Assembly (NCBI GenBank): GCA_016206155.1
Contig: JACQSC010000004.1
Coordinates: forward strand, 7,450-71,449
Source of the DNA: Candidatus Uhrbacteria bacterium
GTDB taxonomy: Bacteria > Patescibacteriota > Patescibacteriia > JACQRZ01
Reading direction: 5' to 3'
DNA: 64,000 nucleotides
Each line of letters begins with the position of its first letter. Position 1 is the stretch's first letter. This document shows positions 1 through 64,000 of the stretch, in pieces. Below the pieces are notes generated by a model. That model was given only the letters and a program-made list of their open reading frames with translations. It was not told the origin of the DNA and did not search any database. The position numbers were made by a program, and so were the translations under genes.

Positions 1-211
1 GACGCCAGACACATCGCATTAGGCGCGGACGTTATACGCAATTCAAAAAATATTTTTGTAAAAATTGAATTTTTGATAGGCTTTTTAAAAAAGGGGAATT
101 AAGATTTTTTTGCTCGGCTACGAAAACCATTAATAGATAGATAAATTTGACCGTATTCCTTAATATGGTATACTGTAAATAATCAGCTAAACCATATTAA
201 GCATTACTCTT

Positions 212-634
212 ATGTATCTGTCCTCGATCATAAAAATACGCCTGGAAGAAAAGCTGATCAAGCTCAACAAACTTCGCCCGCATCCAAAATCAGCGGTACA
301 AAAATTGCGGGAAAAGTTTCAGATTGAAATGACCTACAACTCAAATGCCATTGAAGGCAACTCTTTGACGTTACGGGAGACTTTTTTGGTTATTAACGAA
401 GGTATTACAATCAAGGGTAAACCTCTTAAAGATCATTTGGAAGCAAAAGATCATCATGCTGCGCTCGAATATCTATATGACTTGATCGATAAAGATAAAA
501 AACACACTGTTTCTGAAATGCTCATAAAAAATTTGCATCAAATTATTTTACAAGAAACCGATAGAGAGTGGGCGGGGAGATATCGGAATGCCAATGTCAT
601 TATTGGCGGAGCCAAACATACGCCACCAGACTAA
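212..634 (+). pseudogene. Fic/DOC family protein, N-terminal fragment (stops before the HxFx(D/E)GNGR catalytic motif)
   Basis: Translation has the Fic N-terminal helices (SNAIEGNSLTL...), but the ORF stops at 140 aa and no Fic motif follows. Confidence 0.4.
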
Positions 635-673
635 CAGCAGAAAATCTGCTAGTCTAGAGCCTAAATAATCTGT

Positions 674-937
674 ATGGTCAAAGCAATCGTGAGCGATTTT
701 TCAAGAGTAGTATTGCTTCCCCTGAACCACCAGTATACCGGGGGATTGAATGCGCTCTATCGAGATCTCAAGAGCCAGGATCAGCTTGATTTTTGGAAGT
801 ATTTTCAGCTGAACAGGGCTTTGCTTGAATGGTATAAAAAGATCGGCGAGCAGGTTGATATCTATCTCTTTACTGCCGAATATATTCAAGAGGATCTGGC
901 GGTACGGTACGAACTCACTGAGCTATACGAGACATGA
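674..937 (+). CDS. hypothetical protein (possible gene remnant after the Fic fragment)
   Basis: 87-aa ORF only; weak HAD-like N-terminus (KAIVSDFSRV), no complete motif. Confidence 0.2.
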   Translation: MVKAIVSDFSRVVLLPLNHQYTGGLNALYRDLKSQDQLDFWKYFQLNRALLEWYKKIGEQVDIYLFTAEYIQEDLAVRYELTELYET

Positions 938-980
938 ATAAAGTTTTAGAATAGGCGAGAATTGACGCCGGTGCAGCCTA

Positions 981-1484
981 TCAAAGCTTCGGAACATGAT
1001 AGAGCTTTTTGGTGCGGTCTACAAAAAGAATACCGTCGAGGTGGTCAATCTCGTGCTGAAGGCAGCGTGCAAGCAGTCCTGACGCTTGAACCGTTTTCTT
1101 CGCACCTTCGCGGTCACTGTACGCAACTGTGACGGACTTCCACCGGCGCACCACGCCAAAGATTTCTGGCACAGAAAGACAGCCCTCCTCTCCATCTTCC
1201 TTGAAGAGGGAGTGACGGACGATAACGGGGTTGATAATAACAAGCGCATCATTTTTTTTCTCTCGATACTCCTCAAAACGCTCAGGGTATGGACAGAGCA
1301 CTGAAATGCGATATGAGCGATTGACCTGCGGCGCGGCAAGGCCAATCCCGTCTTTCTCATACATCGTCACAATCATGTCGTCGATAAGTTTTTGAACCGC
1401 GGGATCATCCGCCCTGGCAGCCTCTGCCGTGCGTGTGCGTAGAACGGAGTTTTTGTCGCGAAGGGTAACAATAGGGAGCATCAT
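981..1484 (-). CDS. def: peptide deformylase
   Basis: PDF motifs GIGLAAPQV, EGCLSVP and QHEIDHLDG in the translation. Confidence 0.9.
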   Translation of the reverse strand: MMLPIVTLRDKNSVLRTRTAEAARADDPAVQKLIDDMIVTMYEKDGIGLAAPQVNRSYRISVLCPYPERFEEYREKKNDALVIINPVIVRHSLFKEDGEEGCLSVPEIFGVVRRWKSVTVAYSDREGAKKTVQASGLLARCLQHEIDHLDGILFVDRTKKLYHVPKL

Positions 1485-1513
1485 ATATGAAAAGTGATAA
1501 CCGGTGATGTATG

Positions 1514-3382
1514 TTACAAGATCACTGGGTCAATGTCAACGAGCCACCCATAGGGAAGCGATCTGAGATAGCTCTGGAGTTCTTCGGGGAGCTCTGCGTT
1601 GAGAATCGTTTTTTGAGGAATTGAGAATACAATCATGGAATCGGTTTTGGAGCGTATGGTTGCGCCGAGTGTGACACAGCGGTCAGCAATGACAATGGAT
1701 GAGATCGGATCTCCTGAAATAAGTGCATGCGGCGATAATGAAACGATATGACGTCCTGGATATGGGGGGAGATCCGACCTTTGAAGACGGAGGCGAAAGA
1801 GGCGGGTTGAAGGAGGCCACTGGTGGGCGGCACGCTCAGTAAGCGCTCCTCGCGCATAGTCATCATAGTTGCCCGAATGAAGCGCCTTCATATACCTCGC
1901 ATCGGGAGAAAAAGTTTGAACAAGAAATTTTGCATTGCATAATTTCGCAAGACGCATAAACTCGAACAACAACTGTACATGCCGCTCCTCTGATCGAAAG
2001 TCAGAAAGGGTCAGAGTCGGATCACCGGAAAGCACGCCAATGCACCCGATAGAACGAAAGGCCTCCGGACATGCGCGCAGGAGATACGACGTGCCGACAA
2101 TAATAGCGTTATGAAGTTCTGGCACGCCAGTACCGCTATGGAGCCGTTTGAGGATGTCTTGCGGATGCTTCTGCTGCGTGAACTCAAGAACGCGGGAGTC
2201 AGGAAACTCCTTCTTGACCAATTCGGCGATTTTTTCCGTTCCCAGTGCAATAAAATGAAAGCGCACCGATTGGCATGCGGGACAGCGCGACGGCAGTATT
2301 TCATCGGCGTTGCACTGGGTGCAGATAAGACGCGATTGAGCGGCGCGCGCAGGCGCATCGCATTGCGCGCATGAGAAGACATGCCCGCAGTCACGGCAGG
2401 TGATCATCCTGCTCGCGCCCGTTCGATTCACAAAAAGAAACGCGCCACGTTTCTGTGCGAGGCTCTCGCGCACTGAATCAATTAATTGTTCGCTGATGTA
2501 CCCGCGTCCCGTTGCGCGAATTTCATCGCGCATATTGATAATGGTCGCAGTACATTCGCATGGTTTCCGTTTTGAAAGAAAAAATTCCTCAAGACGGGGC
2601 GTATCACTTGCATAGACCAATGGGCATCCTGTCCGTGTATGGATGTCAAGCGCAACAGCACGCACGTCAAAGCGTGGATTGAGGTCGTACTGATTGTGTT
2701 CATTTCGCTCGGCAGAATCGACAATCAGCGCACCAAGATTATGGAGAGGGACGCAGGCGCCGGCGCGTGTCGCGATGATACAATGCGGCGTTCTGTCAAA
2801 GAGCGATGACCATCGCGAGAATAGCAAACCTGCGGAAAGGTCGCTATGCATGACTGTCACAGCATCACCAGCCGCAGCGCGCGCATGCGGCTCAAGAAGC
2901 GCGGCCTCGTGAATTGTTGGAACACATATCAGAATGTTCTTTTTTTTCTTGAGCGTTTTTTTTATGAGTGCGCAGTGGTCGCGGTACCGCTCTCCTAAAA
3001 AAGATTCATGAAGCACGGAAGGAAGTGTTCGTTGCTTGCGCAGAACACCTGTTGAGAGATAGGAACGAGGAAAATCCGGAAGCAAAGCCTTGAGGGCCGT
3101 GGCACGCGAGATGCAATAGTGGCGTGCGAACCACTCGAAATGTGCGCGTTGCATATTCCACGCCATATAGCGCAATGGCAACGTGCGTGTGATCGGTTTA
3201 AGCGTCTCTGCGCGCGCTTCATCTACGCTCCAAACAAGACCTGCGATTGTTTTCTTGCGAAATGGTATTGTAACAAACGTCCCCGGAAGGCACGCGTCGC
3301 GCATATCGTCTGGAATCGAGTAGTCAAAAAGAGCGAGATTACGCGGAAGGCGTGTGATTGGAACAATGCGCGCGCTTTTCAT
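1514..3382 (-). CDS. priA: primosomal protein N' (PriA) homolog, helicase motif I apparently missing
   Basis: N-terminal 3' DNA-binding region, Cys4-Cys4 zinc-finger insertion (CRDCG...CAQC...CTQC...CPAC), and PriA-like motif Ia/II region (ILICVPTI...IVDSAERNEH); no GxGKT. Confidence 0.75.
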   Translation of the reverse strand: MKSARIVPITRLPRNLALFDYSIPDDMRDACLPGTFVTIPFRKKTIAGLVWSVDEARAETLKPITRTLPLRYMAWNMQRAHFEWFARHYCISRATALKALLPDFPRSYLSTGVLRKQRTLPSVLHESFLGERYRDHCALIKKTLKKKKNILICVPTIHEAALLEPHARAAAGDAVTVMHSDLSAGLLFSRWSSLFDRTPHCIIATRAGACVPLHNLGALIVDSAERNEHNQYDLNPRFDVRAVALDIHTRTGCPLVYASDTPRLEEFFLSKRKPCECTATIINMRDEIRATGRGYISEQLIDSVRESLAQKRGAFLFVNRTGASRMITCRDCGHVFSCAQCDAPARAAQSRLICTQCNADEILPSRCPACQSVRFHFIALGTEKIAELVKKEFPDSRVLEFTQQKHPQDILKRLHSGTGVPELHNAIIVGTSYLLRACPEAFRSIGCIGVLSGDPTLTLSDFRSEERHVQLLFEFMRLAKLCNAKFLVQTFSPDARYMKALHSGNYDDYARGALTERAAHQWPPSTRLFRLRLQRSDLPPYPGRHIVSLSPHALISGDPISSIVIADRCVTLGATIRSKTDSMIVFSIPQKTILNAELPEELQSYLRSLPYGWLVDIDPVIL

Positions 3383-4170
3383 ACCCGATACTCAAGCACC
3401 GTATAACCGACTCCAAACGGAGCTTCATATGAGAGAAGGTGCGTGTTCCATGAAAGAGAATCAAGGATTCCGCGTAGAACAATGCTGGGCTGCACTGCAC
3501 AGGCGTTCAGCCTCCGAACATCCTCTCTTTTTATCGAAAGCAGCGCGTCGGGAGCTTTTTTTCGCAATGCATCGATAAACATGTAGTCGAAAGGAAGACA
3601 TATTTTTTCATGTTCCTCTTTCTTTCCCTTTTTAACGCAATGCGCGCAGTCACCGGCCGCTAGACAGATGATGCGCTTTGCCGACCTCTGAAGCGTGCTC
3701 GTGAGCGCGCACCCGAAGGCAAATAAAGCGCGTGTATCAGTATCAGGGGGTTGAACAATGACGACCTTTATTGGAAGCCCCTCAAAAAGCGTGAGTAACG
3801 GGATGCCTGCAGTGTATTCCGGATAGTCGTTGCTGATAAGAGCAAGGGAGATATGCGCGTCACGTATATTGCCCTTGATTTCGGTGCCGAGCACCGTATC
3901 ACAGGCGAATGAACCCTTTGTTACGAGATCGCCGAACTTGCTTACATCGACACAATACTGCTGCGCCAGCTGGAGCTCGAAAACGGTTCGCCGGCGTCGC
4001 CCTTGTTCAGGCGTTTTAATTAACACGACGGTATCAACACCAAGATTGGCGCATGACGCTTTGAGCGTGGCCAATCCTTCAAGCGTCTTTACAAGCATGT
4101 CGTGAGCATCTTTTCCAATTGATGGGAGAAGGAGTGGAGAGTGCGGAATGAGGGCAGCAGAGACAATCAT
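3379..4170 (-). CDS. LigB/MEMO1-superfamily (class III extradiol dioxygenase subunit B-like) protein
   Basis: N-terminus MIVSAALIPHSPLL resembles the LigB-family HxP start; length about 260 aa. Confidence 0.45.
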   Translation of the reverse strand: MIVSAALIPHSPLLLPSIGKDAHDMLVKTLEGLATLKASCANLGVDTVVLIKTPEQGRRRRTVFELQLAQQYCVDVSKFGDLVTKGSFACDTVLGTEIKGNIRDAHISLALISNDYPEYTAGIPLLTLFEGLPIKVVIVQPPDTDTRALFAFGCALTSTLQRSAKRIICLAAGDCAHCVKKGKKEEHEKICLPFDYMFIDALRKKAPDALLSIKREDVRRLNACAVQPSIVLRGILDSLSWNTHLLSYEAPFGVGYTVLEYRV

Positions 4171-4177
4171 AATGGCA

Positions 4178-4210
4178 GGGTACAGGGTTTAGGGTACAGG
4201 GTTTAGGGTT
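4178..4210. repeat. heptanucleotide tandem repeat GGGTACA/GGGTTTA (about 4.7 units); opposite strand CCCTAAA encodes the C-terminus and TAA stop of the 4189..5613 gene
   Basis: Direct reading: gggtacagggtttagggtacagggtttagggtt. Confidence 0.85.
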
Positions 4211-5613
4211 CCTGTTTGAGCAATGCCTGTCGTTGGATCTGTATACTCTTGCTCGATAATGCGGCCAATATCGACCGGCGCGCCGAGTGGGTGCAGTGCA
4301 AGCGTTGCGCCAGTCGTTGACATGACTTGATTCCACGAAAAACCCAAAGCGGTAAACGCCTCCTCTGATACGAACTGGCGCTTCTGGCCGTGTGAGATGA
4401 TGTAGACGGTCGGATCGCCATCTGATTTTATAAGCGAGCCGTCGGAAAAAAGCATTGGCGCACCGAGCGGAACCGCATCAAGCGCTCCCTTGCGATCGGG
4501 GCGTATCGGCATGCGCGCAAAGTTTGCCTGGAGGAGTGCGCGTTCAAGCAAGGGGCGCTTGATCCCGCCGGAGAGCGCAAACACTCCGCCGGTACGGACA
4601 TCCTGGACAAGCTCCTCCATTGGTGACTGTTTTTTTGACAGGATTCCTTTTGTTGGAATCTCGTCAAGATCGTGGTCGTTGACCCGAACTATCTCGTCGG
4701 GATTGAATCCGATGCTTCGAAAGACATCTCGCGACGGGATAATATACTTTCCATCATCCGCGATCAAAAACACACCGCCGCTTGGCACCTGCAGAAGAGA
4801 GTATTGCATAAAACGGAGTGGCATTCCTTCGGTATATGTGTCCAGACTCCCGCGGGTAACCGTGACAAGATTTTTTTCAGAAAAGCGAGAGCGAAGCACG
4901 CTCATGGATGTAATTTTTCGTTTTTTTCCATCCTGAATGAGCCAGATATCCGAGGATTCATTTTCTTTTACCAGCATGCCGTCAGGAAATACTTTGCCGA
5001 AATAACTCTGCCAGAGCTTCCAGAAGCTGAAGTTGCCGCGCAGGTGGGGAGTGTAGTTATAGAGTGCGGCGGTCGCGTTGTTGCGGGGAATGAGGGACAC
5101 ACCGTCAACGATCGCTTGAGCGCCGGCGCGATAATTAAACTCGTTCGCGTTCGTAATGTAATACTTGCTGCGCCATGCCGCTTTTTCCACCTGAGTCGCA
5201 AATCCTTTATATGCGGCGATGGCAGGATCGGTCGGAGCGCAGCTGTCACAGCGCGCAAAGCCCGTCGCCCAATCATAGTTGTATGGTGTCGGATGTTGAT
5301 TTTCTATAAGGCTCTGTTCTTTTTGCAGCAAGACAAGAAGCACCTTCGGGTTCAGGCCATTGGTTGTCGCCGATTCCCAGATGACATCAGACGCTCTCTT
5401 GTTCTCGCCGCGGTGTGTCACAACCGTATACGTTGCAAGAGTTGATTGCTTTCGCTCAAGGAATGACTGCACCTCTGCGCGGCTCATATCCTCGTGATGA
5501 AAAAAATCCGCATCGGGAATAATGTCCTCGGGGTTAAACGAAAGACTCCACGCGTTTGGCACAGCACTTGCAAAAACGGTGGCACTAATGAGCAACAAGA
5601 GTATGGTACGCAT
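4189..5613 (-). CDS. secreted protein, possible cell-wall-associated hydrolase (unassigned family)
   Basis: Signal peptide MRTILLLLISATVFASA; C-terminal triple repeat of about 45 aa; C-terminus NPVP* supplied by the heptamer repeat. Confidence 0.55.
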   Translation of the reverse strand: MRTILLLLISATVFASAVPNAWSLSFNPEDIIPDADFFHHEDMSRAEVQSFLERKQSTLATYTVVTHRGENKRASDVIWESATTNGLNPKVLLVLLQKEQSLIENQHPTPYNYDWATGFARCDSCAPTDPAIAAYKGFATQVEKAAWRSKYYITNANEFNYRAGAQAIVDGVSLIPRNNATAALYNYTPHLRGNFSFWKLWQSYFGKVFPDGMLVKENESSDIWLIQDGKKRKITSMSVLRSRFSEKNLVTVTRGSLDTYTEGMPLRFMQYSLLQVPSGGVFLIADDGKYIIPSRDVFRSIGFNPDEIVRVNDHDLDEIPTKGILSKKQSPMEELVQDVRTGGVFALSGGIKRPLLERALLQANFARMPIRPDRKGALDAVPLGAPMLFSDGSLIKSDGDPTVYIISHGQKRQFVSEEAFTALGFSWNQVMSTTGATLALHPLGAPVDIGRIIEQEYTDPTTGIAQTGTLNPVP

Positions 5614-5623
5614 TCAATAATGG

Positions 5624-8275
5624 TTATGTCGCAGCGGTCGCGGCGGCAAGTTCTTTTGCGTTTGCAATGATGATCGTTTCATCCTTGGCATCGATTTGGA
5701 CGGTGTCGCCCTCCTTTACGCTGCCATCGACGATCTTGAGCGCAAGTTCATTGAGGATACAGTTTTGGACCGCGCGCTTAAGCGGGCGGGCGCCATAGAG
5801 CGGATCGTAGCCGCGTTTTGCCAGAAAATTGACAAGCGCTTCGGTAAATTCAACGGTGATATCCTGCTTTGTCAGGCGTTCGCGCACCTCTTCAAGCTGA
5901 AGCGCAACGATATGCTGTATCTGTTTTTCCGAGAGGGGATGAAAGATGATGATTTCTGTAATGCGATTGAGAAACTCCGGCTTGAAGTGTTTATGGAGCA
6001 CATCCATGATCTTGTCTCGCATTTCATCTTCATCGATGATCTTTGATGCGCGCTCCCCGGAAGAAAAGCCCAATGACGCCTGGCGTAAAAGATCTCCGCC
6101 AAGATTCGACGTCATGATGATAATGGTGTTCTTAAAGTTCACTTTTCGTCCTTTCGCGTCGGTAATATGTCCGTCGTCAAGAATTTGCAGAAGCACGTTA
6201 AATATCTCGGGATGCGCTTTTTCAATTTCATCAAAGAGGATTACGCTGTAGGGCTTGCGGCGGATTTTTTCCGTAAGCTGTCCGCCTTCATCATAGCCGA
6301 CATAGCCAGGGGGGGAACCGATCAGGCGAGAGACGGAATGCTTCTCGCCAAACTCGCTCATGTCGACGCGAATCAATGCTTGTTCGTCGTTGAACATAAA
6401 CTCCGCAAGACTCTTTGCCAGTTTTGTTTTTCCAACGCCGGTCGGACCGATGAAGAGGAATGAGCCGATGGGCTGCTGCTCTTCGGAAAGTCCTGCGCGC
6501 GATCGGCGCAATGCGTTGGCAACCGCCAGGATTGCTTCCTGTTGTCCGACAACTCGCTGTGAAAGAATGTCCTCTGCAGTTTTGAGCTTTTCAGCCTCGC
6601 TTTGAAGAATTTTCATAGCCGGAATGCCTGTCCATCGCGCAATGACCGCAGCGATCTCTTCCTCGGTAACTTCTTCTTTAAGGAAGCGGTGCTTTCGCTG
6701 AAGCGCGGTGAGGCGCTGCATCGTCTTTTTTAAGTCCTTCTCCATCTGGGGAATGATGACGTGGCGGATCTCCGCGACGCGTTGAATATCGACGCGCCTC
6801 TCGGCAATATCTTCTTCTTGTTTGAGTTTATCTATTTTTTTTCTGATGTCGCGGATTTCGGTAATCAACTCTTTTTCGTTTTTCCAGTCGATCTCGAGCT
6901 TCTGCGCCTGCTCTTTGGTCTCGGCAAGTTCTTTTTCAAGCTCCTTCAGGCGCGCCTTTGCATGTTTATCCGATTCTTTGGAAAGCGCCTGTTTTTCAAT
7001 CTCCAGCTTCAGGATCGTTCGTTTGAGCCGGTCGAGTTCGACGGGTTGGCTGTCGATTTGAAGCCGGATTGCCGATGTCGCTTCATCAATGCAATCAATT
7101 GCCTTATCCGGCAGAAAGCGGTCAGCAATATATCGATGAGAGAGGTGAGTGGCAGCAACAATAGCCGCATCGGTAATACGGACTCCGTGATGAATTTCGT
7201 ATTTTTCCTTGATACCGCGCAGAATGGCGACGGTATCGTCAACCGTCGGCTCGACAACGAGTACGGGCTGGAAGCGGCGCTCAAACGCGGCATCCCGTTC
7301 AATATATTTCTGATATTCCTTCAGCGTCGTCGCGCCGATGGTCCGCAGCTCACCGCGCGCCAGGGCGGGTTTAAGCATATTTGATGCGTCAATTGCGCCT
7401 TCAGCGCCTCCCGCTCCCACTACGGTATGCAGCTCATCGACAAACAGGATCACCTGGCCGTTCTTGCTTGTGATTTCTTTGAGCACCGCTTTAAGGCGAT
7501 CCTCAAAGTCTCCACGGAATTTTGTTCCCGCAACAAGCGACCCCATGTCAAGCGCAAGAATCTCTTTCTCCTTCAGCGATTCGGGGACGTCGCCGGAAAC
7601 AATGCGCTGGGCAAGCCCCTCAACAATGGCGGTTTTTCCAACACCCGCCTCACCGATAAGAACGGGATTATTTTTCGTCCTGCGCGAAAGCACCTGAATG
7701 ACGCGGCGGATTTCCTCATCGCGTCCGATCACGGGATCAAGTTTTTCGTGGCGCGCTTGATCCGTAAGATTCACTGCATATTTACTGAGCGCCTGGTATT
7801 TGCTCTCCGGATCAGGGTCGGTGACTTTTTGCGTTCCGCGTAACTGGGCAAGAATACGCAGGACAGCATCGTAGTCGATTTTATAAAGTTTAAGAATTTT
7901 TTCCGCCGGAGAGGGGGTTTGAATAAGCGCGAGAAAAAGGTGCTCGGTACTGATATACTCATCGCGAATATTTTTCGCCTCTTTCTCTGCTTGATTGAGA
8001 ATTTGCGCGATCTCCTTTGAGATATAGATCTGGGCGGTGCCCCCTCCTGAGACGTAGGGGATAAAGCGAAGCTCTTCCTCGAGCTCCTGTTCAAGGGTTG
8101 TAACAGGTATCTCGAGTTTTTGCAGAAGACCCGAAACAATGCCTTCTTGTTGGCGGACGAGAGAGAGAAGAAGATGGAGCGAGGTGATTTCTTGATGGTT
8201 GCGTTCGGCGGTTAGCTTGTGCGCATGTTGAAGCGCTTCCTGCGCCCGGGTCGTAAAGTTATTATTTTCCGGCAT
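5624..8275 (-). CDS. clpB: ATP-dependent chaperone ClpB
   Basis: Two AAA+ modules ([16 protein letters not shown]), long coiled-coil middle domain, Clp N-domain. Confidence 0.95.
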
Positions 8276-8295
8276 GGCTCTCTAATACTATGGAA

Positions 8296-8322
8296 TTAGC
8301 AGTCCTATAATTTGAGTGCTAA
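8296..8322. promoter_or_regulatory. CIRCE-like HrcA operator (TTAGCAGTC-N9-GAGTGCTAA) upstream of clpB
   Basis: One mismatch to the CIRCE consensus TTAGCACTC-N9-GAGTGCTAA, about 20 nt upstream of the clpB start. Confidence 0.6.
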
Positions 8323-8462
8323 TAGTATAGCCTTGGCGGCTATGATGTCAAGTGCTTGCATATAGTATATCATATATCGTGTCCATTGAGAAGAAGGGTA
8401 CAACGACTTACGCATTCGGCGCATTTCTTCGTCGTGGGGATGGTTGAGTATTTGGTGATACA

Positions 8463-9242
8463 TTGGTAGACTGGAGCAATATGAGTGTTGAAATTATAGG
8501 GGTACGAATTGACCGTCTGCGGAGCGCGGATATAAGGGAACGATGTGCGGAGTGGCTTTTACAGAAAGAGCGGCGCCGCCTCCATCAGGTGGTTACGGTG
8601 AATCCCGAATTTATCATGGAGGCACAGAGGAATAGCGAATTTCGCAAGGCGCTCAATGCCGCCGCACTTTCCCTTGCTGACGGGATAGGCCTTTTTTTTG
8701 CCTCGTGGATATTGTACGGATGGCGTAGTCGCCTTTTTCGCGTTACTGGGGTTGATTTTACCTGGATGCTTGCCGAGCTGTGCGCGCAGAACGGATCTCG
8801 GGTCTATCTTCTTGGCGCGGGCGATGGGTTAGCGCATGCTGCGGCTGCAGTGCTTCAAAGGCGCTATCCGACCCTTGTGATCGCCGGTGCGGAAATGGGC
8901 ATTCCAAAAGTTGTTGCAAAAACAAGCGATTTGCTTGATAAAGAGCTCTGTGAGAAAATTTGCTCTGCGCGTCCCGACGTTCTCTTGGTTGCCTTTGGGG
9001 CGCCGCGGCAGGATCTTTGGATCGCGCACAACGCTTCGCGCATGGACGGGATAGCGATCGCCGTTGGCGTTGGCGGAACATTTGATTACCTTGCGGGTGC
9101 GGTTCCGTATGCGCCCAAGTGGGTAAGAAGTATTGGATTCGAATGGACGTATCGTCTTATGACCCAGCCCTACCGTTGGCGGCGCATCATTACGGCGGTC
9201 ATTCGTTTCCCCATTGCCGTTCTTCGCTCAAAGTTTTTTTGA
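8463..9242 (+). CDS. WecB/TagA/CpsF family glycosyltransferase
   Basis: Family-typical length and motifs (GVRID..., GxGxG region, LVAFGAPRQD). Confidence 0.8.
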   Translation: MVDWSNMSVEIIGVRIDRLRSADIRERCAEWLLQKERRRLHQVVTVNPEFIMEAQRNSEFRKALNAAALSLADGIGLFFASWILYGWRSRLFRVTGVDFTWMLAELCAQNGSRVYLLGAGDGLAHAAAAVLQRRYPTLVIAGAEMGIPKVVAKTSDLLDKELCEKICSARPDVLLVAFGAPRQDLWIAHNASRMDGIAIAVGVGGTFDYLAGAVPYAPKWVRSIGFEWTYRLMTQPYRWRRIITAVIRFPIAVLRSKFF

Positions 9243-9275
9243 CAAAAAGCAGAAAATGTGATACACTAGCAGTGT

Positions 9276-9515
9276 ATGAAGGAAATTTCACCAAATATTG
9301 TTATTGATCCACTGGTACGATTCGGAAAGCCGATCATCAAAGGAACAAGAATAACCGTTGAAGAAGCGCTTGGTTTTCTTCGGAGCGGGATGACGTACGA
9401 CGAAATATATCAAGAGTATGAACTGACCCCAGAACAACTGCGGTGTGTCATTGATTATGCAGCTGCGTTTGTTGCTGGCGAAAACGTTCAGCAATTCAGA
9501 ACCATGGAAGCATGA
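9276..9515 (+). CDS. DUF433 domain protein (putative antitoxin)
   Basis: GKPIIKGTRITVEEALGFLRSGMTYDEI matches the DUF433 core. Confidence 0.7.
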   Translation: MKEISPNIVIDPLVRFGKPIIKGTRITVEEALGFLRSGMTYDEIYQEYELTPEQLRCVIDYAAAFVAGENVQQFRTMEA

Positions 9516-9871
9516 TGTTTTTTATTGACAGCAACCTTCCTTACTCTGCAAAACAGGCGTTCCTTCAATACGGAAAAGCATTACACACACGAGATGTCGG
9601 CTTGAAAGATGCCCCAGATATAGTTGTGCACGCATATGCTGTTTCACAAAATGCGATTTTAGTAACGCAAGATTTAGAGTTTAGTAACCTAACCCTTTTT
9701 TCTTATCCAAGGGGAACAGGACTCATTATTTTGCGTATTCCTTCATTTTATCGGAAGCAGTACATTGAAAAGTTTATAGATACATTTCTTTCCGAACATG
9801 GCCGTAATGATTTTACGAACGCTGTTACTGTTGTGCAGCCGGGGTGGATTCGAAGACGGCCGATTGAATAA
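9512..9871 (+). CDS. DUF5615 (PIN-like) domain protein, partner of DUF433
   Basis: FFIDSNLP...ILVTQDLEF pattern; 4-nt overlap with the upstream gene. Confidence 0.65.
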   Translation: MMFFIDSNLPYSAKQAFLQYGKALHTRDVGLKDAPDIVVHAYAVSQNAILVTQDLEFSNLTLFSYPRGTGLIILRIPSFYRKQYIEKFIDTFLSEHGRNDFTNAVTVVQPGWIRRRPIE

Positions 9872-9876
9872 TTTTT

Positions 9877-10434
9877 ATGTACCTCTTCATTCATGCAGCA
9901 GAACGAGAGTATGCGTATCTCCTGCTCGTTGGCAAAAGCATGCCCCGCACCACGATGCGGGGTAAGGAATTGTTAGAATTCCTTACTTTTGGTGACCTCG
10001 TTGTTTATACAAAGTACCTTGTGTATCGGGGAAAGAAATCCCCCGATGTGTTGCGCGGCATCGATGATCTACTGAATCAATTTGGTCTCGCAGCAAAAAG
10101 TCTGAAGGGCATCTGCGTGCTTTCCGGTCCGGGGCAATTTTCGTTTTTGCGAACATCGGTGGTAACTGCCAACACTTTTGGGTGGGCGTTGAACATTCCG
10201 GTTGTTGGTATTTGCGACAAGAAAATGGTGTCTGGTTCCAAGAAAATGGTGTCAGGTACAATTTCCGAAGAAATTGAACCAGACACCATTTTCTCAGACA
10301 CCATTTTCTCGCATAACACCATTTTGTTCATCACGCGCGGTCTCAAAAAGCTCTCGCGCACAAAACGTTTTCGTCCGGTTGTCCCGGAGTACGGCAGAGA
10401 GCCCAACATCACGACGCCGAAGAAAAGAATATAA
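9877..10434 (+). CDS. tsaB: TsaB (YeaZ)-like N-terminal domain protein carrying an in-frame palindromic repeat insertion
   Basis: LSGPGQFSFLRTSVVTANTFGWALNIPVVGI matches the TsaB GPGSFTGLRIG...A..LP..G motif; the C-terminal part is atypical. Confidence 0.5.
   Translation: MYLFIHAAEREYAYLLLVGKSMPRTTMRGKELLEFLTFGDLVVYTKYLVYRGKKSPDVLRGIDDLLNQFGLAAKSLKGICVLSGPGQFSFLRTSVVTANTFGWALNIPVVGICDKKMVSGSKKMVSGTISEEIEPDTIFSDTIFSHNTILFITRGLKKLSRTKRFRPVVPEYGREPNITTPKKRI
10221..10325. repeat. 105-bp nested palindromic element: 2x GAAAATGGTGTC(A/T)GG, central palindrome, then 2.5x inverted copies
   Basis: Direct reading; the same 15-nt termini recur at 14769..14822. Confidence 0.85.
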
Positions 10435-10545
10435 GTATGACAGATGAAAGCCATGTCAAGAAGCGAAGTGTCAGTCCGATCGTCTTGACAGCATTTTTAA
10501 TATGTCTATAATTCTTTATAGTAAAGAAATAAAGAATTTTTATAT

Positions 10546-10821
10546 ATGCAACTCGCGCGTATAAGCTCGCAGAAACAAATAACCATTCCCTCAAAGCTTT
10601 TTCGAAAACTTAAGCTTGATATCGGAGACCATATTGGCATTTCTGAAGAGAATGGCACGCTCGTTTTGCGCCCCTATAAACTCATTCCAAAGGATCAGCT
10701 CTGGTACTGGACAGAGGAGTGGCAAAAGATGGAACGAGAGGCGGACGAGGACATCGCCGCAGGCCGTGTGTCGGGACCCTTTACAACGGTTGAGGAGTTT
10801 ATGAAGGATCTCAAAGCGTAA
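10546..10821 (+). CDS. AbrB/MazE/SpoVT-family antitoxin
   Basis: QKQITIPSKLFRKLKLDIGDHI swapped-hairpin motif; immediately upstream of a RelE-like ORF. Confidence 0.7.
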   Translation: MQLARISSQKQITIPSKLFRKLKLDIGDHIGISEENGTLVLRPYKLIPKDQLWYWTEEWQKMEREADEDIAAGRVSGPFTTVEEFMKDLKA

Positions 10822-10828
10822 GGAGTGT

Positions 10829-11086
10829 ATGCAGATTCTTCGTACCCGTTCTTTTGAGCGCGAGTTTGTGAAGTTGCCGAACGATGTTCGGGAGCGATTT
10901 GTGCAAAAGCTCGATTTTTTTCTTTCAGACCCATTTCATCCTTCTCTCCGCTCCAAGAAAATGCAAGGAAGAATAGATATTTGGGAAGTGAGTATAACCA
11001 TGAACTATCGCTTTACATTTGATAGAGATGGTGGCGTGATCCATCTCCGTCGAATTGGGACGCACGATATCCTTAACAACCCCTAA
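10829..11086 (+). CDS. type II toxin RelE/ParE family
   Basis: 85-aa ORF with a RelE/ParE-like pattern (FVKLPNDVRERF...GRIDIWEV...RFTF...IHL). Confidence 0.75.
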   Translation: MQILRTRSFEREFVKLPNDVRERFVQKLDFFLSDPFHPSLRSKKMQGRIDIWEVSITMNYRFTFDRDGGVIHLRRIGTHDILNNP

Positions 11087-11087
11087 T

Positions 11088-12332
11088 GTGGATCTTTTTG
11101 ATTCCCACTTACAGTCCAAAAACCATGCGCCGCTTGCCGATAGGATGCGGCCTACTACGATCGATGAGATTGTGGGGCAGGATCATATCTTGGGGCAAGG
11201 AAAAGTATTGCGTACGCTGATTGAAAAAGATCAACTTCGCTCGATTATCTTCTGGGGTCAGCCCGGGACCGGAAAAACGACTATTGCATCAGTCATTGCG
11301 CGGTCGACCGGTGCGGATTTTGTCGCACTCTCTGCCGTGAACACCGGTGTAAAAGAGGCGCGCGTGGTTATTGAGAAAGCAAAGGATTCATTAAAATTTC
11401 ACCACAAGCGGACCATTCTTTTTATCGACGAGATTCATCGCTTTAGCAAATCACAGCAAGACGCGTTTTTGCCCGCTGTAGAGGACGGCACAATTATTTT
11501 GATAGGCGCGACAACGGAGAATCCTTCGTTTGAGGTGAACTCTGCCTTGCTTTCGCGTTCGCGGGTCTTTGTGCTTAATGCGCTCAACGACGAAGCGCTT
11601 TCTCATATTCTTGATCGGGGACTGAATATGGTGTCTGAAATGGAGTCAGGCGCAGATCCCATTTCACTTGACGAGACAGCGCGCCGCGCACTTATTGATG
11701 CATCTAATGGCGATGCACGCACACTTCTTAACATGCTTGAATATGCTTTACTCTTGATTGGTGATAAAAAAGTAATTGGCTTGCCTGTGGTGCAAGAGGC
11801 AATTCAACAGAGCATGCTGAGATACGATAAAAATGGAGAAGAACATTACAATGTCATATCCGCGTTTATCAAAAGCATGCGCAACTCGGATGCCAATGCG
11901 GCGCTGTATTGGATGGCGCGTATGATTATGGCGGGGGAGGATCCGCTTTTCATTGCGCGGCGCATGGTCGTGTTCGCATCAGAAGATGTGGGACTTGCCG
12001 ATCCCAAGGCAATCATGGTCGCCACTTCTGTTTTTCAGGCAGTGCACGCAATCGGTATGCCGGAGGCGCGTATTCCGCTTGCGCACTGCGCGGTGTATTT
12101 GTCAAAGGCGCCACGAAATAACTCCGCATACATGGGTATTGAAGCGGCGCTCTCTGACGCGAAGGAGCACGGCAATCTTCCGGTCCCGCTCCATTTGCGC
12201 AACGCCCCGACAAAGCTGATGAAAGACTTGGACTATGGCAAAGGGTATCAGTATGCGCACGACTTCAAGGAAAAAATAGCAGATATGCAGTGCATGCCCG
12301 ACGAGTTGAAGGACAGGCGATACCTTTTTTGA
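11088..12332 (+). CDS. rarA: replication-associated recombination protein A (MgsA/RarA)
   Basis: AAA+ Walker A GQPGTGKTT, sensor motifs, MgsA C-terminal domain; GTG at 11088 follows the relE stop (the track ORF starts at TTG 11055). Confidence 0.9.
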   Translation: MDLFDSHLQSKNHAPLADRMRPTTIDEIVGQDHILGQGKVLRTLIEKDQLRSIIFWGQPGTGKTTIASVIARSTGADFVALSAVNTGVKEARVVIEKAKDSLKFHHKRTILFIDEIHRFSKSQQDAFLPAVEDGTIILIGATTENPSFEVNSALLSRSRVFVLNALNDEALSHILDRGLNMVSEMESGADPISLDETARRALIDASNGDARTLLNMLEYALLLIGDKKVIGLPVVQEAIQQSMLRYDKNGEEHYNVISAFIKSMRNSDANAALYWMARMIMAGEDPLFIARRMVVFASEDVGLADPKAIMVATSVFQAVHAIGMPEARIPLAHCAVYLSKAPRNNSAYMGIEAALSDAKEHGNLPVPLHLRNAPTKLMKDLDYGKGYQYAHDFKEKIADMQCMPDELKDRRYLF

Positions 12333-12368
12333 TGAACTCAAAAAATAGCGAAAGGGTAAAATCAACGG

Positions 12369-12408
12369 CTAAACCGGTTTAGCCGTTGATTTTTTGTTAT
12401 AACAGCAA
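12369..12408. terminator. rho-independent terminator after rarA (18-bp perfect stem followed by a T-run)
   Basis: aaaatcaacggctaaacc / ggtttagccgttgatttt followed by ttgtt. Confidence 0.75.
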
Positions 12409-12937
12409 TGTTTTTATAGCACATTCTCATGTTATGCACAGTTGCGTGGTTGAAGGGGGTATGTTTGTGGTGTATAATAGGCATTACATGGTGAAATGTG
12501 GGGAAAAGTGGTGGATAAGTAGGGGACAAATGTGGACAAATAAATGGTTCACAACCCGAAATGCTTATAACTGTAAGCAATAAGTCAAAATGACAAAGCC
12601 CAAATACCAAATCAAATCAAAAGTTCAAATACTAACAAATGGCCCTGTATTTTTGCCATTAGGATTTTTTCATTAGGATTTTTCAAACTATGCTTGTCGT
12701 GTCTTATTTACTAGCAAACAGGAAGTTTTTATACGGGTATCTGCGAAGCGCCATTGCCACCGCGCATCCCCATGCCGCGCGGTGGCGAAGGCCGAAAATC
12801 TAATGGTTTCATTGTTAAATTGCAGAAAAGTTTTATTCCCATAGAGGTTTCTCTAACACGTTTGGACACAGATTAAAGAGATTAAAACAACAATGTGCGG
12901 TAGCAATGTAACAATTTGACAATAGAGCAATGCAACT

Positions 12938-13369
12938 ATGTTCATAGGCGAATACAATCATTCAATCGATGAAAAAGGCCGACTGGCGGTACCGGCGAAG
13001 TTTCGTGCTGAGCTGGAAGATGGCGCAGTTGTCACGCGAGGGCTTGATAACTGCCTTTTTTTGTATACTCAGCAGGAATGGAACATCCTTGCCCCACGCA
13101 TAGCCCAGCTTCCGATTCATCAGGCGAACAGTCGTGCATTCTCGCGACTGATGTTATCCGGCGCCATGGATGTACAAGTCGATAAGCAGGGAAGAATTAT
13201 TGTACCCGACTATCTTCGCTCATACGCCAAACTCAAGAAAAAGGTGGTTATTGCCGGTCTCTACAATCGTCTTGAAGTGTGGGATGAAGCTATCTGGGCA
13301 GATTACAAGATGCACACAGAAGAGGAGAGTGGGGATATTGCGGAGCAGTTGGGGGAGCTGGGAGTCTAA
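12938..13369 (+). CDS. mraZ: transcriptional regulator MraZ
   Basis: Duplicated MraZ domains (DEKGRLAVPAKFR / DKQGRIIVPDYLR). Confidence 0.95.
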   Translation: MFIGEYNHSIDEKGRLAVPAKFRAELEDGAVVTRGLDNCLFLYTQQEWNILAPRIAQLPIHQANSRAFSRLMLSGAMDVQVDKQGRIIVPDYLRSYAKLKKKVVIAGLYNRLEVWDEAIWADYKMHTEEESGDIAEQLGELGV

Positions 13370-13370
13370 A

Positions 13371-13449
13371 TACATTGTTACATTGTTACATTGCTGGCGT
13401 TTAACAATGTAACATAAGTGAGCGAAGCGAGCGATAACAATGTAACAGT
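13371..13449. repeat. cluster of ACAATGTAAC / GTTACATTGT motifs between mraZ and rsmH (tacattgt x3 tandem, then 2 inverted copies)
   Basis: Direct reading; another copy at 12903..12915 upstream of mraZ. Confidence 0.8.
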
Positions 13450-13469
13450 TGATTGTTTGAGTAAGTGAA

Positions 13470-14366
13470 ATGATGATACAGCATAAAACGGTTTTACGAG
13501 AGGAGGCGATTCGTTACTTAGGTGTTCTTTCAAATCATCATTACGTTGACTGCACATTGGGCGGCGGCGGCCACACAGAAGCCATACTGGATCGTAACGG
13601 GACAAAAGGACGCGTCATAGCGTTTGAGCTTGATGCTGATACGATTGTACGGACGAAGAGGCGTCTCAAGCGTTTTGGCGCACGATTGATTGTTGTTGAG
13701 GATAATTTTAGAAGTATTGGGAGAGTAACAGAATATGGTATGCCGATCTCCGGAATACTCTACGACCTTGGTACGTCGATGGACCTTTTGAAAAGCAGCG
13801 GTCGCGGATTTTCCTTCCTTGTCGATGAACCGCTTGATATGCGATTCTCTCTTTCAACAGAGAGAACAGCCGCAGATCTTATCAGAACAACACGGGAATC
13901 TGAGCTTGCCGATCTCATTTTTCGATACGGAGAGGAGCGATTGAGCCGCCGCATCGCCCATGCAATAATGCAGACACGTACGCACACTTCTATCACGACC
14001 ACGCGCGAGCTTGTTTCGGTCATTGAGCGGGCGGTGCCGCCATCATATTGTCGAGGTCGTATCCATCCAGCAACACGAACCTTTCAGGCGTTGCGCATCG
14101 CAGTCAATGATGAATTGGAGTGCCTTTCAGAGTCCCTTGAGCAGGCAATGGCGCTTATTGAAAGGGGTGGACGCATCGTCGTCATTTCGTTCCACTCGCT
14201 TGAAGATAGGATTGTGAAACAGTTCTTTCGAATACAAAAATTAAAAAAAACAGGCATCATTTTAACGAAAAAGCCGATTACTCCTTCGCGCGAAGAGATT
14301 GAGAAAAATCCAAACTGCCGCAGTGCAAAACTTCGCGCGCTGGAAATACTAACCCCTAGACCCTAA
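13470..14366 (+). CDS. rsmH: 16S rRNA (cytosine1402-N4)-methyltransferase RsmH
   Basis: DCTLGGGGH SAM-binding motif, mraW family layout, dcw position. Confidence 0.95.
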   Translation: MMIQHKTVLREEAIRYLGVLSNHHYVDCTLGGGGHTEAILDRNGTKGRVIAFELDADTIVRTKRRLKRFGARLIVVEDNFRSIGRVTEYGMPISGILYDLGTSMDLLKSSGRGFSFLVDEPLDMRFSLSTERTAADLIRTTRESELADLIFRYGEERLSRRIAHAIMQTRTHTSITTTRELVSVIERAVPPSYCRGRIHPATRTFQALRIAVNDELECLSESLEQAMALIERGGRIVVISFHSLEDRIVKQFFRIQKLKKTGIILTKKPITPSREEIEKNPNCRSAKLRALEILTPRP

Positions 14367-14385
14367 ACCCTAAACCCTAAACCCT
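14353..14385. repeat. CCCTAGA/CCCTAAA heptamer tandem repeat (4.5 units) overlapping the rsmH stop codon
   Basis: cccctagaccctaaaccctaaaccctaaaccc; rsmH ends ...LTPRP* with its TAA inside the repeat. Confidence 0.85.
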
Positions 14386-14390
14386 TCTTT

Positions 14391-14768
14391 GTGTCGATCA
14401 GTTTCAAAAGAATAAAAAGCAAGTGGACATCAACCGAAGCTATTCGTAGCCAAAAAATTGCTCTCTCTTGCCATAAGCTGTCACGGGCGCACATTGGTGT
14501 TCTCTTGACAATCGCCGTTTTTTCACTAGTCTATCTCGTACAAGTGAATACGCTTGCGACAAAGGGATATGCAATTCGAGAGCTCGAGCGGGATATTGCG
14601 ATTCAAAAGAAGGAATACGAACGGCTTCAGCTTGATATCATAGAAAGACAGAGCATGGGCGCACTGCAGGAGCGTATTGCTCAATTGGGCTTTGTTCCGG
14701 CTGATCGCATTGATTACCTTTCACCGACCGCTGCGGTTGCGACGGCTGTTGCAAAACCATCACGCTGA
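14391..14768 (+). CDS. ftsL: FtsL/DivIC-like cell division protein
   Basis: Single TM helix plus coiled coil; located between rsmH and ftsI. Confidence 0.55.
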   Translation: MSISFKRIKSKWTSTEAIRSQKIALSCHKLSRAHIGVLLTIAVFSLVYLVQVNTLATKGYAIRELERDIAIQKKEYERLQLDIIERQSMGALQERIAQLGFVPADRIDYLSPTAAVATAVAKPSR

Positions 14769-14822
14769 GGTGAAAATGGTGTCAGGAATAGTTTCTGCAA
14801 AAACTATTCCTGACACCATTTT
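14769..14822. repeat. 54-bp perfect palindrome with GTGAAAATGGTGTCAGG termini (second copy of the 10221 element family); likely intergenic hairpin or terminator
   Basis: 25-bp arms, 4-nt loop, directly after the ftsL stop. Confidence 0.85.
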
Positions 14823-14913
14823 CACTAGGAGAGAAGTGTAATCCGCATGGGGCGCGACACGTCTCGCGAGAACAACCAGCGACTTTTCTGCGCGCTGGTT
14901 GTTTTTGATTTGA

Positions 14914-16857
14914 GTGGATTTTGATACAATAGATACTATGATGACATTTCGTTCACGTACGAAACGAAGATCTGTGCGCGCTCATCAATTGGGCGGTTTC
15001 CATGCAATCCAGTCGCTTAAAGCTCTTGTTCGCATTGACCGCATCAGCTTCCTGAGGGGGTGCTTGTTTTTCTTCGTGCTCATATTGTTCCTGCGCCTCT
15101 TTAACCTCCAAGTTTTAAGTTACGAGGACTATCGGACGGCAGCGGAGGGCGAACATCAATTATTGAGAAAAATTCATCCCGACAGAGGAAGTATCTTCCT
15201 GCGAGAACGTTCTGCCAACGGGAGCGCAAACCAGTATCTGATGGAAGTTGAGGGGGAAAAGCTTTTTCCCGCGGTAACGAATCGTGAGTATATGCTCGTC
15301 TATGCGGTGCCAAAATCAATCAGTGACCCAGAAAAGGTCGCCGATCAACTTATGCCGCTCTTTGACATTCCAAAAGAGGAGCCAAAGAGCGATGATGACA
15401 ACAACGGTGACAAGGATGGCATTGATCCGCGCGAAGAGCGGCGTGCGTGGCTCGTTCAAAGACTGTCAAAGAAGAACGATTCGTACGAAGTGATCAAGAG
15501 GAAGGTGCCGGCGGCAAGCTGGGATATAATCAAAAAGCTGTACATTGGCGGAATCAACGCAAGCCCGGAAAGCTATCGGTTTTATCCCGAAAAGGGATTG
15601 GGCGGGCATCTTTTTGGGTTCGTGGGGTATAGCGGCGAGAGCGTCAAGGGGCTGTATGGGCTCGAGGGTTATTTTGACGATATTCTGAAAGGTAAGGAAG
15701 GATCTTTGCGATTCGAGTCAGATGCCCTTGGCGCGCTGATTCCCATCGGGGAAAAGCGCGTTGTTGAGGCGGTTCAGGGAAGCAACCTTGTATTAACGAT
15801 TGACCGAACAATTCAGCTCATGGCGTGCGATCGCCTTTCAAAATGGGTTCTCAAACACGGCGCCGATGGAGGGACCGTTGTTATTATGAATCCCAATACC
15901 GGAGCCCTCTATGCCATGTGCAGCGTACCCGACTTTGATCCTGAAAACTATTTTGATGCAGATGTGAAGCAGTATCCGAATCCCTCAATTTTTACTCCCT
16001 ATGAACCTGGTTCAATATTTAAGCCGTTTACCATGGCAATGGGCATTGACAGTGAAAAGGTTGCCCCGGCAACGACCTATGTTGATACCGGCGAGGTAAA
16101 AATTGGATCGTTCACCATCAAAAATTCTGACAGCAAAGCGCACGGCAAACAAACCATGATGGATGTTCTCGATCAATCACTCAATACGGGCGTGATCTTC
16201 GTCGCGCGCAAAGTCGGTATCGACGCGTTTCGTGATTACGTAAAGAATTTTGGTTTTGGGAAGCCGACAGGCATAGAGCTTGACCGGGAAGTATCCGGTA
16301 CGATCGCGGGACTGAACGAGAAGCAGGAGATTTATATGGCAACCGCATCATTCGGTCAGGGTTTGAGCGTAACGCCGCTCCAAATTACCACTGCCTACGC
16401 CGCTCTTGCCAACGGGGGCAATCTTGTGCAACCCTATGTTGTAGATGAGATTATCAAGTCTGACGGCAGCCGCCATCGCACCAATCCAAAAGTAGTCCGA
16501 CGGGTCATATCGGAAAAAACTTCAACACTCATCAGCAGTATGTTGGTGAACGTTGTGCGCAAAGGACACGGGAAGCGCGCTGGTGTTGACGGCTATTACG
16601 TCGCGGGCAAAACCGGCACCGCGCAAGTTGCACGCAGTGACGGCAGGGGGTATGAGCGCGACATCACAATCGGCTCATTTGCGGGTTTTGCGCCCGTTGA
16701 TAACCCTCGGTTTGTCATGCTTGTCAAAGTAGACCATCCACGGGATGTTCAGTGGGCGGAAAGTTCCGCGGCGCCACTTTTTGGCGAATTGGCAAAATTT
16801 TTATTACAGTATTTTGAGGTGCCGCCTGATGAAACAGAATCAAGAAGCAAGAATTAA
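14914..16857 (+). CDS. ftsI: peptidoglycan D,D-transpeptidase FtsI / PBP2-type penicillin-binding protein
   Basis: SIFK (SxxK), KTGTA motif, PBP dimerisation domain; acidic low-complexity insertion. Confidence 0.9.
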   Translation: MDFDTIDTMMTFRSRTKRRSVRAHQLGGFHAIQSLKALVRIDRISFLRGCLFFFVLILFLRLFNLQVLSYEDYRTAAEGEHQLLRKIHPDRGSIFLRERSANGSANQYLMEVEGEKLFPAVTNREYMLVYAVPKSISDPEKVADQLMPLFDIPKEEPKSDDDNNGDKDGIDPREERRAWLVQRLSKKNDSYEVIKRKVPAASWDIIKKLYIGGINASPESYRFYPEKGLGGHLFGFVGYSGESVKGLYGLEGYFDDILKGKEGSLRFESDALGALIPIGEKRVVEAVQGSNLVLTIDRTIQLMACDRLSKWVLKHGADGGTVVIMNPNTGALYAMCSVPDFDPENYFDADVKQYPNPSIFTPYEPGSIFKPFTMAMGIDSEKVAPATTYVDTGEVKIGSFTIKNSDSKAHGKQTMMDVLDQSLNTGVIFVARKVGIDAFRDYVKNFGFGKPTGIELDREVSGTIAGLNEKQEIYMATASFGQGLSVTPLQITTAYAALANGGNLVQPYVVDEIIKSDGSRHRTNPKVVRRVISEKTSTLISSMLVNVVRKGHGKRAGVDGYYVAGKTGTAQVARSDGRGYERDITIGSFAGFAPVDNPRFVMLVKVDHPRDVQWAESSAAPLFGELAKFLLQYFEVPPDETESRSKN

Positions 16858-16916
16858 GAATTATGCGTGGACGTCACACCCTTGACTCTTAATTCGTAAT
16901 TCGCAATTCTTCAAGG
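16843..16916. repeat. AAGAATT-type repeat plus imperfect inverted copy (hairpin) spanning the ftsI stop
   Basis: aagaagcaagaattaagaatt ... aattcgtaattcgcaattctt. Confidence 0.7.
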
Positions 16917-16919
16917 TGT

Positions 16920-18215
16920 ATGAAAAGATTACTTCAAAAAATACTTGCCCATCTTGCGCGCACGATAGTTCAAAAATACCGCCCGGATGTGATTGCCATC
17001 ACCGGCAGCGTTGGCAAGACCACGGCAAAAGAGGCGGTTGTTCGAGTGCTGTCCGAGACATTCAATGTCCGGGGAAGTGAAAAGTCCTACAATAATGAGC
17101 TTGGCGTTCCGCTGACAATAATCGGTGCACACGCTCCTGCGCGCTCGCTCGCGGGCTGGCTGCATATCTTTTTTCGGGCGTGCAGACTCCTTTGTTTCAA
17201 TGATCCGACCTATCCGGCAATTCTTGTACTTGAGATGGGCTCAGATGCGCCAGGCGATATAGAGCGTCTGGTCGCTATCGCCCCGCCAAAAATAGGGGTG
17301 ATTACAGCGATTAGCCCCGCACATTTGGAGAAGCTTGGAACCATGGATAATCTCATTGCAGAAAAGAAGAGTATTTTTTGCAAACATATAAGCGCAGATC
17401 AGTGGATGATACTCAACGCCGACGATTCCGCACTCTATCCAGTGTCACAACAAACACCGGCATGTCTCATGACCTTCGGAGAGCATCCAGAGTCGGTGTT
17501 GCGCATATCCGACGTTACAGAACGATATGTATTCCATCCTGACCAGAGCGAATATGTGACCGGGATTGCGTGCACGCTTACCTACGAAGGCCGATCGGTC
17601 CGTGCAGAATTTCCCCACCTGATCGGTCGCCATGTATTACCATCTATCATTGCCGGTGTGACAGTTGGCTGTATCTATCACATACCCCTCACAGAGATTG
17701 TGCGACGACTTCATGGTATTGAACCGGCACGGGGACGTCTGCGTCCGCTTCTGGGCATTAAGCATACGTTGATTATCGATGACACCTATAACTCATCGCC
17801 CAAAGCAGCGCGCGGGGCAATAGATACCTTGATGTCGTTTGAGATTGATGGTGGTGCGCGCCGCATTGCGCTGCTCGGCGACATGCGGGAACTTGGAAGC
17901 CATACGGAGAAAGAGCACCGTGCACTGGGTACGTATGCAGCGCAGCAGGGCATAGACTATCTTTTTGCCATTGGAAATGCGGCTCATTTTCTTGCCGAGG
18001 GTGCGCTTGAGTCTATTGACCAGAGCCGCGTTTTCGTGTTTAATGATTCGGTATCTGCGGGACGAGCGCTTCAAGAGTTGATGAGAAAAGGCGATGTTAT
18101 CTTGATAAAAGGATCTCAGAATATGATTCGCCTTGAGCGGGTTGTCAAAGAAGTGATGGCAGAGCCGCATCGCGCGAATGAGTTGTTGGTGCGCCAAGAC
18201 CGAGAATGGATGTAA
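16920..18215 (+). CDS. murF: UDP-N-acetylmuramoyl-tripeptide--D-alanyl-D-alanine ligase MurF
   Basis: ITGSVGKTT P-loop, Mur ligase middle and C-terminal domains. Confidence 0.9.
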   Translation: MKRLLQKILAHLARTIVQKYRPDVIAITGSVGKTTAKEAVVRVLSETFNVRGSEKSYNNELGVPLTIIGAHAPARSLAGWLHIFFRACRLLCFNDPTYPAILVLEMGSDAPGDIERLVAIAPPKIGVITAISPAHLEKLGTMDNLIAEKKSIFCKHISADQWMILNADDSALYPVSQQTPACLMTFGEHPESVLRISDVTERYVFHPDQSEYVTGIACTLTYEGRSVRAEFPHLIGRHVLPSIIAGVTVGCIYHIPLTEIVRRLHGIEPARGRLRPLLGIKHTLIIDDTYNSSPKAARGAIDTLMSFEIDGGARRIALLGDMRELGSHTEKEHRALGTYAAQQGIDYLFAIGNAAHFLAEGALESIDQSRVFVFNDSVSAGRALQELMRKGDVILIKGSQNMIRLERVVKEVMAEPHRANELLVRQDREWM

Positions 18216-18220
18216 GTAGC

Positions 18221-18324
18221 GGCCCTATCCTGGCCTTTGGCCAGGCAAGCTGTCTAGTGGTTAGCAAGCGAAGTCTGGCAGAGCTTGGCGAGCGCAGTCA
18301 GGCCTTCAGGCCGGAGACGACAGG
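18221..18324 (+). other. interrupted pseudo-copy of tRNA-Glu positions 1-31 (three exact blocks separated by 22-nt and 51-nt GC-rich hairpin inserts)
   Basis: GGCCCTATC, GTCTAGTGGTTAG, GACGACAGG identical and collinear with the intact tRNA-Glu at 18574. Confidence 0.7.
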
Positions 18325-18333
18325 AGACACCCT

Positions 18334-18588
18334 ATGTATTATGTGTACATAATCCAAAGTATCAGTACTGGCGGATGGTATATAGGCAGTTCAGGTGATC
18401 CCGCACGAAGACTCTATGAGCATAATAGAGGAACAACGCGTTCGACAAAACCATTCATTCCATATAAACTCATATACACTGAAAAATATTCTACGAAAGA
18501 CGAGGCGTTGAAGCGTGAATTTTTGATAAAAAAATCAGGCAGAATCCGTAAGGAATTAAAAACGAAAATATCCGGCCCTATCGTCTAG
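18334..18588 (+). CDS. GIY-YIG nuclease family protein (UPF0213/YhbQ-like)
   Basis: YYVYIIQS...GWYIGSS...RLYEHN GIY-YIG motif; the 3' end overlaps tRNA-Glu by 15 nt. Confidence 0.8.
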   Translation: MYYVYIIQSISTGGWYIGSSGDPARRLYEHNRGTTRSTKPFIPYKLIYTEKYSTKDEALKREFLIKKSGRIRKELKTKISGPIV

Positions 18589-18648
18589 TGGTTAGGACGA
18601 CAGGTTCTCATCCTGTAAACCGGAGTTCGATTCTCCGTGGGGCTACCA
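18574..18648 (+). tRNA. tRNA-Glu (anticodon CUC)
   Basis: Manual fold: 7-bp acceptor stem (2 G-U pairs), D-loop AGTGGTTAGG, anticodon loop TTCTCAT, T-loop TTCGATT, encoded CCA. Confidence 0.9.
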
Positions 18649-18704
18649 GCACAAAACAATACTTGATAGTAAGATCCCCTGAAAAATCTCTCCCGTAAAA
18701 AGTT

Positions 18705-19235
18705 ATGCAAAAAATGTATTTTATCAGTGGCGTTTCCGGTGTAGGCAAAACCGTTGTTATGGAGCATCTCAAATCGCTCTTATCGGATGGCTATGAAGTT
18801 CACGACTTTGATGAACGTGGTGTTCCTGATAACGCAGACCATACATGGCGATTAGATGAAACACGAAACTGGATAGCTCTTGGGCACAAGAAAGCTGAAG
18901 AAAATATTAAGCTCGTCATTTGCGGATTTTCAAATCCTGACGAAATAGATGAGATAGTGAAGGAATTTCCCAACCTAAAAGTACAGACAATCTTACTGGA
19001 TGGAGAGGATTCTATCATTGAACAACGTCTGCGAAAACGCAACGAGGACACCGCCGCAAGAGTAGACCTGGAGCGTGCGGTAGGACGATCTGCGGATGCA
19101 TTCATAGAGAGCAATACGAAATTCGTTCCCATCTTGCGAGAAATATGTCATCGCCACAATTGTCCCACAATCGACACATCTCATCTGGATCCGGAGATGG
19201 TTGCAGAGAGAGTTGCGGGGCTCATAGAGCAATGA
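18705..19235 (+). CDS. P-loop NTPase, small-molecule/nucleotide kinase-like (CPT/zeta-like fold)
   Basis: Walker A GVSGVGKT near the N-terminus, about 176 aa, Walker B-like LVICGF. Confidence 0.55.
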   Translation: MQKMYFISGVSGVGKTVVMEHLKSLLSDGYEVHDFDERGVPDNADHTWRLDETRNWIALGHKKAEENIKLVICGFSNPDEIDEIVKEFPNLKVQTILLDGEDSIIEQRLRKRNEDTAARVDLERAVGRSADAFIESNTKFVPILREICHRHNCPTIDTSHLDPEMVAERVAGLIEQ

Positions 19236-19279
19236 TGCGGTAGATAACAAAACGTGTCCGTTGAATCTGGAACCATGAT

Positions 19280-19489
19280 GTGATAGAATATAAAAATATG
19301 AATCAGACGAAGGAAAAAAAACTTACCCAAGCTCAAAACCGTTTTGTAAAACGTTTTATTGATATTGCCTATGAGAACATGGCAATTGAAAGAGAGGCGC
19401 CATTTTCGCGCAGGGAAGCGTATCAACGCTACCATAGAGACGCCCTTGATCTTATCGAGGATGGAACATATAAAACCATACGGTTTTAG
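19280..19489 (+). CDS. hypothetical small protein
   Basis: ORF only. Confidence 0.3.
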   Translation: MIEYKNMNQTKEKKLTQAQNRFVKRFIDIAYENMAIEREAPFSRREAYQRYHRDALDLIEDGTYKTIRF

Positions 19490-19564
19490 CTATGACAAAA
19501 ACCCCTGTCACCTATAAAGAAACATTGCAGGGTATTCTTACGGTGCGAGAGATTGAGAGTATTG

Positions 19565-20008
19565 TCATTGCCGCACGCCCTGTTGTACCACTGCGCCAGA
19601 TGAATGGATATATTTTTTACTCGCGATATAAAACGCAATAACTGCCAAAACAAAACTAGCGTGTTCCACGGTGAATTCTGATCCGGCGATCATTTGAAAA
19701 ATACGATACCCCCCTCCAACCACTACAAGGTAAAGCGTCGCAAGTTTTGCGACCTCGCCACTATCTGTGATGATATATTTTTTATTCACATAGCGAGCGG
19801 AATACATCGCTCCGAGCCAATACACCAGGGGCATAAGAAGTAAATAGACAAAAGCGAGTAAGTCAACACCACGTTCAATGTTTTCGCCAAAACCTAATCT
19901 CAAGACTGCAACCATAATAAAATAGAGGATGAATGACGGGACGACACCGCCTGTCAACCAATGAGTAGCGGCGACATACCAACGCGCGGATTGTTTTTCT
20001 TCGCTCAT
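19565..20008 (-). CDS. hypothetical integral membrane protein (4 predicted TM helices)
   Basis: Hydrophobic segments in the translation. Confidence 0.5.
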   Translation of the reverse strand: MSEEKQSARWYVAATHWLTGGVVPSFILYFIMVAVLRLGFGENIERGVDLLAFVYLLLMPLVYWLGAMYSARYVNKKYIITDSGEVAKLATLYLVVVGGGYRIFQMIAGSEFTVEHASFVLAVIAFYIASKKYIHSSGAVVQQGVRQ

Positions 20009-20013
20009 AGAAT

Positions 20014-20496
20014 TTAGAATGATTCACCTTTACAATTTGTTTGTGACTTAAAAACTTCTTCTGACAGAGCGGGAGTTTGGTATACTGTTTTCGATGAATC
20101 GATACAATAAAATTTATTCGAATGAGAGGATGTAATCCTAACCACATACATATCTTTTGTTGAAGCTACGGCGTAATCAAGCTGAATGTTTTTTTTCTTT
20201 TCCAGCGTGTCAATTATTTTTTGGATGGCATCATTATTATCTTGGTCCGCGGTAAAATTGGCGTAGCTTTGATTGTTTTTGTCATACCAATCATTAAACA
20301 TGAAGGGCATCCCCGACATTGCTACTTCTATTTCCGCATCAATGAGTTTTGCGCTGGCTTCTTGAGCAAAGGTATTCATCTCGGCCTCTTTATTTTCAAT
20401 AAAGGCCGTTTTATTTTCGACAAAGCGCGCTCCAAAAACAAGTACGAACAGAATAACAACGCCTATGCACAATACGATAATAACTTCCTTTTTCAT
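20014..20496 (-). CDS. hypothetical membrane-anchored extracytoplasmic protein
   Basis: N-terminal TM anchor VIIVLCIGVVILFVLVFG; 6-nt gap to the downstream membrane protein gene. Confidence 0.5.
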   Translation of the reverse strand: MKKEVIIVLCIGVVILFVLVFGARFVENKTAFIENKEAEMNTFAQEASAKLIDAEIEVAMSGMPFMFNDWYDKNNQSYANFTADQDNNDAIQKIIDTLEKKKNIQLDYAVASTKDMYVVRITSSHSNKFYCIDSSKTVYQTPALSEEVFKSQTNCKGESF

Positions 20497-20603
20497 AAAT
20501 GAGGTAAATCGAGTTAGTAGAATGATAGCGCTCTTTGAAATGACTGTTTTCCCCTGTTTCCCCTGGCCCTGTTTTCCGTTTTGCCCGATCCATGATATAA
20601 ATT

Positions 20604-20885
20604 TTATTCCCTATCAATAACTCTGTCCCTTCTCATACCATCAGCAATATACCTCTTCATAAGCGCTTGGTATGGCATATCGAGCACGTTCGCCCGCTCC
20701 TTTACGCCCGAAAGAATGTATTCGGGCAGTCTCAGTGAGATAGATCGCGTTGAGTGCCGAAGATTCGGGAATGATACGGGAATAAAATCGTTTTTCTCAA
20801 AATATTCAGAGAGATCGAGGTTAGAGAAAAACTCAAATTCTTTCTTCTTATTCTTCAGTTTTGGAACCGTAAATTTTTTCTTCAT
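20604..20885 (-). CDS. brnA: BrnA-type antitoxin (CopG/RHH-like)
   Basis: SISLRLPEYILSGVKERANVLDMPYQALMKRYI matches the BrnA_antitoxin pattern; overlaps brnT. Confidence 0.75.
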   Translation of the reverse strand: MKKKFTVPKLKNKKKEFEFFSNLDLSEYFEKNDFIPVSFPNLRHSTRSISLRLPEYILSGVKERANVLDMPYQALMKRYIADGMRRDRVIDRE

Positions 20886-21168
20886 AGAGATATCGTTCCT
20901 TTCGATTCAAGTCCCGCGCGGAAATAACTCGAATCCGCTTATTTCTTATTGTGAATGCCACGTAGAGCGCGCGCGTCCTGGCAGTGCTGCCGATTAAAAT
21001 AAATCGCTCCTCCTTATTCGTGGAATGGCTCCGATTGTTGAAGATACGCTTCTGTGGGTCTGAAAAGATTTGCTCGCACTCAACAACGGTTACCCGATGC
21101 TTTTCCTGATTCTTTTGTATATTCCACTCGTCCCACTCAAATTCTTGATAGATGCTAAAATCAATCAT
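20848..21168 (-). CDS. brnT: BrnT-type ribonuclease toxin (DUF497)
   Basis: FEWDEWNIQKNQEKHRV...FSDP DUF497 signature. Confidence 0.8.
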   Translation of the reverse strand: MIDFSIYQEFEWDEWNIQKNQEKHRVTVVECEQIFSDPQKRIFNNRSHSTNKEERFILIGSTARTRALYVAFTIRNKRIRVISARDLNRKERYLYEEKIYGSKTEE

Positions 21169-21264
21169 ACACTAAGTGTATATCGCGTAGATATACTTGT
21201 CAAGGACGGTATTTAAAAAGAGGCAATACCGTCTTTGTCTGGTACGTACCGTTTCGGGTACTTT

Positions 21265-22080
21265 TCAGCTTCGCCGAGTTGAGGTAAGTCCCTGCATTGC
21301 CGCGATCAGTAAGAACGCACCGGCGCCGACAAGCACAATTGTTGCGCCAGAAGGCCAATCAAGCATATATGAAAGAGCAAGACCAAGTATGACGAAGCAT
21401 TCTGCCCCAACGATACTCCAGACAACCATCTTACGAAAGGACCGTGCGATCATCTTTGCAATGGACGGCGGTACAATGAGAAGCGCGCTGACAAGAATGA
21501 CTCCAAGCAATTTTACGCCCAATACTATTGCAACGGAGACAAGGATATAAAAAAGAAGGTCGAGAGGGCTCGTATTCACCCGATAGAGCCCTGCCGTTTC
21601 TCGATCAAGCGCAAGCAGCGCAAACTGCCGGAAGTAGGTAATAAGCACGCCGATAATACCTGCGGAGAGTGGAAGGATCACCCAAAGATCTTGAGCGCGT
21701 ATTGAAAGAATATTGCCAAACAGAAAGCTCAATAATTCCGGCTGATACCCTCGCTGCATGCTCATGAGGATCAGGCCGAATGAAAGCGCGCCGGTAAAAA
21801 GCACACCGACCAGTGCATCTGAAGAAATGGATGTCTTGCGCTCCAAAATATAGACCAGGATGCCGGTACTGACGCCGACCGCCAACGCGACCGGAAAAGG
21901 ATTCACGGCCGCAACAATACCGATAGCGATACCGGCAAGTGATGCGTGCGCAATGCCATCGCCCAAGAATGATAATTTTCTCAAGGTTACAAAGGTGCCT
22001 AGGAACGGCAAAACTGCGCCGAGCGCGAGTCCGGCGACAAGAGCTTTTTGCATGAATGGAAAAGTAAAGATGTCGAACAT
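21265..22080 (-). CDS. znuB: metal (Zn/Mn) ABC transporter permease, ABC-3 family
   Basis: ABC-3 permease TM pattern; start moved to MFDIF because the track N-terminus MSSRRRPGS is the translated REP hairpin. Confidence 0.85.
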   Translation of the reverse strand: MFDIFTFPFMQKALVAGLALGAVLPFLGTFVTLRKLSFLGDGIAHASLAGIAIGIVAAVNPFPVALAVGVSTGILVYILERKTSISSDALVGVLFTGALSFGLILMSMQRGYQPELLSFLFGNILSIRAQDLWVILPLSAGIIGVLITYFRQFALLALDRETAGLYRVNTSPLDLLFYILVSVAIVLGVKLLGVILVSALLIVPPSIAKMIARSFRKMVVWSIVGAECFVILGLALSYMLDWPSGATIVLVGAGAFLLIAAMQGLTSTRRS

Positions 22081-22087
22081 TTTTAGT

Positions 22088-22115
22088 CTGGATCCCGGCC
22101 TTCGCCGGGATGACA
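22088..22115. repeat. REP-like hairpin CTGGATCCCGGCCTTCGCCGGGATGACA (copy 1 of 3)
   Basis: Near-identical copies at 29567..29594 (+) and 42701..42728 (reverse complement). Confidence 0.85.
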
Positions 22116-22116
22116 A

Positions 22117-22833
22117 TTACTCTTTGTGATGATAGTGGGCGGCTTCTTTTCCATACAGTTCCGTAAGCGTTTCTGCGGTGAACACATGTTCAGGCTTTCC
22201 ATCGCAGACAAGTTTTTTATTAACGCACAGAACAAGATCGGCAAAATTCGCAACAACATCCAATTCATGAGAAACCATTACGATTGTTGTGTTGTACTCA
22301 CGGTGGAGATACGCGATCAGTTCGTAAAATGTCTGCTCTCCTCCGACATCAACGCCTGAGACCGGCTCGTCAAGAAAAAGCACCGCCGGATCCGAGAGCA
22401 TCGCGCGACAGATAAGCACGCGTTGGAGCTGACCACCCGACAGTGTGCCCAAATGAATATCGGCGCGCCCATCCATATTGAGGCGATGAAGATATTCCAT
22501 AATCTCTGTGCGGCTTCGGCCCGGATGCGACATGTGCAAGATTTCAAAAACAGTGATGGGAAATGTTTTATCAAAGGAAAATCGCTGCGGTACATAACCA
22601 ATCAGCGTCCTGCTCTCCTTTGGCGGTTTGCCTAAGATCAGAACGTTTCCACCAGCCGGTGCGAGCAAACCAATCATTATTTTCAAAAGCGTTGTTTTTC
22701 CCGATCCGTTTGGCCCCACCAGCGCACAGATGCTTCCGTGGGGAATATCAAACGACACTCCTTCAAGCGTCTTCTCGGCGGAGGTATAGGAAAAGGATAG
22801 ATTGTGAACTTCGATGGCGTTGAGCGTCTTCAT
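22117..22833 (-). CDS. znuC: metal ABC transporter ATP-binding protein
   Basis: VGPNGSGKTT, LSGGQLQRV, LFLDEP; start set at MKTLNAIEV. Confidence 0.9.
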   Translation of the reverse strand: MKTLNAIEVHNLSFSYTSAEKTLEGVSFDIPHGSICALVGPNGSGKTTLLKIMIGLLAPAGGNVLILGKPPKESRTLIGYVPQRFSFDKTFPITVFEILHMSHPGRSRTEIMEYLHRLNMDGRADIHLGTLSGGQLQRVLICRAMLSDPAVLFLDEPVSGVDVGGEQTFYELIAYLHREYNTTIVMVSHELDVVANFADLVLCVNKKLVCDGKPEHVFTAETLTELYGKEAAHYHHKE

Positions 22834-22837
22834 TGGA

Positions 22838-23755
22838 TTACTTTCTGCTCGCACGCACGGCACCAAGCACCTGTTCTGCATTATACCTCATGAGTTCTCC
22901 ATACGTAAGCCGTCCGGGTACACCACCCAATGGATCAAGTGTTGCGATGCCGAGATTGTTCTCTTCGGCAAAACTCTTGACAGCAGATGATGAGAGCTGC
23001 GGTTCGATAAAAAATGTTGCAATCTTTTTTTCCTTAACGACGTTTGCCAATTGGGCGAGATGGCGCGGGGTTGGCTCCTCTGCCACAAAGGGCTCGAACG
23101 CGCCGGCTATTGTCAGTCCGAGATTTTCGGCAAAGTAAAACCACGCGTCGTGGAACACTAAAATCGGCGCTCCGCGATAGGGTTCCATCTGTGCTTGCAG
23201 CTCTTGTTCCGCGCGCGCTAAATCGTTCTTGAGCTTCTCTGCATTCTCGCGATACATTGATGCATTCTCTTGATCAAGAATACTCAAATACTCTGCGATG
23301 GTGTCGGTGATGATGCGCGCGTTTCCAAAATGTAACCAGTAGTGCGGGTCACTCGGCCCTTCATCCTTCTCAATACTCTCACGAATCTGAACGCCTCGAT
23401 CAACGATGGCAATAGAACTCCCCGGGATGGCATTGGTAACCTGAAGCGCCCACGCATCAAGACCGTGCCCAACAGCAAAAATCGTCTTTACACCGGAAAG
23501 ATCGGAAAGAATTTTTGGCGTCAGTTCAAAGTTGTGTTCCAGTGCGCCTGGCGGGACAATCAGTGCGACATCCGCATTGGAACCGGCAACCGTTCGAACC
23601 AGATCATAGAGCGGATAGATGGTTGCCGCAACGCGCAATCTCAGCGATTGAGGCGCCATCTGTTCACGAGGATTTTTTTGAAAAACAAGAACGCCTGCGC
23701 CCATAAGCACAAGAATTCCCAAAACGACGAGAGTAAAACGATAACCGTGCACCAT
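22838..23755 (-). CDS. znuA: metal ABC transporter substrate-binding protein (TroA/ZnuA-like)
   Basis: Cluster 9 SBP layout, signal/TM N-terminus, His-rich metal-site region. Confidence 0.8.
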   Translation of the reverse strand: MVHGYRFTLVVLGILVLMGAGVLVFQKNPREQMAPQSLRLRVAATIYPLYDLVRTVAGSNADVALIVPPGALEHNFELTPKILSDLSGVKTIFAVGHGLDAWALQVTNAIPGSSIAIVDRGVQIRESIEKDEGPSDPHYWLHFGNARIITDTIAEYLSILDQENASMYRENAEKLKNDLARAEQELQAQMEPYRGAPILVFHDAWFYFAENLGLTIAGAFEPFVAEEPTPRHLAQLANVVKEKKIATFFIEPQLSSSAVKSFAEENNLGIATLDPLGGVPGRLTYGELMRYNAEQVLGAVRASRK

Positions 23756-23788
23756 ACAATAATTGAATCATTATGATACAATTATTCT

Positions 23789-23808
23789 AATGCAAATTAG
23801 TTGCATTT
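23789..23808. promoter_or_regulatory. 7-6-7 inverted repeat AATGCAA-N6-TTGCATT about 35 nt upstream of znuA (candidate Zur/metalloregulator operator)
   Basis: Direct reading; position relative to the znuACB operon start. Confidence 0.35.
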
Positions 23809-24061
23809 GTCAAATGTCGCGTTACTGCAGAGAACACCCCGCTGGCTTGCTGCAGGCGTGAGTTTACTCAAAAATCTGAGATTTCAATTTTTTTGCTTCC
23901 TCGACAAAAAAGTTTTTCCACTCCTGGTGATCGATTGGCTTGAGCATGCGCGGATAGTCGACCATCTCCGATGCTTCAATCAATCGAGCGCCAAGATCAA
24001 TGGCGGATAGATGCCAATCAAATTTTGCTTTTGCCTGGAGAAAAAGATGCTCAAACGTATA

Positions 24062-24535
24062 TCACTTCTTTCGGATGATAAAAAAGAGGTCGATATAATC
24101 GCGCGCGCGCGCTTTGAGGACAATGGTATGAACCTTATCAACCGCAATGTCATAGATGCTCTCTATTTCAAGATTTCCAAACAAAACACCCTTCTCAATT
24201 CTTTGAAAGGGATAGTAGTTAAAGTCAACTTTTAACACTTCCCCGTCGTTGAAATGTAAAAAAAATGAATGGAGACCAAGAAAACGCTTTGTTTCAATCG
24301 AGGCGATTGAAAGCTTGGAGGCAGTCCTGCCAAAAAACTCTGAAACGCGTAATGGATTCACCTCACTCTTTTCGGTAAAGAGATTGAGGTCTTCCGAGTC
24401 GCGATGGTGGAGATAAAATTCGGAAAGCGCCGTACCACCTGCGAGATAATACCGCGCGGTAAAATACGGTTCATTGGCAATGTGTTCGAGAACTTCTTTC
24501 TGATGTGGCGTTAGGATCGATGGTGGTTTGGCCAT
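24062..24535 (-). CDS. AbiEii/DUF1814-family nucleotidyltransferase toxin, N-terminal domain only (truncated)
   Basis: YLAGGTALSEFYLHHRDSEDLNLF matches the GGTAL...R.S.DlDl nucleotidyltransferase motif; 157 aa against about 300 expected. Confidence 0.55.
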   Translation of the reverse strand: MAKPPSILTPHQKEVLEHIANEPYFTARYYLAGGTALSEFYLHHRDSEDLNLFTEKSEVNPLRVSEFFGRTASKLSIASIETKRFLGLHSFFLHFNDGEVLKVDFNYYPFQRIEKGVLFGNLEIESIYDIAVDKVHTIVLKARARDYIDLFFIIRKK

Positions 24536-24729
24536 AGCAATAGTTCAAGATATCTCCGATAAGCAGGATCAATCCGGTCAGAAATGATCGGCCAATACTT
24601 TTTTAGTTCCCGCTCGTTTAGCTTATCTCCCTCTTCACCATAATGAATCATCTGCTCTAGGCGCCAAATTTTGTACTTCTCGGGATCGGCTTTTTTCATT
24701 GCCTCCTCATCAACTGACCAATTATACAT
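24511..24729 (-). CDS. hypothetical small protein upstream of the AbiEii-like gene (possible antitoxin remnant)
   Basis: ORF overlaps the AbiEii-like start by 25 nt. Confidence 0.3.
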   Translation of the reverse strand: MYNWSVDEEAMKKADPEKYKIWRLEQMIHYGEEGDKLNERELKKYWPIISDRIDPAYRRYLELLLWPNHHRS

Positions 24730-24964
24730 AGATCGTTCATTATGAATACTTTAAGTATAGCATAGATCAACAGGAAAATCAAAGCAGTCAACGGCAGTAA
24801 AAAATGCTCAGCCCTCCTTCTCGACGACCGGTAGTAAAATAACATCTGTCAGAGTCGGCAAATGGGTGCTCCCATCACTACTCAATCGTCCTCATTACAA
24901 TAAAATCGTATTGCAAATAGCTCAATTTGTCGATAGGATACATGCAGAACTAATTTTTTACTGG

Positions 24965-25282
24965 ATGAAAAAAATATCTGTGTGCCATGGAAAAAAATGC
25001 GGGTACGCTGGCGCCGTACAGCTCATGCAAACACTCAAAAATGAATATGAGAGCGGGGGTGTTCCAGTTGAAGAGCGCGGATGTTGCGGCCGCTGCGAGC
25101 GGCATAACACGATTGTCGTGCTGGACGACAACAATACTGAGATTATCGTCAGCGACTTAAACCCCTCAACCATTCAAGAGCAATTTATCGATAACCCCGC
25201 AATCGCAATTGCGCGCGAGAGAGAGGAAAACGCTACCGCGACCGCAAAACTGGACGCGGCGCTTAACGATGATATACTATAA
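24965..25282 (+). CDS. thioredoxin-like [2Fe-2S] ferredoxin family protein
   Basis: CHGKKCGYAG ... GCCGRC cysteine pattern; start placed at MKKISVC. Confidence 0.5.
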   Translation: MKKISVCHGKKCGYAGAVQLMQTLKNEYESGGVPVEERGCCGRCERHNTIVVLDDNNTEIIVSDLNPSTIQEQFIDNPAIAIAREREENATATAKLDAALNDDIL

Positions 25283-25287
25283 ATAGT

Positions 25288-25713
25288 ATGGGCTTGTTTT
25301 CAAAAAAATCATCCTCCGCAAAAAATGTTCCGGCGATGCCGCCGTTGTTTACTGATGCGCGACAGGAGGGTCGCCACTGGAGTCTGTTTGACGAGGGACA
25401 GCTGCTTGTCGACATGTATGAGACTGACGACATGATTGTCATCCGCTCATTTGTTGCCGGGGTTGATCCGGATCATATAGAGATTTCGATGCATAACGAT
25501 ATGCTCACCATCCGCGGTACTCGACAGGATATGGAGGAAATTCACGATGATCGATTCTACCACCGCGAATGCCATTGGGGAACTTTTTCCCGCTCGGTCA
25601 TTATTCCAAAAACAATCGATCCGGACCGCATTCGCGCCCTCTTCAAAAATGGTGTTGTTACAATTCTTTTGCCAAAAGCACATCCGAATGAACCATCCGT
25701 CTCCTCATCGTAA
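25288..25713 (+). CDS. Hsp20/alpha-crystallin family small heat shock protein
   Basis: ACD domain pattern (VDMYETDDMIVIRSFVAGV...GVVTILLPK). Confidence 0.9.
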   Translation: MGLFSKKSSSAKNVPAMPPLFTDARQEGRHWSLFDEGQLLVDMYETDDMIVIRSFVAGVDPDHIEISMHNDMLTIRGTRQDMEEIHDDRFYHRECHWGTFSRSVIIPKTIDPDRIRALFKNGVVTILLPKAHPNEPSVSSS

Positions 25714-27619
25714 TAGAAGGGGCGCGCTCATTGCCGCGGCGATGCTCACTCTTGTCTTTATCGGAGGGATTGTTTTTCTTTGGTCATACGATGTGTGGTA
25801 TCAAGGGAAAATCATGCCCGGTGTTATGATGGGCAAGCGAATAGTTGGTTCATATAGCCCAGAATACACCGACGATATGCTCGAAGCGTATAGAGAGCGC
25901 CTCCGCCTCCAGGGCGCAGTATTCTCATTTAAAGGAAAAAACGTAACACTTTATTCAGTTCCCACCACACTCAATGCAGATATTCCAATCCAGACAACGG
26001 ATTACCTTTTTGACATTAACAGCGACGCAACCATTGCATCGCTGATGGCGGTTGGGCGCACCGGCTCGCTCCAACGGCAACACGTTGATCGCATGCGCAG
26101 CGCAATCGCAAAGACCTCAATTGCACCCGTCATCACAATCGACCGACAGCGCGTCATTGATCAACTAAAAAAAGAATTCTCCTTTTTCCATACACCGGCC
26201 ACAAACGCGCGCTTCGCCACTGATGAGAAAGGCGCCATCACAATAACGCCTGAGACTCGCGGCATTGAGTTTGATTACGATAAAGCGCTTGCCTCCCTTG
26301 CCGTTCAACTTTCCTCGCTGGAGCAGCCAACCATTCATCTTGACGAAGGCGCAACACTCCCCGACATCACAACACGGGACCTCGAGAGCGTGCGGAGCGG
26401 TGTCGAGCAGTTGATTGCCGAACCGCTCGAGATTACGTTTGAGAATAAAGAATCCGACCCACCACAAAAGCGCGCGTGGACACTTTCCGGGACACTTTTG
26501 TTGTCATGGGTAAAACCACAGCGGTCATCTGGTGGGCAGGCCGAAATTCAATTTGATCGGGGAGCGATAAGCGACTATCTCAAAGAGAAGATTGCTCCCG
26601 ATGTGCGCGTTGACGTCGTGCATCCTCGATTTGAGATGAAGAATGGCCGTGTTGTCGCATTTGATATTCCGCGTGACGGACGAGAGCTCGACAGCGAGAA
26701 AACAGCTGATGTGATTAGTGCATCGCTGACCGATCGACGTATTTCCGCTCAGATTGTTGTTCGCACAATCCAGTCCCCGTTTCGCCAGAGTGCGGACTCC
26801 GAGCCGGTCATTAAGGAGCTCCTCTCCCGCGCGGAAACAGACTTTTCAGGAAGTTCTAAAAATAGAGTGGCTAACATTGCGCGCGGCGCCGAGCTTATCA
26901 ATGGAATTCTTCTCGCGCCCGGCGAAGAATTCTCAACGAACAAAGCCTTGGGGGATGTTGATGCCGCGCACGGATTTTTTCCCGGATTGGTCATTAAGGG
27001 AACGGAGACCGTGCCGGAATACGGAGGCGGCTTGTGCCAGGTTTCAACAACACTTTTCCGCGCCGTGGCATTTGCCGGACTCGAGGTGCGTGAACGCAGG
27101 AATCACTCATACCGCGTATCATTCTATGAGCCACCCGTAGGGTTTGACGCAACGATTTATGGCACGTCGCCTGACTTTCGATTCAAGAATGATACCCCTT
27201 CGCATCTTCTCATCCAAGCACGAACCGTGGGCAACAAAATGATCGTTGAGTTCTGGGGGAGCAAAGATGGCAGAACGGTTGAAGTGGATACTCCGCGTGT
27301 CTTTAACATAAAAAAAGCCGGCCCGCCGAAACTCATTGAAACCGACGAGCTTGCGCCCGGTGAAAAAAATTGCACAGAAAAAGCACATAACGGCGCCGAT
27401 GCGGTGTTTGAGCGCCGCATTACGTACGCCGACGGAACCACAAAAAAAGAAACCTATAAAAGCCACTATGTTGTGTGGCCGGCGGTCTGCCTGATTGGAA
27501 AAGCAAAGGAAGATCCACCTCCACCTGATTCGAGTGCGCAAGAGAATACATCATCATCCGCTCAAGCTATTTTTTCGGACAGCCAAAAACAAGAATCGGC
27601 GCCAACGCAAGCACCGTGA
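25688..27619 (+). CDS. VanW family protein (membrane-anchored, with N-terminal peptidoglycan-binding-like region)
   Basis: GGGLCQVSTTLFRAVAFAGL...RNHSYRVSFYEPPVGFDATIY VanW core; TM after MNHPSPHRNRRG. Confidence 0.8.
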   Translation: MNHPSPHRNRRGALIAAAMLTLVFIGGIVFLWSYDVWYQGKIMPGVMMGKRIVGSYSPEYTDDMLEAYRERLRLQGAVFSFKGKNVTLYSVPTTLNADIPIQTTDYLFDINSDATIASLMAVGRTGSLQRQHVDRMRSAIAKTSIAPVITIDRQRVIDQLKKEFSFFHTPATNARFATDEKGAITITPETRGIEFDYDKALASLAVQLSSLEQPTIHLDEGATLPDITTRDLESVRSGVEQLIAEPLEITFENKESDPPQKRAWTLSGTLLLSWVKPQRSSGGQAEIQFDRGAISDYLKEKIAPDVRVDVVHPRFEMKNGRVVAFDIPRDGRELDSEKTADVISASLTDRRISAQIVVRTIQSPFRQSADSEPVIKELLSRAETDFSGSSKNRVANIARGAELINGILLAPGEEFSTNKALGDVDAAHGFFPGLVIKGTETVPEYGGGLCQVSTTLFRAVAFAGLEVRERRNHSYRVSFYEPPVGFDATIYGTSPDFRFKNDTPSHLLIQARTVGNKMIVEFWGSKDGRTVEVDTPRVFNIKKAGPPKLIETDELAPGEKNCTEKAHNGADAVFERRITYADGTTKKETYKSHYVVWPAVCLIGKAKEDPPPPDSSAQENTSSSAQAIFSDSQKQESAPTQAP

Positions 27620-27623
27620 AATT

Positions 27624-27656
27624 AAAAAAACGGCTTTGTGGCCGTTTCTTTAATTT
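27624..27656. terminator. putative terminator after the vanW-like gene
   Basis: aaaaacggc-tttgtg-gccgttt stem followed by a T-rich run. Confidence 0.5.
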
Positions 27657-28075
27657 CAGACAGAAACCTGCAGACAAGAAAATGTACTATTCGCATATTC
27701 GAGCCAAAGGCCCAAATGACGGATACCACATCCCCATGCTTGTCGTGTCTGCAGAGTTCTGTCTGAAACTGTCTGTAAAGAACGCACATGTAACGTGTAG
27801 CCGACAGTCTACCACAGCCACGGATCTTGTCAAGAGTGGTAGGTGTCCCATTTTAGTGTTCACGTCAATTTTCCTTATGGTTAAAGAAAAATGCCTCTTT
27901 CTATTCATCAGTTCAATAAGCAAGTGCACCACTTAGGGGTTCGATGTTTCCGCGGTACACTCCGTGGATATGGCATACACACACCATTCCCAAGACGAGC
28001 GCGAGAACGCTCAATCGCGTCAGCGCTTCCGGAACCCATCGCTCCGTATAACGCACCGAAGGAAAAACCAAAAAT

Positions 28076-28378
28076 TCAAGTGTTTGAAGGTGAGGATGGA
28101 ATGAAGCTCTTGTACAAGGAGCTCTGTGAATCACTGAACAATATTGAAAGTGAAGAAATCATCAAAACATACCACGCGCTTTTTGGCAATACGGAAATTG
28201 TTGCACCCGAATCAATAATAAAACGGAGAATAATAGGTTCGCCCTCTTTTGTGATCATGGTGACTTTAACCGCCGGGAATAGTGAAGCGTGTCCGGAATC
28301 AAAGAACGATATTCCGTAGGGGAAAACGATTGGCATAGTATAGTACCGACAACGAACGTGGAACGATAAGAAATTCAA
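28076..28378 (-). CDS. retropepsin-like (clan AA) aspartyl protease domain protein
   Basis: FIIDSGATISVLPKS D-S-G-A active-site motif with hydrophobic context. Confidence 0.5.
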   Translation of the reverse strand: MNFLSFHVRCRYYTMPIVFPYGISFFDSGHASLFPAVKVTMITKEGEPIILRFIIDSGATISVLPKSAWYVLMISSLSILFSDSQSSLYKSFIPSSPSNT

Positions 28379-28577
28379 CGTCGTGCAATGATCGCTCGGG
28401 GCGCGTTTGCCTCACCTTGAATATTACCTCCTCAAGGTTTTCTCCCTGAGCGACGACTTCGCCGTCTAGAAGAGCGACCTGTTTGCCACCGTATTTTTCA
28501 ATATCGATTGCGGGAATAGATGCCTTGGTCATAGTTCCTAAAGTATACGGCATCATCAAGGCAATGTTAAAAATCAC
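28299..28577 (-). CDS. small protein, DUF5678-like, partner of the aspartyl protease
   Basis: IEKYGGKQVALLDGEVVAQGENLEEV pattern recalled from DUF5678-type proteins; overlaps the protease ORF. Confidence 0.45.
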   Translation of the reverse strand: MIFNIALMMPYTLGTMTKASIPAIDIEKYGGKQVALLDGEVVAQGENLEEVIFKVRQTRPERSLHDVEFLIVPRSLSVLYYANRFPLRNIVL

Positions 28578-29557
28578 TTCGCAATGTGCGCGGGGGTTTT
28601 GCCGGAAAGGACGTCGAGGATGTTTTGTGCTGCGAGTCGCGCCATCGCATCACGACTGCGGCGGGTTGCCGATGCGATGTGCGGCGTCATGATCACTGAA
28701 TCAAGCTTTTTGAGTTCATACTGATCGGTCGGATCACAGTCAATCTCCGGCTCGCACTCAAAAACATCAAGTGCGTACCCACCGAGTTTTTTTGCGTAGA
28801 GCGCTTTCAGCACAGCCTTCTCATCAACAATCGGCCCGCGAGCGGTGTTGATAAGAAGCGCTGTTTTTTTCATCAGACGAAGGGCCTTTGTTGAAATTAA
28901 GTGGCGGGTTGAAGGAAGAAGTGGTACATGAAGGCTGACAATATCGGATTGCTTCAAGAGCTTTTCTTGCGTCGCGTATTTCACGCCGGACTCACTCTCA
29001 AACGCGAGATCACGGTGAAGATCATAATAGAGCACAGTCGCACCAAACCCAAGGCGCGCGCGCTTAACGACTTCTTTGCCAATACGGCCCATACCAAGAA
29101 GACCGACTGTCTTGTCGTAGAAATCCTGCCCGATAAGAAGGTCGGGGTCCCACCCCATATATTTTCCTGCGCGCGCAAAGCGGTCGGCTTCAACAATACG
29201 GCGCGAAAGCGCAAGCATCAGGGTAAAGGTATGTTCGGCAACCGAGATACTTATTTCTTCCGACGGCGTATTGGTCACGGCGATCTTCTTTTTTTTTGCC
29301 CCTTCAAGGTCAATATTATCAAAGCCAACGGCATAGTTTGAAAGCACCTTCAATTGCGGCCCTGCCGCATCCATAACATCGGCGTCTATTTTATTCGTAA
29401 GGAGACAAAGAATCGCATCATACTTCTTGTCTTTCACTTTTGCAATCATCTCCTTTTTAGAAAGATTCCTGCGCTCCTGCTGAAGCGTCACCGTATGCTT
29501 TTTTTTCAGCATATCAATGCCAATTTTTGGGATGGGACGGGTGATGAAAATTTTCAT
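28574..29557 (-). CDS. D-isomer-specific 2-hydroxyacid dehydrogenase (glyoxylate/hydroxypyruvate reductase-like)
   Basis: GLLGMGRIGKEV NAD-binding motif and catalytic R/E/H context; start set at MKIFITRP. Confidence 0.85.
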   Translation of the reverse strand: MKIFITRPIPKIGIDMLKKKHTVTLQQERRNLSKKEMIAKVKDKKYDAILCLLTNKIDADVMDAAGPQLKVLSNYAVGFDNIDLEGAKKKKIAVTNTPSEEISISVAEHTFTLMLALSRRIVEADRFARAGKYMGWDPDLLIGQDFYDKTVGLLGMGRIGKEVVKRARLGFGATVLYYDLHRDLAFESESGVKYATQEKLLKQSDIVSLHVPLLPSTRHLISTKALRLMKKTALLINTARGPIVDEKAVLKALYAKKLGGYALDVFECEPEIDCDPTDQYELKKLDSVIMTPHIASATRRSRDAMARLAAQNILDVLSGKTPAHIAK

Positions 29558-29566
29558 ATAGGTACA

Positions 29567-29594
29567 TTTTTTATGACTGGATCCCGGCCTTCGC
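29567..29594. repeat. REP-like hairpin CTGGATCCCGGCCTTCGCCGGGATGACA (copy 2)
   Basis: Identical to 22088..22115 except the flanks. Confidence 0.85.
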
Positions 29595-29608
29595 CGGGAT
29601 GACATTCA

Positions 29609-30529
29609 CTATTGATTCCTAAAAAGTTTAATTTTTTGCAACGCTACTTCTTTCACGAGATCATACGCTTCGGCGAGAATTTTTCGCTCGTCGGTATAGC
29701 GGGTATGCTCAAGAAGTGCACGGCGCATACCGGCAACAAACGCAAGGCGCAGGTCGGTGCCGACATTGACCTTATTGATGCCAAGACGAATGGCCTTTCG
29801 CACCGCAGCATCGGATACACCGCGTGCACCGTCGGTTCGAACGCAGTCGTGCACAATGTCGCATTGATTGTGCGCGATACGCAGGAGCTTTGACGGGATC
29901 CCGCTTGCGCCATGGAGCACCAGGGGCATGCGCGTTCGCTCTTTTATCTCCGCCAACCGTTTGAAATCAAGACGAACTCCGTCTTTTGCCTTGAAGGGGC
30001 CATGCGCCGTTCCAATGGATATCGCAAGCGAATCAATGCCGGTGCGCTTCACAAAATCAACGGCTTTGTCCGGGTCGGTAAAATGTACACTCCCTTCTTT
30101 GGTCAAATCTTCGTCTACTCCTAATGCCCCTAACTCTGCTTCAACAGAAATACCGCGTTTCTTTGCCCACCCGACAATCATTTTTGTTTTTTTAACATTC
30201 TCTTCGTACGGCAAATCAGAACCATCAAACATCACAGAGGTCCATCCCCCGTCAATACACCGCTTAATAAGATCAAGGTCCTTCCCATGATCCAGATGGA
30301 GTGCTAATGGCGCCTTTCCTTCCGCGGCAAGATATATCAGTGCGCGGAGATTGCGAAACCCCGCATACTCAAGCGAGCTTTCGCTCGTTGCGATAATAAT
30401 TGGCGAGCGTGTACTTTCCGCCGCGGACACCACTGCCTGCAGCATCTCAAGATTGTCGACATTAAACGCAGGCACCGCATAGTGCCCGCGATGAGCTTTT
30501 TGCAAAAGTTCTTTTGACGTTACAAGCAT
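29609..30529 (-). CDS. fba: class II fructose-bisphosphate aldolase
   Basis: AVPAFNV, HLDHG, metal-binding His pattern. Confidence 0.9.
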   Translation of the reverse strand: MLVTSKELLQKAHRGHYAVPAFNVDNLEMLQAVVSAAESTRSPIIIATSESSLEYAGFRNLRALIYLAAEGKAPLALHLDHGKDLDLIKRCIDGGWTSVMFDGSDLPYEENVKKTKMIVGWAKKRGISVEAELGALGVDEDLTKEGSVHFTDPDKAVDFVKRTGIDSLAISIGTAHGPFKAKDGVRLDFKRLAEIKERTRMPLVLHGASGIPSKLLRIAHNQCDIVHDCVRTDGARGVSDAAVRKAIRLGINKVNVGTDLRLAFVAGMRRALLEHTRYTDERKILAEAYDLVKEVALQKIKLFRNQ

Positions 30530-30530
30530 A

Positions 30531-31523
30531 TTAAATCTTTCGCGACTTTTTCCCACACGTTTTGCATCGCTTCATCATCTGCTCTTTTGTCAGGAGTCCT
30601 GCCTGAGGACCGATCTTTTCAATGACTGAGGCGGCATTTGCCGCACCCCACATCAATGCCTCGGAAAGCGGCAAATTATATGCAAGCGCGCTAATAAGGC
30701 CGGTGGAAAACGCATCACCCGCACCAGTGCGCTCAACAACCTTGGCGGGCACGGGAGGCATGCGATATGAATTGCGTCCATCAAAGCCAAAAGCGCCTTT
30801 GTTTCCGTCTGTCACAACCACCAATTCCGGCCCAAGACTCCTGAGGTCTCGCATGATTTCCTGAATTGGCGTCATGGGATGGGCGCCAACAAGCGAGATC
30901 GCCTCCTCTTTGTTTAAGATCAACACATTCGTAATGCGCAATATGGGCTCTAGAACTTTCTTTCCGGCGAGCAGTTGATGGGTGCCCGGGTTGAACGCAA
31001 GCTTCGTTCCGTTGCTATTTAGATACTTCACAAGGGCCTTGAACACTTTTTCAAAGCCCTTCCCCATAGAGGTGAAGTAAATCCACTTCGCTACTTGCAG
31101 CGCCGGAAGTTTATACGGCCGAAGATCGTGATAGACAAGAATTGTTCTCTCTGTTTTGTAGCTTAAAACGGTTGAGTAATTGGTCGGATTGTTTTTTTCA
31201 ACCTGGAGATAATCGTGTGCGACACCCTCTTCCTTAATACGATCCATAATCCTGCGCCCGGAATCGTCGTCGCCAAGGACGGTATACAGTGCGGTTTTCA
31301 GTCCCAATCGAGCTGAGCCGACTGCGTTGTTGCATGCATTGCCGCCGAGTGAAAAATGAAGCTCTTGCACGGGAATTTTTTCTGCATAGTTCAAACAAAA
31401 CCAACACGTTGTCTTATCAAGACTGCACAGCAGTGATGCGCGATCAATCATAAGGAATGCATCAAGGGATGTGTCGCCAATTGAAATGATGTCAAAGGCG
31501 GGAGTGGCGTGTTTCTTTGTCAT
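30531..31523 (-). CDS. PfkB-family carbohydrate kinase (putative phosphofructokinase or sugar kinase) with a Cys-rich C-terminal tail
   Basis: GAGDAFSTGL anion-hole motif, GG N-terminal motif; adjacent to fba. Confidence 0.85.
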   Translation of the reverse strand: MTKKHATPAFDIISIGDTSLDAFLMIDRASLLCSLDKTTCWFCLNYAEKIPVQELHFSLGGNACNNAVGSARLGLKTALYTVLGDDDSGRRIMDRIKEEGVAHDYLQVEKNNPTNYSTVLSYKTERTILVYHDLRPYKLPALQVAKWIYFTSMGKGFEKVFKALVKYLNSNGTKLAFNPGTHQLLAGKKVLEPILRITNVLILNKEEAISLVGAHPMTPIQEIMRDLRSLGPELVVVTDGNKGAFGFDGRNSYRMPPVPAKVVERTGAGDAFSTGLISALAYNLPLSEALMWGAANAASVIEKIGPQAGLLTKEQMMKRCKTCGKKSRKI

Positions 31524-31532
31524 ACAATGAGA

Positions 31533-31883
31533 CTATGTATCGTTATTCTTTTTTAGAAGCGCGATCTCGCGCACAAGCGTTGTAATCTCTCCGTCAATTT
31601 TCTCAAGTTTTGCAACCATGCGGAAGAGAAGATAGAAAATTACGACGATTGAGAGGTAGAACACCGCATCAGCCCCGCGCGTCACTTGCAGGAATGCCGC
31701 CAAGTAATCCGTCAAGTTCGGTTGCCAAATAAGGAAGATGACAGCGATCCAAAACAGCGACCACACTAAAATGGTTTTACCGTGCACTTCCTTCTTCTGA
31801 AACTTTGAAAGGGCCTTCCCGATGACGAGGACGCTAAAGAGCGTGACGAGAATCTGAATGGTCATGTGAGCAATTTTTTCCAA
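31533..31883 (-). CDS. DUF2304 family membrane protein
   Basis: Two TM helices followed by a C-terminal coiled coil; typical partner of GT2 DPM1-like enzymes. Confidence 0.65.
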   Translation of the reverse strand: MEKIAHMTIQILVTLFSVLVIGKALSKFQKKEVHGKTILVWSLFWIAVIFLIWQPNLTDYLAAFLQVTRGADAVFYLSIVVIFYLLFRMVAKLEKIDGEITTLVREIALLKKNNDT

Positions 31884-32536
31884 ATCATTTTTAAGCCGAT
31901 TGCGATGGCATTTACAGATCGTTGCCCCTTTTGCCGCGAGTAATCGGTATAGGTAATTGTAACAGGAACTTCAACGTATCGCAATTTCAAACGGCGGATT
32001 TCATCAATCAATTCTGATGCGTAGGCAAATCGATCTTCCGTGAGTACGATTCGCTCCGTAGCGACGCGAGAAAACGCCCGCATGCCATTATGCGCATCGG
32101 TCAGGCGGATACCGCTCATCCACCAGGTAAAAAATGTTCCAAGCTTGAGGAGTACTTTGCGCGTATTTGAAATATTGGTAATTGAATCTTGAAGAAAGCG
32201 GGATCCGAGCACCACATCGGCCTCTCCGCGCTCAATCGGCGCAATGAGCGCGGGTATATCTTTCGCGTGATGTTGTCCGTCAGCGTCAAAGTGAACAATG
32301 ACATCACCGCCGTGCGCGAGCGCATACTCGGTGCCAGTTCGTATAGCGGCGCCCTTGCCGCGGTTAATAATGTGCCGAAGAACGACCGCGCCATGAGCGC
32401 GTGCGATCTCACCGGTATGATCACGCGAACAATCGTCTACAACGACGATAGTGGAGGTTACCGTTTTTACATCATTAATCACAGCGCCAATTGTCTGCTC
32501 CTCATTATATGCTGCAATAAATACCCAGATATTCAT
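31862..32536 (-). CDS. family 2 glycosyltransferase (DPM1-like polyprenol-phosphate glycosyltransferase)
   Basis: VFIAAYNEE...VVVDDCSRD...FDADGQH motifs. Confidence 0.85.
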   Translation of the reverse strand: MNIWVFIAAYNEEQTIGAVINDVKTVTSTIVVVDDCSRDHTGEIARAHGAVVLRHIINRGKGAAIRTGTEYALAHGGDVIVHFDADGQHHAKDIPALIAPIERGEADVVLGSRFLQDSITNISNTRKVLLKLGTFFTWWMSGIRLTDAHNGMRAFSRVATERIVLTEDRFAYASELIDEIRRLKLRYVEVPVTITYTDYSRQKGQRSVNAIAIGLKMIWKKLLT

Positions 32537-32618
32537 CCCGTTAGAAGTAGATCGCTTTTATGGCTTAACCCCCTCCCTCCCCTCTTATCCCGCCGAAGTG
32601 ATCGCAACTTCTAACGGG
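32537..32618. promoter_or_regulatory. 12-bp inverted repeat (CCCGTTAGAAGT / ACTTCTAACGGG) enclosing a 58-nt C-rich loop, abutting the GT2 start codon
   Basis: Direct reading; in the minus-strand mRNA the loop is purine-rich (GGAGG-like). Confidence 0.5.
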
Positions 32619-32656
32619 ATTCATAGTACCACAAGCATATCACCTATTTCCAAAAC

Positions 32657-32684
32657 AAAAAAGAGGCCCTGGCCTCTTTTTTTA
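32657..32684. terminator. bidirectional rho-independent terminator (AAGAGGCC-CT-GGCCTCTT flanked by A/T runs)
   Basis: Directly downstream of tRNA-Gly on the minus strand. Confidence 0.75.
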
Positions 32685-32692
32685 AAATCATC

Positions 32693-32766
32693 TGGAGCGG
32701 GTAAGGGGAGTCGGACCCCTCGCTTCTCGTTGGCAACGAGATATATTACCGCTATACGATACCCGC
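32693..32766 (-). tRNA. tRNA-Gly (anticodon GCC)
   Basis: Manual fold of the reverse complement: acceptor GCGGGTA/TACCCGC, anticodon loop TTGCCAA, T-stem AGGGG/CCCCT with unusual T-loop TCCGACT, encoded CCA. Confidence 0.85.
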
Positions 32767-32785
32767 AGAAAGTATCACTATGCTA

Positions 32786-35350
32786 TCATTTCTTTTTTCT
32801 GCGGTCAAGATAAAATTGTGCGCCAAGGCCGGCGGCGATGATGAGTGTAGCAATGAACGTAACGATAAAGTACTTTAAAAGATTGGCTCGAGGGTCTTTC
32901 CGCTCTGGCAAAGTGAGTACGCGCGACTCTGATACTTTCTCGCCAAGAATCGCGCCTTCCGGTGTCGCGATGGCGATGTCGTTTTCGTCGCGGGGGAGAA
33001 TGCGGTATCCGGCGCTTGTTTCACTCACAATACCGGTAACGGCCATGACTGATTCTTTTGGCATGCTCTCCTTCGCGATACCGGTGTTCTTTGTTACATA
33101 CACCCGAACGCGCGCGTCACCCTCTTCAAGATACACATTGGGCCAGCGCGTATCGGCAACAGTGCCAGTTACACGCACAAGCTCTCCTTCAAGCGCTTCC
33201 CCTATTTCACCCAACGAGGTCTCAAGCGCGAGCGGATCCTCTTCGCGCCCGATAATGGCAATATTATTCGCCTGCTCAATGCGTATCGCTGTTTCTTTTC
33301 CGTTTTTGCGCACGGCGCCTGATATCGCGATTTTATCGCCGCGTGCAAGCGGCGGAAATTCTTTCCTCAGATTCCATATTTGAATGCCGGAACCGGCAAT
33401 GTAAAAATAATTTTCACTCACGATACCGGGTGGCATGGATACAACACCTTCAACAACAACACGCGTTCCTGACTTGAGGGAACGGACGCGACCAAGCGAT
33501 GTGCTGATTGATTTGGTCTGGATGGGGGGTGTGGTCACGGATGAGGGTGGCTGAACTACGGAGTGACGAGCGGGCGATGAGGAATTGGCGTGAGCAGAGA
33601 ATGACGGTGGCGTAACCGTTGCCGCAGAAATACGATCCTCAATAACGATATGATGAAACTGCGCCATGCTCACGTGTCCGTCGCTCACGGTGAGCAGGAT
33701 AGGAAACGCATCTTCATCGTCAAAACGATGATGAACAACCGGACCTGCGCCAGTTGTTCCATCGCCAAAATTCCAGTGAAAAATAAGCGGATCGCCATCA
33801 CGATCATACGTGTCTGATGCGTCGAAAGTCAGCGGATCACCGGGAGACGCACTATACGGTCCAGCAATCACAATGGTTGGCGGCGTGTTGTCCCGCTTAA
33901 TCACATTAGTATCATTCGGCGTGCTTGTCTGTGTCCATTCAAACATGCCCGTCGCGTTCCGCGCGTAACTCAAATCAAGCGGCGCGTTCTCGGTATATCG
34001 CACCTCATCTGTTGCGCGAAGAGCATTGGGGGCAAAGAGCCGTACGCGCTCACCGCCGGTATTGCGGAGCGGAAGGCCGGTCATACTTCGCGGGTAGGCG
34101 CGATACTCCTGTGGTTTCAATGGCTTTCCATCTGAAAATACATACCGTATATCGTTCAGAAGAGTCAGTTCCCATCCGGTCAGATTTACCGGCACATCGT
34201 TGGGATTATACAGTTCGATAAATTCGTCCTCCGGCGAACGTGAAGACGGATTGGGAACGAGTTCGGAGATAACGAGTGGCGGCGCTTCCGGCACGCGCGC
34301 CGTTTCCCTCTCGACGATGGTGTTTGCCGCGCCCTTTGTAGGCGCCCCGGTCATACGAAAATCATCACGGTTGTTTAAGGTGTTTCCGATACGCGCAAGC
34401 GAGAAAGGATCAACTGCCGCAACTGCGTTGTCGCGCAGATCCCCGTCATCCCAATTTCCGTAGGTGAGCCGGTCAATCATCACGCGCTCTGCGCTATACA
34501 ATATAATCATATCGCCGGCATTGTCGAGAAATCCGGATCCAACGGAAAAAACCGCGTACTGTTTTCCGCTTTTTACATCAAGTTTCCCCGACAACGTGAC
34601 CACACCGCCGCTTCCATCTTCAAGCGTCCATCCCACGAAATCGATTATTTGCCGTGTCGTGTTGTACAGTTCCACCCACTCTTCCTCGCGATCAATAGGA
34701 TCGGAAACGATCTCGTTGATGAGTACGGCTCCGCGCCCGGGACGCCACACCGCGGGAGGCGCCTGTTCATTTTTTTTCTCCGATTCCTTCGCTTGTTGTT
34801 CCGATTCTTTTTTTTGTTCTTGTCCGCCAGTGGTGGCATTGCTGTTCTGCGCGCCGATGGTATGGCTGTCAGGATGGCTCTGCCAATTTGCCGCCGTATA
34901 ATCGGCGGTGTTCACGTTTTTTCGTTCGAGCGATGTTTTTTTTGCTTCAATGTACGTAAACAATTCAACGATGTCGCCACTTGCGTTTTTAAGCCCAACC
35001 TCCTCTCCTTTTTCCGCAAGAGTACCCCATGAACTGTCAATGAGCGTGCCGGTTAAGCTCGGATGTTTTACTTCAACGTTATCCGCCTTATTCGCAATCA
35101 CCGCGTACTCTCTCGGCTCGATAATAAAATCGCCGCGATACGCGGTGAGCTTGTGATTGACACCAGCCTCATAAAACTTCCATCCCGTGATGTCAACTGG
35201 TTCGTTTCCTCTGTTGTAAATTTCAATCCACTCATAATCACTCGATTCGTGCGCGGCAATCTCATTGATAACAATATCCTGGTCGACGGCAAAAAGCGGC
35301 GACGGTGCGAAGAATATAAAAAATATCACGATGAAAAATCGAGAGGCCAT
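32786..35350 (-). CDS. large surface protein with lamin-tail (LTD) domains, a PKD domain and a C-terminal TM anchor
   Basis: LTD-like repeats (INEI...EWIELYN...DITGW), PKD core FHWNFGDGTTG, N-terminal signal peptide (start set at MASRFFIVIFF), C-terminal TM plus RRKKK. Confidence 0.75.
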   Translation of the reverse strand: MASRFFIVIFFIFFAPSPLFAVDQDIVINEIAAHESSDYEWIEIYNRGNEPVDITGWKFYEAGVNHKLTAYRGDFIIEPREYAVIANKADNVEVKHPSLTGTLIDSSWGTLAEKGEEVGLKNASGDIVELFTYIEAKKTSLERKNVNTADYTAANWQSHPDSHTIGAQNSNATTGGQEQKKESEQQAKESEKKNEQAPPAVWRPGRGAVLINEIVSDPIDREEEWVELYNTTRQIIDFVGWTLEDGSGGVVTLSGKLDVKSGKQYAVFSVGSGFLDNAGDMIILYSAERVMIDRLTYGNWDDGDLRDNAVAAVDPFSLARIGNTLNNRDDFRMTGAPTKGAANTIVERETARVPEAPPLVISELVPNPSSRSPEDEFIELYNPNDVPVNLTGWELTLLNDIRYVFSDGKPLKPQEYRAYPRSMTGLPLRNTGGERVRLFAPNALRATDEVRYTENAPLDLSYARNATGMFEWTQTSTPNDTNVIKRDNTPPTIVIAGPYSASPGDPLTFDASDTYDRDGDPLIFHWNFGDGTTGAGPVVHHRFDDEDAFPILLTVSDGHVSMAQFHHIVIEDRISAATVTPPSFSAHANSSSPARHSVVQPPSSVTTPPIQTKSISTSLGRVRSLKSGTRVVVEGVVSMPPGIVSENYFYIAGSGIQIWNLRKEFPPLARGDKIAISGAVRKNGKETAIRIEQANNIAIIGREEDPLALETSLGEIGEALEGELVRVTGTVADTRWPNVYLEEGDARVRVYVTKNTGIAKESMPKESVMAVTGIVSETSAGYRILPRDENDIAIATPEGAILGEKVSESRVLTLPERKDPRANLLKYFIVTFIATLIIAAGLGAQFYLDRRKKK

Positions 35351-35435
35351 ATCCACCAAGTATACCAAATTTTTAGACGGTAGTGCGCCTCCACTCTTGA
35401 CCAGTGAATGCCTTGCGTGATTTAATAAAAGCACT

Positions 35436-36794
35436 ATGGCATCAATAGGATTTTATGGTGGCGCAGGAGGGGTCACCGGCGCAAACTATCTTCTCGACAC
35501 CGGATCGTGCCGCATCATGGTTGATTGTGGCCTGTTCCAGGGATGGCGGTTTGCCGAGGAAGAAAATCACAAACCGTTTCCTTATGATCCGGCATCTATT
35601 GACGCTGTCTGCGTAACGCACGCGCACGCCGACCACATTGGACGTCTTCCCAAGTTAGTGCGGGAAGGATTTCGAGGAACCATCTACGCAACCGAACCAA
35701 CTGCCGCACTTATGCGGGTCATGCTTGAGGATGCGGTCAAGATCATTCAACACGAATGCGAATGGCATAGTGATACGCCGCTGTATGAAAAAACCGATCT
35801 TGAGAAGACCCTCTCATTGATCAAACCTGTGCGCTACGATGAAAAAATCACGCTTCCGAATTGCGAACTCACCCTTCATGACACCGCGCACATTCTTGGA
35901 TCGGCGATGGTTGAAATGCATGTAAACGAAAAGATTATCGTTTTCACCGGCGATATTGGCAATACTCCTTCCCCGCTTTTGAAAACATTGTATCCACTCA
36001 CGTATTGCGACTACCTTGTGATGGAGTCGGTGTATGGGGATCGATTCCATGAGCCGGCGCAAGAGCGCGTGCTCAAGCTTGAGCGCACTATTGAGGACAC
36101 GGTCACGCGCAAAGGAACGTTGATTATTCCGGCATTTGCGCTGGAGCGCACGCAAGAACTTCTTGCCCAACTCGATGAACTCGTCGAGCACAATCGCATT
36201 CCGCGCGTGCCTGTCTATCTGGACAGTCCCCTCGCGATAGGAGCCACAGAAATTTATCGGCAGTACGCGCACTACTTTAACGACTCAATTCAACAAGAAC
36301 GCAAACACGGCCACGATGGCGATATCTTTCATTTCCCCGGATTGGTCATGACACAATCACGAGAGGAATCCCAAAGAATCAACGCCATACCCTCGCCAAA
36401 AATCATAATGGCGGGAAATCCGCACGGCTATGGCAGCCGCATTATGCACCATTTTGTACGCACGCTCCCCGACCCTGACAGTACCGTACTCTTTGTCGGG
36501 TACGCGCGCGTCAGCAGTTTGGGCCGTAAGCTTATTGACGGCGCAAAAGAGGTCAAACTTTTTAAACAAGTTGTTTCGGTACGATGCCATATTGAGCACA
36601 TCTCAGGATATTCCGCGCACGCCGACCAGGCTCAGCTCACCGCCTTTGTTTCCCGCATCAACAAACCCATCAAGCAAGTTTTTGTGGCTATGGGCGACCC
36701 CGAAGCGGCAAAAACACTTGCGACGATTTTGCAGGATACCGTTGGTGTGCATGCGACTGTACCCAATCTCGGCGATGTGGTAGAATTAGAGTAG
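35436..36794 (+). CDS. MBL-fold metallo-hydrolase with beta-CASP/RNA-metabolising domain
   Basis: HAHADHIGRLP metallo-beta-lactamase motif and beta-CASP layout. Confidence 0.8.
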   Translation: MASIGFYGGAGGVTGANYLLDTGSCRIMVDCGLFQGWRFAEEENHKPFPYDPASIDAVCVTHAHADHIGRLPKLVREGFRGTIYATEPTAALMRVMLEDAVKIIQHECEWHSDTPLYEKTDLEKTLSLIKPVRYDEKITLPNCELTLHDTAHILGSAMVEMHVNEKIIVFTGDIGNTPSPLLKTLYPLTYCDYLVMESVYGDRFHEPAQERVLKLERTIEDTVTRKGTLIIPAFALERTQELLAQLDELVEHNRIPRVPVYLDSPLAIGATEIYRQYAHYFNDSIQQERKHGHDGDIFHFPGLVMTQSREESQRINAIPSPKIIMAGNPHGYGSRIMHHFVRTLPDPDSTVLFVGYARVSSLGRKLIDGAKEVKLFKQVVSVRCHIEHISGYSAHADQAQLTAFVSRINKPIKQVFVAMGDPEAAKTLATILQDTVGVHATVPNLGDVVELE

Positions 36795-36800
36795 CAAGCT

Positions 36801-37439
36801 ATGGCAACAAACAACAAACAGCTTCTTGAACAATCATACCTGAAATACAAAATCTGTGTCTCCGGTTCTGCCGACACTTTCCATTGCCTTCCTGGGGCAT
36901 TGGAAAAAGCAAAAGAATTGGGTCGACAAATCGTCCTTCATAACGGCGTGCTCGTCACCGGCGCAACAACGGGCATCCCCTATTGGGCGGCGATCGGCGC
37001 GAAAGAAGCGGGCGGCATTAGTATTGGTATCTCGCCGGCCGCATCGGAATTGGAGCATGTAAAAAAATATCGTCTTCCTGTCGATTACTTTGATCTTATC
37101 ATGTACACCGGCTTTGAATATTCGGGCCGCAACCTGCTTCTCGTTCGCACGACCGATGCCGTAATTGAAGTGTGCGGACGCATCGGAACGCTCAATGAAT
37201 TCACCATCGCATTTGAAGACAAGAAGCCTGTCGGCGTTCTCGAGGATACCGGCGGGACAACGGCGATGATTCGTGACATCTTAGAAACTGCGCATCGCGG
37301 TGAGGGAAAAATCGCCTACAGCCCAGATCCAAAAGAGTTGATCGACAAAGTCATCGCACTGATTGACAAGGAAAAGGTTGTTCCGATTCCAAAATATGAA
37401 TACGCGAAAGGACGGCCTAATGGAAAGCGCCGCGGATAG
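36801..37439 (+). CDS. TIGR00725/LOG-like (SLOG) Rossmann-fold nucleotide-binding protein
   Basis: KICVSGSA...LVTGATTGIPYWAAIGAKEAGGISIGISP pattern. Confidence 0.6.
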   Translation: MATNNKQLLEQSYLKYKICVSGSADTFHCLPGALEKAKELGRQIVLHNGVLVTGATTGIPYWAAIGAKEAGGISIGISPAASELEHVKKYRLPVDYFDLIMYTGFEYSGRNLLLVRTTDAVIEVCGRIGTLNEFTIAFEDKKPVGVLEDTGGTTAMIRDILETAHRGEGKIAYSPDPKELIDKVIALIDKEKVVPIPKYEYAKGRPNGKRRG

Positions 37440-37444
37440 ATATG

Positions 37445-37579
37445 CCCCGCACTTAAGAACGATTGTTGCCCATTATTCATCCGTACGTTTATGATGCACA
37501 CCACCATTATTATTGATCAAACGATTTTCTCAGTGTACATACGACGAAACACGGGGATGAATCGTTCTTAAGTGCGGGG
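37445..37579. promoter_or_regulatory. perfect 20-bp inverted repeat (CCCCGCACTTAAGAACGATT / AATCGTTCTTAAGTGCGGGG) enclosing 95 nt, ending 1 nt before the rpiB ATG
   Basis: Direct reading; 20/20 complementarity. Confidence 0.8.
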
Positions 37580-38033
37580 TATGCTGTATATTGCCTCTGA
37601 TCATGCAGGATTTGCATTAAAGGAATACCTCAAACGATTTTTGAAAAAACACTCAATTGCCGTTGAGGATATTGGCGCACATAGATACGATAAGGCGGAT
37701 GATTTTCCTCGCTATGCGTTTTCCCTTTCAAAAAAAGTCGCCTCGGATTCCTCACATCGCGGAATTCTTCTTTGTGGAAGCGGGCAAGGCATGTGCATTG
37801 CGGCAAACAAAGTAAGGGGCATACGCGCAGCATCTGTGTGGAACAAAAAAAGCGCTATTGCTTCGCGACACGACGATGACACAAACATTCTTTGCCTTTC
37901 CGGCCGCATGCTCACGAGAAAAGAGACTGAAGAAATTCTTTCATCGTGGCTCTTTACCGGATTCTCCGGTTTGGCACGCTATAAGCGCCGGCTAAACCAA
38001 ATTGCCGCCTACGAAAAAAACTCCCGCGCATAA
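37572..38033 (+). CDS. rpiB: ribose-5-phosphate isomerase B
   Basis: MLYIASDHAGF...LLCGSGQGMCIAANK RpiB/LacAB motifs; the likely start is ATG 37581. Confidence 0.9.
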   Translation: MRGMLYIASDHAGFALKEYLKRFLKKHSIAVEDIGAHRYDKADDFPRYAFSLSKKVASDSSHRGILLCGSGQGMCIAANKVRGIRAASVWNKKSAIASRHDDDTNILCLSGRMLTRKETEEILSSWLFTGFSGLARYKRRLNQIAAYEKNSRA

Positions 38034-38051
38034 CGGGAGTTTTTTCTTTTG

Positions 38052-38234
38052 CTAGACTTCCCACTGATCATCGAGTTTTTGATACTCTTCTGTATTGGAT
38101 TCCATCCCGTGTCGGTCATCCTCGCACTCGCACGACTGAAGAGGCTGGTTATAGTTTGAGCAGCTAGAATCCTGACAAAGTTTTTGTTCGTCCGACACTG
38201 CGCCGCAGGTACCCGGACAGATATAATGCTCCAT
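38052..38234 (-). CDS. hypothetical small Cys-rich acidic protein
   Basis: 60-aa ORF with 7 Cys, convergent with rpiB; weak. Confidence 0.3.
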   Translation of the reverse strand: MEHYICPGTCGAVSDEQKLCQDSSCSNYNQPLQSCECEDDRHGMESNTEEYQKLDDQWEV

Positions 38235-38343
38235 ATACCCATTATTTATTATTTAATACCTATTAGTATAGCACATTTAAAAAAATTAACTCCCTTGCTA
38301 TACTATACTAAACCCTAGACCCTAGCCACTAGACCCTATTTTT

Positions 38344-38976
38344 ATGATCCCCGCAAACCTAAAAAAATACTTCGCGCCATCGGTGCTCGTCTATTCAAAG
38401 AAAGAGGCACAAAAAAAGCTTTCTTTTATCAATGAACATTTCCCTCACAACCATCTTCATGTTGACGCCGCGGACGGGAAATTCGTACCTTCTACATTTT
38501 GGTGTAAACCCCATGATTTCAAAAATCTTCGCATCAAACAATCGTTTGAGGCACACCTCATGACGCTGAACCCCGAACGGCGTGTTGCGGCATGGAAGCG
38601 CGCCGGCGCCGCACGCATCATCTTTCACTATGAAGCAACAAACAATCCTCTGCGTGTCATAGAAACCATTCAAAAACATCATCTTGAGGTCGGGATCGGC
38701 CTGAACCTTGAAACGCCAACAAAACAGATTGAATTGCTTCTTGATCGCCTTGATGCTATACTCTTTATGAGTATTGTTCCGGGATGGAGCGGACAGCCAT
38801 TTCATCCGGAAGTTATTGGAAAAATACGGAATTTTCATAAAAAATACCCTAAAAAATTCATCATCGTAGATGGCGGCGTAAGCACCGGCAATGCGCAAAA
38901 ACTTATTGCCGCCGGCGCTCGACAGTTGGTGTCCACGTCAGCCGTCTACGGATCAGGAAATTATGCCAGAGAATAA
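38344..38976 (+). CDS. rpe: ribulose-phosphate 3-epimerase (divergent)
   Basis: HVDAADGKFVP and SIVPGWSGQPF...VDGGV resemble Rpe H.D.MDG.FVP / M.V.PGFGGQ.F / DGG motifs; adjacent to rpiB and tkt. Confidence 0.75.
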   Translation: MIPANLKKYFAPSVLVYSKKEAQKKLSFINEHFPHNHLHVDAADGKFVPSTFWCKPHDFKNLRIKQSFEAHLMTLNPERRVAAWKRAGAARIIFHYEATNNPLRVIETIQKHHLEVGIGLNLETPTKQIELLLDRLDAILFMSIVPGWSGQPFHPEVIGKIRNFHKKYPKKFIIVDGGVSTGNAQKLIAAGARQLVSTSAVYGSGNYARE

Positions 38977-39838
38977 AAAAACAACCATTCCTCAGTGGCT
39001 CACCGACATCGGCGAATATCTCAATAAACCGCTTCCGCCGCTTCTCGATATTGATCTGTCCCTTCTTTCGAAGCGGGCACCCGCCCTTGTGATTCCTGAC
39101 GGCATCGCAATCTCGGTTATTATTCCGGCGTGGAATGAAGAGGCATACATTGCGCGAACGCTCGATGCGCTCCACCGCCAAACATTTCCGCGCGACCGGT
39201 ATGAGATCGTAGTTGTCGATAATGTCTGCACCGACCGCACCGCCGATCTTGCGCGCGCATATGGCGCTGACAAAGTTGTCTCTGAGCCATGCAAGGGAAC
39301 AAACTTCGCACGCCAGCGCGGTATCGAAGAAAGCACCGCCGACATCATTGCATTTCTGGACGCCGACTGCGTACCGCCTCCTGAATGGCTTGAGAAAATA
39401 TATACAAAGCTGACCGAAAAAAATCATCGCTGTGCGGCGATTGCAGGATCGTATATCTTCCATGTCAATCCGACTGAATCCCTCTTCCTTGCGCAAGAAA
39501 TCTATCGCTGGATTGTTATGCCCACGATGTCCACGCTCTTTGGTCGACTCTTGGGGCGGGGCGGGGTGATTATTGGCGGCAACTTCGCATCGTTCCGCGA
39601 AAACTTCAATAAAATAAACGGCCTTGACACCTCGTTCACTTTTTTTGGCGACGACGCAAGCATTGCACGCAAATTTGGAGAGATCGGCTTTGTTGAGTTT
39701 GATCCCCTCCTCTACGTCCTGACCTCGACGAGACGCTTTGAGCGTGATGGTCTCCTGAAAACAAACTGGGAGTACGCGCGCAATTATTTTAAAGTCATGT
39801 TCGATGATCATTCACGACCAAAAAGTAAGGCGTCTTGA
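38963..39838 (+). CDS. family 2 glycosyltransferase
   Basis: ISVIIPAWNEE...VVVDNVCTDRT...FLDADC motifs; start set at MPENKK. Confidence 0.8.
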   Translation: MPENKKTTIPQWLTDIGEYLNKPLPPLLDIDLSLLSKRAPALVIPDGIAISVIIPAWNEEAYIARTLDALHRQTFPRDRYEIVVVDNVCTDRTADLARAYGADKVVSEPCKGTNFARQRGIEESTADIIAFLDADCVPPPEWLEKIYTKLTEKNHRCAAIAGSYIFHVNPTESLFLAQEIYRWIVMPTMSTLFGRLLGRGGVIIGGNFASFRENFNKINGLDTSFTFFGDDASIARKFGEIGFVEFDPLLYVLTSTRRFERDGLLKTNWEYARNYFKVMFDDHSRPKSKAS

Positions 39839-40661
39839 GAAGCTTGCAAACTCCATTCGCCGAGACATCATAGCCATGCTCGTAAAGGCTGGATCAGGGC
39901 ACTCGGCCGGCCCCCTGGATATGGCGGATGTCTTTACAGCGCTGTATTTTCATATTCTCCATCACCGACCAAAACAACCTCAGTTGGAGGGACGTGACCG
40001 TCTCGTTCTTTCATGTGGCCACATCTGTCCGGTTCGCTATGCCGCAATGGCACGCGCAGGATATTTCCCGCTCAAAACACTTTCGACCCTCCGCAAGCTC
40101 GGATCACCTCTGCAGGGACACCCAGAGCTTCATAAACTGCGTGCAGTAGAAAATACTAGCGGCCCCCTTGCGCAGGGAACATCGGTGGCGGTCGGCATGG
40201 CGCTTGCCGGAAAAATGGATAACAAAAAATGGCGCGTCTATGGTGTGTTGTCAGACGGCGAACATCAGGAGGGGCAAACATGGGAGGCCGTCATGTTTGC
40301 GGGGAACAAGGGACTCAACAACCTTACCTTCCTTGTCGATCGTAATAATATCCAGATTGACGGCATGACCGAGGAGGTGATGCCCCTAGAGCCGTTTGCC
40401 GACAAGTACCGTGCGTTCAATTGGCATGTCATCGAAATTGACGGCCATAACATTCGAGAGATTGTTGATGCATGTGAACAGGCAAAGCGCATTTACGAAA
40501 AACCAACGGTCATTATCTGTCATACCATTCCCGGCCGCGGCGTTGAATTTATGGAAAAAAAATACGAATGGCACGGCATCCCTCCCAATGAGGAACAAGC
40601 ACAAGAAGCGTTGCGCGATCTCCGCACGTTACGCGGAAAAATTATTTCGGAGCACGAATAA
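39804..40661 (+). CDS. tktA: transketolase, N-terminal (TPP-binding) subunit
   Basis: SGHSAGPL...GHP...GPLAQG..GMA...DGE TPP-binding motifs; 285 aa means a split transketolase. Confidence 0.9.
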   Translation: MIIHDQKVRRLEKLANSIRRDIIAMLVKAGSGHSAGPLDMADVFTALYFHILHHRPKQPQLEGRDRLVLSCGHICPVRYAAMARAGYFPLKTLSTLRKLGSPLQGHPELHKLRAVENTSGPLAQGTSVAVGMALAGKMDNKKWRVYGVLSDGEHQEGQTWEAVMFAGNKGLNNLTFLVDRNNIQIDGMTEEVMPLEPFADKYRAFNWHVIEIDGHNIREIVDACEQAKRIYEKPTVIICHTIPGRGVEFMEKKYEWHGIPPNEEQAQEALRDLRTLRGKIISEHE

Positions 40662-40663
40662 GC

Positions 40664-41014
40664 TTGAACGCTACCATGAAAACGTCAATCCATGCGCCGA
40701 TTGTCATAAATCCGAACGATATCCCGTGGAAAAAAATAGCACCGGGCGTGACAATGAAAGATCTAGCATTCGACAAGCCAAAAAATCAAAGACTCACACT
40801 TTTTAAATTTAATAAGGGAGCGCGACTCAAAACCCACAAGCACTCCGCCCTTGAATGGATGTATGTCCTTGATGGCATCTACCAGGATGAATTTTGCACT
40901 ATACCAAAGGGCAGATTGAAAATCAACAAAAAGGGTTCAATCCACACATCACAACCAAAACGAGGGTGCACCCTCCTTGTGGTATGGAGTGGGAAACATA
41001 TTACTGTGCGATAG
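40664..41014 (+). CDS. cupin domain protein
   Basis: Cupin-like beta-barrel length and His-containing motif (HKHSALEWMYVLDG). Confidence 0.45.
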   Translation: MNATMKTSIHAPIVINPNDIPWKKIAPGVTMKDLAFDKPKNQRLTLFKFNKGARLKTHKHSALEWMYVLDGIYQDEFCTIPKGRLKINKKGSIHTSQPKRGCTLLVVWSGKHITVR

Positions 41015-41025
41015 CGTTAGTGTAT

Positions 41026-42693
41026 ATGAAATTAAAAAAATCAGAGCAGAAAAAAAATGGGGCCGAGCTCCTCGTCGACTGCCTCAAGACGCAGAACGTC
41101 AAATATATCTTTGGCATTCCTGGCGCTGCTGTCATGCCCATCATGGAATCATTACGTGTCAATGAACAGCAGGGCGGCCCCAAGTTTATTATCACGCGCC
41201 ATGAACAAAATGCGGCCTTTATGGCGCAAGCCTGGGGCCGCATCACAGAAACACCGGGAGTCTGTCTGGCAACGGCCGGGCCAGGCGCGACAAATCTTGT
41301 TACGGGTGTTGCAACTGCAACGGCCGATCGCGATCCAATGGTTGCAATTACCGGCGAGACACCCCGAGTAGAACATTTTCAAAAAACTCATCAAACGATC
41401 CGCACCGCTACATTATTTCGCCCAATAGCGAAGTGGAGCGAAGAAATTCAAGACGCCGCGGCAATCCCCGAAGCGGTCTCGCTGGCATTTAGAGCTGCAA
41501 AGCTTCCTCATGAGGGGGCCGTCAATATGACGTTTCCCTTGGACGTGCAGACCTCCCGTGCAAAAGGGATACCCCTTACATCTGAGTCGCCATTGTTCGG
41601 AAAAGCTTCAGCAGAAGAATTACAAACAGCGGCCGAGATTCTTGCTCGCGCGAAACATCCTTGTCTCCTTCTTGGATGCGGTGCAACACGCGCCAAAACC
41701 ACCGGAGCGCTCCGTAGATTTCTTACCAATCATGCGGTGCCGGTCGTTGGTACCTTCGAAGCAGCTGGTGCAATCTCGCGGGATCTTGTCCATCTTTTTG
41801 TTGGACGCGTGGGCCTCAAAGTTGAAGAACCGGGAGATATTGCATTACGCAATGCCGATTGCATCATCACCGTTGGCTTTGATCCGATTGAGTATCACCC
41901 CTCCTTCTGGCACAGCAAGGCAGTACCGATTGTTCATATTGACGAACTTCCCTCAGAGCCCCATACGCTCTACCAACCTGCCGCAGAACTCATGGGTGAT
42001 ACCGCAAAGAACCTTGATTCGCTCTCGGAGCGCGTTACGCGATCGTACCCATTTCACCCTGCGGCAAAAAAAGCTCAGGCCACTATGTTCAAACACATGC
42101 ATCAAGCGGCACCAGGAACAACGGTACACCCGCTAACCTTTATCAATATCCTCCGTGAAAGCATCGACGATACCGTGACGGTATGCTCTGATGTTGGCGC
42201 GCATCAAATCTGGCTTGCAAAACATTTTCTCTCGTACGAACCACGTCATCTTCTTTTTAGCATGGGGTTCCAAACAATGGGCGTGAGCTTACCGTGGGCA
42301 ATTGCGGCAAGTCTGGCTCGCCCCAAAACGCACATCGTCTCACTAAGCGGTGATGGATCGTTTATGATGAGTGCGATGGAGCTGGAAACAGCGGTCCGCC
42401 TTAAACTCCAAATCACGCATATCATTTGGCGCGACGGAAGCTATAACCTCGTAAAAATCCAGCAACAGGAGACGTATAAAAAGACGTATGGTATCTCATT
42501 TGGCAATCCTGATTTTGTTAAGCTTGCTCAAAGCTTCGGCGCACAAGGATTTCGAATAACAAAGCCATCGCAAATACAACGAACACTCAAAAAAGCACTT
42601 TCAATAAAAACACCAGCCGTCATTGATGTTGCGATTGATTATCGGAAAAACCTTTCCCTTCTCCGGCCTTCTGAACTAGCCTCACTTTCATAA
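41026..42693 (+). CDS. thiamine-pyrophosphate enzyme of the acetolactate synthase family
   Basis: N-terminal PYR domain (GIPGAAV...), central domain, GDGSF TPP-binding motif; start set at MKLKKSEQ. Confidence 0.8.
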   Translation: MKLKKSEQKKNGAELLVDCLKTQNVKYIFGIPGAAVMPIMESLRVNEQQGGPKFIITRHEQNAAFMAQAWGRITETPGVCLATAGPGATNLVTGVATATADRDPMVAITGETPRVEHFQKTHQTIRTATLFRPIAKWSEEIQDAAAIPEAVSLAFRAAKLPHEGAVNMTFPLDVQTSRAKGIPLTSESPLFGKASAEELQTAAEILARAKHPCLLLGCGATRAKTTGALRRFLTNHAVPVVGTFEAAGAISRDLVHLFVGRVGLKVEEPGDIALRNADCIITVGFDPIEYHPSFWHSKAVPIVHIDELPSEPHTLYQPAAELMGDTAKNLDSLSERVTRSYPFHPAAKKAQATMFKHMHQAAPGTTVHPLTFINILRESIDDTVTVCSDVGAHQIWLAKHFLSYEPRHLLFSMGFQTMGVSLPWAIAASLARPKTHIVSLSGDGSFMMSAMELETAVRLKLQITHIIWRDGSYNLVKIQQQETYKKTYGISFGNPDFVKLAQSFGAQGFRITKPSQIQRTLKKALSIKTPAVIDVAIDYRKNLSLLRPSELASLS

Positions 42694-42700
42694 TACTGTT

Positions 42701-42728
42701 TGTCATCCCGGCGGAGGCCGGGATCCAG
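42701..42728. repeat. REP-like hairpin (copy 3, reverse-complement orientation)
   Basis: tgtcatcccggcggaggccgggatccag. Confidence 0.85.
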
Positions 42729-42737
42729 CCCAAATAT

Positions 42738-43721
42738 ATGCCCTCTCATTCCACACACCTCAACCCCCACTTGTTTTCTTCAGATGTTGAACAGATTCCG
42801 ACGCGGAATGGCTATGGCGATGGGTTACTTATGCTCGGCGAATCAAATCCGGATGTTGTCGTGTTAACCGGAGACCTTGCAGAATCAACGCGTGTTCTTG
42901 AATTTGGGAAAAAATACCCCGAACGATTCGTTGAATGCGGTGTTGCGGAACAAAATATGGCGGGCATCGCTGCGGGGCTTGCGCTTGCCGGTAAGATTCC
43001 TTTTATTTCAAGCTACGCTGTGTTTTCTCCCGGAAGGAACTGGGATCAGATTCGAGTCAGTACGTGCTTGAATAACGCGAATGTAAAAATCGTCGGTGCG
43101 CATGCGGGCATTTCCGTCGGTCCTGATGGCGCGACCCACCAAGCGCTTGAAGATATTGCCATCATGCGCGTACTCCCTCACATGGTCGTTGTTGTACCAT
43201 GCGATTATCAAGAAACAATGAAAGCAACGTTTGAAGCAGCGGCATGTATTGGACCCTTTTATTTCCGATTTGCTCGAGAGAAAACACCGTGCATCACAAC
43301 GTTAAAAACACCGTTCAAAGTGGGGCGCGCGGAAATCTTTAGAAAGGGAAAAAACGTCAGTATCATTGCGTGCGGTCCACTTGTGTACCAATCTCTTGTC
43401 GCGGCAGAGGAACTTGCCAAGAGTGGCATCGACTGCGAGGTCATCAACAACCACACAATCAAACCACTTGACGAGAAAACGCTACTCGCATCGGTGCGAA
43501 AAACAAAAGCGGTTGTCACCGTTGAAGAACATCAAATCATGGCCGGTGCGGGAAGTGCGGTATGTGAGCTTCTTTGTAAAAAATATCCCGTGCCAGTTGA
43601 AATGGTCGGCATGAACGATTCCTATGGCGAAAGCGGAAAGCCATCCGAACTTCTTGAAAAATACGGTATGTCAGTCAAAGCAATCAAAACCGCTGTTAAA
43701 AAAGTACTGAGAAGAGCATAG
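42738..43721 (+). CDS. tktB: transketolase, C-terminal (pyrimidine-binding plus C-terminal domain) subunit
   Basis: Tkt PYR-domain motifs (ESNPDVVVLTGDL, GVAEQNMAGIAAG) and C-terminal domain. Confidence 0.9.
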   Translation: MPSHSTHLNPHLFSSDVEQIPTRNGYGDGLLMLGESNPDVVVLTGDLAESTRVLEFGKKYPERFVECGVAEQNMAGIAAGLALAGKIPFISSYAVFSPGRNWDQIRVSTCLNNANVKIVGAHAGISVGPDGATHQALEDIAIMRVLPHMVVVVPCDYQETMKATFEAAACIGPFYFRFAREKTPCITTLKTPFKVGRAEIFRKGKNVSIIACGPLVYQSLVAAEELAKSGIDCEVINNHTIKPLDEKTLLASVRKTKAVVTVEEHQIMAGAGSAVCELLCKKYPVPVEMVGMNDSYGESGKPSELLEKYGMSVKAIKTAVKKVLRRA

Positions 43722-43783
43722 CGCCGACTTGACGATTTGGCTGTACATGTATATACTTATGTATATACATTCATCTATCTCAT

Positions 43784-44026
43784 ATGATTCAAAAAATCGA
43801 CCGATGGGGCAATAGCTTAGGTATTCGCCTGCCAAAGCAGCTTGCTGATCAGCTCTTCCTTAATGAAGGAAGTACTGTTGTTGTTACCCTGGAAAAAAAC
43901 GCCCTTATGCTGCGCCCACAAAAGAGAAGCACTCAGACATTAAAACAGCTTCTTGAACACATCACTCCAAACAATCTTCATAAGACCGTGGACTGGGGGG
44001 AGCCGCAGGGAAAGGAGGTATGGTAG
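43784..44026 (+). CDS. mazE: MazE/PemI-like antitoxin (AbrB-type)
   Basis: MIQKIDRWGNSLGIRLPKQL swapped-hairpin motif. Confidence 0.75.
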   Translation: MIQKIDRWGNSLGIRLPKQLADQLFLNEGSTVVVTLEKNALMLRPQKRSTQTLKQLLEHITPNNLHKTVDWGEPQGKEVW

Positions 44027-44361
44027 AGACAACATATACTCCAAGCCGCGGCGACGTTGTTTGGATTAATTTCAATCCAACAAAAGGACGTGAGCAGGGC
44101 GGTTCACGTCCAGCACTCGTTGTTTCTCCTCAATCGTATAACGAACGGGTTGGCTTAATGCTTGCGTGTCCCATAACATCAAAGATAAAAGGATACCCCT
44201 TTGAAGTTGTCATTAGCATCCATGACATCGAGGGCGTGGTACTGGTGGATCACATACGAAGCATTGACTGGGTCTGTCGAAGCGTTAATCTTGTAGGGCG
44301 GTGTGATGAAGAAACACTTGAAGAGGTGAGGCATAAATTAACCGTCCTGATCAATGAATAA
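44020..44361 (+). CDS. mazF: MazF/PemK family endoribonuclease toxin
   Basis: RGDVVWINFNPTKGREQGGSRPALVVS signature. Confidence 0.85.
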   Translation: MVETTYTPSRGDVVWINFNPTKGREQGGSRPALVVSPQSYNERVGLMLACPITSKIKGYPFEVVISIHDIEGVVLVDHIRSIDWVCRSVNLVGRCDEETLEEVRHKLTVLINE

Positions 44362-44443
44362 GCCCGGGTGGTGTAACTGGCAGCCACGTTCGACTTAAGA
44401 TCGAATGCCGTAAGGCGTGCGGGTTCGAGTCCCGCCCCGGGCA
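44362..44443 (+). tRNA. tRNA-Leu (anticodon UAA), type II with long variable arm, no encoded CCA
   Basis: Manual fold: acceptor GCCCGGG/CCCGGGC, 3-bp D-stem, anticodon loop CTTAAGA, variable hairpin GCCG-TAA-GGC, T-loop TTCGAGT. Confidence 0.9.
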
Positions 44444-44593
44444 AATTTGAACGAAGTGAAAAATTGAATGGGGAGCAACAGAACTGCTTCTGTTGCGTCG
44501 GGACGAGAACGCCGGAGCGATGTTCGGCCAGCAGGCCGAACCGCGAGGCGGTGGCTAGACCGAGGTGAGCGACGGCGAGCCGAGAGTCAAAGC

Positions 44594-44614
44594 CGAGTCC
44601 CGCCCCGGGCAAAT
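44594..44614. repeat. 21-bp exact direct repeat of the tRNA-Leu 3' end (att-like)
   Basis: cgagtcccgccccgggcaaat identical to 44426..44446. Confidence 0.85.
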
Positions 44615-44647
44615 GAGAAAGTTTTACTAGACACAATAAGCAAGAAT

Positions 44648-45316
44648 ATGAACAAGATCGTTTTCGCCATTGTTTTATTTACTTTGCTTATCATCCCGTC
44701 CTCGACGACATATGCACAGATAACTGGCGGTGGTTTTGCCACCGATGACCATACTGCCCAAGAAGAAGCGGATGGCAAAGCACTGTGGCGGAAATTGCAA
44801 AATAAAGAAACTGATTGTGCGAGTTTATCGGATGATGATTTCGGTGCCGTGGGGGAATATTTTATGGGACAGATGATGGGTAATGCTCATCCGGCAATGA
44901 ACCGGATGATGGTAGCTATGGTTGGCGAAGATGGGGAAGAGCAAATACATATCGTTATGGGCGAACGTTTGAGCTGCTGCGATACATCGGCGATAGTTCC
45001 ATCGCAAGCAATAGGATTTATGCCGATGATGTCTATGATGATGGGGGGATGGTCGTCTCCTTTTAATAATAATTCAACAAGCAATATGATGAACTTTGGG
45101 TTTGGGTCTTTTGGTTCTTTTGGATTTATTTTTATGATTCTCTGGTGGGTTCTGATCATCGTCGGTATTGTCGCGCTTATCAAATGGCTCACGAATCAGT
45201 CGCGCTCCACTCGCGATCAGAAAAAATCAGCGCTTGACATTCTGAAAGAACGATATGCTCGCGGCGAGATAGATAAAAAGGAATTTGAACAAAAGAAAAA
45301 GGATTTGAGTTTATAA
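44648..45316 (+). CDS. Met-rich membrane protein with C-terminal SHOCT domain (putative metal/copper-binding)
   Basis: Signal peptide MNKIVFAIVLFTLLIIPSS, Met-rich motifs (MGQMMGNAHPAMNRMMVAM, MPMMSMMMGGW), TM helix, SHOCT-like ALDILKERYARGEIDKKEFEQKKKDL. Confidence 0.6.
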   Translation: MNKIVFAIVLFTLLIIPSSTTYAQITGGGFATDDHTAQEEADGKALWRKLQNKETDCASLSDDDFGAVGEYFMGQMMGNAHPAMNRMMVAMVGEDGEEQIHIVMGERLSCCDTSAIVPSQAIGFMPMMSMMMGGWSSPFNNNSTSNMMNFGFGSFGSFGFIFMILWWVLIIVGIVALIKWLTNQSRSTRDQKKSALDILKERYARGEIDKKEFEQKKKDLSL

Positions 45317-45435
45317 AAAAGAAACAGCGGTATGCCCAATTTCAACAATGGCAGATTTGCTCAAAATGGTTGAGGAGAGCGATAAGGTGTTGGTTTTTTG
45401 ATTGGCGTTGCCCGCCGATTGCCCATGAGTGAAAA

Positions 45436-45476
45436 AGGGTTCGAGTTCCGCCCTGGCAAATTTGAACAAAGTGAAA
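45436..45476. repeat. degenerate copy (about 38 of 42 nt) of the tRNA-Leu 3' end plus its 20-nt native downstream flank
   Basis: gggttcgagttccgccctggcaaatttgaacaaagtgaaaa compared with 44421..44462. Confidence 0.75.
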
Positions 45477-45487
45477 ACGGAATAAAC

Positions 45488-46525
45488 ATGAACTACATAA
45501 AACCACAACGATTAAAAGAAGGCGATACGGTTGCGATCGTGTCGCCATCGTGGGGAGGACCAAGCGTTTTTCCGGCTGTATACGAACATGGTCTCAAGGT
45601 TTTACTGGCATGGGGATTGAATATTAAGGAGTTCCCTACTGCAAGAATGGATGCCGCCTTTCTGCGGAATAATCCGCGCATTCGCGCACAGGATATAAAC
45701 GACGCTTTTGCCGACACCGAAGTTAAAGCAATTTTCGCCTCCATCGGCGGTGATGATTCCGTTCGGATTTTGCCCTTTTTAGATAAAAAAATTATCGCGA
45801 GTAATCCTAAAATACTGATGGGCTATTCCGACACCTCAACGCTTCATGTTTTTGCAAACCTCCAAGGATTGGCGAGTTTCTACGGTCCCTCAATCATGGC
45901 TGGTTTCTCACAAATGAATAATTTGCCAGTAAGCTTTAAGAACCACGTGAGGGAAATGCTCTTTGAGCCAAAAGAATACTATGAGTATAAGCCGTATCAA
46001 ACATATTGCGATGGCTATCCCGATTGGGCGAATAAAGAAAATCTTGGAAAAGTTAATCCGATGAAGGCAGATGACGGTTGGCACTGGCTCCAAGGAAAAG
46101 CAACGGTTCAAGGAGAGTTATTTGGTGGCTGTATTGAAGTTTTTGAGATGATGAAAGCAACCGAGTTTTGGCCAGCACAGGAATTTTGGAAGGATAAAAT
46201 ATTTTTTCTCGAAACGTCTGAAGAAAAACCGTCAATCCATTATATTGATCACGTGCTGAGAAATTACGGAATGTTGGGTGTGTATGATACCATTAGCGGT
46301 TTCATTTTCTCGCGCGCTAGAGATTATTCGGATGAAGAAAAGAAAGAACTGGAAGAAAAAATAGCTTCAATAATCGCGAATGAGTTTGGAAAACCGGATC
46401 TATCGATTATCGCAAACTTTGATGTCGGGCATACCGACCCTCAAGTGGTATTGCCGCTTGGAGTGAAGGCGGAAATTGATTGTGAGACAAAAAAAATACG
46501 CCTCGTAGAATCCTGGCTGCAGTGA
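45488..46525 (+). CDS. LD-carboxypeptidase (peptidase S66, LdcA/MccF-like)
   Basis: GYSDTSTLH nucleophile motif, S66 length and C-terminal His/Glu region. Confidence 0.85.
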   Translation: MNYIKPQRLKEGDTVAIVSPSWGGPSVFPAVYEHGLKVLLAWGLNIKEFPTARMDAAFLRNNPRIRAQDINDAFADTEVKAIFASIGGDDSVRILPFLDKKIIASNPKILMGYSDTSTLHVFANLQGLASFYGPSIMAGFSQMNNLPVSFKNHVREMLFEPKEYYEYKPYQTYCDGYPDWANKENLGKVNPMKADDGWHWLQGKATVQGELFGGCIEVFEMMKATEFWPAQEFWKDKIFFLETSEEKPSIHYIDHVLRNYGMLGVYDTISGFIFSRARDYSDEEKKELEEKIASIIANEFGKPDLSIIANFDVGHTDPQVVLPLGVKAEIDCETKKIRLVESWLQ

Positions 46526-46600
46526 ATAAAGTGACTATGTCAAAGTCGTTCTGTTTGACATCGATGGCGTGCTCCTTGAGCAATAGCATTAAAGCGCCCT

Positions 46601-47290
46601 ATGCGAAAAATATATTTTCAATACTGCGTTGTTTTTCTTTGTGGCGCGATTGTTGGCAGTGTCCTCATCACGCGATTGCCAAACAGAGCGGCGCCAGCAC
46701 CCGCGCCGAAACCGTCAATTGAAAAAATAACTTTGCCCATTCAAGCATCCGCAAAACGCATTCCTCAAAAAGATAACGTTTCGACATCGCATCAAGATAT
46801 CAAAAAAAGTACAGTCGCAGCTGCAATAGAATCGACTAAGCCCTTCACGCAAGCCTCCCAATACTTCCATGTAACGAAAGTGATCGATGGCGACACCTTC
46901 GATGTTCTCATTAATGGAACCACCGAACGCATTCGACCAATCGGCATAGACTCTCCCGAAACGGTCGATACAAGAAAAACAGTTGAATGTTTTGGCAAAG
47001 AGGCATCAAAAAAAACAACCGAACTTCTCCTCTATAAAAATGTGCGCCTTGAAAAAGATCCAGCGCAAGAAGACCGAGATATCTATGGGCGGCTCCTTCG
47101 CTATGTCTATCGTGATGACGGCCTTTTTTTCAACCAATGGATGATTGAAAATGGCTATGCGCATGAATATACCTACAAAACGCCTTACGCATTTCAAAAA
47201 AAATTCAAAGATGCGCAAACATCTGCGCGAGAACAGGAAAAAGGACTGTGGACGCCCAATGCATGCGCTCCTTCCGGCGACTTGCCGTAA
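46601..47290 (+). CDS. thermonuclease (staphylococcal nuclease homolog), membrane-anchored
   Basis: VIDGDTFDV...RPIGIDSPE...YGRLLRYVY SNase motifs; N-terminal TM. Confidence 0.85.
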   Translation: MRKIYFQYCVVFLCGAIVGSVLITRLPNRAAPAPAPKPSIEKITLPIQASAKRIPQKDNVSTSHQDIKKSTVAAAIESTKPFTQASQYFHVTKVIDGDTFDVLINGTTERIRPIGIDSPETVDTRKTVECFGKEASKKTTELLLYKNVRLEKDPAQEDRDIYGRLLRYVYRDDGLFFNQWMIENGYAHEYTYKTPYAFQKKFKDAQTSAREQEKGLWTPNACAPSGDLP

Positions 47291-47346
47291 ATGGCGAAAT
47301 CAGATAAAATGCCAGCAGTAATTTCATTTTACGTATAGCTTGTTGT

Positions 47347-48777
47347 ATGGCATTCCTAAAAAAAGACCTTCCAAAAAAATCAGAAAATCTCTCCGACTGG
47401 TATAACAATATTGTTCTGCGCGCAGAGCTTGCCGACTATGGTCCGGCAAAGGGAACGATGATCTATCGTCCTTACGGCTTTGCCATCTGGGAGCTGATTC
47501 AAAAGGAAATGGATGCGATGATTAAGGAGAGGGGCGTATCAAACGCCTACTTCCCCCTCTTCATTCCAGAATCGCTACTCAAGAAGGAAGAAGCGCACGT
47601 TGAAGGATTCTCCCCAGAATTGGCTGTTGTCACCATCGGTGGCGGAGAAGAACTCAAAGAAAAACTTATCGTCCGCCCCACCAGCGAAACAATTATGTAC
47701 GATGCATACAGCCGCTGGATTCACTCATGGCGCGACCTTCCATTGATGATCAATCAGTGGAACAACGTGGTTCGCTGGGAAAAAAGAAGCTATCTCTTCT
47801 TGCGCACAACGGAATTTCTCTGGCAAGAAGGCCATACCGCACACGCAACCCATGAAGAAGCATGGGAGATGGTCGAATGGGCGATGAAAATGTACGAGAA
47901 GGTGTATCGCGACCTCTTTGCAATGCCCGGATATATTGGCAGAAAATCCGAGTCGGAAAAATTTGCCGGCGCGGATGTCACACTCACATACGAAGCGCTG
48001 ATGCCGGAGGGCAAAGCATTGCAGTCATGCACGTCGCACGATCTTGGACAAAATTTTTCAAAGCCGTTTGAAATTACCTACCAAAGCGACAAAGGAGTAA
48101 ATGAATATGCGTGGCAAACAAGTTGGGGGCTCTCTACCCGCTCAATCGGCGGCATGATTATGGCCCATGGCGATGATGGCGGTTTGCGACTACCACCACG
48201 GCTTGCGCCAATTCAGGTTATCATTCTTCCGATCAAAGTAAGTGAGGAGTTAATCGCCACCGCAAAAGATATTGGCGACGATTTGAAAAAAGCAGGCATC
48301 AGAACGTTGGTTGATGCGGCGGACAATGAGACCATCGGTTTTCGCATCAATAAATGGGAATTGAAGGGCGTGCCGCTCCGTCTTGAAATTGGCCCAAAAG
48401 AACTCGAGAAGCGCGTCATCACCGTCGTGCGCCGCGATACTGGCGAGAAGACGCAATTACCAATTAAGGGTCTTGAAAAAAGTATTGCCGAAATGCTCGA
48501 TGCAATACAGGCAAATATTTTTGCTGAGGCAGAGCGGTTTCTTAAAGAGAATACGCATGCCACAACAGACTACAAAACATTCAAAGAGGTCATGAAAAAA
48601 TCGCGTGGCTTTATCTCCGCCCCGTGGTGTGAAAACGCGGTGTGTGAGGCGAAAATAAAAGAAGAGACAAAGGCATCAACACGCTGTGTCCCGCTTGACG
48701 GGAGGGAAGAGGACGGCTCGTGCATTGCATGCAACAACCCCGCAAAACTCCGCTGGTACTTTGCGCAAAGCTACTAA
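47347..48777 (+). CDS. proS: proline--tRNA ligase, archaeal/eukaryotic type
   Basis: Class II motifs, about 476 aa, characteristic C-terminal zinc-binding domain ending ...WYFAQSY. Confidence 0.9.
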   Translation: MAFLKKDLPKKSENLSDWYNNIVLRAELADYGPAKGTMIYRPYGFAIWELIQKEMDAMIKERGVSNAYFPLFIPESLLKKEEAHVEGFSPELAVVTIGGGEELKEKLIVRPTSETIMYDAYSRWIHSWRDLPLMINQWNNVVRWEKRSYLFLRTTEFLWQEGHTAHATHEEAWEMVEWAMKMYEKVYRDLFAMPGYIGRKSESEKFAGADVTLTYEALMPEGKALQSCTSHDLGQNFSKPFEITYQSDKGVNEYAWQTSWGLSTRSIGGMIMAHGDDGGLRLPPRLAPIQVIILPIKVSEELIATAKDIGDDLKKAGIRTLVDAADNETIGFRINKWELKGVPLRLEIGPKELEKRVITVVRRDTGEKTQLPIKGLEKSIAEMLDAIQANIFAEAERFLKENTHATTDYKTFKEVMKKSRGFISAPWCENAVCEAKIKEETKASTRCVPLDGREEDGSCIACNNPAKLRWYFAQSY

Positions 48778-48786
48778 CGCAACCAT

Positions 48787-49326
48787 ATGATATACAGTGA
48801 CGATTCGGAGTGGTGGGAAAGTCATATTCTGGCTGTCAACGAAAAAGACACCTACTGGGAAACAACAGACACCTCTGGTCTTGTTTTTTTTATTTTAAAA
48901 AAACATGGCGTCAAGCCGTCTATTGGTGAGACGATCCGTTACTATGGCTCTGGAGCTCCAAATGCAATTCGTGGCGTAGAGATAAACGGAAAACGCTGTT
49001 TCTATGAAACGCCAGAACAATTTGCAGAGCGAATAAAGCCTTCTGTGACCGAAGCGATTCCGCCGCCGACAAGAGAGAATGACACGAATTTCCGAGATTG
49101 TACAATCAAAATTGTACACGATATTGGCTCATATTGGCAGATCAAAGACAATAAAAATTTAACCTATAATCTGCAAAAGGAATTCGGGGTGCAGCCTTTT
49201 CCGGGCGACATCATTCGGTATTACGGCGGATCTGCCATTTATGGCATAGACATCAATGGAAAAAAGATATTTTACGAACCGCTTGGAGATGAAAACGATG
49301 AACCGCGCGAATGGAATTCGCGCTAA
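48787..49326 (+). CDS. hypothetical protein with internal tandem duplication
   Basis: Two copies of the IRYYG(S)GA...GVEINGK..FYE motif. Confidence 0.45.
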   Translation: MIYSDDSEWWESHILAVNEKDTYWETTDTSGLVFFILKKHGVKPSIGETIRYYGSGAPNAIRGVEINGKRCFYETPEQFAERIKPSVTEAIPPPTRENDTNFRDCTIKIVHDIGSYWQIKDNKNLTYNLQKEFGVQPFPGDIIRYYGGSAIYGIDINGKKIFYEPLGDENDEPREWNSR

Positions 49327-49409
49327 TGAATAGTTGCCAATTTTTAATCGCGATATTGATTCCATGGGACATTGTGATAGAATAGATCCATAAACAATAA
49401 CATGATTCT

Positions 49410-49706
49410 ATGCGCGAAGAATCAATGAATGAAGATCAAGGCGAACGCCAGCTTGAAAAAAATCTCGCTGAGACAGAAAACAGATATCGAAACTTATTTA
49501 GTGAATTAATCCTTCCTCAAATCCTCGCACAGCCAACCACTGCTCAGACAACGCATGACATCGCTCTTGTTTTTGAACAAGCGCTTCCCGCAGATCCAGA
49601 GCTGCGAAATCAGCTTCTCGATGCGCTTGAACAAAGAACCAATCTTGTTGAACACTCAATACTTTTGGCGGCGTACGAATCGTGGAGTACGGGGTGGAAA
49701 AAATAG
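49410..49706 (+). CDS. hypothetical protein
   Basis: ORF only. Confidence 0.3.
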   Translation: MREESMNEDQGERQLEKNLAETENRYRNLFSELILPQILAQPTTAQTTHDIALVFEQALPADPELRNQLLDALEQRTNLVEHSILLAAYESWSTGWKK

Positions 49707-49763
49707 AACAACCTATCTTGAGACGCGAACATACAGAAAAAATGATTCGTTAATGCTGAAACT

Positions 49764-50090
49764 ATGTTCAACACAAAGCGGCTTTATGAAGAAAATCCTC
49801 ATCTTCTGACGTGCACCGCAAGTGCGCTGGATGTGATGAATGAAAATGGGGAAACAGTCGTTATTCTTGACCAAACGGTTTTTCAACCGCAGAAAGCCGG
49901 AACAGAGACTGGCGTCGGACTTATTGAATCGGAAACAAAACGCTTTCACGTGAACCGTGTTGAACGGCTCGAGGATTATATTCGCCATCTTGGAGTGTTT
50001 GAGTCTGAACCGTTTGAAGTTGATGAGGTTGTCACATGCATTATCAATGAAGAATTCCGCAAAGAAATTGACGAGAACAGGGTTGATTAA
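49764..50090 (+). CDS. hypothetical protein
   Basis: ORF only. Confidence 0.3.
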   Translation: MFNTKRLYEENPHLLTCTASALDVMNENGETVVILDQTVFQPQKAGTETGVGLIESETKRFHVNRVERLEDYIRHLGVFESEPFEVDEVVTCIINEEFRKEIDENRVD

Positions 50091-50308
50091 TAGATATCAG
50101 AGTCGTTTCAACGGCTAAGTCGATTTTAGCCATTGAAGCAGTGTGCCATTTTAACATTTTGAACTTTCATTTTGATTTATACTTTCAAGAACTCACAAAA
50201 TTGTCTGAAGAATCGTTTCTTTAAGTTATCCACTTCCATTTGTTATACACCAGTGTAATCTTCTACTCGATGAAGTAAGTATGTTTCCCCATGCGCATAC
50301 TTGCAATG

Positions 50309-50338
50309 AAAAAAGCTCCGCGCAAGCGGAGTTTTTAT
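50309..50338. terminator. bidirectional rho-independent terminator downstream of pilB
   Basis: gctccgc-gcaa-gcggagt stem flanked by A-run and T-run. Confidence 0.7.
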
Positions 50339-50351
50339 TATCTTTCATGCT

Positions 50352-52034
50352 TTAATCGGCGACAGAAAACACTTCATCAACGGACGTAATTCCCTCCAAC
50401 GCGCGCAGGAGACCATCCTGAATCATGGTGACCATGCCATTCTTAACCGCGATATCCTGAATCTGATATTCAGAAGATGATTTTGCCAGTATGAGTTGCT
50501 CAATATCAGGGCTCATGACCATGATCTCATAGATACCGATGCGCCCCTTATACCCAAGGCCATGGCAGGTATCACAGCCTTCTGCCTCAAAAAAAATAAG
50601 ATGTTCCATATCAACCTTTACACCGCTTTTTGGCGAAATGGCGAACAACTCTTTTCTGATACGATCGATTGTTTCCCGCTTTGGTACCGCAGATTTTTTA
50701 CAGCTCTGGCACAGACGCCGCACCAAACGCTGTCCGATAATGGCGTTGAGTGATGGCGCAAGCAAGAACTCTCGAACCCCCATGGCAAGGAATCGCGGAA
50801 CCGCGCCCGCGGCGCTGTTCGTGTGAATCGTTGAGAGTACGAGATGCCCGGTGAGCGCCGCGTTGATCGCGGTGTCAGCCGTTTCCAAATCTCTAATTTC
50901 GCCAACCATAATAATATCGGGATCTTGGCGCAGAATCGATCGGAGGCCTGTTGCAAAAGTGTAGCTTTTTGAGGTATCAATTTGACTTTGATTAATTCCT
51001 CCGAGCTTATATTCAATAGGATCCTCAAGGGTGATAATCTTAATCTCGGGCGTATTGAGATAGTTTAAAATCGCATACAGCGTTGTGGTTTTACCAGATC
51101 CGGTCGGTCCGGTCGTAATAACCATGCCGTTTGGCTTATCAACCTGACTCTTGAGAAGCGCGTTGGCATACGGAGACAGCCCCAAGTCCTCAAAGCTTAA
51201 CCCCGCTGCCGTTGAACGCAGGAGACGCATGACAACGCTTTCCCCATACCCTGTAGGAAGCGTTGATACGCGAACCTCCACCTTGTCATTTTTAAAATGA
51301 ATCGTAAACCGTCCGTCCTGAGGCCGATCAATAATATTAATTTTTAGCCCTGCGGTAAGCTTGACGCGCGAAATGAGCTGCTTCCACAAATCAGGAGAAA
51401 GCTCGGCAACGTCATGAAGAATTCCGTCAATGCGCAGGCGCGCTTTAATATCCTTCTCTTCTGCTTCGATGTGAATATCGGACGAACGCGTCGCAAGCGC
51501 AACGGCAACGAGAATGGTGATAATATCTGTAACATTTTTGTCGGCAAGCCTCTCCTTAAGCGTCCGAATGTCGGCATATTCATCACCGTAAAGCTCAAGG
51601 TCTTTTTCTGAAATTTCTACACCGCTTGTCTCTTCCTTTATATGCGGTATTTGCGCATAGAGCTTCAAGGCGGAATCAAGGCTTTCCTTCGTGATAACGT
51701 ATACCGAAATGGTGCTGTGTGTTTTTTTTTGAAGGTTTTCAAAAAATGCCTTGAGGTCTTCGTTGTACGGATCAAGAACGGCGACGCGCTTCTCCTCAAT
51801 TTCTGAAGAAAAGCACACAACACCCAGAGCGCGCGCGTCCTCCTCAGAAATGAGCTCGAGCGCGTTTGAGGGAATCGGCATACCCACAAGGGAAATGTAT
51901 GGCAAACCGGAAGAATAGGCGAGCATCTGCGCTTCTTGCGCTTTTTGCTTAAGAGCAAGGTGCGCCATCTTCTGCTGGAGCCTCTCCTCGGCGCTAGAAA
52001 ACCCTTGCGCTGACGTGATCGTATCATCAGGCAT
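50352..52034 (-). CDS. pilB: type II/IV secretion system ATPase (GspE/PilB family)
   Basis: T2SSE_N domain, Walker A GPTGSGKTTTLYA, Asp box, His box, Cys4 motif. Confidence 0.9.
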   Translation of the reverse strand: MPDDTITSAQGFSSAEERLQQKMAHLALKQKAQEAQMLAYSSGLPYISLVGMPIPSNALELISEEDARALGVVCFSSEIEEKRVAVLDPYNEDLKAFFENLQKKTHSTISVYVITKESLDSALKLYAQIPHIKEETSGVEISEKDLELYGDEYADIRTLKERLADKNVTDIITILVAVALATRSSDIHIEAEEKDIKARLRIDGILHDVAELSPDLWKQLISRVKLTAGLKINIIDRPQDGRFTIHFKNDKVEVRVSTLPTGYGESVVMRLLRSTAAGLSFEDLGLSPYANALLKSQVDKPNGMVITTGPTGSGKTTTLYAILNYLNTPEIKIITLEDPIEYKLGGINQSQIDTSKSYTFATGLRSILRQDPDIIMVGEIRDLETADTAINAALTGHLVLSTIHTNSAAGAVPRFLAMGVREFLLAPSLNAIIGQRLVRRLCQSCKKSAVPKRETIDRIRKELFAISPKSGVKVDMEHLIFFEAEGCDTCHGLGYKGRIGIYEIMVMSPDIEQLILAKSSSEYQIQDIAVKNGMVTMIQDGLLRALEGITSVDEVFSVAD

Positions 52035-52045
52035 ACCAATACCAA

Positions 52046-52165
52046 AAAGAATGAAGAATCAAGAATTAAGAATTAAGAATTAAGAATTAAGAATTAAGAA
52101 TTAAGAATTAAGAGGACCCATGATATGCCTTGCTTCGTAATTCTTACTTCTTAATTCTTCATGAT
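52046..52165. repeat. (AAGAATT)x7 tandem repeat followed by an inverted partial copy (hairpin-forming), between ftsH and pilB
   Basis: Direct reading. Confidence 0.9.
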
Positions 52166-52198
52166 TGCAATGAATACAAACCATGAGAACAGAGCTTG

Positions 52199-54031
52199 TT
52201 ATTCAGATGATTCGTTCGCCTCTTTTGCAAAGAGTGCATCAAACTCCTCCTTTTCAAGCATTTCCTTCTCTAAGAGTAATTGTACCAGAGATTCAAGCTT
52301 TTCTCTATGGGTATTCAAAATATCTTGAGCTGTGCGCGCCGCCTCTTCTATAAATGCGTTCATCTCCTCATCAATGCGTTCGGCGGTCTTCTCGCTGTAA
52401 TCTCTCTGTTCGGTAATCTCTCGTCCCAAAAATATCATCTCTTCCTTCTCGCCAAACGTGCGCTGTCCAAGCGCGCTCATACCATACTGTGTCACCAGCT
52501 TGCGGGCAATGCGGGTTGCTTTCTTAAGATCATCGCTCGCACCAGTTGTCACGTCGCCAAAAATTGTTTTTTCTGCGGTATATCCGCCAAGAAGCACCGC
52601 GAGTTCCGCCTTAAATTCAGAACGATTCTTGAATATCCTGTCTTCTGTCGGAAGGTTCAACGTGTACCCTGCCGCATGGCCGCGAGAGATGATGGAAATT
52701 TTCTGCACAGGCGGTGCGGCAGGAAGAATATGTGAAACAAGCGCATGGCCACCCTCGTGGTAGGCGGTAATTTTTTTCTCTGCATCAGACATGAGTCGTC
52801 CCTTCCTCTCCGGACCCAAGATAACTTTCTCAATGCTTGAAAGTATGTCGGGCATCGTAATGATGGCGCCATTCTTGCGCGCAACAAGAATCGCCGCCTC
52901 GTTCAAAAGATTGGCAAGATCGGCGCCGGAAAATCCAGGGGTGCGGCTTGCGATACGATTAAAATCTACATCTTGTGCCAGCGGCTTGTTGCGCGCGTGC
53001 ACCTTAAGAATCTCTTCGCGATCCAGAATCATTGGAAGATCAATAATCACCCTGCGATCAAATCTTCCGGGACGCAGAAGCGCGGGATCAAGCACGTCAG
53101 GACGGTTGGTCCCGGCAAGCACAACGACATTATCGGTTGGATCAAACCCATCCATCTCCACAAGAATCTGGTTGAGTGTCTGTTCGCGTTCGTCGTGCGA
53201 TCCGCCAAGACCCGCCCCGCGCTGGCGGCCAATAGCGTCAAGCTCGTCGACAAAAATAATGCACGGAGCATTTTTCTTTGCCTGCGTAAAAAGATCACGA
53301 ACACGCGCGCTCCCGACGCCGACAAACATTTCGATAAATTCAGAACCGGACACGTGAAAGAACGGTACCTCGGCTTCTCCGGCAACAGCTTTTGCGAGCA
53401 GTGTTTTCCCGACTCCCGGCGCACCCATCAACAACACTCCCTTCGGAATCTTTGCGCCAAGATCGTGAAACTTTTTCGGCTGCTTTAAGAACTCAATAAC
53501 CTCTGCAAGCTCCTGCTTTGCCTCTGCCGCACCAGCAACATCGGCAAACGTAATCTTGTTCTTGGTTTCTTTGGGGTCAAATTTTCGCGCGCGGCTTGCG
53601 CCAAATGAGAGAGCGCGCGTATTGGCGCCCTGTACCTGGCGAATCATCAGGAAGACAAAAAAGGCAAGGAGGAGAAAGGGAACAAGGAAAGAAAGAATCG
53701 TGTTAATCCAAAAGTTCTTTGTCTGATCCTCGATCGCCAGCTCTATTTTCCCGGTCTTTTCCGGACTGACATCAAAGTTTTTCAAAAGCGTGCTCAGGGA
53801 TTCGCCGGGCTCCTTGTGGGCAATCTCTTTTTTTCCGTCGGACAGCTCAATTTCCAGCGTCTCGCCTTTGACATCAATTTTTTTCACCTTCTCATCCTTA
53901 ATCTGCGCAATGAGAATCTCAATCCCGACGGTTTCCGGTTTTTGCGGTCCTGCGGTGTAGAGGCTGAAGAACGCTCCGACAGCGATCATCGCGACGAGAA
54001 AAACAATGACGTTTTTTATGATGGGGTTCAC
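52199..54031 (-). CDS. ftsH: ATP-dependent zinc metalloprotease FtsH
   Basis: AAA Walker A/B, SRH, HEGGHAL zinc motif, two N-terminal TM helices. Confidence 0.95.
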
Positions 54032-54059
54032 GAAAGTTTCAGATTTACGATTTATGATT

Positions 54060-55289
54060 TCAAATTTCCTGGTCGTTTGCCGCCGTTGGTTGTTCGGGAG
54101 CCGGCTCAGCAGTTTCCGTGGGAGTTTTTTCTTCCACTGATTCCTGCGTGTCCGCCGTGGCGGGATTACTGATTCCTGATTCCTCTTTAAACGCTTTGAG
54201 GCTCAATCCAAGACGATGTTCCTCCGGCTCAATGGACACGATACGAAATTCGACCATGTCGCCCTGTGACGCAATGGTTGTGGGATCAACATTCGTTTTC
54301 GTTGAAAGTTCTGACACGTGCGCAAGCCCGTGAATTTCCGGATCCAGCTCGACAAACAAACCGAATGGATTAACTTTTAATACCTTGCCTTTTACGAGCT
54401 GACCGACAGCATAGCGATCCTTCACGTTCTTCCAGGGATCGGGAATAAGATTTTTCATCGAAAGAAATATCTTTGACCCCTCTATTTTAATAATTTGTGC
54501 CTTGATCTTCTGTCCCGAGCGCAGAAACTCTTTTGGATCATCGATGCGTTGCCACGCAATCTCGGAAATATGGACAAGCCCTTCAAGGCCTTGACCGAAC
54601 TCAACAAAGGCGCCGAAATCTGTGATAACAGTTACAACCCCTTCAATATTATCGCTCACCTTGTAGCTAGAGATAACATCTTTCTGGCGCACTTCCCATG
54701 CCGCCTTTTCCGAGACGATGAGCTTCTCTTCTTGCTCATCTGCGTCGATAATTTTTACTTCAAAACTTTCGCCCGTATAAGACTTCAATTTTTCGAGAAT
54801 CTTATTTTTGTCACCACCCTGAATACGCGGATAATGTTCGGGACAGAGTTGAGAAACCGGCATAAAACCGCTTACATTTCCGCACACGACCATGAGGCCA
54901 CCCTTGTTTGCGTCGACGGACTTCACAGTGACAATCTCACCCGATTGGCACAGTTGCCGCAGATGATCCCAGGCCTTTTTATGCCCGGCGCTTCGAAATG
55001 AAAGCTCAAAAAGCCCTCGCTCGTTCTCAAGCTCCAGAACCGTTGCGCTGACTTCATCGCCGAGTTTGAGATTGGAATATTCACCGGATTCATCGACCAG
55101 CTCCATTCCCCGAACAACGCCGGTCGCGACACCGTTGATATCAATCTGCACATCTCCTTTGGAAACTGATAATACCGTTCCGGTAATAATATCGCCGACT
55201 TTCGGAAGCGCGGCGCTGTACTGATCAAGAAGCTCTCTGAACTCTTTTTTACTCTGTTCGTCAGCAAGCTGTTGTGTTGTCGTAGTCAT
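54060..55289 (-). CDS. rpsA: 30S ribosomal protein S1 (four S1 domains)
   Basis: Repeated S1 OB-fold motifs; acidic C-terminus. Confidence 0.9.
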   Translation of the reverse strand: MTTTTQQLADEQSKKEFRELLDQYSAALPKVGDIITGTVLSVSKGDVQIDINGVATGVVRGMELVDESGEYSNLKLGDEVSATVLELENERGLFELSFRSAGHKKAWDHLRQLCQSGEIVTVKSVDANKGGLMVVCGNVSGFMPVSQLCPEHYPRIQGGDKNKILEKLKSYTGESFEVKIIDADEQEEKLIVSEKAAWEVRQKDVISSYKVSDNIEGVVTVITDFGAFVEFGQGLEGLVHISEIAWQRIDDPKEFLRSGQKIKAQIIKIEGSKIFLSMKNLIPDPWKNVKDRYAVGQLVKGKVLKVNPFGLFVELDPEIHGLAHVSELSTKTNVDPTTIASQGDMVEFRIVSIEPEEHRLGLSLKAFKEESGISNPATADTQESVEEKTPTETAEPAPEQPTAANDQEI

Positions 55290-55317
55290 ATCTTATGAAT
55301 TAATTTATGAATAATGA

Positions 55318-55497
55318 TATTGACCTTCGCCTATTGCGTTAACATGAAAAATGTATGATTTTGAGACAGATCCGCTGCTCTGGAACCGCAAAAAACCACA
55401 GTCGTACTATCAGTACGATGAGGATTTTTTGTGGCGAAGAGCAAGGAGCTGGTCAAAATCATAGGCTTTTCGTTAAGGTAATAGGCGAAGGTCAATA
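55318..55497. promoter_or_regulatory. 180-bp element bounded by perfect 18-bp inverted repeats (TATTGACCTTCGCCTATT / AATAGGCGAAGGTCAATA), filling the hppA-rpsA intergenic region (rpsA leader)
   Basis: Direct reading; internal hairpin cgtact-atc-agtacg. Confidence 0.8.
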
Positions 55498-55498
55498 G

Positions 55499-57487
55499 TT
55501 AGCGTACCACGGTAAGCGCTATCAAGAGCGCTACAATGTTAAGAATTTTAATCATAGGATTGATCGCCGGTCCAGCCGTATCCTTGTATGGATCGCCGAC
55601 CGTATCACCGGTCACCGCCGCTTGATGCGCGAGTGATCCTTTTCCGCCAAAGTTTCCTTCTTCAATATATTTTTTTGCATTATCCCAAGCGCCGCCACCA
55701 GATGTCATCGATACGGCAACAAAAATTCCCGTCACGATAGAACCGACAAGAACACCGCCCAGCGCCTCAAACCCAAGGAGCGCCCATATCACCAATGGTG
55801 TTGCGACAGGAATAAGCGCTGGAACGATCATCTTCTGAATTGCGGCGCGCGTCACAATATCAACCGTTCGCCCGTAATCTGGCTTTGCTGCTCCCTCCAT
55901 AATGCCTTTAATTTCTCTAAATTGGCGTCGTACCTCCTCAACAACCTTCCCCGCTGTTGCGCCCACTGCTTCCATTGAAAGCGCACCAAAGTAATAGGGG
56001 AGAAGCCCGCCGATAAAAAGGCCGATGAGAACTTTTGGTTGGTCTATGAGAAATTGAGTTTTTCCGCCAAGCGCGTGCGTGTAGTCGGCAAACAGAACGA
56101 GTGCGGCAAGTGCGGCGGAACCGATCGCATATCCTTTTGTCACTGCTTTTGTGGTGTTGCCAACGGCATCAAGCGGATCGGTAACGTCGCGCACCTCTTT
56201 GGGCAATCCCGCCATCTCGGCAATACCTCCTGCGTTATCGGTAATCGGACCGTATGAATCGATAGCAACAATCATTCCGGCCATCGAGAGCATAGCCATT
56301 GCCGCAACCGCAATACCGTAGAGGCCGCCAAGAGAGAACGCGGCGAGGATACCCGCGCAAATCACGATCACGGGCCATGCTGTTGACTTCATTGAGATTG
56401 CCAGTCCGGTAATAATGTTGGTGGCGTGTCCGGTTTGCGATGCGACAGCGATAGCGCGAACAGGAGAATGCTTTGTCGATGTATAGTATTCGGTAATGGC
56501 AACAAACAATCCCGTCACGGCAATGCCAACGAGCGCGGCAAAGTATACATTGATGGCAGAGACCGACTCAAGCCCTCCCATCATTTTCATCGTAACGGGA
56601 TAGAGAACCAACGCGGAAAGCGCGCCAGAAACGATCAGCCCCTTGTATAACGCCCCCATGATATTGTTTCGCGATCCAAGCCTGATAAAAAAAGCTCCGA
56701 TAATTGAGGTAACGATAGAAAGCGCTCCGATAACCAACGGATACAGCACGGCGGCATCGCGACCGGCGAACGTGTAATACCCCAAAACCATTGTCGCCAC
56801 AGCCGTCACGGCGTATGTTTCAAAAAGATCGGCAGCCATTCCTGCGCAATCGCCAACATTATCGCCAACATTATCGGCAATCACAGCCGGATTGCGCGGA
56901 TCGTCTTCAGGAATTCCCGCTTCCACCTTTCCTACCAGGTCGGCTCCAACATCGGCCGCCTTGGTAAAAATACCGCCGCCAAGCCGCGCAAACACCGAGA
57001 TAAGGCTTCCGCCAAAACCAAGACCGATCAGAGCCTTAATGTCGTGCGTTAGTGCATAGAATCCCGCGACCCCCAACAATCCAAGTCCGACGACAAGCAA
57101 GCCGGTTACCAGCCCCCCTTTTACGGCCATCTCAAGGGCTGGCGCGAATCCGCGTTTTGCCGCCTCTGCGGTGCGGACATTCGCGCGTACCGATACGTTC
57201 ATACCAATATATCCTGCCGCACCCGAGAACGCCGCGCCAATGAGAAAGGCGGCTGCCGTCTTGATGCCAAGAAATAAGGCGATAAGTATTGCAACAATAA
57301 CTGCAACAATGACAATTGTTCGATATTGGCGATTTAAATATGCGGAAGCTCCCGCCTGTATTGCCTGCGCGATAGATTTCATGGTTTCATCACCGGATGG
57401 TTGACGGACAATCCAACGGATCAAAAACGCGCCATAGATAATCGCGGCAATGCTTACAATGATTGAAAAAAGAAGTTCTGGAGACAT
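55499..57487 (-). CDS. hppA: membrane-bound proton/sodium-translocating pyrophosphatase
   Basis: GDNVGDCAG and other H+-PPase signature motifs, multi-TM. Confidence 0.95.
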
Positions 57488-57496
57488 ACAAGAAAA

Positions 57497-57530
57497 GGGG
57501 TTAGGGGTTAGGGGTTAGGGGTTAGGGGTT
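57497..57530. repeat. (GGGGTTA)x5 tandem repeat; the opposite strand supplies the last codons (TPNP) and TAA stop of nusA
   Basis: Direct reading. Confidence 0.9.
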
Positions 57531-58764
57531 CTTCTTCGTCAGATACAGTTGCGCGAAGGTCTATCTCTTCCCCGGCATCCTCAGACTGTTCACTGCCCTC
57601 TAGATACTCCCTGACAGCTCCGTCTGGATGAATCTCTATATTCCATTCCGTAAGCTGCGACGCAAGGCGAACGTTCTGTCCGCCCTTTCCAATCGCAAGC
57701 GAGAGCTGATCCTCGGGAACAAGAACACGCGCTGTTTTCATCTCGGGAAACAATTCGATAGAAGAAATCTTTGCCGGGGAAATCGCGTTGGCAATAAACA
57801 CTTCAGGGTCGTCATCATACATGATGACGTCGATCTTTTCACCGCCGAGTTCTGCTATGATCATCTGGATGCGTCCGCCACGCTGGCCAATGCACGAACC
57901 AATGGGATCGATGTTGTCCTGATGAGACAAGACAGCGACCTTTGAACGATTGCCACCGTCACGGCTGATTTTTTTTATCTCAATTGCGCCAGATGCAACC
58001 TCTGGAATTTCTGATTCGAAAATGCGCTGAACCATTAATGGTGTTGCGCGGGATACGATAATTTCGGGTCCGCGGCCGCTCTCATGGACTGAAAGCACGA
58101 ATACCTTTATGCGATCGCCGGGATTGTAGCGTTCGCGAGAAATCTGTTCCGACATCGGGAGCATGGCAGAGATCTTTCCCAGATCTATCAAGACGCGGCT
58201 GTCCTCTCGCCGCTGAACCGTTCCTGTGATAATGGCTCCCTCTTTATCCTTGAACATACTGTACAAAAGATTGCGCTCCGCTTCTCGAATTTTTTGAATG
58301 ATTACCTGTTTGGCTGTTTGCGCCGCCATGCGTCCGTATTCTGCCGGCACGGATAACTCGGTGCGCATTTCCTCGCCGAGGCCGACGTCCTCCTTTAGGA
58401 TTCGCGCATCAGACAATTGAATGTCTGTTTTCGGATTAAAACGCCTTTTTTCCTCATCTTCTTCGGCACTTACCTCAACAGCTTCTTCAAGATCGCTCTT
58501 TCTCTTCTCTTCCTTACCCTGCTCTTTTTCTTCCTCTCCTTCACTAAAATCTTCTGGAAGGTCTTCAACGACAGTCTTCACATCAAAAACACGAGACTCA
58601 CCCGTTTTGATGTCAAACTCAACTTTGATATTTTGATTTTTCTCGCCAAAATCTTTGCGATAAGCGGCAGCCAATGCTGCCTCAAGCGCCTCAATAACCT
58701 GCTCCTGAGGGATGCCACGATCGTCGCAAATTTGCTTGATAGCCGATGCTATTGGATTGTTCAT
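57508..58764 (-). CDS. nusA: transcription termination/antitermination factor NusA (with an acidic insertion in the N-terminal domain)
   Basis: NusA NTD, S1 and two KH domains (GxxG motifs IGKGGQNV); about 70-aa Glu-rich insert. Confidence 0.9.
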
Positions 58765-58772
58765 ACTAAATA

Positions 58773-58806
58773 GGGTTTAGGGTAGAGGGTTTAGGGTAGA
58801 GGGTAT
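58773..58806. repeat. GGGTTTA/GGGTAGA heptamer tandem repeat (about 4.7 units) between the CAP-domain gene and nusA
   Basis: Direct reading. Confidence 0.85.
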
Positions 58807-58883
58807 AGTAAAAAAGGATAGTGTAACCACTATCCTAATGTTTCATATACTACTACAAGCACCCTGTTTAGTCAAGGGGACGC

Positions 58884-59762
58884 CTACACCTTCAGCAAGA
58901 ATGCAAACAGACCGATGAGCGCGAGGGTCTGTGCAATGACGTGTGGGTGCTGTTTTTTCATCTCGATCACAATGGTGAGCGCAAGCGCAACGCCAAAGAG
59001 GGCTATGAGTCCGATATAGATCCAACGGGAGGCGGCAAAGGCTTGTGAAATAGTGGATCCTAAGCTCTTTGCGTAGGTATATTTTTCGATCGGTGTTGGC
59101 TGAATAGGCTCTGCCCGTGCAACAGCAATCCCGTCTCCACGGGACTCCTTGTTTGGGCGCACATCGCCAAATGAGCCTTGCGCGCCGCTGTTTCGCGGCG
59201 CCGCAAAATGCTGTGCGACAAATATCGTTTGCGCGCCATTGTATTCACCGCTGATGGCTCCTACGCCGATGTCTTTAAAATCCTTGTCGATCAAATTTGC
59301 ATAATGGGTGCCGCTCTTTCTCCACGCGTCAACAACCTGTTCTGCCGAGAAGAATCCCATGGCAAGATTCTCTCCGACTACTTCATAATCATAGCCCTCA
59401 CGCCGTATCCAGGAGGCAAGCGTTTTGCCATCGGGACCAGTGTGGCTAAAGTACTGACTTCCAGCCATGTCGTGAGCTTTTTCGCGAGACGAAGAGGAAA
59501 GAGCCCGAGAAACCGAAAGCGGAGGCGCTCCATTTTGAGCGCGCAGGTCATTCGTAAGAGAGGCAATCTGTATGGCTTGCGCCTCGAGCGCATCTTCTGC
59601 CATAAATGCTCCCAGCGGAACTGCAAACACCACAAGCATAACAATGCCCTTTACCAACAAACCAACGCCCCCATAAAGCACTATCCGTTTTGCATGAAGA
59701 ATATGGGGATGATAATTGTTTTCCTCATGCGGAATAAAATACTTCTTTGCCGTTGCGCGCAT
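58884..59762 (-). CDS. CAP (SCP/PR-1-like) domain membrane protein
   Basis: CAP motifs (HYANLIDKDFKDIGVG, GENLA) between N- and C-terminal TM helices. Confidence 0.7.
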   Translation of the reverse strand: MRATAKKYFIPHEENNYHPHILHAKRIVLYGGVGLLVKGIVMLVVFAVPLGAFMAEDALEAQAIQIASLTNDLRAQNGAPPLSVSRALSSSSREKAHDMAGSQYFSHTGPDGKTLASWIRREGYDYEVVGENLAMGFFSAEQVVDAWRKSGTHYANLIDKDFKDIGVGAISGEYNGAQTIFVAQHFAAPRNSGAQGSFGDVRPNKESRGDGIAVARAEPIQPTPIEKYTYAKSLGSTISQAFAASRWIYIGLIALFGVALALTIVIEMKKQHPHVIAQTLALIGLFAFLLKV

Positions 59763-59767
59763 AGTGA

Positions 59768-62700
59768 CTATTGTCCTCCTCCTCTTGCGATATCGGCAAG
59801 ATCAACATTGCTAATGCCAAGACCAAGGCTCCTCATAACCCGAAACGCATCTGCGGGGCGGCCAAGGTAATATCGCTTTAAGTCAGTCGGATTCACATAC
59901 CATGCTTCACCGTGCGATTGAACCTGAAGAAAAATAAATCCCGCATATCGCCGCGCAAATGAAGAGTCGAGGTTCATTGACGCGGCGCCACCCTTCCGTG
60001 GGTCGTAACTCGCAAATAGTTCCGTGTAATCGCTATATCCATCACCGTCGCTGTCTCTCTTCTGCGGATCGGTTCCAAGCGACTGCTCTACTGCGTCTGA
60101 TAAACCGTCTTCGTCCTGGTCCGGCTTGCCGTCAACATTCAAATTCGCCATTGGAATGCGTTGAATATCGCCGTTCGTGATGCCAACCCCCAGGGATCGC
60201 ATGATGGCAAACGCATCTGCAGGACGGCCAAGATAATGCCGCTGTTTTGTCTTGGGATAGACATACCACGCTTCACCCTTTTCTTGCACCTGAAGAAGTA
60301 TCTTTCCGGAAAGGCGCACCGCGCGTGCCGAAGGAGGGGGTGTAGCCTGCTCAGTGACTGGTAAAGATATAATTTCTTTCGTTGCCGTTTGAACGGTATC
60401 ATTTAACTGAAGATAGAGAATTGAGTCAGAGACTGCTTTTGACGCGCTCCCGTTGCTATGGAGAAACTTTACGTATACTGTTTTTGTCCCGAACCCATCG
60501 GAAAAAGTCCATGGTTTTGTCTTTGCGAGCGATTCTTTTTTTGCCCCTTCAAACTGTTCGTTGTTTGCGATCAATACAAAAGCGGTGTCGGGCCCTGCGT
60601 TAAGCGTCAGAGTTACCTCGCGCGACGATGTCATTGCGTCATCGTTGTTAATCACAACCGTAAAACCTCCTTTCGGCGCTGTTGGTTTGAGAGATGACGA
60701 TTCGGTGGTTGAACTGCTTGACGATCCACCCCCACCACCCCCGGAGGAACCACCGCCTCCGCCAGACGATCCGCCGCCACTGCTTTGCGCCACTGTCTCA
60801 GAATATGCGGCAAACGTTGTAAAATGTTTTGTCCATATCACAAGATCTGACCCTGCATCAATCTTACATGTTCCAACATCGGGCAGCGCATCTCCGACTG
60901 CCTGGCTATTCGAAGAACAGGATGAGGTTATTTCGGTAAACTCGCCTCCGGGTCGAATATATCCGGCTCTTTTTCCCGCCTCCCCTGTCAGCGTAATCGC
61001 AACCCCCTTGCTCAATGAAAAATTTATTGTTGCGGATCCCACTTCAACAGCTGCGCTCAACGTTCTTGTTTTGCCACTAGCGGTGGGAAGCGTAACATTT
61101 GTTGTGGGCGTTGGCATCTTCAGCACGCCGTCCCACGAACTGCTTGAACTCGTAAGGGTTGTACTGTCCGGTATGGAAACAGTGGCGCGCGCATGATTCA
61201 TGGTTATTCTTGGGAATATGCCCGAACCGTTTGAAACAAGCGTCGCAGCGTCAAGACCTGAATCGGTGAGACCTTCGTCAATGCTCACGGTCACCGCTTC
61301 CTCCAAAGAACGCACAACAATACGTGGATACTCGCGCGTGGCTGTTGCTCTTCCGTTTGTATCGGGGAGTCGATCGATTGTGGTGAGCACTTTTGGCATA
61401 ACGGTGTATTGTTGTGTTGTCCCGTCTTCTGCCGTCACCGTGTATACCACAGGATTTGTAAAATTTTGCGCGGAGCCGGATGCCGGGGAGATCGAAGCGC
61501 CCGTATGAGTAATCGTTGGCGTTAATGTCGTGATTGTTGCATTAACCGGGATCGGAATAACAATCACGCGTCGGTTCTCGTGAATAATCCCTTGCACTAC
61601 CGGATTTTGAAATGAAAACGCGGTAATGCGCTTTGCAGGATTGAGTGCAACGCTCATGTTCAGCGTATAACTCCGTTGCGATCGATCCTGCGACGTCACC
61701 GTATAGGTTTGCTGCGCCTGAAACGTAAGCGCTCCGGCCGCCGGACTTATGGAGGAGCCGGCAAATTGGATGGCGGAGGTCAAATTGGAAATGGGCGTCC
61801 CAAACGGAAAAACAATTGTGATGGTGCGGGCAGTCTGATCAATGGTTCCTTGCGCGGTGGCCGAACTCGATCCGGGATTTGTCGCTGTCACCGCAAATGC
61901 TGTAATCCTTGGCTCTTGGGCAATCGTCACAGTCACCGTATATGATGCGCGAGTGCCATCTTGCGCGGTAACCATGTACACCACAGGATTGGTGAAATTT
62001 TGCGCGGAACCGGATGCCGGGGAGATCGAAGCGCCCGTATGAGTAATTGTTGGCGCCAATGCCGTGACGGTTGTGTCGTATGGAACAACAGCACTTATTG
62101 TTTTTTGCTCCTCATCAATCGTGCCAACGTATTCGTTCGTATCCCGCGTAATAGTAAAAAGTGTTATTCGTTTCACGCTACTTGGCGCAACCGTCACGGT
62201 CACAATGTAAGTCTGCGTGGTTGAATCCGGTGCTGTAACCGTATATACCACGGGAGTGGTAAAATTTTGCACAACGCCGGATGCCGGAGAAACGGAGCTG
62301 CCAAGGATTTCGATCGTGGGTGATAGTGCGGTCACATCGGTGCCAAATGGAACCATTAATGCAATACCCCTGCTTTGATCATTGATGGTGCCCGCTACCG
62401 GTCCGCTCAATACGGTAAACCCGACTATTTTTTTTGCGGTTTGATGGGGTGCGCTTTGCACCTGTATCGCGGAATCCGAAAGAGCGTTATTGTTTACGTC
62501 TCGTACGGTTGTCGCAAGTCCTGCGGGAACTGAAAATTGTTTGTTGCCCGAGAGCAAACCGCTGCCGCCTGTTCGGGCGGTAAGCGTAATGGTCAGTACC
62601 GTTGCGGAGGAATCAAGAGAAAGCGTTCCGTCATACGTTGTATCGGCGGGAGTATCTCCCGCATCAACGTCAACGGTTGCAATATTTTTTATCGTAACGA

Positions 62701-63973
62701 CACCCGTTGTTCTTGCCAGGGAAACATCTCCTGTCGCGCCGTCGGCAATGGTGAGCGCCGATCCTCCCGGTATGAGCGTTTGCGCAATTGAGGTGGCATC
62801 GATTGGTTCGATAAACGTGAGCGTCAGAATATCTCCCGCATCAAGTCGATTGCGCGCCGCTGTGTCGGTAAAGACAAGCGACGTAACGCTTGGACGGGTC
62901 GTATCAACGCTTCCCGAGGATCCGACCGCTGCCAACGCTCCGCCGTTTATGGTTCGTTGTGTTTGATAGATATCGGCGTATTGCGTTGTGCCGTCACTCC
63001 ATACCACGTCGGTTGTTGCAACGCTGAAACTCACCGATCCCACTGCAGAAAAACCAATGTCCGCCCGCACAACGAAATTTTGCGGGTTCCCATCGGAAAC
63101 GTTTTGGCTGCTATTGTACGTATTGATAGCGCACCGCCATTTTGTTTGTGAGTGCGGATTGCACGATGTTTTATACAAATTATTGAGATCAAATTGCTCG
63201 GGATAGATGACAAGATTGTTAACAGTTGCAAAACTCTTGGAAACAGTTACATCCATGCGAGTAATGCTCGCGGTGTTTACCGTTGCATCGTTTGTATCAC
63301 CTTGCGCTTGCGCGGTCATCCTAAGAACCATCACTCCTTGCGCTCCGGTTATAGCGCCGCTCGGTGTGTTTCCCGCTGGCGCAAGGGCAAGGAGGGCGTG
63401 TGCAAGTGTAATGCTATTCCCTTGCACGCCGGCAAGTGCGGTACCACTCAACGAAAGAACAGCTGACGAAACAGCTCCAACCCCATGCACACCCGAAAGC
63501 GCAAATGAGACAGACAGCCCTGAGACCGGACCGGATTGAAATCCCGCATACTGCGGACGAACCAAGAGATAGGTCGACTGAGAAGCAACTACCTGAATTC
63601 GGTTGTCTCCGGCAAGTTGCCACGTCACTGTTCCCGGGTTTGTTCCGTTCGCCGAGAGATTCACGGAGCCCCCTTTTTGGGTCCATGGCCCGCTTGCGGC
63701 AAGTGCGGTCCACAGCGTTGCCGATGTAAGCGCCGCGTCTTGAGCGTCGGCTTGTGTTTTGATAATTACTTGATCAACAAGAATATCTTCTGTGGCGGAA
63801 GCGGTTAGCTGCGCAAGCAACGCGCCTTGATCGGGAGCCGTACCGGCAACTGCATAATAAGCCGCGGGGGTTGAAGAGTGCAGGGAGGCAGAAAGTGTTG
63901 GGGCCGGAGCAACTGTTACCGTTACCGTGTATATCTTTGTTGACCCGTCAAGGGCGGTAACCGTATACTGCAC
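59768..63973 (-). CDS. giant surface repeat protein (Ig-like/SbsA-type repeats, Gly/Ser linker, C-terminal duplicated domain with Asp-rich calcium-binding-like motif); N-terminus probably beyond the window edge
   Basis: Repeats of ...SISPASGSAQNFTNPVVYTVTA.DGT...YTVTVT..., (SSGGG)n linker, twice-repeated ~50-aa C-terminal domain (...QVQ..GEAWYV.P......YLGRPADAF..MRSLG.GI.N.D...I...) around DSDGDGYSD. Confidence 0.7.
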   Translation of the reverse strand: MQYTVTALDGSTKIYTVTVTVAPAPTLSASLHSSTPAAYYAVAGTAPDQGALLAQLTASATEDILVDQVIIKTQADAQDAALTSATLWTALAASGPWTQKGGSVNLSANGTNPGTVTWQLAGDNRIQVVASQSTYLLVRPQYAGFQSGPVSGLSVSFALSGVHGVGAVSSAVLSLSGTALAGVQGNSITLAHALLALAPAGNTPSGAITGAQGVMVLRMTAQAQGDTNDATVNTASITRMDVTVSKSFATVNNLVIYPEQFDLNNLYKTSCNPHSQTKWRCAINTYNSSQNVSDGNPQNFVVRADIGFSAVGSVSFSVATTDVVWSDGTTQYADIYQTQRTINGGALAAVGSSGSVDTTRPSVTSLVFTDTAARNRLDAGDILTLTFIEPIDATSIAQTLIPGGSALTIADGATGDVSLARTTGVVTIKNIATVDVDAGDTPADTTYDGTLSLDSSATVLTITLTARTGGSGLLSGNKQFSVPAGLATTVRDVNNNALSDSAIQVQSAPHQTAKKIVGFTVLSGPVAGTINDQSRGIALMVPFGTDVTALSPTIEILGSSVSPASGVVQNFTTPVVYTVTAPDSTTQTYIVTVTVAPSSVKRITLFTITRDTNEYVGTIDEEQKTISAVVPYDTTVTALAPTITHTGASISPASGSAQNFTNPVVYMVTAQDGTRASYTVTVTIAQEPRITAFAVTATNPGSSSATAQGTIDQTARTITIVFPFGTPISNLTSAIQFAGSSISPAAGALTFQAQQTYTVTSQDRSQRSYTLNMSVALNPAKRITAFSFQNPVVQGIIHENRRVIVIPIPVNATITTLTPTITHTGASISPASGSAQNFTNPVVYTVTAEDGTTQQYTVMPKVLTTIDRLPDTNGRATATREYPRIVVRSLEEAVTVSIDEGLTDSGLDAATLVSNGSGIFPRITMNHARATVSIPDSTTLTSSSSSWDGVLKMPTPTTNVTLPTASGKTRTLSAAVEVGSATINFSLSKGVAITLTGEAGKRAGYIRPGGEFTEITSSCSSNSQAVGDALPDVGTCKIDAGSDLVIWTKHFTTFAAYSETVAQSSGGGSSGGGGGSSGGGGGGSSSSSTTESSSLKPTAPKGGFTVVINNDDAMTSSREVTLTLNAGPDTAFVLIANNEQFEGAKKESLAKTKPWTFSDGFGTKTVYVKFLHSNGSASKAVSDSILYLQLNDTVQTATKEIISLPVTEQATPPPSARAVRLSGKILLQVQEKGEAWYVYPKTKQRHYLGRPADAFAIMRSLGVGITNGDIQRIPMANLNVDGKPDQDEDGLSDAVEQSLGTDPQKRDSDGDGYSDYTELFASYDPRKGGAASMNLDSSFARRYAGFIFLQVQSHGEAWYVNPTDLKRYYLGRPADAFRVMRSLGLGISNVDLADIARGGGQ

Positions 63974-64000
63974 GGGTTGAGTAAAATTTTGCGCGCTTCC

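Follow-up and report, generated by a model that had tools for sequence, protein, structure and literature searches.

A decayed DUF5678–protease–regulator block beside a predicted, conserved small RNA gene in a Candidatus Uhrbacteria genome

Comparison of related loci indicates that, in a lineage of Candidatus Uhrbacteria, the interval between a 2-hydroxyacid dehydrogenase gene and a conserved small RNA (sRNA) gene is the insertion site of an accessory block, composed of genes for DUF5678 and a retropepsin-like protease and, convergent with them, a gene for a TrmB-family regulator. In the DNA analysed here (64,000 nucleotides from a metagenome-assembled genome of this CPR group, hereafter the window) the block has decayed. 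Its recognisable remains are the DUF5678 gene, intact at 77 aa, a protease stump of 53 codons in which the DSG motif persists, and a mosaic ORF on the plus strand; the locus does not encode a functional protease. A decayed block of this kind, lying next to a separate sRNA gene, is in our judgement very probably the best explanation of the locus as a whole. In two loci (L040 and L041) the sRNA directly follows the dehydrogenase gene, with no block between them, and we therefore place the insertion between these two genes. The window contains the following parts of the block:

28542..28570, minus strand: promoter-like site TTAACA-17-TATACT immediately 5' of the DUF5678 start, judged by consensus match alone
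28299..28532, minus strand: intact DUF5678 gene, 77 aa (start ATG 28532; Pfam PF18929; NCBI HY623_02225)
28178..28336, minus strand: 5' relic of the protease gene, codons 1-53 (tblastn against P0001), overlapping the 3' end of the DUF5678 gene by 38 nt
28205..28213, minus strand: D-S-G codons of the catalytic motif, relic residues 42-44 (sequence; alignment of the family with FIV protease)
28076..28177, minus strand: non-homologous tail of the relic ORF (no similarity past residue 53), antisense of the TrmB fragments
28143..28184, plus strand: TrmB-family relic block 2, residues 228-241 (tblastn; in frame with block 1 and abutting it)
27975..28142, plus strand: TrmB-family relic block 1, residues 68-130 of the L001 protein (tblastn, blastn)
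27891..28319, plus strand: mosaic ORF, 142 aa, running from a novel start through the TrmB fragments into the antisense of the protease relic (ORF list, tblastn)

An earlier, sequence-only reading of this DNA had described a two-gene module, and both minus-strand ORFs are present as it described them: one of 92 aa (28299..28577) and, downstream, one of 100 aa (28076..28378) that contains FIIDSGATISVLP. The first half of the module stands, since the DUF5678 gene is intact; the second does not, and no functional module is left in the window. Compared with P0001 by tblastn, the downstream ORF matches residues 1-53 (42/53 identical, 79%) up to position 28178, and homology to L012 at the DNA level ends at 28179. 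Beyond residue 53 there is no similarity to either P0001 or the L012 protease, and the last 33 residues are an antisense reading of a fragment of the TrmB gene. Because homology to proteases is limited to residues 1-53, we read the downstream ORF as a truncated pseudogene and not as a protease gene. The clan-AA signature that had been pointed out in it is real: DSGA at relic residues 42-45 (28202-28213) aligns with the DSGA that is invariant in the family and with the DTGA of FIV protease. When profile searches were run as had been proposed, however, DUF5678 passed its cut-off and the protease ORF failed that of Asp_protease_2 (PF13650), scoring 15.9 bits against a gathering cut-off of 24.3 and covering profile positions 6-29 only. 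The lost codons, 54-151, carry 18 of the 31 invariant positions of the family, with those from D54 to E125 missing, among them L110-G111-R112-x-G114 (the LGR.G motif). The relic consequently falls short of a complete single-lobe fold, its flap region, second motif and C-terminal dimerisation strands being absent. An open frame of 86-100 aa remains, and its translation is possible.

On the other side of the junction lie the remains of the regulator. Homology to L001 and L012 breaks at 28178/28179 and resumes within the TrmB gene, leaving the protease stump joined tail-to-tail with two fragments of the convergent gene. Block 1 is identical to the L001 protein at 42 of 63 positions (67%; E=2e-18, tblastn), and at the DNA level positions 1132-1273 of L001 match 28143-28000 of the window at 73.6% (blastn); block 2 (12/14 identical, 86%) is collinear with it and in the same frame, and its far end forms the boundary to the protease relic at the junction. 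Relative to L001, the sole intact reference, some 380 bp are missing (protease codons 54-151 plus the 3' end of the regulator gene), and the regulator has further lost residues 131-227 and its N-terminal DNA-binding part; note that both the sizes and the number of these deletions are approximate, as they are measured against one full-length sequence of about 74% identity from which the ancestor may have differed.

Might the module nevertheless be intact, with the 100-aa ORF encoding a small free-standing retropepsin-like protease, as first proposed? The ORF is open and coupled to the DUF5678 gene, it has kept the conserved N-terminus MPIVFPYGI as well as DSG, and it matches three clan-AA Pfam models. 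Yet all three matches lie below cut-off and are confined to the active-site loop, residues 54-86 resemble no relative, and the deleted invariant positions take the flap region, LGR.G and the C-terminal strands with them. Moreover, the sole database homologue has 151 aa and every intact downstream protease that we found has 151-163 aa, so that an intact small protease is highly improbable. The truncation could also have been produced by assembly or binning (a chimeric join, collapsed reads), a worry that comes naturally with a metagenome-assembled genome in which two genes meet tail-to-tail. Against this, nine contigs, each assembled independently from its own sequencing run, agree with the window over parts of 27389-29664 at 99.9-100% identity, and the deletion junction is spanned by no fewer than seven of them; barring a systematic error common to all runs, these assemblies rule out an artefact, its probability being negligible. 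Finally, the plus-strand ORF might be the real gene, encoding a shortened TrmB-like protein, and the minus-strand protease ORF its shadow. Gene callers predict this ORF on six independent contigs, five times full-length at 131 aa, and over its central part it shares 67% identity with a TrmB-family protein. However, the winged-helix domain that defines the family (PF01978; residues 7-74 in the L001 protein) is absent, residues 131-227 are skipped, and neither Pfam nor NCBIfam holds a family that matches. The last 45 residues, moreover, are the antisense of the protease relic, and it is the relic strand that is conserved there, with 79% amino acid identity to P0001. We consider a real plus-strand gene distinctly unlikely. 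Decay of the block accounts for the mosaic ORF as a relic with two collinear TrmB-like blocks, probably non-functional and no working member of the family; the search for its homologues, suggested earlier as a check, did find TrmB-family residues 68-130 and 228-241, but conserved as a gene fragment only. For genome annotation this means that the predicted plus-strand gene of 131-142 aa is a mosaic of relics and that the "free-standing retropepsin" should carry a pseudogene label.

The upstream ORF, which had been likened to DUF5678, does belong to this family, although its start had to be corrected. Against a gathering cut-off of 23.2 bits it scores 29.8 bits with PF18929 as the 92-aa ORF and 30.4 bits as a 77-aa protein, and all 44 of the 44 relatives that we collected, small stand-alone proteins like it, are above the cut-off too. 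The 92-aa ORF with its GTG start is an over-extension of the 77-aa coding sequence that begins at ATG 28532, the start common to all homologues and to NCBI protein HY623_02225, with which the 77-aa protein is 100% identical. Three relatives of the same length are 69-81% identical to it, and pairwise dN/dS over codons 1-64 is 0.10-0.20, which points to purifying selection on the gene, keeping in mind that these ratios mostly reflect the time before the deletion and are no proof that DUF5678 is still needed alone. The TATACT box upstream of the gene is also present in L001 in the DNA alignment. The Pfam model covers residues 12-42 only; outside it, the CPR subfamily has a conserved C-terminal tail, VP.xLSVIYYA, in which V57, P58, L61, V63 and Y65 are near-invariant, and in the window clade the loss of the canonical stop codon has appended 10 further residues. 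The tail is of low confidence in the AF2 model, with a mean pLDDT of 58 for residues 61-70 and 41 for residues 71-77. Fold searches with DUF5678 returned no DNA-binding fold, the defence-system models of PADLOC-DB 2.0 gave no match for it, and searches of PADLOC, PHROGs and NCBIfam yielded nothing decisive. A scan of GTDB genomes with the DUF5678 profile returned a single locus (L013), and a literature search on DUF5678 turned up nothing relevant, the sole mention of the name standing in an unrelated context.

A side observation concerns the stretch VAIVDGKIVASGKTL of the DUF5678 protein, which resembles a PRPP-binding loop. One member of the family has been named "orotate phosphoribosyltransferase-like" by JGI, and Pribosyltran matches 3 of the 44 members weakly, with PDB matches at E values of 0.46-3. 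The AF2 model has a beta-hairpin at this stretch and fold searches returned no phosphoribosyltransferase at all; we rejected kinship with these enzymes and take the resemblance to be probably spurious.

At the level of the family, the suggested pairing of DUF5678 with such proteases holds. An intact, overlapping retropepsin-like gene (151-163 aa) follows DUF5678 in 8 of 12 distinct loci, while the protease is a relic in three of the others and absent from one (L014 carries DUF5678 without any protease). Three truncations are independent of one another: the protease breaks off at codon 53 in the window and around codon 23 in L002, and its DSG half is deleted in L027/28, where DUF5678 itself is shortened to 54 aa. 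In intact loci the two small genes are adjacent, co-oriented and overlapping, the second being the one that is truncated in the window; the overlap is 8 nt in canonical loci and 38 nt in the window clade (intact loci L001, L012, L013, L016-L026). In contrast to the relic, intact relatives exceed the Asp_protease_2 cut-off of 24.3 bits (P0001 34.4 bits, L012 29.4 bits) and also that of gag-asp_proteas, P0001 reaching 34.4 and 31.1 bits with the two models. In the family profile, the DSGA and LGR.G motifs align with FIV protease, DDI1 and ApRick. Other collections recognise the intact protein less readily: P0001 obtains 19.3 and 18.2 bits with the NCBIfam models TIGR02281 and TIGR03698, against cut-offs of about 57, and only 12.4 bits (E=0.03) with an uncharacterised candidate model of PADLOC-DB 2.0. 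No relative of the protease was found among IMG/VR viral contigs, and a single-sequence structure model of the intact protease has a pLDDT of 34.6.

Retropepsin-like proteases of clan AA are expected to work as homodimeric aspartic proteases. Like other members of the clan (FIV/HIV protease, the RVP domain of DDI1, and APRc of Rickettsia, also ApRick, PDB 5C9B/5C9D), the intact relatives are single-lobe proteins, here some 150 aa long, in which D-S-G-A is followed further on by LGR.G, whereas the window copy retains the first 53 residues only. APRc is membrane-anchored and DDI1 has ubiquitin-like domains; unlike these two, the CPR proteins have no extra Pfam domain and always stand after DUF5678. 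Genes near the pair are often of toxin-antitoxin or mobile type and include HepT/MNT, PemK, an IS200-type transposase, GIY-YIG and bAvd. Across our survey, then, the usual companion of DUF5678 in CPR bacteria is a conserved, coupled retropepsin-like protease of some 152 aa, and the pair behaves as a mobile, decay-prone accessory module, which offers a testable hypothesis both for a domain without known function and for the poorly understood aspartic proteases of bacteria.

What might the pair do where it is intact? We tentatively propose, as a possible rather than a probable answer, that the two genes, coupled in translation, specify a homodimeric aspartic protease of the cytoplasm and a partner dedicated to it, with DUF5678 most likely an inhibitor or antitoxin-like protein, and that the neighbouring sRNA acts via its internal loop. 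The conserved but disordered, hydrophobic C-terminal tail of DUF5678 would bind the protease, the substrate cleft or the dimer interface being the probable site. That the protease has been lost repeatedly while DUF5678 was kept would correspond to the usual route by which toxin-antitoxin-like pairs decay. Type II toxin-antitoxin systems likewise have a small upstream gene overlapping a larger downstream enzyme gene and a patchy, insertion-like distribution, in our loci among HepT/MNT, PemK and transposase genes, and orphan antitoxins arise there in the same manner, the downstream gene being lost repeatedly and the upstream one kept. Unlike type II antitoxins, DUF5678 has no DNA-binding domain (RHH, HTH, AbrB or similar). 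To our knowledge no described toxin is an aspartic protease, and a literature search on retropepsin-like toxins found nothing relevant. An arrangement other than inhibition is conceivable, in which programmed frameshifting in intact modules yields a fusion of the gag-pro type, or in which DUF5678 serves as substrate or pro-peptide. The genes do always overlap, and the IYY of the DUF5678 tail and the VFPY of the protease N-terminus resemble cleavage sites of aspartic proteases. But canonical copies overlap in the ATG..TAA manner common among coupled genes, the protease is read in frame +1 and not -1 relative to DUF5678, and no conserved slippery heptamer was found; on these grounds we rejected the frameshift fusion. 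Taken as a whole, a fusion or a substrate role is unlikely.

The sRNA gene at the edge of the block has the following parts:

27806..27833, minus strand: promoter TTGACA-16-TG-TAGACT with an extended -10 (consensus match, conserved in relatives)
27624..27799, minus strand: predicted sRNA transcript of about 176 nt, consisting of a variable leader, a conserved 118-nt hairpin, an A-rich linker and the terminator (folding, conservation)
27652..27770, minus strand: conserved hairpin domain with an invariant 10-nt internal loop, CGACAAGCAU (covariance model R1)
27617..27658, no strand assigned: terminator hairpin flanked on either side by T/A runs (inverted repeat I2, 18-nt arms, 94% complementary)

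The region 27620-28076 had been set aside as gene-poor. It does lack intact protein genes, but it holds the gene relics described above and, in the rest of it, what we read from the conserved signals as a separate sRNA gene, with a promoter and a terminator of its own bounding the predicted transcript. In 12 other loci the RNA is likewise preceded by the conserved promoter pattern TTGACA/G-N17-TGnTAnnnT, and the terminator is common to the sRNA (minus strand) and a convergent VanW-like gene (plus strand, stop 27617-27619). A 20-bp inverted repeat noticed here earlier exists but is larger, with 29-nt arms at 27654-27682 and 27740-27768 (I1, 86% complementary); it marks no mobile element of the module, for the repeat is the lower stem of the sRNA, which is conserved and has nothing to do with the module. 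The sRNA folds with a minimum free energy of -81 kcal/mol (z -8.1). A 16-codon ORF inside it, MGMWYPSFGPLARICE, was rejected as a gene, since relatives have frame-breaking indels and early stops.

The sRNA occupies the same syntenic position in 13 metagenome loci, in which the flanking VanW proteins are merely 37-67% identical; these loci were retrieved via an exact 20-mer, and the apparent invariance of that stretch is inflated accordingly. Two further retrievals (L037, L042) are chance matches in which covariance model R1 finds nothing. Compared with L002, the sRNA is 82% identical, against 74.6% for the flanking syntenic stretch, most of it coding. Of the 44 base pairs, 21 show compensatory double changes; 91.8% of cells are paired versus 79.0% in shuffles (0/500 reach the observed value) and 38-48% in slid-partner controls, and double-change cells number 73 versus 27 in shuffles. 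The conserved secondary structure is backed by compensatory changes in excess of the controls, as in a structured non-coding RNA. The hairpin might still be an element at the DNA level (a MITE/REP-like palindrome, a recombination site or a bidirectional terminator) and not an RNA gene, in view of its long, imperfectly palindromic sequence and its place between convergent genes where the DNA rearranges. Such an element is very unlikely, for model R1 finds a single copy in the window and none further in the other loci searched, it scores 119 bits (E=2e-24) on one strand versus 37 bits on the opposite one, invariant G-U pairs occur in its helices, it is preceded by a conserved sigma-70 promoter and followed by a separate terminator, and the position is fixed across genomes with proteins as divergent as stated above.

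If the hairpin is an RNA, to which class does it belong? At the gathering score, Rfam 15 finds only three tRNAs in the window, and at E<=10 (27550-28250 plus four other loci) the matches are scattered, nearly all at the terminator end of the sRNA, with no family consistent between them. The 20-mer is absent from IMG/VR viral contigs, a search within the window for trans targets complementary to the invariant loop returned only the loop itself, and the literature on 6S or structured RNA in CPR bacteria yielded nothing relevant; we know of very few regulatory RNAs described in these bacteria. In its general design the sRNA is similar to 6S RNA (RF00013) and the small SRP/4.5S RNA (RF00169), in that a strong promoter and an intrinsic terminator bound a stand-alone, single-copy gene, which is syntenic across distant genomes and whose RNA folds into an irregular, extended hairpin (about 118 nt), a conserved internal loop separating its lower stem from its upper one. 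Unlike the central bubble of 6S RNA, this loop is strongly asymmetric (10 nt versus 1 nt), and unlike SRP RNA, the sRNA has a variable apex in the alignment, with no conserved GNRA-type loop or domain-IV-like motif. The invariant internal loop would probably be a site of protein or RNA recognition.

A further-reaching reading, which we regard as doubtful, combines both halves of the locus: the pair would represent an undescribed class of toxin-antitoxin-like or inhibitor-controlled protease, and the adjacent 118-nt hairpin a new class of housekeeping RNA. Were this correct, Patescibacteria-type genomes and metagenomes would be the only sources of the module class to date, its effector would be a homodimeric aspartic protease of the cytoplasm that the disordered C-terminal tail of DUF5678 restrains, and the window would display the typical end state of the class, an orphan antitoxin. 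The RNA, for its part, would be a housekeeping class of Uhrbacteria-like CPR bacteria and a functional analogue of 6S RNA or another RNP scaffold, its recognition site consisting of the CGACAAGCAU loop and three invariant G-U pairs. The sRNA, conserved in sequence, structure and position alike, is not modelled in Rfam; an alignment and a covariance model of it are now available for wider searches.

Both minus-strand open reading frames claimed in the sequence-only reading of the window are present as stated, and the upstream one belongs to DUF5678 (29.8 bits against a Pfam cut-off of 23.2). Its 77-aa product, read from ATG 28532, matches NCBI HY623_02225 from a Candidatus Uhrbacteria MAG at 100% identity. 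The proposed protease identity of the downstream ORF, with FIIDSGATISVLP, held only in part: ORF and active-site loop are there, but the Pfam match to Asp_protease_2 is confined to that loop and stays below cut-off (15.9 vs 24.3 bits). In the database its sole homologue is the 151-aa P0001, encoded on a 2.3-kb contig (L001) in the order DUF5678, P0001, convergent TrmB-family gene.

At the DNA level, window 28596-28200 corresponds to L001 1-397 and window 28143-28000 to L001 1132-1273, so that about 56 bp of window stand where L001 has roughly 730 bp. At the protein level, only residues 1-53 of P0001 are matched, by window 28336..28178 (42/53 identical). A further contig, L012, aligns gap-free with the window at 81.5% identity from 28535 down to 28179, where homology ends; L012 itself goes on to encode an intact protease (144 aa or more). 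Judged by these alignments, codons 54-151 of the protease are gone from the window, together with the intergenic spacer and the 3' end of the regulator; regulator residues 131-227 and the N-terminal winged helix are missing as well (PF01978, residues 7-74 of the L001 TrmB-family protein). The missing part of the protease carries 18 of the 31 invariant family positions, the L-G-R-x-G motif among them. Nine contigs, independently assembled from as many runs, agree with the window at 99.9-100% identity across parts of 27389-29664, and the protease/TrmB junction is real, since at least seven of them span it.

The plus-strand ORF at 27891-28319, named as a possible competitor of the pair, has no Pfam match; it does have a TrmB-family homologue, the L001 protein, but matches it in fragments:

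27975-28142, plus strand: TrmB-family block 1, residues 68-130 of the L001 protein (E=2e-18)
28143-28184, plus strand: TrmB-family block 2, residues 228-241 of the L001 protein (12/14 identical), abutting block 1 in frame

This ORF is thus a mosaic: after a novel start come the two TrmB blocks, and then sequence antisense to the protease stump. What the window contains is a DUF5678 gene left as an orphan and a protease gene that is dead, rather than a working pair, and we hold this anatomy of the locus to be firm, with little room for doubt.

At the family level, by contrast with the window, the suggested pairing of DUF5678 with such proteases is borne out. A profile built from five DUF5678 proteins collected 44 relatives, all with a PF18929 match; gene context was taken for 12 distinct proteins. 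Eight of these contexts (L001, L012, L013, L016, L017/18, L019, L020-25 and L026) have an intact downstream protease ORF of 151-163 aa, usually overlapping the DUF5678 stop by 8 nt, with the consensus MP.S.VFPYGI...IIDSGA.ISALPKSDA...PRVLGR.GIF..F.IVFEE. One context (L014) has DUF5678 without protease, and the remaining three hold relics:

Window: protease cut at codon 53
L002: protease ends at about codon 23; a HepT/MNT pair comes next
L027/L028, 3001-3394: DUF5678 shortened to 54 aa; a 64-94-aa ORF retains just the C-terminal protease half (...PVIFVEHSEVPRIMGREGIFSRFGIIFDE...), with the DSG half deleted

The intact proteases score above the Pfam cut-offs for both Asp_protease_2 and gag-asp_proteas. 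In FIV protease, DTGA and LGRD align with DSGA and LGR.G of the family profile (E=1e-3), and DDI1 and Rickettsia ApRick match it weakly. The DUF5678 family is small and rare: among 1.84 billion cluster representatives searched exhaustively by HMM, just 138 reached E<=1e-3 and 26 reached E<=1e-10, and almost all of these are stand-alone proteins 45-120 aa long. Toxin-antitoxin or mobile genes often adjoin the module (HepT/MNT, PemK, IS200-type Y1 transposase, GIY-YIG, bAvd); protease relatives were absent from the viral contigs searched, and the module has no PHROG match and no convincing PADLOC match. We found no description of the family pairing in the searchable literature. The most widespread DUF5678 allele, P0007, occurs in 128 indexed blocks of the collection; its island on L020-L023 (JGI groundwater-type contigs) combines a GIY-YIG gene and an IS200-type Y1 transposase with one or two MNT/HepT-like pairs, in an arrangement that differs between contigs.

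What might DUF5678 do? An AF2 model (44 sequences, pLDDT 77.5) gives a small alpha/beta core (H11-14, E18-22, E25-30, H33-43, E53-56) followed by a low-confidence C-terminal tail (mean pLDDT 58 for residues 61-70 and 41 for 71-77). Despite this low confidence, V57, P58, L61, V63 and Y65 of the tail are nearly invariant, and dual coding is ruled out as the cause in canonical members because the genes overlap by just 8 nt. At non-overlapping codons, dN/dS is 0.10-0.20 for deep pairs. Given the core with its low-confidence tail, the near-invariance of that tail and the dN/dS, DUF5678 might bind the protease as its dedicated partner. In the simplest form of this tentative proposal, which we lean slightly against, it would act as an inhibitor or antitoxin, with its tail folding on the enzyme.

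The adjoining stretch, described as gene-poor, holds a conserved structured sRNA with hairpin, promoter and terminator, for which Rfam has no model. The minus-strand segment folds as a long hairpin plus terminator (MFE -81 kcal/mol, z = -8.1), preceded on that strand by a promoter, TTGACA-16-TG-TAGACT. The inverted repeat noticed from sequence exists (arms 27654-27682 / 27740-27768) and forms the lower stem of this hairpin. One 20-mer from the core retrieved 15 metagenome contigs, 13 of which carry the full element, each in the order promoter (TTGACA/G-N17-TGnTAnnnT), variable leader, hairpin, intrinsic terminator. Where contigs are of sufficient length, genomic position is constant: pfkB, fba, in some loci a 2-hydroxyacid dehydrogenase gene, then the RNA. 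Convergent with the RNA are a VanW-like gene and an ORF of 137-168 aa, judged from its sequence to be a putative Hsp20-like small heat-shock gene. Flanking proteins share 37-67% (VanW) and 58-69% (Fba) identity with the window's. L002 and the window are 74.6% identical over the syntenic, mostly coding interval from glycosyltransferase to DUF5678 gene; over window 27666-27886 the figure is 81.9%, with a nearly identical core.

RNAalifold yields 44 pairs, 21 with compensatory double changes. In the named structure, 91.8% of cells are paired; shuffles give 79.0% (0/500) and slid-partner controls 38-48%. Double-change cells number 73, compared with 27 in shuffles (0/500). Invariant in all 13 sequences are a 10-nt 5' internal loop, CGACAAGCAU, and the helix GGGGAUGU / ...UUUUC with three invariant G-U pairs; all 13 also show the stem CUG.AGACA / UGUC..CAG, in which the variable positions undergo C-G to G-C covariation. 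Within the loop, GACAAG could pair alternatively with CUUGUC of the 3' arm, which suggests two possible registers; covariation is no help here, as both segments are invariant. A covariance model of the hairpin domain (R1) finds a single copy in the window, at 27652-27770 on the minus strand (119 bits; 37 bits on the plus strand), and none in other DUF5678 loci, placing the sRNA outside the DUF5678/protease module. Rfam at E<=10 gave only scattered matches in the window region and four other loci, nearly all at the terminator end.

In two loci, L040 and L041, the RNA follows the dehydrogenase gene directly, which marks the DUF5678/protease/TrmB block as an insertion confined to the clade of the window. 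The site between DUF5678 gene and sRNA is a rearrangement hot spot. At L002 6007-7809, a HepT/MNT pair stands in place of the protease and TrmB genes; L002 is a close relative of L001 (dS 0.15 for DUF5678). Its MNT gene, predicted as an ORF of 391 aa, resembles in its N-terminal half the zinc-ribbon (zf_Tbcl-like) protein encoded downstream of the TrmB gene on L001.

At window 27617-27658, a single hairpin, flanked on opposite sides by an A-run and a T-run, is a terminator for both the sRNA (minus) and the VanW-like gene (plus), the VanW stop codon sitting within its stem. Upstream of the sRNA promoter, the stretch ACGTGAACACTAAAATG.GACAC is conserved between window 27834-27890 and L002 7700-7830, though not in more distant sRNA loci; a divergent promoter common to both and the 5' end of a former neighbour gene are two possible readings.

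Across the 64-kb window, Rfam and ARAGORN matched three tRNAs and nothing else, no other Rfam family being present:

18574-18648: tRNA-Glu(CTC)
32693-32766: tRNA-Gly(GCC)
44362-44443: tRNA-Leu(TAA)

A short hairpin element, TGTCATCCCGGCGAAGGCCGGGATCCAG, with an 8-bp stem (ATCCCGGC/GCCGGGAT) and loop GAAG, occurs three times:

22085-22119, minus strand
29574-29608, minus strand, between aldolase and dehydrogenase genes
42697-42731, plus strand

Possible identities are a REP-like repeat and a site of RNA processing or attenuation. At 29558-29605 (minus strand), the listed start of the 2-hydroxyacid dehydrogenase, ATG 29605 (MSSRRRPGSS...), passes through the repeat; homologues align just from residue 16-17 (MKIFITRPIP) onward, which makes ATG 29557 the probable true start.

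Follow-up and report, generated by a model that had tools for sequence, protein, structure and literature searches.

A perfect inverted repeat one base upstream of rpiB

In a 64,000-nucleotide stretch of DNA from Candidatus Uhrbacteria bacterium (the whole of which is hereafter called the window), a perfect inverted repeat ends one base before the start codon of rpiB, which raises the question of whether this structure is a device controlling rpiB translation or a piece of DNA that was inserted there. An earlier note on this sequence had left two readings side by side: a translational-control or riboswitch-like leader that sequesters the ribosome-binding site, and a 135-bp MITE-like insertion with 20-bp terminal inverted repeats (TIRs). 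The features on which the question turns are as follows.

36801-37439, + strand: SLOG cluster4 (LOG-like) gene (Pfam PF18306, E = 4.8e-34), with an 81% identical orthologue in contig L011
37445-37464, + strand: left terminal inverted repeat, CCCCGCACTTAAGAACGATT, read from the sequence, the repeat search and the mismatch search
37465-37559, + strand: core of 95 nt, 41% GC, with imperfect inner pairing that lengthens the stem
37560-37579, + strand: right terminal inverted repeat, AATCGTTCTTAAGTGCGGGG, spanning -21 to -2 relative to the rpiB ATG
37581-38033, + strand: rpiB (ribose-5-phosphate isomerase B, LacAB_rpiB; Pfam PF02502, E = 1.4e-43), intact, 150 aa

The earlier description of a perfect 20-bp inverted repeat around 95 nt proved correct in its coordinates and its geometry. 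The arms are exact reverse complements, the whole element measures 135 bp from arm to arm (37445-37579), and a single T at 37580 separates it from the rpiB ATG (37581-37583), so that the junction reads ...GGATAGA TATG / CCCCGCACTTAAGAACGATT / 95-nt core / AATCGTTCTTAAGTGCGGGG / TATG CTGTAT.... The repeat had also been said to bracket the SLOG-rpiB intergenic region, and it does take up essentially the whole 141-nt spacer, since the SLOG stop codon ends at 37439; its right arm lies, again as described, over the position expected for the rpiB ribosome-binding site. In the repeat search, arm pairing widened to 40 nt at 80% complementarity (37442-37481 with 37543-37582). At a tolerance of up to 3 mismatches, the window still contained the 20-mer CCCCGCACTTAAGAACGATT at these two sites only, and 100 shuffled sequences produced no match; chance does not explain a perfect 20-bp inverted repeat beside the rpiB ATG.

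RNA folding of 37435-37600, a check that the earlier note had suggested, predicted a strong stem on both strands, with energies of -57.9 kcal/mol on the + strand (z = -5.7) and -62.4 kcal/mol on the - strand (z = -6.4) that were equalled by none of 200 shuffles. The element has a GC content of 0.44 (0.48 for the window), and its core bears no similarity to neighbouring sequence. Its longest open reading frame (ORF) has 26 codons (37491-37571) and lacks a Shine-Dalgarno sequence, and the element is otherwise without coding capacity.

RpiB of the window is identical to NCBI MBI4252987.1 (Candidatus Uhrbacteria bacterium), and genes nearby in the window include those for a beta-CASP RNase, rpe, a split transketolase and an LTD/PKD surface protein, among others, a gene content consistent with a member of the Patescibacteria. 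The rpiB-rpe spacer also contains a cysteine-rich 60-aa ORF (MEHYICPGTCGAVSDEQKLCQDSSCSNYNQ...) at 38052-38234 on the - strand. ORFs of 57-60 aa that resemble it lie on the opposite strand 3' of rpiB in four related contigs (L171, L172, L173 and L177), and no Pfam family was listed for this type of ORF in the Logan gene calls.

The same strain is present in ten Logan contigs (runs SRR12113385-433). Eight same-strain assemblies cross the element fully; in all eight it is fixed, identical and in one orientation. Contigs L006 and L010 stop inside the left arm, and in all 3 of the 10 contigs (L005, L006 and L010) start or stop within about 20 nt of that arm, at 37426, 37455 and 37463. These breaks could reflect poor Illumina coverage of the hairpin or heterogeneity of the population, and their positions do not match a simple branch point between filled and empty sites or between inverted forms.

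The SLOG-rpiB junction is empty in relatives

A protein search with RpiB yielded relatives on contigs L171-L178, whose RpiB proteins are 85, 85, 83, 77, 77, 80, 77 and 71% identical to that of the window, respectively, and which keep the gene order wherever the contig is long enough to tell. All eight of these close-lineage contigs run from the SLOG stop codon through 2 nt directly to the rpiB ATG (GGATAG-nT-ATGCTGTAT), and the 3' end of SLOG in the relatives bears the signals that precede rpiB. Alignment placed one clean 139-nt gap in all relatives at this junction, where they read ...cgcggatag[c/g]tATGctgtat.... Deletion of the element and one TATG from the window sequence left ...GCGGATAGATATGCTGTAT / ...cgcggatagatATGctgtat..., which is colinear with the relatives. 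The extra DNA in the window therefore amounts to 139 bases, made up of the 135-bp element and a second TATG (or, alternatively, 134 bp and TATGC). This sequence comparison shows that DNA was inserted at the SLOG-rpiB junction of one Candidatus Uhrbacteria lineage.

In the GTDB representative closest to the window, L011 (SLOG 81% and RpiB 60% identical), a single nucleotide separates the SLOG stop from the codon that aligns with the rpiB start. That codon is TTA in L011, and the nearest in-frame starts are ATG at 2956 and ATG at 2962, within the 3' end of SLOG; judged from this sequence (2956-3003), either rpiB overlaps SLOG by about 40 nt there or it would use a non-canonical start. Two further contigs, L116 and L032, have a short SLOG-rpiB spacer of about 20-30 nt that contains no hairpin.

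The sequence flanking the element was then read as a target-site duplication.

37441-37444, + strand: left copy, TATG (TATGC if C37445 is counted), from the alignment and the junction listing; it retains the ancestral layout of stop, 2 nt and ATG
37580-37583, + strand: right copy, TATG, which holds the functional rpiB start codon (37581-37583)

TATG(C) thus stands on both sides of the element in the window and only once in the eight relatives (GGATAG-nT-ATGC-TGTAT). A 4-bp flanking repeat by itself would occur by chance about 1 time in 256 and is persuasive only in combination with the empty sites. Two features of the locus follow from this arrangement: the repeat ends one base before the ATG because the rpiB start codon lies within the right-hand TATG copy, and the repeat brackets the whole intergenic region because essentially no intergenic region existed before the insertion.

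One further match at this junction was set aside. A 14-mer, AAGTGCGGGGCATA, at 363-376 of L172 (rpiB coding sequence) is the reverse complement of the left junction TATG+CCCCGCACTT, with an E value of about 0.01 in a small database, and we judged it probably coincidental. The window's own rpiB carries a AAGTGCGGGGCATA site with 2 mismatches at 37810-37823.

The element is probably a MITE-like insertion

Prokaryotic MITEs are smaller than 500-800 bp, have TIRs of about 10-30 bp and target-site duplications of 2-10 bp, encode no transposase and are mostly intergenic (PMC10969869, PMC11602168). The rpiB element is 135 bp long with no transposase ORF (26 codons at most), its TIRs are perfect over 20 bp where at least 10-15 bp are expected, its duplication of TATG or TATGC falls within the 2-10-bp range, and presence in the window is matched by empty sites in L171-L178 (2 nt) and L011 (1 nt). 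From the TIRs, the target-site duplication, the empty site, the absence of coding capacity and the lower GC content, we therefore conclude that the element is a MITE-like non-autonomous DNA transposon, of which a single copy is known from the approximately 64 kb of the source genome searched, and we give this reading a probability of roughly 0.8. The MITE-like alternative of the earlier note is in this way supported by the empty sites in relatives and the flanking TATG(C) duplication.

The earlier note had also looked to additional copies with target-site duplications as the mark of a MITE, and here the searches found no second copy. None was present within the 64-kb window (up to 3 mismatches; blastn-short) or among about 180 related loci that were fetched, the exact 20-mer was absent from the GTDB species representatives, a 16-mer of the arm was absent from IMG/VR, and the element gave zero blastn hits in PLSDB plasmids and GenBank phages. 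Window ORFs of at least 150 aa yielded no transposase or recombinase domain.

From the combined TIR and duplication signature we infer a transposase-mediated mechanism, which would have proceeded as follows. The ancestral junction would have consisted of the SLOG stop (TAG), 2 nt and the rpiB ATG, and a transposase supplied in trans would have inserted the 135-bp element at this junction of a tightly coupled gene pair. A staggered cut and its repair would have doubled the target TATG (or TATGC), leaving one copy, with the old stop-ATG arrangement, at the left end and the other at the right end, where it supplies the rpiB start codon. Gene boundaries in a genome nearly free of noncoding DNA are probably the sole sites where such insertions survive.

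Consequences of the insertion for the rpiB start

An rpiB start 2 nt past the SLOG stop, as in the relatives, is typical of translational coupling. In the window, the signals of the old coupling now lead into a mini-ORF, which begins at the ancestral rpiB start position and continues into the left arm, and rpiB lies 139 nt farther on, behind the stem. Two features bear on how rpiB might be reached.

37442-37456, + strand: mini-ORF of 4 codons, ATG CCC CGC ACT TAA (MPRT*), read from the sequence
37466-37495, + strand: weak sigma-70-like promoter match, TTGCCC-18-TATGAT, pointing toward rpiB, with 9 of 12 positions in agreement

Six sigma-70-like matches occur in 1.7 kb where 2.3 are expected, so the match TTGCCC-18-TATGAT is weak evidence of a promoter. 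The accessibility of the rpiB start was evaluated as an opening energy, the predicted cost to unfold positions -15 to +12 around the rpiB ATG.

Window, read-through transcript: 28.9 kcal/mol (predicted)
Reconstructed empty site: 8.6 kcal/mol (predicted)
Six relatives: 10.2-15.6 kcal/mol (predicted)
Window with 37430-37468 kept single-stranded, to mimic a ribosome that terminates on SLOG or on the mini-ORF: 9.6 kcal/mol (predicted)
Window, transcript from 37502, a start assumed 3' of the weak match TTGCCC-18-TATGAT: 10.5 kcal/mol (predicted)

In this model, read-through mRNA from the upstream genes would fold the arms into a stem of at least 20 bp and bury the rpiB initiation region. Presumably rpiB is still expressed, because the gene is intact. 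It would be translated while ribosomes that complete SLOG and go on to the 4-codon mini-ORF keep the left arm open, and the other route would be provided by transcripts that begin inside the element; we consider ribosome-mediated unzipping, an internal start, or both the most likely routes to rpiB expression. Any regulatory effect of the hairpin would be a by-product of the insertion. A more elaborate version, in which the insertion has been co-opted as a translational-coupling switch such that translation of MPRT* would unzip the left arm and free the rpiB start from its pairing with the right arm's partner strand, we consider rather unlikely.

Alternative explanations of the repeat

The alternative that survives best accepts a real insertion and dispenses with the transposase: a fold-back or template-switch product, or a captured palindromic fragment, would have come to lie beside a short repeat by accident and would persist as a neutral or mildly useful hairpin, for instance as an RNase III processing or mRNA-stability site. 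The single copy and the lack of a partner transposase in our searches agree with such an origin, as does a heptamer hairpin without TIRs at 52035-52198, which indicates that hairpin spacers can arise in this genome by other routes. However, perfect 20-bp termini that abut an exact 4-5-bp duplication are the expected product of staggered cleavage by a transposase, and the core is unlike the neighbouring sequence, which leaves no template for fold-back. We therefore hold this origin to be improbable relative to MITE-like transposition.

Far less probable is the leader of the earlier note, an evolved cis-regulatory element (riboswitch-like or a translational attenuator) that would sequester the rpiB ribosome-binding site upon a signal. 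It would account for the highly stable stem over positions -21 to -2 and for a predicted opening energy of about 29 kcal/mol. The earlier note had named absence of the structure from all relatives as what would speak against it, and the structure is indeed missing from all relatives examined, including all nine of the closest lineages (spacer of 2 nt or less), which leaves no homologue for covariation. Rfam 15 gave no match over the element even at E <= 5 in a search of 36000-39000, and at gathering thresholds the whole window yielded 3 tRNAs only. Moreover, a perfect 20-bp stem with a flanking direct repeat is unlike ligand-sensing leaders. As an evolved or conserved device, then, the leader does not stand. 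The fold energy upstream of rpiB is also not extreme among rpiB loci (-65.2 in the window, against a mean of -48.9 and an sd of 12.3 in 150 distant loci). The strongest hairpins before rpiB among the distant loci, in L093 and L134, were examined as candidate counterparts and rejected as unrelated; they follow the gap gene and leave the ribosome-binding site free.

It is likewise very doubtful that the locus is an inverton, in which the 20-bp repeats would be invertase sites and the 95-nt core a promoter driving rpiB in one orientation: inverted repeats around a short segment immediately 5' of a gene, weak promoter-like matches on both core strands and the three Logan contig ends near the left arm would suit it, but the eight spanning assemblies share one orientation with no flipped core (evidence at the assembly level), the broken contig L006 continues unbroken through the right arm, no recombinase domain occurs among the ORFs of at least 150 aa in the 64-kb window, and inversion leaves the transposition signatures, the TATG duplication and the empty site, unexplained. 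Three further candidates were rejected outright: an intrinsic terminator (no U-tract follows either arm on either strand, and the scan found only 38015-38045, downstream of rpiB), an integron attC site (no RYYYAAC/GTTRRRY core sites at the ends, compared by eye with the consensus; attC recombination yields no duplication) and a PATE of the IS200/IS605 type (such elements are without TIRs and duplications, unlike the rpiB element).

Other inserts and repeats in the window

Several other spacers in the window were found to hold inserted or repeated DNA. Between the genes for H+-PPase (55499-57487) and ribosomal protein S1 (54060-55289) lies an insertion of 176 bp at 55320-55495 (- strand), with TIRs of about 24 nt (TTGACCTTCGCCTATT...), TA/TA flanks and an inner terminator-like hairpin. 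This spacer measures 209 nt in the window and 29-31 nt in the relatives L179 and L180, which are without the insertion; from its absence there it follows that the genome took up such elements before. An 82-bp element at 32543-32624 (- strand), between tRNA-Gly (32693-32766) and a GT2 gene (31862-32536), has 12-bp TIRs (CCCGTTAGAAGT) and a 6-bp direct repeat, ATGAAT (ATTCAT at 32537-32542 and 32625-32630). Its right ATGAAT copy forms the first two GT2 codons and its left copy opens a 19-codon ORF. The relative L181 has a 455-aa gene upstream of GT2 instead, which makes 32543-32624 a candidate insertion without a clean empty site. That the duplication carries a start codon in both this element and the rpiB element hints at a recurrent pattern. 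In pairwise local alignment, the rpiB element, 32543-32624 and 55320-55495 scored no better than shuffles and are thus unrelated in sequence.

The spacer between the FtsH (52199-54031) and T2SS ATPase (50352-52034) genes, at 52035-52198 (- strand), measures 164 nt in the window and 14 nt in L179 and L180. This added length consists of an (AAGAATT)n heptamer array with an imperfect complementary arm that forms a hairpin of about 100 nt, with no TIR or duplication signature evident at 52035-52198. Elsewhere, a 29-nt imperfect inverted repeat (86%) encloses 57 nt at 27654-27768, right after the terminator-like hairpin of a VanW-domain gene (25547-27619), with no obvious flanking duplication. The 15-mer GAAAATGGTGTC[A/T]GG has 6 sites, at 10221-10308 and 14772-14823 (7 with a 2-mismatch site at 11624), where 0.26 are expected; its copies form inverted pairs, including a near-perfect 56-nt palindrome at 14770-14825, and its first cluster falls within a mechanical ORF at 9877-10434. 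These copies may represent a REP-like repeat or a family of protein-binding motifs. An ORF at 24062-24535 (- strand) matched an AbiEii nucleotidyltransferase toxin (type IV toxin-antitoxin) at E = 6e-13 over a partial profile, and its sequence suggests that it may be a truncated defence or toxin-antitoxin gene.

Comparison with known small mobile elements

Structurally, the rpiB element resembles an ordinary prokaryotic MITE: the likeness extends to its length of 135 bp, its 20-bp TIRs, its 4-5-bp duplication, its noncoding content, its lower GC, its intergenic position and its presence or absence between related genomes. It differs from known prokaryotic MITEs in being single copy so far, in that no cognate insertion sequence was identified in the window, and in its host, a member of the Patescibacteria (Uhrbacteria), for which a narrow full-text search found no paper describing MITEs.

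Correia elements (CREE/NEMIS) of Neisseria are hairpin TIR elements of about 100-150 bp that lie by gene starts and are co-transcribed with their neighbours, and their TIR stem is a substrate of RNase III, while their ends can create promoters, such that expression of the adjacent gene is altered (PMC2649163, PMC10969869). By analogy, Correia elements together with repeats of the ERIC/RUP type could offer the best functional comparison for the rpiB element. However, the duplication left by Correia elements is TA, their TIRs span 26 bp and differ in sequence, they number in the hundreds of copies, and no sequence relationship between them and the rpiB element was detected. ERIC/YPAL, RUP and RPE, of enterobacteria, pneumococci and Rickettsia, are imperfectly palindromic, measure about 100-150 bp, lie in frame or where genes meet, are transcribed within mRNAs and affect mRNA stability (PMC2229807, PMC3049150, PMC10969869). 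They differ from the rpiB element in sequence and in forming multi-copy families. None of them is known to leave a start codon a single base away from a perfect 20-bp stem. The rpiB element also fits the 4-5-bp duplication and CC-initiated ends of IS1380-like families, a resemblance that serves as a lead only; in contrast to IS1380, no transposase gene accompanies the rpiB element in the window.

Implications

These observations indicate that the gene-dense, tiny genome of an uncultured Uhrbacteria (Patescibacteria) recently gained small mobile elements, bounded by TIRs, precisely where genes meet, and that in one case the target duplication regenerates the start codon of rpiB, an essential gene of the pentose-phosphate pathway. 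The one filled and eight empty sites form a clean before-and-after pair with which to study the tolerance of a compact operon for a start codon covered by a 20-bp stem. They also advise caution in annotation: such hairpins in CPR genomes should be considered insertions first and riboswitches second. If the coupling switch described above were real, RpiB synthesis would still depend on translation of the gene upstream, despite the 139 nt of DNA inserted between them, and the locus would represent a naturally occurring case in which a MITE has brought a gene of a minimal CPR genome under ribosome-dependent control.

Follow-up and report, generated by a model that had tools for sequence, protein, structure and literature searches.

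A tRNA-Leu(UAA) gene as a putative recombination hotspot in Uhrbacteria, with a possibly new RNA element directly downstream

tRNA genes are textbook integration hotspots, and a tRNA gene whose 3' end recurs further downstream raises the question of which events have produced the copies. This situation is found in Candidatus Uhrbacteria, a member of the CPR, in a stretch of 64,000 nucleotides that is referred to as the window. A preliminary description, made from the letters of this DNA, interpreted the repeats downstream of a tRNA-Leu(UAA) gene as scars of integrase-mediated insertion that imply at least two sequential integration or deletion events; this interpretation is borne out in part. 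To our knowledge, very little is known about gene flux in the tiny genomes of CPR/Patescibacteria. The account preferred here, which we consider about evenly poised between right and wrong, is that the locus is a tRNA-Leu(UAA)-anchored recombination hotspot in Uhrbacteria, whose three 3'-end copies differ in age and meaning. The general kind of hotspot is already known; what is possibly novel is an RNA element.

The core gene order at the site is transketolase, mazEF, tRNA-Leu, a variable interval, and ProRS. The interval is framed by the following features:

43784-44026, + strand: mazE (Pfam MazE_antitoxin, E=3.6e-12), conserved left flank
44020-44361, + strand: mazF (Pfam PemK_toxin, E=1.8e-27), conserved left flank
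44362-44443, + strand: functional tRNA-Leu(UAA) (ARAGORN tRNA-Leu(taa); Rfam tRNA, 53.1 bits), with no CCA encoded
44444-44468, + strand: trailer T1, AATTTGAACGAAGTGAAAAATTGAA, conserved in L102 and repeated after copy 3
47347-48777, + strand: ProRS (Pfam), conserved right flank of the variable interval

The mazF stop codon immediately abuts the first base of the tRNA gene, leaving no gap. The order of mazEF followed by the tRNA is also found in the related loci L004, L005, L085, L097-L105, and L107, and L106 has kept mazEF and lost the tRNA. All relatives keep MazEF, which the preliminary description had placed immediately upstream of the tRNA, next to the tRNA or, in L106, at the former tRNA position; MazEF is conserved core and lies outside any island. 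The only noncoding promoter-like site in 43600-45700 is located at 43729-43757, upstream of mazE, and the two others in this region fall within the SHOCT gene (see below). From mazE to the SHOCT start codon, no promoter-like or terminator-like site was found. ProRS follows tRNA-Leu at a distance of 237 bp in L004, 2.4 kb in L005, and 2.2 kb in L085, and conservation upstream of ProRS stops within a few nucleotides of its ATG.

The 64-kb window contains two exact occurrences of the 21-mer CGAGTCCCGCCCCGGGCAAAT, one at the tRNA 3' end, 44426-44446 (copy 1), and one at 44594-44614 (copy 2), whereas 100 dinucleotide-preserving shuffles contain none. Together with a degenerate copy at 45437-45477 (copy 3), this confirms that the tRNA 3' end is repeated twice downstream; no further copies were found in the window when 3-5 errors were allowed. 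In a background check on 134 tRNAs, a tRNA's own 3' end was repeated ≤1.5 kb downstream only here and in the same organism (L086), with L102 ending at its contig end and one other match, L060, lying inside an adjacent tRNA gene. A whole-tRNA scan of 185,579 species genomes gave zero matches, so that this tRNA sequence is missing from all reference species representatives of that collection. A second tRNA, an intron-containing tRNA or a tmRNA in 44300-45600 was rejected, as relaxed ARAGORN settings gave nothing credible. The left borders of the repeats lie in or near the T-loop, which supports their assignment to att-type tRNA 3' segments, and the inserted DNA is flanked by direct repeats of the 3' part of the target tRNA, as is characteristic of islands.

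Copy 2 terminates a GC-rich stretch that directly follows the trailer, and for which the following structure is predicted:

44469-44611, + strand: GC-rich structured element of ~145 nt, ending in copy 2 (21-mer 44594-44614)
44469-73 with 44603-07, + strand: predicted helix P1
44475-96, + strand: predicted hairpin P2
44499-504 with 44597-602, + strand: predicted helix P3
44510-50, + strand: predicted helix P4
44552-95, + strand: predicted hairpin P5, extra and window-specific

Over 130 nt, the stretch has 64% G+C compared to about 45% in the flanks. A homologous element follows tRNA-Leu in L102, a second Uhrbacteria lineage, at the same place and with the same left junction. This locus has the tRNA, a homologous trailer, the homologous GC-rich element, and a second 3'-end copy, and shares the left border CGA.TCCCGCC; the comparison comprises two independent sequences only, and L102 ends at the contig end inside copy 2. 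Nucleotide identity between the two elements amounts to 77-80%, compared to 70% for mazE, 72% for mazF, 75% for tktC, and 66% for the tkt-mazE spacer, which places this noncoding DNA above the neutral level represented by the spacer. Thus, copy 2 is not a fresh integration scar: tRNA, trailer, element, and 3'-end copy are conserved as a unit where the flanking genes are 70-75% identical, a situation that the preliminary description had itself named as pointing away from an att scar.

The consensus fold of the two sequences has 31 pairs, with 100% of cells paired compared to 28-47% in slid controls. Four pairs are changed on both sides, three of them in P2; a shuffle control reached 35/500, which is weak with two sequences only. 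At least hairpin P2 appears to be maintained by compensatory substitutions in these two sequences. The conservation in L102 and this hairpin argue that copy 2 is an old, maintained feature and not a recent scar. Helices P1 and P3, which involve the tRNA-like copy, are invariant and lack covariation support; because neither varies, both are products of energy prediction alone. The window copy has an MFE of -75.8 kcal/mol (z = -5.3), and the L102 element folded alone is not exceptional (z = -1.6), with separate MFE folds of both giving the same P1/P2/P3/P4 layout. The minus strand folds well too (z = -4.1 and -2.7), so that folding energy is not decisive for strand assignment and settles neither the strand nor the RNA-versus-DNA question. 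Several pairs are G-U on the + strand only.

Rfam had no match in 44440-44650 at E≤10, and in L102 it recognized the tRNA itself, plus sub-threshold noise over the tRNA. None of the known Rfam families (tRNA, tmRNA, YrlA, SRP, 6S, retron msr, and others) scored near threshold for the element. The covariance model R1 detected no further copy in the window and 61 loci, phage and plasmid collections gave chance-level matches only, and two conserved-block patterns of the element had zero matches in IMG/VR. The GC-rich element is possibly a new RNA element. Reading the hairpin GTTCGGCC...GGCCGAAC as an integron attC site was rejected by inspection, as its GTT/AAC box order is the reverse of attC.

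Downstream of the element, the variable interval contains the following features:

44648-45316, + strand: SHOCT gene for a secreted Met-rich membrane protein of 222 aa with a C-terminal SHOCT domain (Pfam SHOCT, E=2e-9)
45315-45401, + strand: 3' remnant of dsrE (87 bp), 28 codons plus stop, KKETAVCPISTMADLLKMVEESDKVLVF
45437-45477, + strand: copy 3, GGGTTCGAGTTCCGCCC-TGGCAAATTTGAACAAAGTGAAAAC, a decayed T-arm, acceptor 3' strand, and trailer T3
45488-46525, + strand: S66 LD-carboxypeptidase, MccF-like (Pfam), non-syntenic cargo
46601-47290, + strand: secreted SNase-type nuclease (Pfam), non-syntenic cargo

The SHOCT protein has 1969 homologs, and those with a named source come from CPR or unclassified bacteria. 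For homolog P0160 (65% identical), the one whose context was fetched, the gene order is rpmG-SHOCT-(DUF2061)-DsrE. Compared to the DsrE genes of L087-L096, the dsrE remnant matches their final 82 bp at 82% nucleotide identity, and the L090 counterpart belongs to Pfam DsrE. Judging from these matches, a deletion has fused the dsrE remnant to the SHOCT stop codon, and the block of about 0.85 kb appears to be a truncated SHOCT-DsrE operon as known from other CPR bacteria. The earlier view of an eroded island carrying only a SHOCT gene is thus retained in its erosion and not in its content, since the GC-rich stretch and the dsrE remnant are also present.

Copy 3 is about 88% identical to 44420-44468. 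Compared to the tRNA, it has a C>T change in the T-stem strand as well as a C>T change and a 1-nt deletion in the acceptor strand, and the degeneracy and the g>a and a>c changes previously described for its native trailer are all present. With these mutations, neither the T stem nor the acceptor stem would stay intact, so that copy 3 is not functional. It looks like a displaced tRNA 3' end bordering the block of about 0.85 kb. The 9-mer AGTGAAAAA directly precedes copy 3 at 45428-45436, is also found at the end of T1 (44455-44463), and has only 4 occurrences on the + strand in 64 kb. A 9-bp target duplication of AGTGAAAAA flanking an inserted segment 44464-45436 was rejected because L102 already has the junction of T1 and the GC-rich element. 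A fourth degenerate 3'-end copy at 45394-45436 was not significant (p about 0.26).

An islet ending at copy 3, as initially described, does not match the gene content further downstream, because the variable region continues through the non-syntenic S66 and nuclease genes as far as ProRS at 47347. Homologs of the S66 protein, all of which sit in unrelated contexts, are labelled Wolfe-, Giovannoni-, Uhrbacteria, and Minisyncoccota (79-84% identity) or, in one case, Gracilibacteria (76% identity). Both genes are absent from the tRNA-ProRS interval of L004, L005, L085, and L106. The suggested comparison of tRNA-Leu loci bears out variability at this site: wherever a lineage is readable, the interval between tRNA-Leu and ProRS is different or absent.

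Among related Uhrbacteria, at least four states of the tRNA-Leu site are found: the resident structured element, a second GC-rich variant, plain cargo, and a replacement tRNA borne by an endonuclease cassette. In the latter case, L101, the mazF stop is followed by an 11-nt 5' relic, a linker, a new tRNA-Leu with a different acceptor stem, a LAGLIDADG ORF (Pfam LAGLIDADG_1, 40.1 bits; LAGLIDADG_3, 34.3 bits), and the 3' relic ACCGCCCCGGGTA, so that the old tRNA gene is split by the cassette. After ACCGCCCCGGGTA, the native trailer and the next gene follow as in L085. In L004 and L005, the 5' relic and the new tRNA are the same as in L101, but there is no endonuclease. The 100% identity of L102 and L104 over 650 bp ends at tRNA nucleotide ~11, beyond which the two differ; strain-level breakpoints thus fall inside the tRNA gene. 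In several samples, contigs break at the tRNA 3' end. For the closest relatives, the best identities are 78% for ProRS and 79% for MazF, and none is close enough to provide a clean T3-S66 empty site.

Genes for the responsible machinery were sought in the window, and the tRNA 3' end was sought in viral contigs. A Pfam scan of 39 ORFs from the window revealed no integrase, excisionase, or transposase and no TnpB, IscB, or Cas12 domain; these ORFs either have domains that are housekeeping or otherwise unrelated or match nothing in Pfam. The search for integrase or excisionase pseudogene traces proposed for 44444-45436 yielded none. Likewise, 44444-45487 contains no recombinase gene or pseudogene, every base being assigned to trailer, GC-rich element, SHOCT, dsrE remnant, or short spacers, and the inserted segment has no homing-endonuclease ORF. 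None of 2.9 million viral contigs contains the 21-mer. Apart from tRNA genes, the corresponding 22-mer without the trailer matches only attP fragments of the anticodon-loop type, whose flanks are unrelated, and nine IMG/VR contigs have partial tRNA-Leu(UAA) 3' halves with this 22-mer. These matches indicate that tRNA-Leu(UAA) genes with the same 3' end serve as phage attachment sites elsewhere. In the viral contigs, no attP-carrying element with the same core was found, and MazF homologs are distant paralogs only (≤49% identity).

The original interpretation can be extended to a pure att-scar origin, in which two integrase-mediated integrations left attL in the tRNA, an internal att as copy 2, and attR as copy 3. 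Copies 1 and 2 would then be separated by the CIME-like stump of a decayed element (147 bp), and the SHOCT block would be a second eroded element. This agrees with repeat borders that lie within the T-loop or beside it, as crossing over there is attributed, by Williams in 2002, to tyrosine integrases of the T-loop sublocation class, and with the sharp edges of the exact 21-nt identity block in copy 2. Variability downstream of the tRNA among relatives, phages that elsewhere use this tRNA 3' end as attP, and contig breaks at this 3' end point in the same direction. However, neither the interval nor the 39 scanned ORFs contain a recombinase gene or pseudogene, and the viral contigs lack the 21-mer. 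Furthermore, a lineage with 25-30% divergence has retained the supposed stump, with compensatory changes, which is not expected of a neutral scar, and T1, a homolog of the host trailer T3, lies within the supposed element. We regard a pure scar origin as unlikely. A different origin is suggested by L101, where a new tRNA-Leu and a LAGLIDADG gene lie between 5' and 3' relics: copies 2 and 3 could be relic 3' ends of earlier tRNA-Leu alleles, left when a tRNA-Leu-bearing cassette was copied in by double-strand-break repair or homing and displaced the resident allele. L004 and L005, with 5' relic and new tRNA but no endonuclease, and the end of the L102/L104 identity (650 bp, 100%) at tRNA nucleotide ~11 fit this model. 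The window, however, has neither an endonuclease gene nor a 5' relic, its tRNA begins at the mazF stop, and the GC-rich element is dissimilar to the L101 cassette. In addition, successive foreign alleles would not lead one to expect the near-duplicate trailers T1 and T3 within a single genome. Such a history is quite improbable here.

A third origin would do without mobile elements. The copies could have arisen by slippage or template switching in replication or repair, with the cargo entering via ordinary homologous replacement between the mazF/tRNA and ProRS flanks. Such an origin would account for the 42-nt periodicity AGTGAAAA...AGTGAAAA around copy 3 and the rare 9-mer (4 in 64 kb) both before copy 3 and at the end of T1, and relatives indeed show replacement of the whole interval between conserved flanks. 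But it leaves the T-arm start of both extra copies and the conservation of copy 2 and its element in L102 unexplained, and the fourth degenerate copy that it predicts in 45394-45436 is unsupported (p about 0.26). We therefore consider it very unlikely.

In the preferred account of a hotspot with copies of different age, copy 2 is the 3' terminus of the element of ~145 nt directly after the tRNA and its 25-nt trailer. The element would be transcribed with mazEF and tRNA-Leu as a structured RNA, and its closing helices, P3 stacked on P1, would derive from the duplicated T-stem and acceptor 3' strand. With the resulting tRNA-like minihelix end, tRNA 3'-end enzymes could cut the RNA from downstream sequence. 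Its origin is probably an ancient insertion or duplication at C56 of the T-loop, a junction of the att type, after which the element was kept. Copy 3 would be a non-functional duplicate of the T-arm-to-trailer segment and the far border of a later insertion of ~0.85 kb. This insertion may have occurred by recombination within tRNA-3'-end sequence, either of the tyrosine-integrase type in trans or driven by homology. The displaced tRNA 3' end would then have been left to decay, and the inserted SHOCT-(DUF2061)-DsrE operon would later have lost all sequence between the SHOCT stop and the terminal 87 bp of dsrE. Additional acquired cargo would be represented by the genes for the S66 peptidase and the nuclease. 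This order of events does not fully explain why T3 and T1 are 88% identical within one genome and T1 and T1 75% between two genomes, and the 9-mer before copy 3 has no place in it. A recombinase, an attP-bearing element, or an empty-site allele that would prove site-specific integration was not found.

A bolder reading, to which we give little credence, is that the element represents a new class of tRNA-linked structured RNA in CPR with a 3' end mimicking the acceptor/T minihelix. It would then be one of several competing self-propagating cassettes that replace the resident tRNA-Leu(UAA), others of which carry a LAGLIDADG endonuclease. If so, an essential tRNA gene would be both battleground and vehicle of selfish elements in reduced genomes.

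The locus shares several traits with known tRNA-targeting islands and prophages: the tRNA 3' end forms direct repeats whose left borders fall in the T-arm, the distal copy is decaying and has the native trailer, the interval varies among relatives, and the tRNA-Leu(UAA) 3' end is an attP target in viral contigs. In contrast to these elements, it has no integrase or excisionase, its cargo of about 1 kb is an ordinary CPR operon remnant, and its inner repeat is embedded in a conserved structured element. A literature search for tRNA-targeting islands in CPR yielded nothing specific, and a hotspot with no recombinase detected nearby bears on gene flux in CPR genomes. CIMEs and tandem accretion at att sites are known from the ICESt1/ICESt3 family of Streptococcus. 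As in CIMEs, integrase-less segments lie between att-type repeats in a tandem array adjoining the target gene, but a cognate integrase-bearing element with the same core was found neither in the 64-kb window nor in viral contigs, and the unit of 147 bp is far smaller and appears to show selection on secondary structure in two sequences. With LAGLIDADG cassettes, the locus has in common the geometry of a downstream 3' relic with native trailer, which is the same for L101 and copy 3; it differs in having no endonuclease gene, 5' relic, or sequence similarity to the L101 cassette. The scaffold of ~130 nt followed by ~21 nt identical to a nearby target also resembles guide RNAs such as TnpB/IscB omega RNAs and Cas12 guides. 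This reading was set aside because the window has no RNA-guided nuclease or transposase and the "guide" is predicted to be base-paired within the element.

Finally, tRNA-linked RNAs such as YrlA, the tRNA-like domain of tmRNA, mascRNA, and 3'ETS-leuZ have to be considered. The element differs from them in having no Rfam family at E≤10, no tRNA or tmRNA seen by ARAGORN, no canonical T-loop, and a helix register shifted by 3 nt relative to the tRNA. Shared with them is the position of a candidate RNA beside a tRNA gene, with a 3' strand resembling T-stem and acceptor; 3'ETS-leuZ of E. coli is likewise located in the 3' trailer of a tRNA-Leu(UAA). If the element is a real RNA with a tRNA-like minihelix end, it would be a new motif, and the operon leading from toxin-antitoxin via tRNA to cargo would offer a testable example of punctuation by tRNA-processing enzymes.

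Three tRNA genes are located in the window, one of which, a tRNA-Leu gene, directly follows a mazEF toxin-antitoxin pair. Protein-coding genes around this site were assigned with Pfam.

Features of the tRNA-Leu site, in window coordinates
42738-43721, C-terminal half of transketolase
43784-44026, MazE
44020-44361, MazF
44362-44443, + strand, tRNA-Leu(taa) (Rfam tRNA model, 53 bits)
44444-44468, trailer T1
44469-44611, GC-rich element with the exact repeat of the tRNA 3' end (copy 2) at its end
36 nt, spacer between GC-rich element and SHOCT gene
44648-45316, SHOCT protein
45315-45401, dsrE remnant (87 bp)
35 nt, spacer between dsrE remnant and copy 3
45437-45477, degenerate repeat of the tRNA 3' end (copy 3) with trailer T3
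10 nt, from copy 3/T3 to the ATG of the S66 gene
45488-46525, S66 LD-carboxypeptidase
46601-47290, SNase-type nuclease
47347-48777, ProRS

The arrangement from 44013 to 45364 is also found in an independent Logan contig of the same organism from another sample (L086, 99.85% identical), and the S66 peptidase has a 100% match to a protein on a 288-kb 'Candidatus Uhrbacteria bacterium' contig. Upstream, the two transketolase halves (39804-40661 and 42738-43721) are separated by the gene for a TPP-dependent, acetolactate-synthase-like enzyme (40894-42693). The halves are likewise separated by such a gene, plus an extra cupin gene, in the related loci L097 and L098, and are adjacent in L102 and L107.

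The preliminary description had reported that the 3' end of this tRNA recurs twice downstream, which is confirmed. The 21-mer CGAGTCCCGCCCCGGGCAAAT, spanning T-loop position C56 to 3 nt beyond the discriminator, occurs exactly twice (44426-46 and 44594-614) and in none of 100 shuffles, and the degenerate copy 3 includes the 20-nt trailer too. Additional copies were not detected in the 64 kb with 3-5 errors tolerated. Among 134 tRNAs checked, repetition of the own 3' end less than 1.5 kb downstream is found only for this tRNA-Leu and for the same organism in L086; one further match, in L060, is just the adjacent gene where two tRNAs lie in tandem.

Loci of relatives were retrieved with ProRS and MazF as anchors; in ProRS, even the nearest one reaches no more than about 78% identity. 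Transketolase and mazEF are kept in all relatives, and in every lineage retaining the tRNA the mazF stop codon adjoins the first tRNA-Leu nucleotide (44359-44362 in the window). As the sole nearby promoter-like site outside coding sequence (43729-43757) lies upstream of mazE, this points to co-transcription of mazEF and tRNA-Leu. The content behind the tRNA differs lineage by lineage.

Content between tRNA-Leu and ProRS in relatives
L004, 237 bp after tRNA-Leu, then ProRS
L005, hypothetical gene, EamA transporter, HAD hydrolase
L085 and L097-L100, 242-aa protein (weak Peptidase_C39_2 match), two HAD genes
L106 (678-927), tRNA-Leu lost; a HAD pseudogene fragment alone between mazF and ProRS

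Upstream of ProRS, conservation ends a few nucleotides from the start codon, so that the S66 and nuclease genes of the window are also part of the variable interval. The locus is a true hotspot. An island beside MazEF, bracketed by two att scars, had been proposed, which is correct only in part; a variable region after tRNA-Leu does exist, but MazEF belongs to the conserved core and the variability runs past copy 3 to ProRS. Proteins of several other classes of candidate phyla radiation (CPR) bacteria, encoded in unrelated contexts, share 79-84% identity with the S66 (MccF-like) peptidase, which exceeds the ProRS identity between closest relatives. In L001 (5850-7038) the S66 gene once more comes right after a tRNA, tRNA-Ile UAU, and in L003 (3620-7038) it neighbours ThiF-like and nitroreductase-like genes; it looks like an often-transferred immunity-type gene. 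A REP-like dispersed element of the form GTCATCCCGGCGGAGGCCGGGATCCAG, which is a short, GC-rich palindromic repeat, is present at 42703-42729 and in L004 (~830-905) and L106 (~870-925), recurs upstream of ProRS in relatives, and yields 'GWIPASAGMT'-like artefact ORFs when translated.

Every base of the 1044 bp between the tRNA gene and the S66 gene (44444-45487) is assigned. The dsrE remnant, translated KKETAVCPISTMADLLKMVEESDKVLVF*, has 82% DNA identity to the end of DsrE genes following SHOCT homologs on other CPR contigs, where the arrangement is rpmG-SHOCT-(DUF2061)-DsrE. By this match, the cargo is a truncated SHOCT-DsrE operon. The proposed erosion is therefore borne out, although the SHOCT gene is not the sole content, as the 87-bp remnant and the GC-rich element are present too. 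The full assignment leaves no room for the integrase or excisionase pseudogene that had been considered, and no recombinase was found among 39 ORFs scanned across the window, which gave housekeeping or other unrelated Pfam domains or no match.

The GC-rich element has a G+C content of 64% (44475-44624) versus about 45% around it, and 44444-44614 folds with -75.8 kcal/mol (z = -5.3). In L102, a JGI lake metagenome contig from a second Uhrbacteria lineage whose MazF is 73% identical to that of the window, homologs of both the trailer and the GC-rich element come after tRNA-Leu. The L102 element likewise terminates in the tRNA 3' strand, ...GCGCGAATCCCGCCCCGGGC, where the contig ends, and the two genomes share the repeat's left border (CGA.TCCCGCC). 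Folding the two elements independently by MFE gave the same layout.

Predicted helices of the GC-rich element (MFE folds, both genomes)
P1, (U/C)GGGG with CCCCG
P2, hairpin of 9 bp
P3, CGGGAC with (G/A)UCCCG
P4, long irregular hairpin around GUUCGGC

In this two-sequence alignment, both sequences form all 31 consensus pairs, compared with 28-47% paired in slid controls. Both-sided changes affect four pairs, three of them in P2, and P1 and P3 are invariant. Several pairs are G-U on the plus strand only; the minus strand folds well too. The elements are 77-80% identical, as compared with 70% for mazE, 72% for mazF, 75% for tktC and 66% for the neighbouring spacer. Neither an Rfam match nor, by relaxed ARAGORN, a tRNA or tmRNA was obtained for the element, and a covariance model detected no other copies in the window and 61 loci. 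By the criterion set in the preliminary description, its conservation in L102 with pairing kept speaks for copy 2 as a structural feature that has been maintained, and against a recent scar.

Starting with the 5' strand of the T stem (GGGTTCGAG), copy 3 shares about 88% identity with 44420-44468. Its substitutions and 1-nt deletion would disrupt the T stem and acceptor stem, and it resembles a tRNA 3' end that was displaced to the outer edge of the SHOCT block and is decaying there; its geometry is that expected from recombination within the tRNA 3' region. T3 is closer to T1 of the same genome than T1 is to its L102 ortholog, which is unexplained. The 9-mer AGTGAAAAA, with only four occurrences on this strand of the 64 kb, ends T1 (44455-44463) and directly precedes copy 3 (45428-45436), which is likewise unexplained; together with AGTGAAAA, which ends T3 (45470-45477), it gives a 42-nt periodicity around copy 3.

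Other states of the site were found in relatives. In L101 (1870-2790), a cassette interrupts the resident tRNA-Leu gene, the order being mazF stop, 11-nt 5' relic, linker, new tRNA-Leu, LAGLIDADG ORF and 3' relic. The cassette tRNA-Leu(UAA) carries a different acceptor stem (gccgcgg), the homing endonuclease ORF scored 40 and 34 bits, and the 3' relic ACCGCCCCGGGTA (12-13 nt) retains the native trailer, followed by the same gene as in L085. In L004 (582-709) and L005 (2219-2347), the relic and the new tRNA are retained and the endonuclease is gone. Two haplotypes of one lake metagenome series, L102 (6701-7549) and L104 (829-1785), show 100% identity over about 650 bp (mazE, mazF), extending to tRNA nucleotide ~11. 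The D and anticodon arms differ, the part that begins at the variable arm and runs to the 3' end is once more identical, and the downstream sequences are unrelated. The tRNA-Leu of L104 encodes CCA and is followed by a different GC-rich stretch, whose terminal CCCGGCACCA nearly repeats the 3' end of that tRNA. Contigs of three independent assemblies run up to or into the 3' end of tRNA-Leu, or its downstream copy, and stop there (L103:1950, L107:3476, L102:7549), consistent with strain heterogeneity beginning exactly at the tRNA 3' end. From these switches and contig ends, the tRNA-Leu gene itself is the recombination breakpoint in natural populations.

The GC-rich element would be transcribed from the mazE promoter, because this is the only promoter-like site outside coding sequence and no terminator-like site was found from mazE up to the start codon of the SHOCT gene. 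In the folded element, a stacked helix of 11-12 bp would be closed by the T-stem and acceptor strand of the duplicate, leaving a short 3' overhang; enzymes that process tRNA 3' ends could recognise such a tRNA-like terminus. Recombination in the 3'-end sequence may later have brought in the SHOCT-DsrE block, which has since decayed. A pure integrase model, in which two steps left two att scars bracketing an eroded island, would account for the hotspot, the displaced copy 3 and the eroded cargo, but is opposed by the maintained element at copy 2 and by the lack of a recombinase in the interval and among the scanned ORFs. Homing-type tRNA replacement is an alternative with its counterpart in the L101 cassette and its endonuclease-free derivatives; the window holds no endonuclease gene and no 5' relic. 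Local duplication is a further alternative.

Variable regions anchored at a tRNA and bearing repeats of its 3' end are a well-known general phenomenon. What merits further work here is the conserved element that fits no known class, together with the replacement of tRNA-Leu by an endonuclease-borne copy in relatives. The same 22-nt tRNA end is contained in partial tRNA-Leu(UAA) halves, from the anticodon loop to the 3' end, on nine IMG/VR contigs; these halves have the classical attP form and make phage-type targeting of this tRNA end realistic.

Follow-up and report, generated by a model that had tools for sequence, protein, structure and literature searches.

Two AAGAATT-armed hairpins at operon junctions of a Candidatus Uhrbacteria genome: a candidate young palindromic intergenic element enlarged by slippage

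What is a long tandem array of one heptamer, AAGAATT, facing an inverted copy of itself, doing between two genes of a single operon, and how did it come to be there? The array is found between ftsH and pilB in a stretch of 64,000 nucleotides from the uncultivated Candidatus Uhrbacteria bacterium (GCA_016206155.1 JACQSC010000004.1:7450-71449). This whole stretch is hereafter called the window, and positions are counted from its first letter. A reading of the window made without database searches (the sequence-only reading) had reported seven perfect AAGAATT units at this place. Inspection of the sequence and Tandem Repeats Finder (TRF) confirmed them, and Pfam confirmed the neighbouring genes. 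The window contains two AAGAATT hairpins. The explanation we favour, to which we assign a probability of about one half, is that they are copies of a young palindromic intergenic element, one of them enlarged by slippage, which probably acts at most as an intercistronic stem-loop; its function, like its origin, we infer.

Both genes flanking the array are read from the minus strand. The ftsH gene (52199..54031; Pfam Peptidase_M41 and AAA) precedes a gene for a pilB-like T2SSE ATPase (50352..52034, Pfam) in an operon of the order nusA / H+-PPase / S1 / ftsH / pilB. Upstream of nusA there is a promoter-like site (58875-58847), and the only canonical terminator of the operon follows pilB (50336-50311). 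The spacer between ftsH and pilB measures 164 nt. Read in the sense direction, it begins, after the ftsH stop codon (52201-52199), with 36 nt of unique sequence (52163..52198, minus strand), which is likewise missing from relatives. The 5' arm of the hairpin (52132..52159, minus strand) consists of the heptamers AAGAATT, AAGAAGT, AAGAATT and ACGAAGC and is paired in the minimum-energy fold; its two exact AAGAATT units occupy 52153-52159 and 52139-52145. The loop has 18 nt (52114..52131, minus strand; GGACCCATGATATGCCTT on the plus strand), and the 10-mer ATATGCCTTG (52123-52132) covers part of it together with the first arm base. The 3' arm (52047..52113, minus strand) is the array itself, AAUUCUU in the sense RNA, with period 7, 9.6 copies and 96% matches according to TRF. 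On the plus strand it reads AAGAATG and AAGAATC, followed by an exact period-7 run (52061-52113) of seven perfect AAGAATT units and a terminal AAGA. The seven identical units (52061..52109, minus strand) form the slippage-prone, recently expanded core. Between the array and the pilB AUG there remain 12 nt (52035..52046, minus strand; UUUGGUAUUGGU) that are devoid of a Shine-Dalgarno motif. Joined to the last unit, this spacer reads CAUUCUUUUUGG, a short U-run beyond the outermost register of the stem.

The inverted copy, cgtaattcttacttcttaattcttcat (52136-52162), is present as had been described, but it starts 22 nt past the array end and not 25 nt, and the two mismatches originally counted hold for a 21-nt core (90% complementary); over 28 nt there are three (89% complementary). 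Independent Logan assemblies confirm both edges of the array. Logan short-read contigs from three samples end inside it from either side, and because the contigs break there, unit counts are unreadable from them.

The second, smaller copy spans 16835-16911, at the junction of ftsI and murF (PBP transpeptidase and Mur ligase by Pfam) in the cluster mraZ-rsmH-ftsL-ftsI-murF. Its left arm (16835..16862, plus strand) is made of CAGAATC, AAGAAGC, AAGAATT and AAGAATT, the last two units (AAGAATTAAGAATT) occupying 16849-16862, and encodes the last seven residues of FtsI and the stop codon. The stop TAA (16855-16857) thus lies inside the repeat and the protein ends in ...PPDETESRSKN*, in full agreement with the earlier proposal that a second AAGAATT hairpin sits on the ftsI stop and supplies its TAA (...SRSKN*). 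A loop of 21 nt (16863..16883, plus strand; ATGCGTGGACGTCACACCCTT) separates this arm from the right one (16884..16911, plus strand; GACTCTT, AATTCGT, AATTCGC, AATTCTT), which ends 8 nt ahead of the murF ATG (16920). The sequence downstream is CAAGGUGU, with no U-run. The entire copy is reproduced base for base in an independent Logan assembly (L238).

Chance origin of the array is excluded. Not a single AAGAATT array of at least three units appeared in 200 shuffles of the window, and matches to the 14-mer with at most three mismatches number 29 as against 10.5 expected, the strong ones all falling at the two loci. Both regions were then folded. The sense-strand RNA of the ftsH-pilB spacer reaches -38.6 kcal/mol (z = -3.9), a value equalled by none of 200 shuffles, and contains an A/U stem of about 29 bp. 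The hairpin at ftsI-murF is weaker (-21.5 kcal/mol, z = -2.1) and only modestly better than its shuffles. Organisation as hairpins at gene ends, which had been proposed from inspection, is supported for both loci.

The two loci have a common plan: about four heptamers (about 28 nt) per arm and a loop of 18-21 nt. Their arms are terminal inverted repeats, complementary at 82-89% over 28-39 nt at ftsH-pilB and at 71% over 34 nt at ftsI-murF, and both have an imperfect second unit, AAGAAGT in the former and AAGAAGC in the latter. The original description, an array with an inverted partial copy, names features that are really there, but a hairpin of about 4+4 heptamers describes each locus better, the pilB-proximal arm having in one case grown to 9.6 units. 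As its seven AAGAATT units are identical, this growth must be recent. In folds of progressively truncated RNA the full stem is formed once four units have been made, at about -21 to -24 kcal/mol. The outermost register has the lowest energy (-28 kcal/mol) and is followed by UCUUUUU, the other registers by AAUUCUU repeats. Several registers are nearly isoenergetic because no more than about four units of the 3' arm are pairable at once. In addition, every unit carries TAA on both strands, so that three units stop all frames in either direction; the six TAA-containing frames can be read directly from the repeat sequence.

How old is the element? Close relatives were found by a search for protein homologues and then for the contigs encoding them. 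The gene order from nusA to pilB is kept in three of these contigs (L084, L085 and L087). The spacer between ftsH and pilB is 14 nt in L084 (PilB 90% identical), 15 nt in L089 (89%), 6 nt in L085 (75%) and 24 nt in L087 (73%), and none of the four spacers contains an AAGAATT unit. At the other junction, the relative with a MurF of 82% identity (L091) has an ftsI-murF spacer of about 7 nt, also devoid of the unit. Its FtsI ends in PPDEVTPK*, as compared with PPDETESRSKN* in the window; the difference implies that four terminal codons (VTPK) and the stop were lost to the element, which put in their place the seven codons for TESRSKN and a stop provided by the repeat. Outside the window, a further 771 kb of loci, about 80 kb of them from these relatives, contain no AAGAATT array. 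In L084 the remaining arrays of the nusA-pilB operon are likewise absent or greatly shortened.

As three outgroups in succession have short spacers, the parsimonious reading is a gain in the window lineage. These comparisons show that both copies arose or inserted after this lineage had parted from its nearest sampled relatives, the closest of which have about 90% protein identity. Positional conservation among relatives, whose absence the sequence-only reading had itself named as counting against its view, fails: the absence of AAGAATT units from the relatives' junctions means that the element is not a conserved regulatory one, and since the nearest sampled relatives live without it, the cell does not need it. 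One finding points in the opposite direction. A more distant contig (L092, MurF 70% identical) carries at the same ftsI-murF junction a hairpin of TACATTGT-like octamers and their inverted copies, and further tandem-armed hairpins at mraZ-rsmH and after murF. Evidently, hairpins with tandem arms have arisen at these junctions again and again, from different units. Heptamer richness itself differs sharply between sister lineages.

The following course of events would account for these observations. Both loci would be copies of a small palindromic element gained in junctions otherwise only 6-24 nt long. The element may have arrived by insertion of a mobile palindrome, or may have formed in situ through slippage and template switching at an AATT quasi-palindrome. 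Replication slippage would have lengthened the pilB-proximal arm at the ftsH-pilB site from about 4 units to 9.6. The junctions are presumably transcribed within polycistronic operon mRNAs, in which the A/U-rich stem of about 29 bp would form at ftsH-pilB and slide between repeat registers. Such a stem could serve as a weak, leaky terminator or pause site, and/or as a target or barrier for RNase III and exonucleases. A duplex of about 29 bp is a textbook substrate of RNase III. In either case the downstream cistron would no longer be coupled to the upstream one, nor the fate of the pilB message to that of ftsH, or of the murF message to that of ftsI, and the TAA-bearing units would end stray translation.

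The strength of any such effect is bounded. In these conserved operons, strong termination ahead of murF or pilB would do harm, so any termination must be weak, and as the relatives also do without the element, any effect should be modest. The window copies resemble bidirectional intrinsic terminators in their pairable A-rich and U-rich tracts, and their look-alikes in other bacteria (below) do so in lying after stop codons and between convergent genes. Unlike such terminators, the window copies have no GC-rich core stem, their loops are at least 18-21 nt long as against 3-8 nt in an intrinsic terminator, the ftsI-murF copy has no U-run, and both are located within operons in which the genes that follow need to be expressed. 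Consensus scans for terminators and promoters flagged neither element. One further candidate, attenuation by a leader peptide, was rejected. An AUG at 52162-52160, just before the 5' arm at ftsH-pilB, opens a three-codon mini-ORF (AUG AAG AAU UAA); the 3' arm misses the pilB start region, and the copy at ftsI-murF has no such mini-ORF of its own.

Next, we examined whether similar hairpins exist elsewhere. Scanning of metagenomes with the pattern AAGAATTAAGAA-N(12-42)-TTCTTAATTCTT yielded AAGAATT-armed hairpins in at least 120 stretches. Arms, stems and placement were counted in 80 loci among the matches listed. In these the matched segments almost always belong to longer in-phase heptamer arms, each arm having 4-5 units in 60 of the 80; among the matches listed, stems are 30-70 bp long and contigs range from 27% to 69% G+C. 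Judged by the 90%-identity clusters of flanking housekeeping proteins, whose named members include Marseilla massiliensis, Bacteroidales, Phocaeicola/Bacteroides and Terriglobales, the hosts belong to unrelated phyla. Close relatives of the window organism were not met among 100 hairpin loci, the best tblastn identity being 51%, in universal proteins. AAGAATT hairpins occur in Bacteroidales, Terriglobales, phages and this Uhrbacteria genome, and in some Bacteroidales they reach high copy number. A large Bacteroidales group has near-identical arms (AAGAATT, AAGAGTT, AAGAATT, AAGAAAA) around centres that differ and are often palindromic, with up to three copies in 7.8 kb (L097) and several contigs bearing multiple, nested copies.

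The look-alikes are intergenic, and their placement is not random. Among the matches listed, convergent neighbours outnumber divergent ones 22 to 7 (p = 0.004), and where neighbours are co-directional the upstream stop is the nearer gene end in 27 of 32 cases (p = 6e-5), the median distance being 21.5 nt to the upstream stop and 59 nt to the start that follows. A distribution of this kind is characteristic of terminator-like elements at 3' ends. In one locus (L160), (AATTCTT)4 forms the U-rich tail of a classic terminator with a GC stem; a GC-rich central stem is found in many of the metagenomic look-alikes and not in the window hairpins. A collection of viral sequences gave 20 stretches for AAGAATT as against 1, 0 and 3 for permuted heptamers, an enrichment inflated by the origin of 14 of the 20 matches from one phage family, so that the comparison only suggests specificity for AAGAATT.

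Hairpins of one heptamer with terminator-like placement in unrelated phyla argue against a purely private slippage accident. We tentatively consider that AAGAATT hairpins may constitute a family extending across phyla that neither Rfam nor the searched literature describes, with about four heptamers per arm, often a "marked" second unit, and a centre that is specific to each copy and often palindromic. The family would have been spread horizontally or shaped by a universal machine such as RNA polymerase during termination, RNase III or a binding protein, and its members would stop transcription in both directions and translation in six frames. The window copies would then be members, with a homologous CAAGGCATAT core. 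This wider proposal is possible but stays below even odds by a wide stretch. Homology between the window and metagenomic hairpins rests on low-complexity sequence and one 10-mer, and they could have converged. The 10-mer (ATATGCCTTG / CAAGGCATAT) is shared between the loop at ftsH-pilB and the core consensus of the Bacteroidales group and is found in 5 of the 80 loops; having been noticed post hoc, it is kept as an unexplained lead of uncertain significance.

Known families offered no name for the hairpins. At the gathering threshold, Rfam returned tRNAs only, for the window as well as for 15 metagenomic hairpin loci, and in an E-value search of the region around 52 kb its best sub-threshold matches were generic hairpins of plant miRNA precursors (24.6 bits, threshold 72). 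Literature searches gave only unrelated primer or sequence matches for the repeat strings and nothing relevant for tandem repeats in CPR bacteria. Neither the window element nor a Bacteroidales-type hairpin had an annotated counterpart in a plasmid collection searched by BLAST.

The strongest competitor of our favoured explanation is a neutral local accident: heptamer slippage in an A/T-rich spacer, followed by a template switch at an AATT quasi-palindrome, would have left a functionless structure, tolerated as intergenic and unrelated to hairpins elsewhere. Long simple sequence repeats (LSSRs) are tandem arrays of a 5-11 nt unit that are longer than expected by chance in their genome. The window array resembles heptanucleotide LSSRs in being perfect, beyond chance, intergenic, sporadic between related lineages and explicable by slippage. 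Heptamers are the favoured and commonest unit of long simple repeats in bacteria, a bias ascribed to polymerase slippage, according to the summary of Mrazek et al. 2007 given in PMC4679880, and our own counts agree with such a bias. Period-7 arrays are abundant in the window (14 TRF rows; nine exact runs, as against 0-1 for periods 6, 8 and 9), and in the 771 kb of other, mostly Patescibacteria, loci period 7 has 102 rows compared with 37 and 44 for periods 6 and 8, which makes it the favoured non-triplet period in both. Seven identical units betray a very recent expansion, close relatives lack the element at both sites, and sister lineages differ in heptamer richness, all as an accident would predict. 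Several facts do not fit. Unlike an LSSR, the array makes up one side of a hairpin, opposite a defined partner of four units. Two loci within 64 kb share the unit, the 4+4 plan, a similar loop length and the imperfect second unit. The unit and the arm length recur in unrelated phyla, including contigs of 60-69% G+C where A/T-rich slippage is unexpected, and the placement of the look-alikes is non-random. We consider a neutral accident unlikely on balance, at something like one chance in a few, but a serious alternative all the same.

A different possibility is that the G-free (AAUUCUU)n tract before pilB and murF is a translation leader which recruits ribosomes, for example through protein S1, or binds a post-transcriptional regulator, as has been suggested for TAACTGA repeats, the inverted copy tuning how much of the leader is free. 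Eight heptamer arrays of the window end 5-12 nt before start codons, and in every one the sense strand is the G-poor one (two-sided binomial p = 0.008); the general habit of heptamer arrays to sit at gene ends, already remarked on in the sequence-only reading, is in this way extended to further arrays. Most starts in the window, judged by eye, have no GGAGG-like Shine-Dalgarno motif. A parallel is known in the direct TAACTGA heptamer repeats near start codons of Beggiatoaceae, Cyanobacteria and Bacteroidetes (MacGregor 2015, PMC4679880), which are also forward heptamers a few nt from starts devoid of Shine-Dalgarno sequences, with a stop codon per unit and a patchy distribution across phyla. 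The window arrays are placed in the same manner, ending 12 nt (pilB) and 8 nt (murF) before ATG, G-free in the sense strand and with no GGAGG. The unit is a different one, however (AAGAATT / AATTCTT), and it forms hairpins, whereas only one indirect repeat was recorded among 169 TAACTGA sets (PMC4679880). Moreover, the relatives translate the same genes from spacers of 6-24 nt with no array, and the wider AAGAATT class lies nearer to stops than to starts and is enriched between convergent genes, as befits 3'-end elements. A leader function is accordingly improbable.

It might also be that the arrays work as DNA, either as sites for a binding protein or transposase or as a mobile element of MITE or REPIN type, the RNA hairpin being incidental. 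REPs, BIMEs and REPINs are intergenic palindromes, often located in operons or between convergent genes, whose stem-loops in mRNA can stabilise upstream cistrons or terminate transcription. REPINs combine two conserved inverted arms with a variable spacer. REPs are tagged with GTAG or CGTC and need a RAYT transposase, families mobilised in this way having tens to hundreds of copies. The window element is similar to them in its placement and its layout of arms plus spacer; REP arms, unlike its own, are not tandem heptamers. No such tag is present at the arm ends (ATGAAGAAT / ATTCTTCAT at ftsH-pilB, CAGAATC / AATTCTT at ftsI-murF), the sole CGTC being in the ftsI-murF loop. Neither a transposase nor a RAYT gene was noticed near the elements, and target-site duplications are not visible in the alignments with L084, L089 and L091, whose spacers are too diverged for comparison at the level of bases. 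With only two copies in 64 kb, and with 7 bp being short for a protein site, we hold a DNA-level role to be still less probable than a leader, in spite of the following points. In most of the 80 listed loci, from different phyla, both arms have 4-5 units. Bacteroidales arms are nearly identical around differing centres, and multiple, nested copies occur on several contigs, among them the three in 7.8 kb mentioned above. The window also harbours other small palindromic families and a MITE-like insertion.

A precedent for paired sites, which serves our favoured explanation as well, comes from Geobacter metallireducens, in which paired arrays of 3-5 tandem 7-9-mers on opposite strands were described as "putative global regulator binding sites" (Aklujkar 2009, PMC2700814). 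They are species-specific and multicopy, and one lies between proB and proA (PMC2700814). The likeness is one of architecture, without sequence similarity: inverted tandem arrays with a variable gap, intergenic, some inside operons. The window has the same layout (4+4 and 4+9.6 units, gaps of 18-21 nt) in two places and its relatives in none. The Geobacter units are MTYCTGA, GTTGCTYN and TCTCCGTS, no AAGAATT family is reported there, and the DNA-binding role is itself a hypothesis.

A stem built of tandem heptamers has a counterpart in ribosomal RNA, a second precedent for the favoured explanation. Intervening sequences (IVSs) are inserted into 23S rRNA at helix 25 or 45, and their loop frequently contains an S23p ORF. 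In the IVS of Coxiella burnetii, located in helix 45 and with an S23p ORF, tandem heptamers that differ in number from strain to strain are part of a 28-bp stem; this stem is cut by RNase III, and the IVS is regarded as a selfish element (PMC4990558). The length of 28 bp, equal to four heptamers, and the tandem heptamers in the stem are shared with the window elements, which differ in lying between protein genes and in having loops of 18-21 nt with no ORF. A link to S23p or other four-helix-bundle ORFs was dropped when a motif search showed no ORF of this kind close to any of the AAGAATT hairpins. The only locus with an S23p-like motif among all those examined was L041 (Saccharibacteria), where heptamer arms surround a remnant ORF with a weak NCBIfam match (E = 0.001) and no Pfam match; it is a lead only.

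Least probable of all is phase variation, in which gain or loss of units 12 nt before pilB would alter register, spacing or terminator strength and thereby switch the type IV pilus ATPase: a long perfect repeat directly before a surface-appendage gene, near-isoenergetic registers of which, in truncation folds, only the outermost and lowest in energy is followed by a U-run, the 5'-UTR repeats controlling surface proteins in Moraxella (as cited in PMC4679880) and the strain-variable heptamers of Coxiella (PMC4990558) speak for it, but no unit-number polymorphism is readable in short-read contigs that break in the array, the second copy precedes the housekeeping gene murF and is unexpanded, and a 7-nt unit in a UTR leaves the reading frame unchanged.

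We therefore return to a young, slippage-enlarged palindromic element with at most a stem-loop function. Heptamer repeats, REP-like hairpins and terminator-like stems are each known; what was unexpected is the recurrence of the AAGAATT unit and of the arm length across phyla. A hairpin with arms of fixed length behind genes, in backgrounds from 27% to 69% G+C, may point to a kind of terminator or insulator that has gone unrecognised, or to a small mobile element. In the Uhrbacteria genome itself, the element marks a very fast turnover of operon junctions: nearly every junction of the nusA-pilB and mraZ-murF operons holds a lineage-specific repeat, hairpin or MITE that is absent from the nearest relatives. 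This bears on the evolution of reduced CPR genomes and on the expression of operons that have no Shine-Dalgarno sites. Should the number of units vary in the population, the array might also provide a switch for a type IV pilus gene, which would be relevant to an episymbiotic lifestyle.

Across all gene starts of the window, a GGAGG-like Shine-Dalgarno motif is absent at most start codons, and the sequence in front of the genes is rich in A/T or in pyrimidines. Many operon junctions measure just 0-30 nt. Five start codons in the window are preceded by C-rich heptamer arrays (4176-4210, 14349-14385, 38308-38338, 57496-57530 and 58770-58808), composed of the telomere-like units ACCCTAA, ACCCTAG, ACCCTGT and AACCCCT, and two more arrays occur in L092, a relative whose MurF is 70% identical (457-486 and 1970-2001). 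The start codon lies 5-8 nt downstream of the array end, the C-rich strand is the sense strand in every case, and two of the arrays overlap the stop codon of the upstream gene. The template strand, carrying 4-5 runs of GGG or GGGG, could form a G-quadruplex. At the rsmH-ftsL junction the array keeps its position in L092 (three units, as against five in the window), whereas the AAGAATT elements, the two heptamer-armed hairpins of the window, show no such conservation. Mere traces of C-rich arrays are found in L084, the relative with 90% identical PilB.

On the minus strand, between a promoter-like site (TTGACT-N17-TAGTAT) and nusA, a hairpin followed by a T-run (AGGATAGTGGTTACACTATCCT TTTTT, 58815-58836) looks like a leader attenuator of nusA. 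The hairpin is kept in L085, whose PilB is 75% identical (about 3470-3500), and in L084 (about 2670-2695), where one pair differs by a compensatory change (T-A to C-G) and there is also a single wobble change. The mraZ-rsmH spacer contains an octamer array, (TACATTGT)x3, together with two inverted copies (AACAATGTAACA; 13369-13454), and CAATGT(A/G) motifs are located upstream of mraZ (12868-12937); both may represent MraZ operator-like repeats. A hairpin built from the same type of octamer unit occupies the ftsI-murF junction of L092 (5920-5991).

The spacer between the H+-PPase and S1 genes is 209 nt long in the window but only 29 nt in L084, being filled by an inserted MITE-like sequence roughly 180 nt in length (55318-55497) with terminal inverted repeats of 18-26 nt (TATTGACCTTCGCCTATT...). 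In L090, the 80% relative, the same terminal sequence is found directly upstream of pilB (1-30), at a contig break. Another palindromic family has two copies (10220-10325 and 14770-14825), in which the arms, (G)AAAATGGTGTCWGG, are conserved and the palindromic centre differs. In one of them, a palindrome without mismatches (28+28 nt) begins 2 nt past the stop of the gene at 14391-14768; the other has its arm tandemly duplicated on both sides. The longest inverted repeat of the window (37442-37582; 40-nt arms, 80% complementary, 61 nt apart) lies between a gene that ends at 37439 and one whose start is at 37572.

The loop of the AAGAATT hairpin at the ftsH-pilB junction includes the 10-mer ATATGCCTTG (52123-52132), which recurs as the consensus of the inner stem in AAGAATT hairpins of the Bacteroidales type (five metagenome loci: L126, L134, L169, L170, L171); this could reflect either homology or coincidence. 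On a Saccharibacteria contig (CAYIEH010000029.1; L041, 3995-4167), four to five TTAGAAT-type heptamers and their inverted copy stand on either side of a remnant ORF (MENNKLKSFKDLKVWQKAADLATLVYK...) with a weak NCBIfam match (NF008911, E = 0.001); the ORF resembles the 23S-IVS four-helix-bundle protein. This locus may connect hairpins that have heptamer arms with elements of the IVS type. Hairpins with tandem 7-9-mer arms of other sequence (AAATCAT, AAAGCTA, AAATCCG, AAATAAA, GATTTGA, AATTAACCT) were found at L007 212-291, L033 1029-1098, L042 5609-5759, L069 5515-5578, and L092 937-1063 and 7367-7525. About six of them occur in the 771 kb of compared loci, mostly in those of Patescibacteria, so hairpins with arms of tandem repeats represent a general type of structure that does not depend on the AAGAATT unit.
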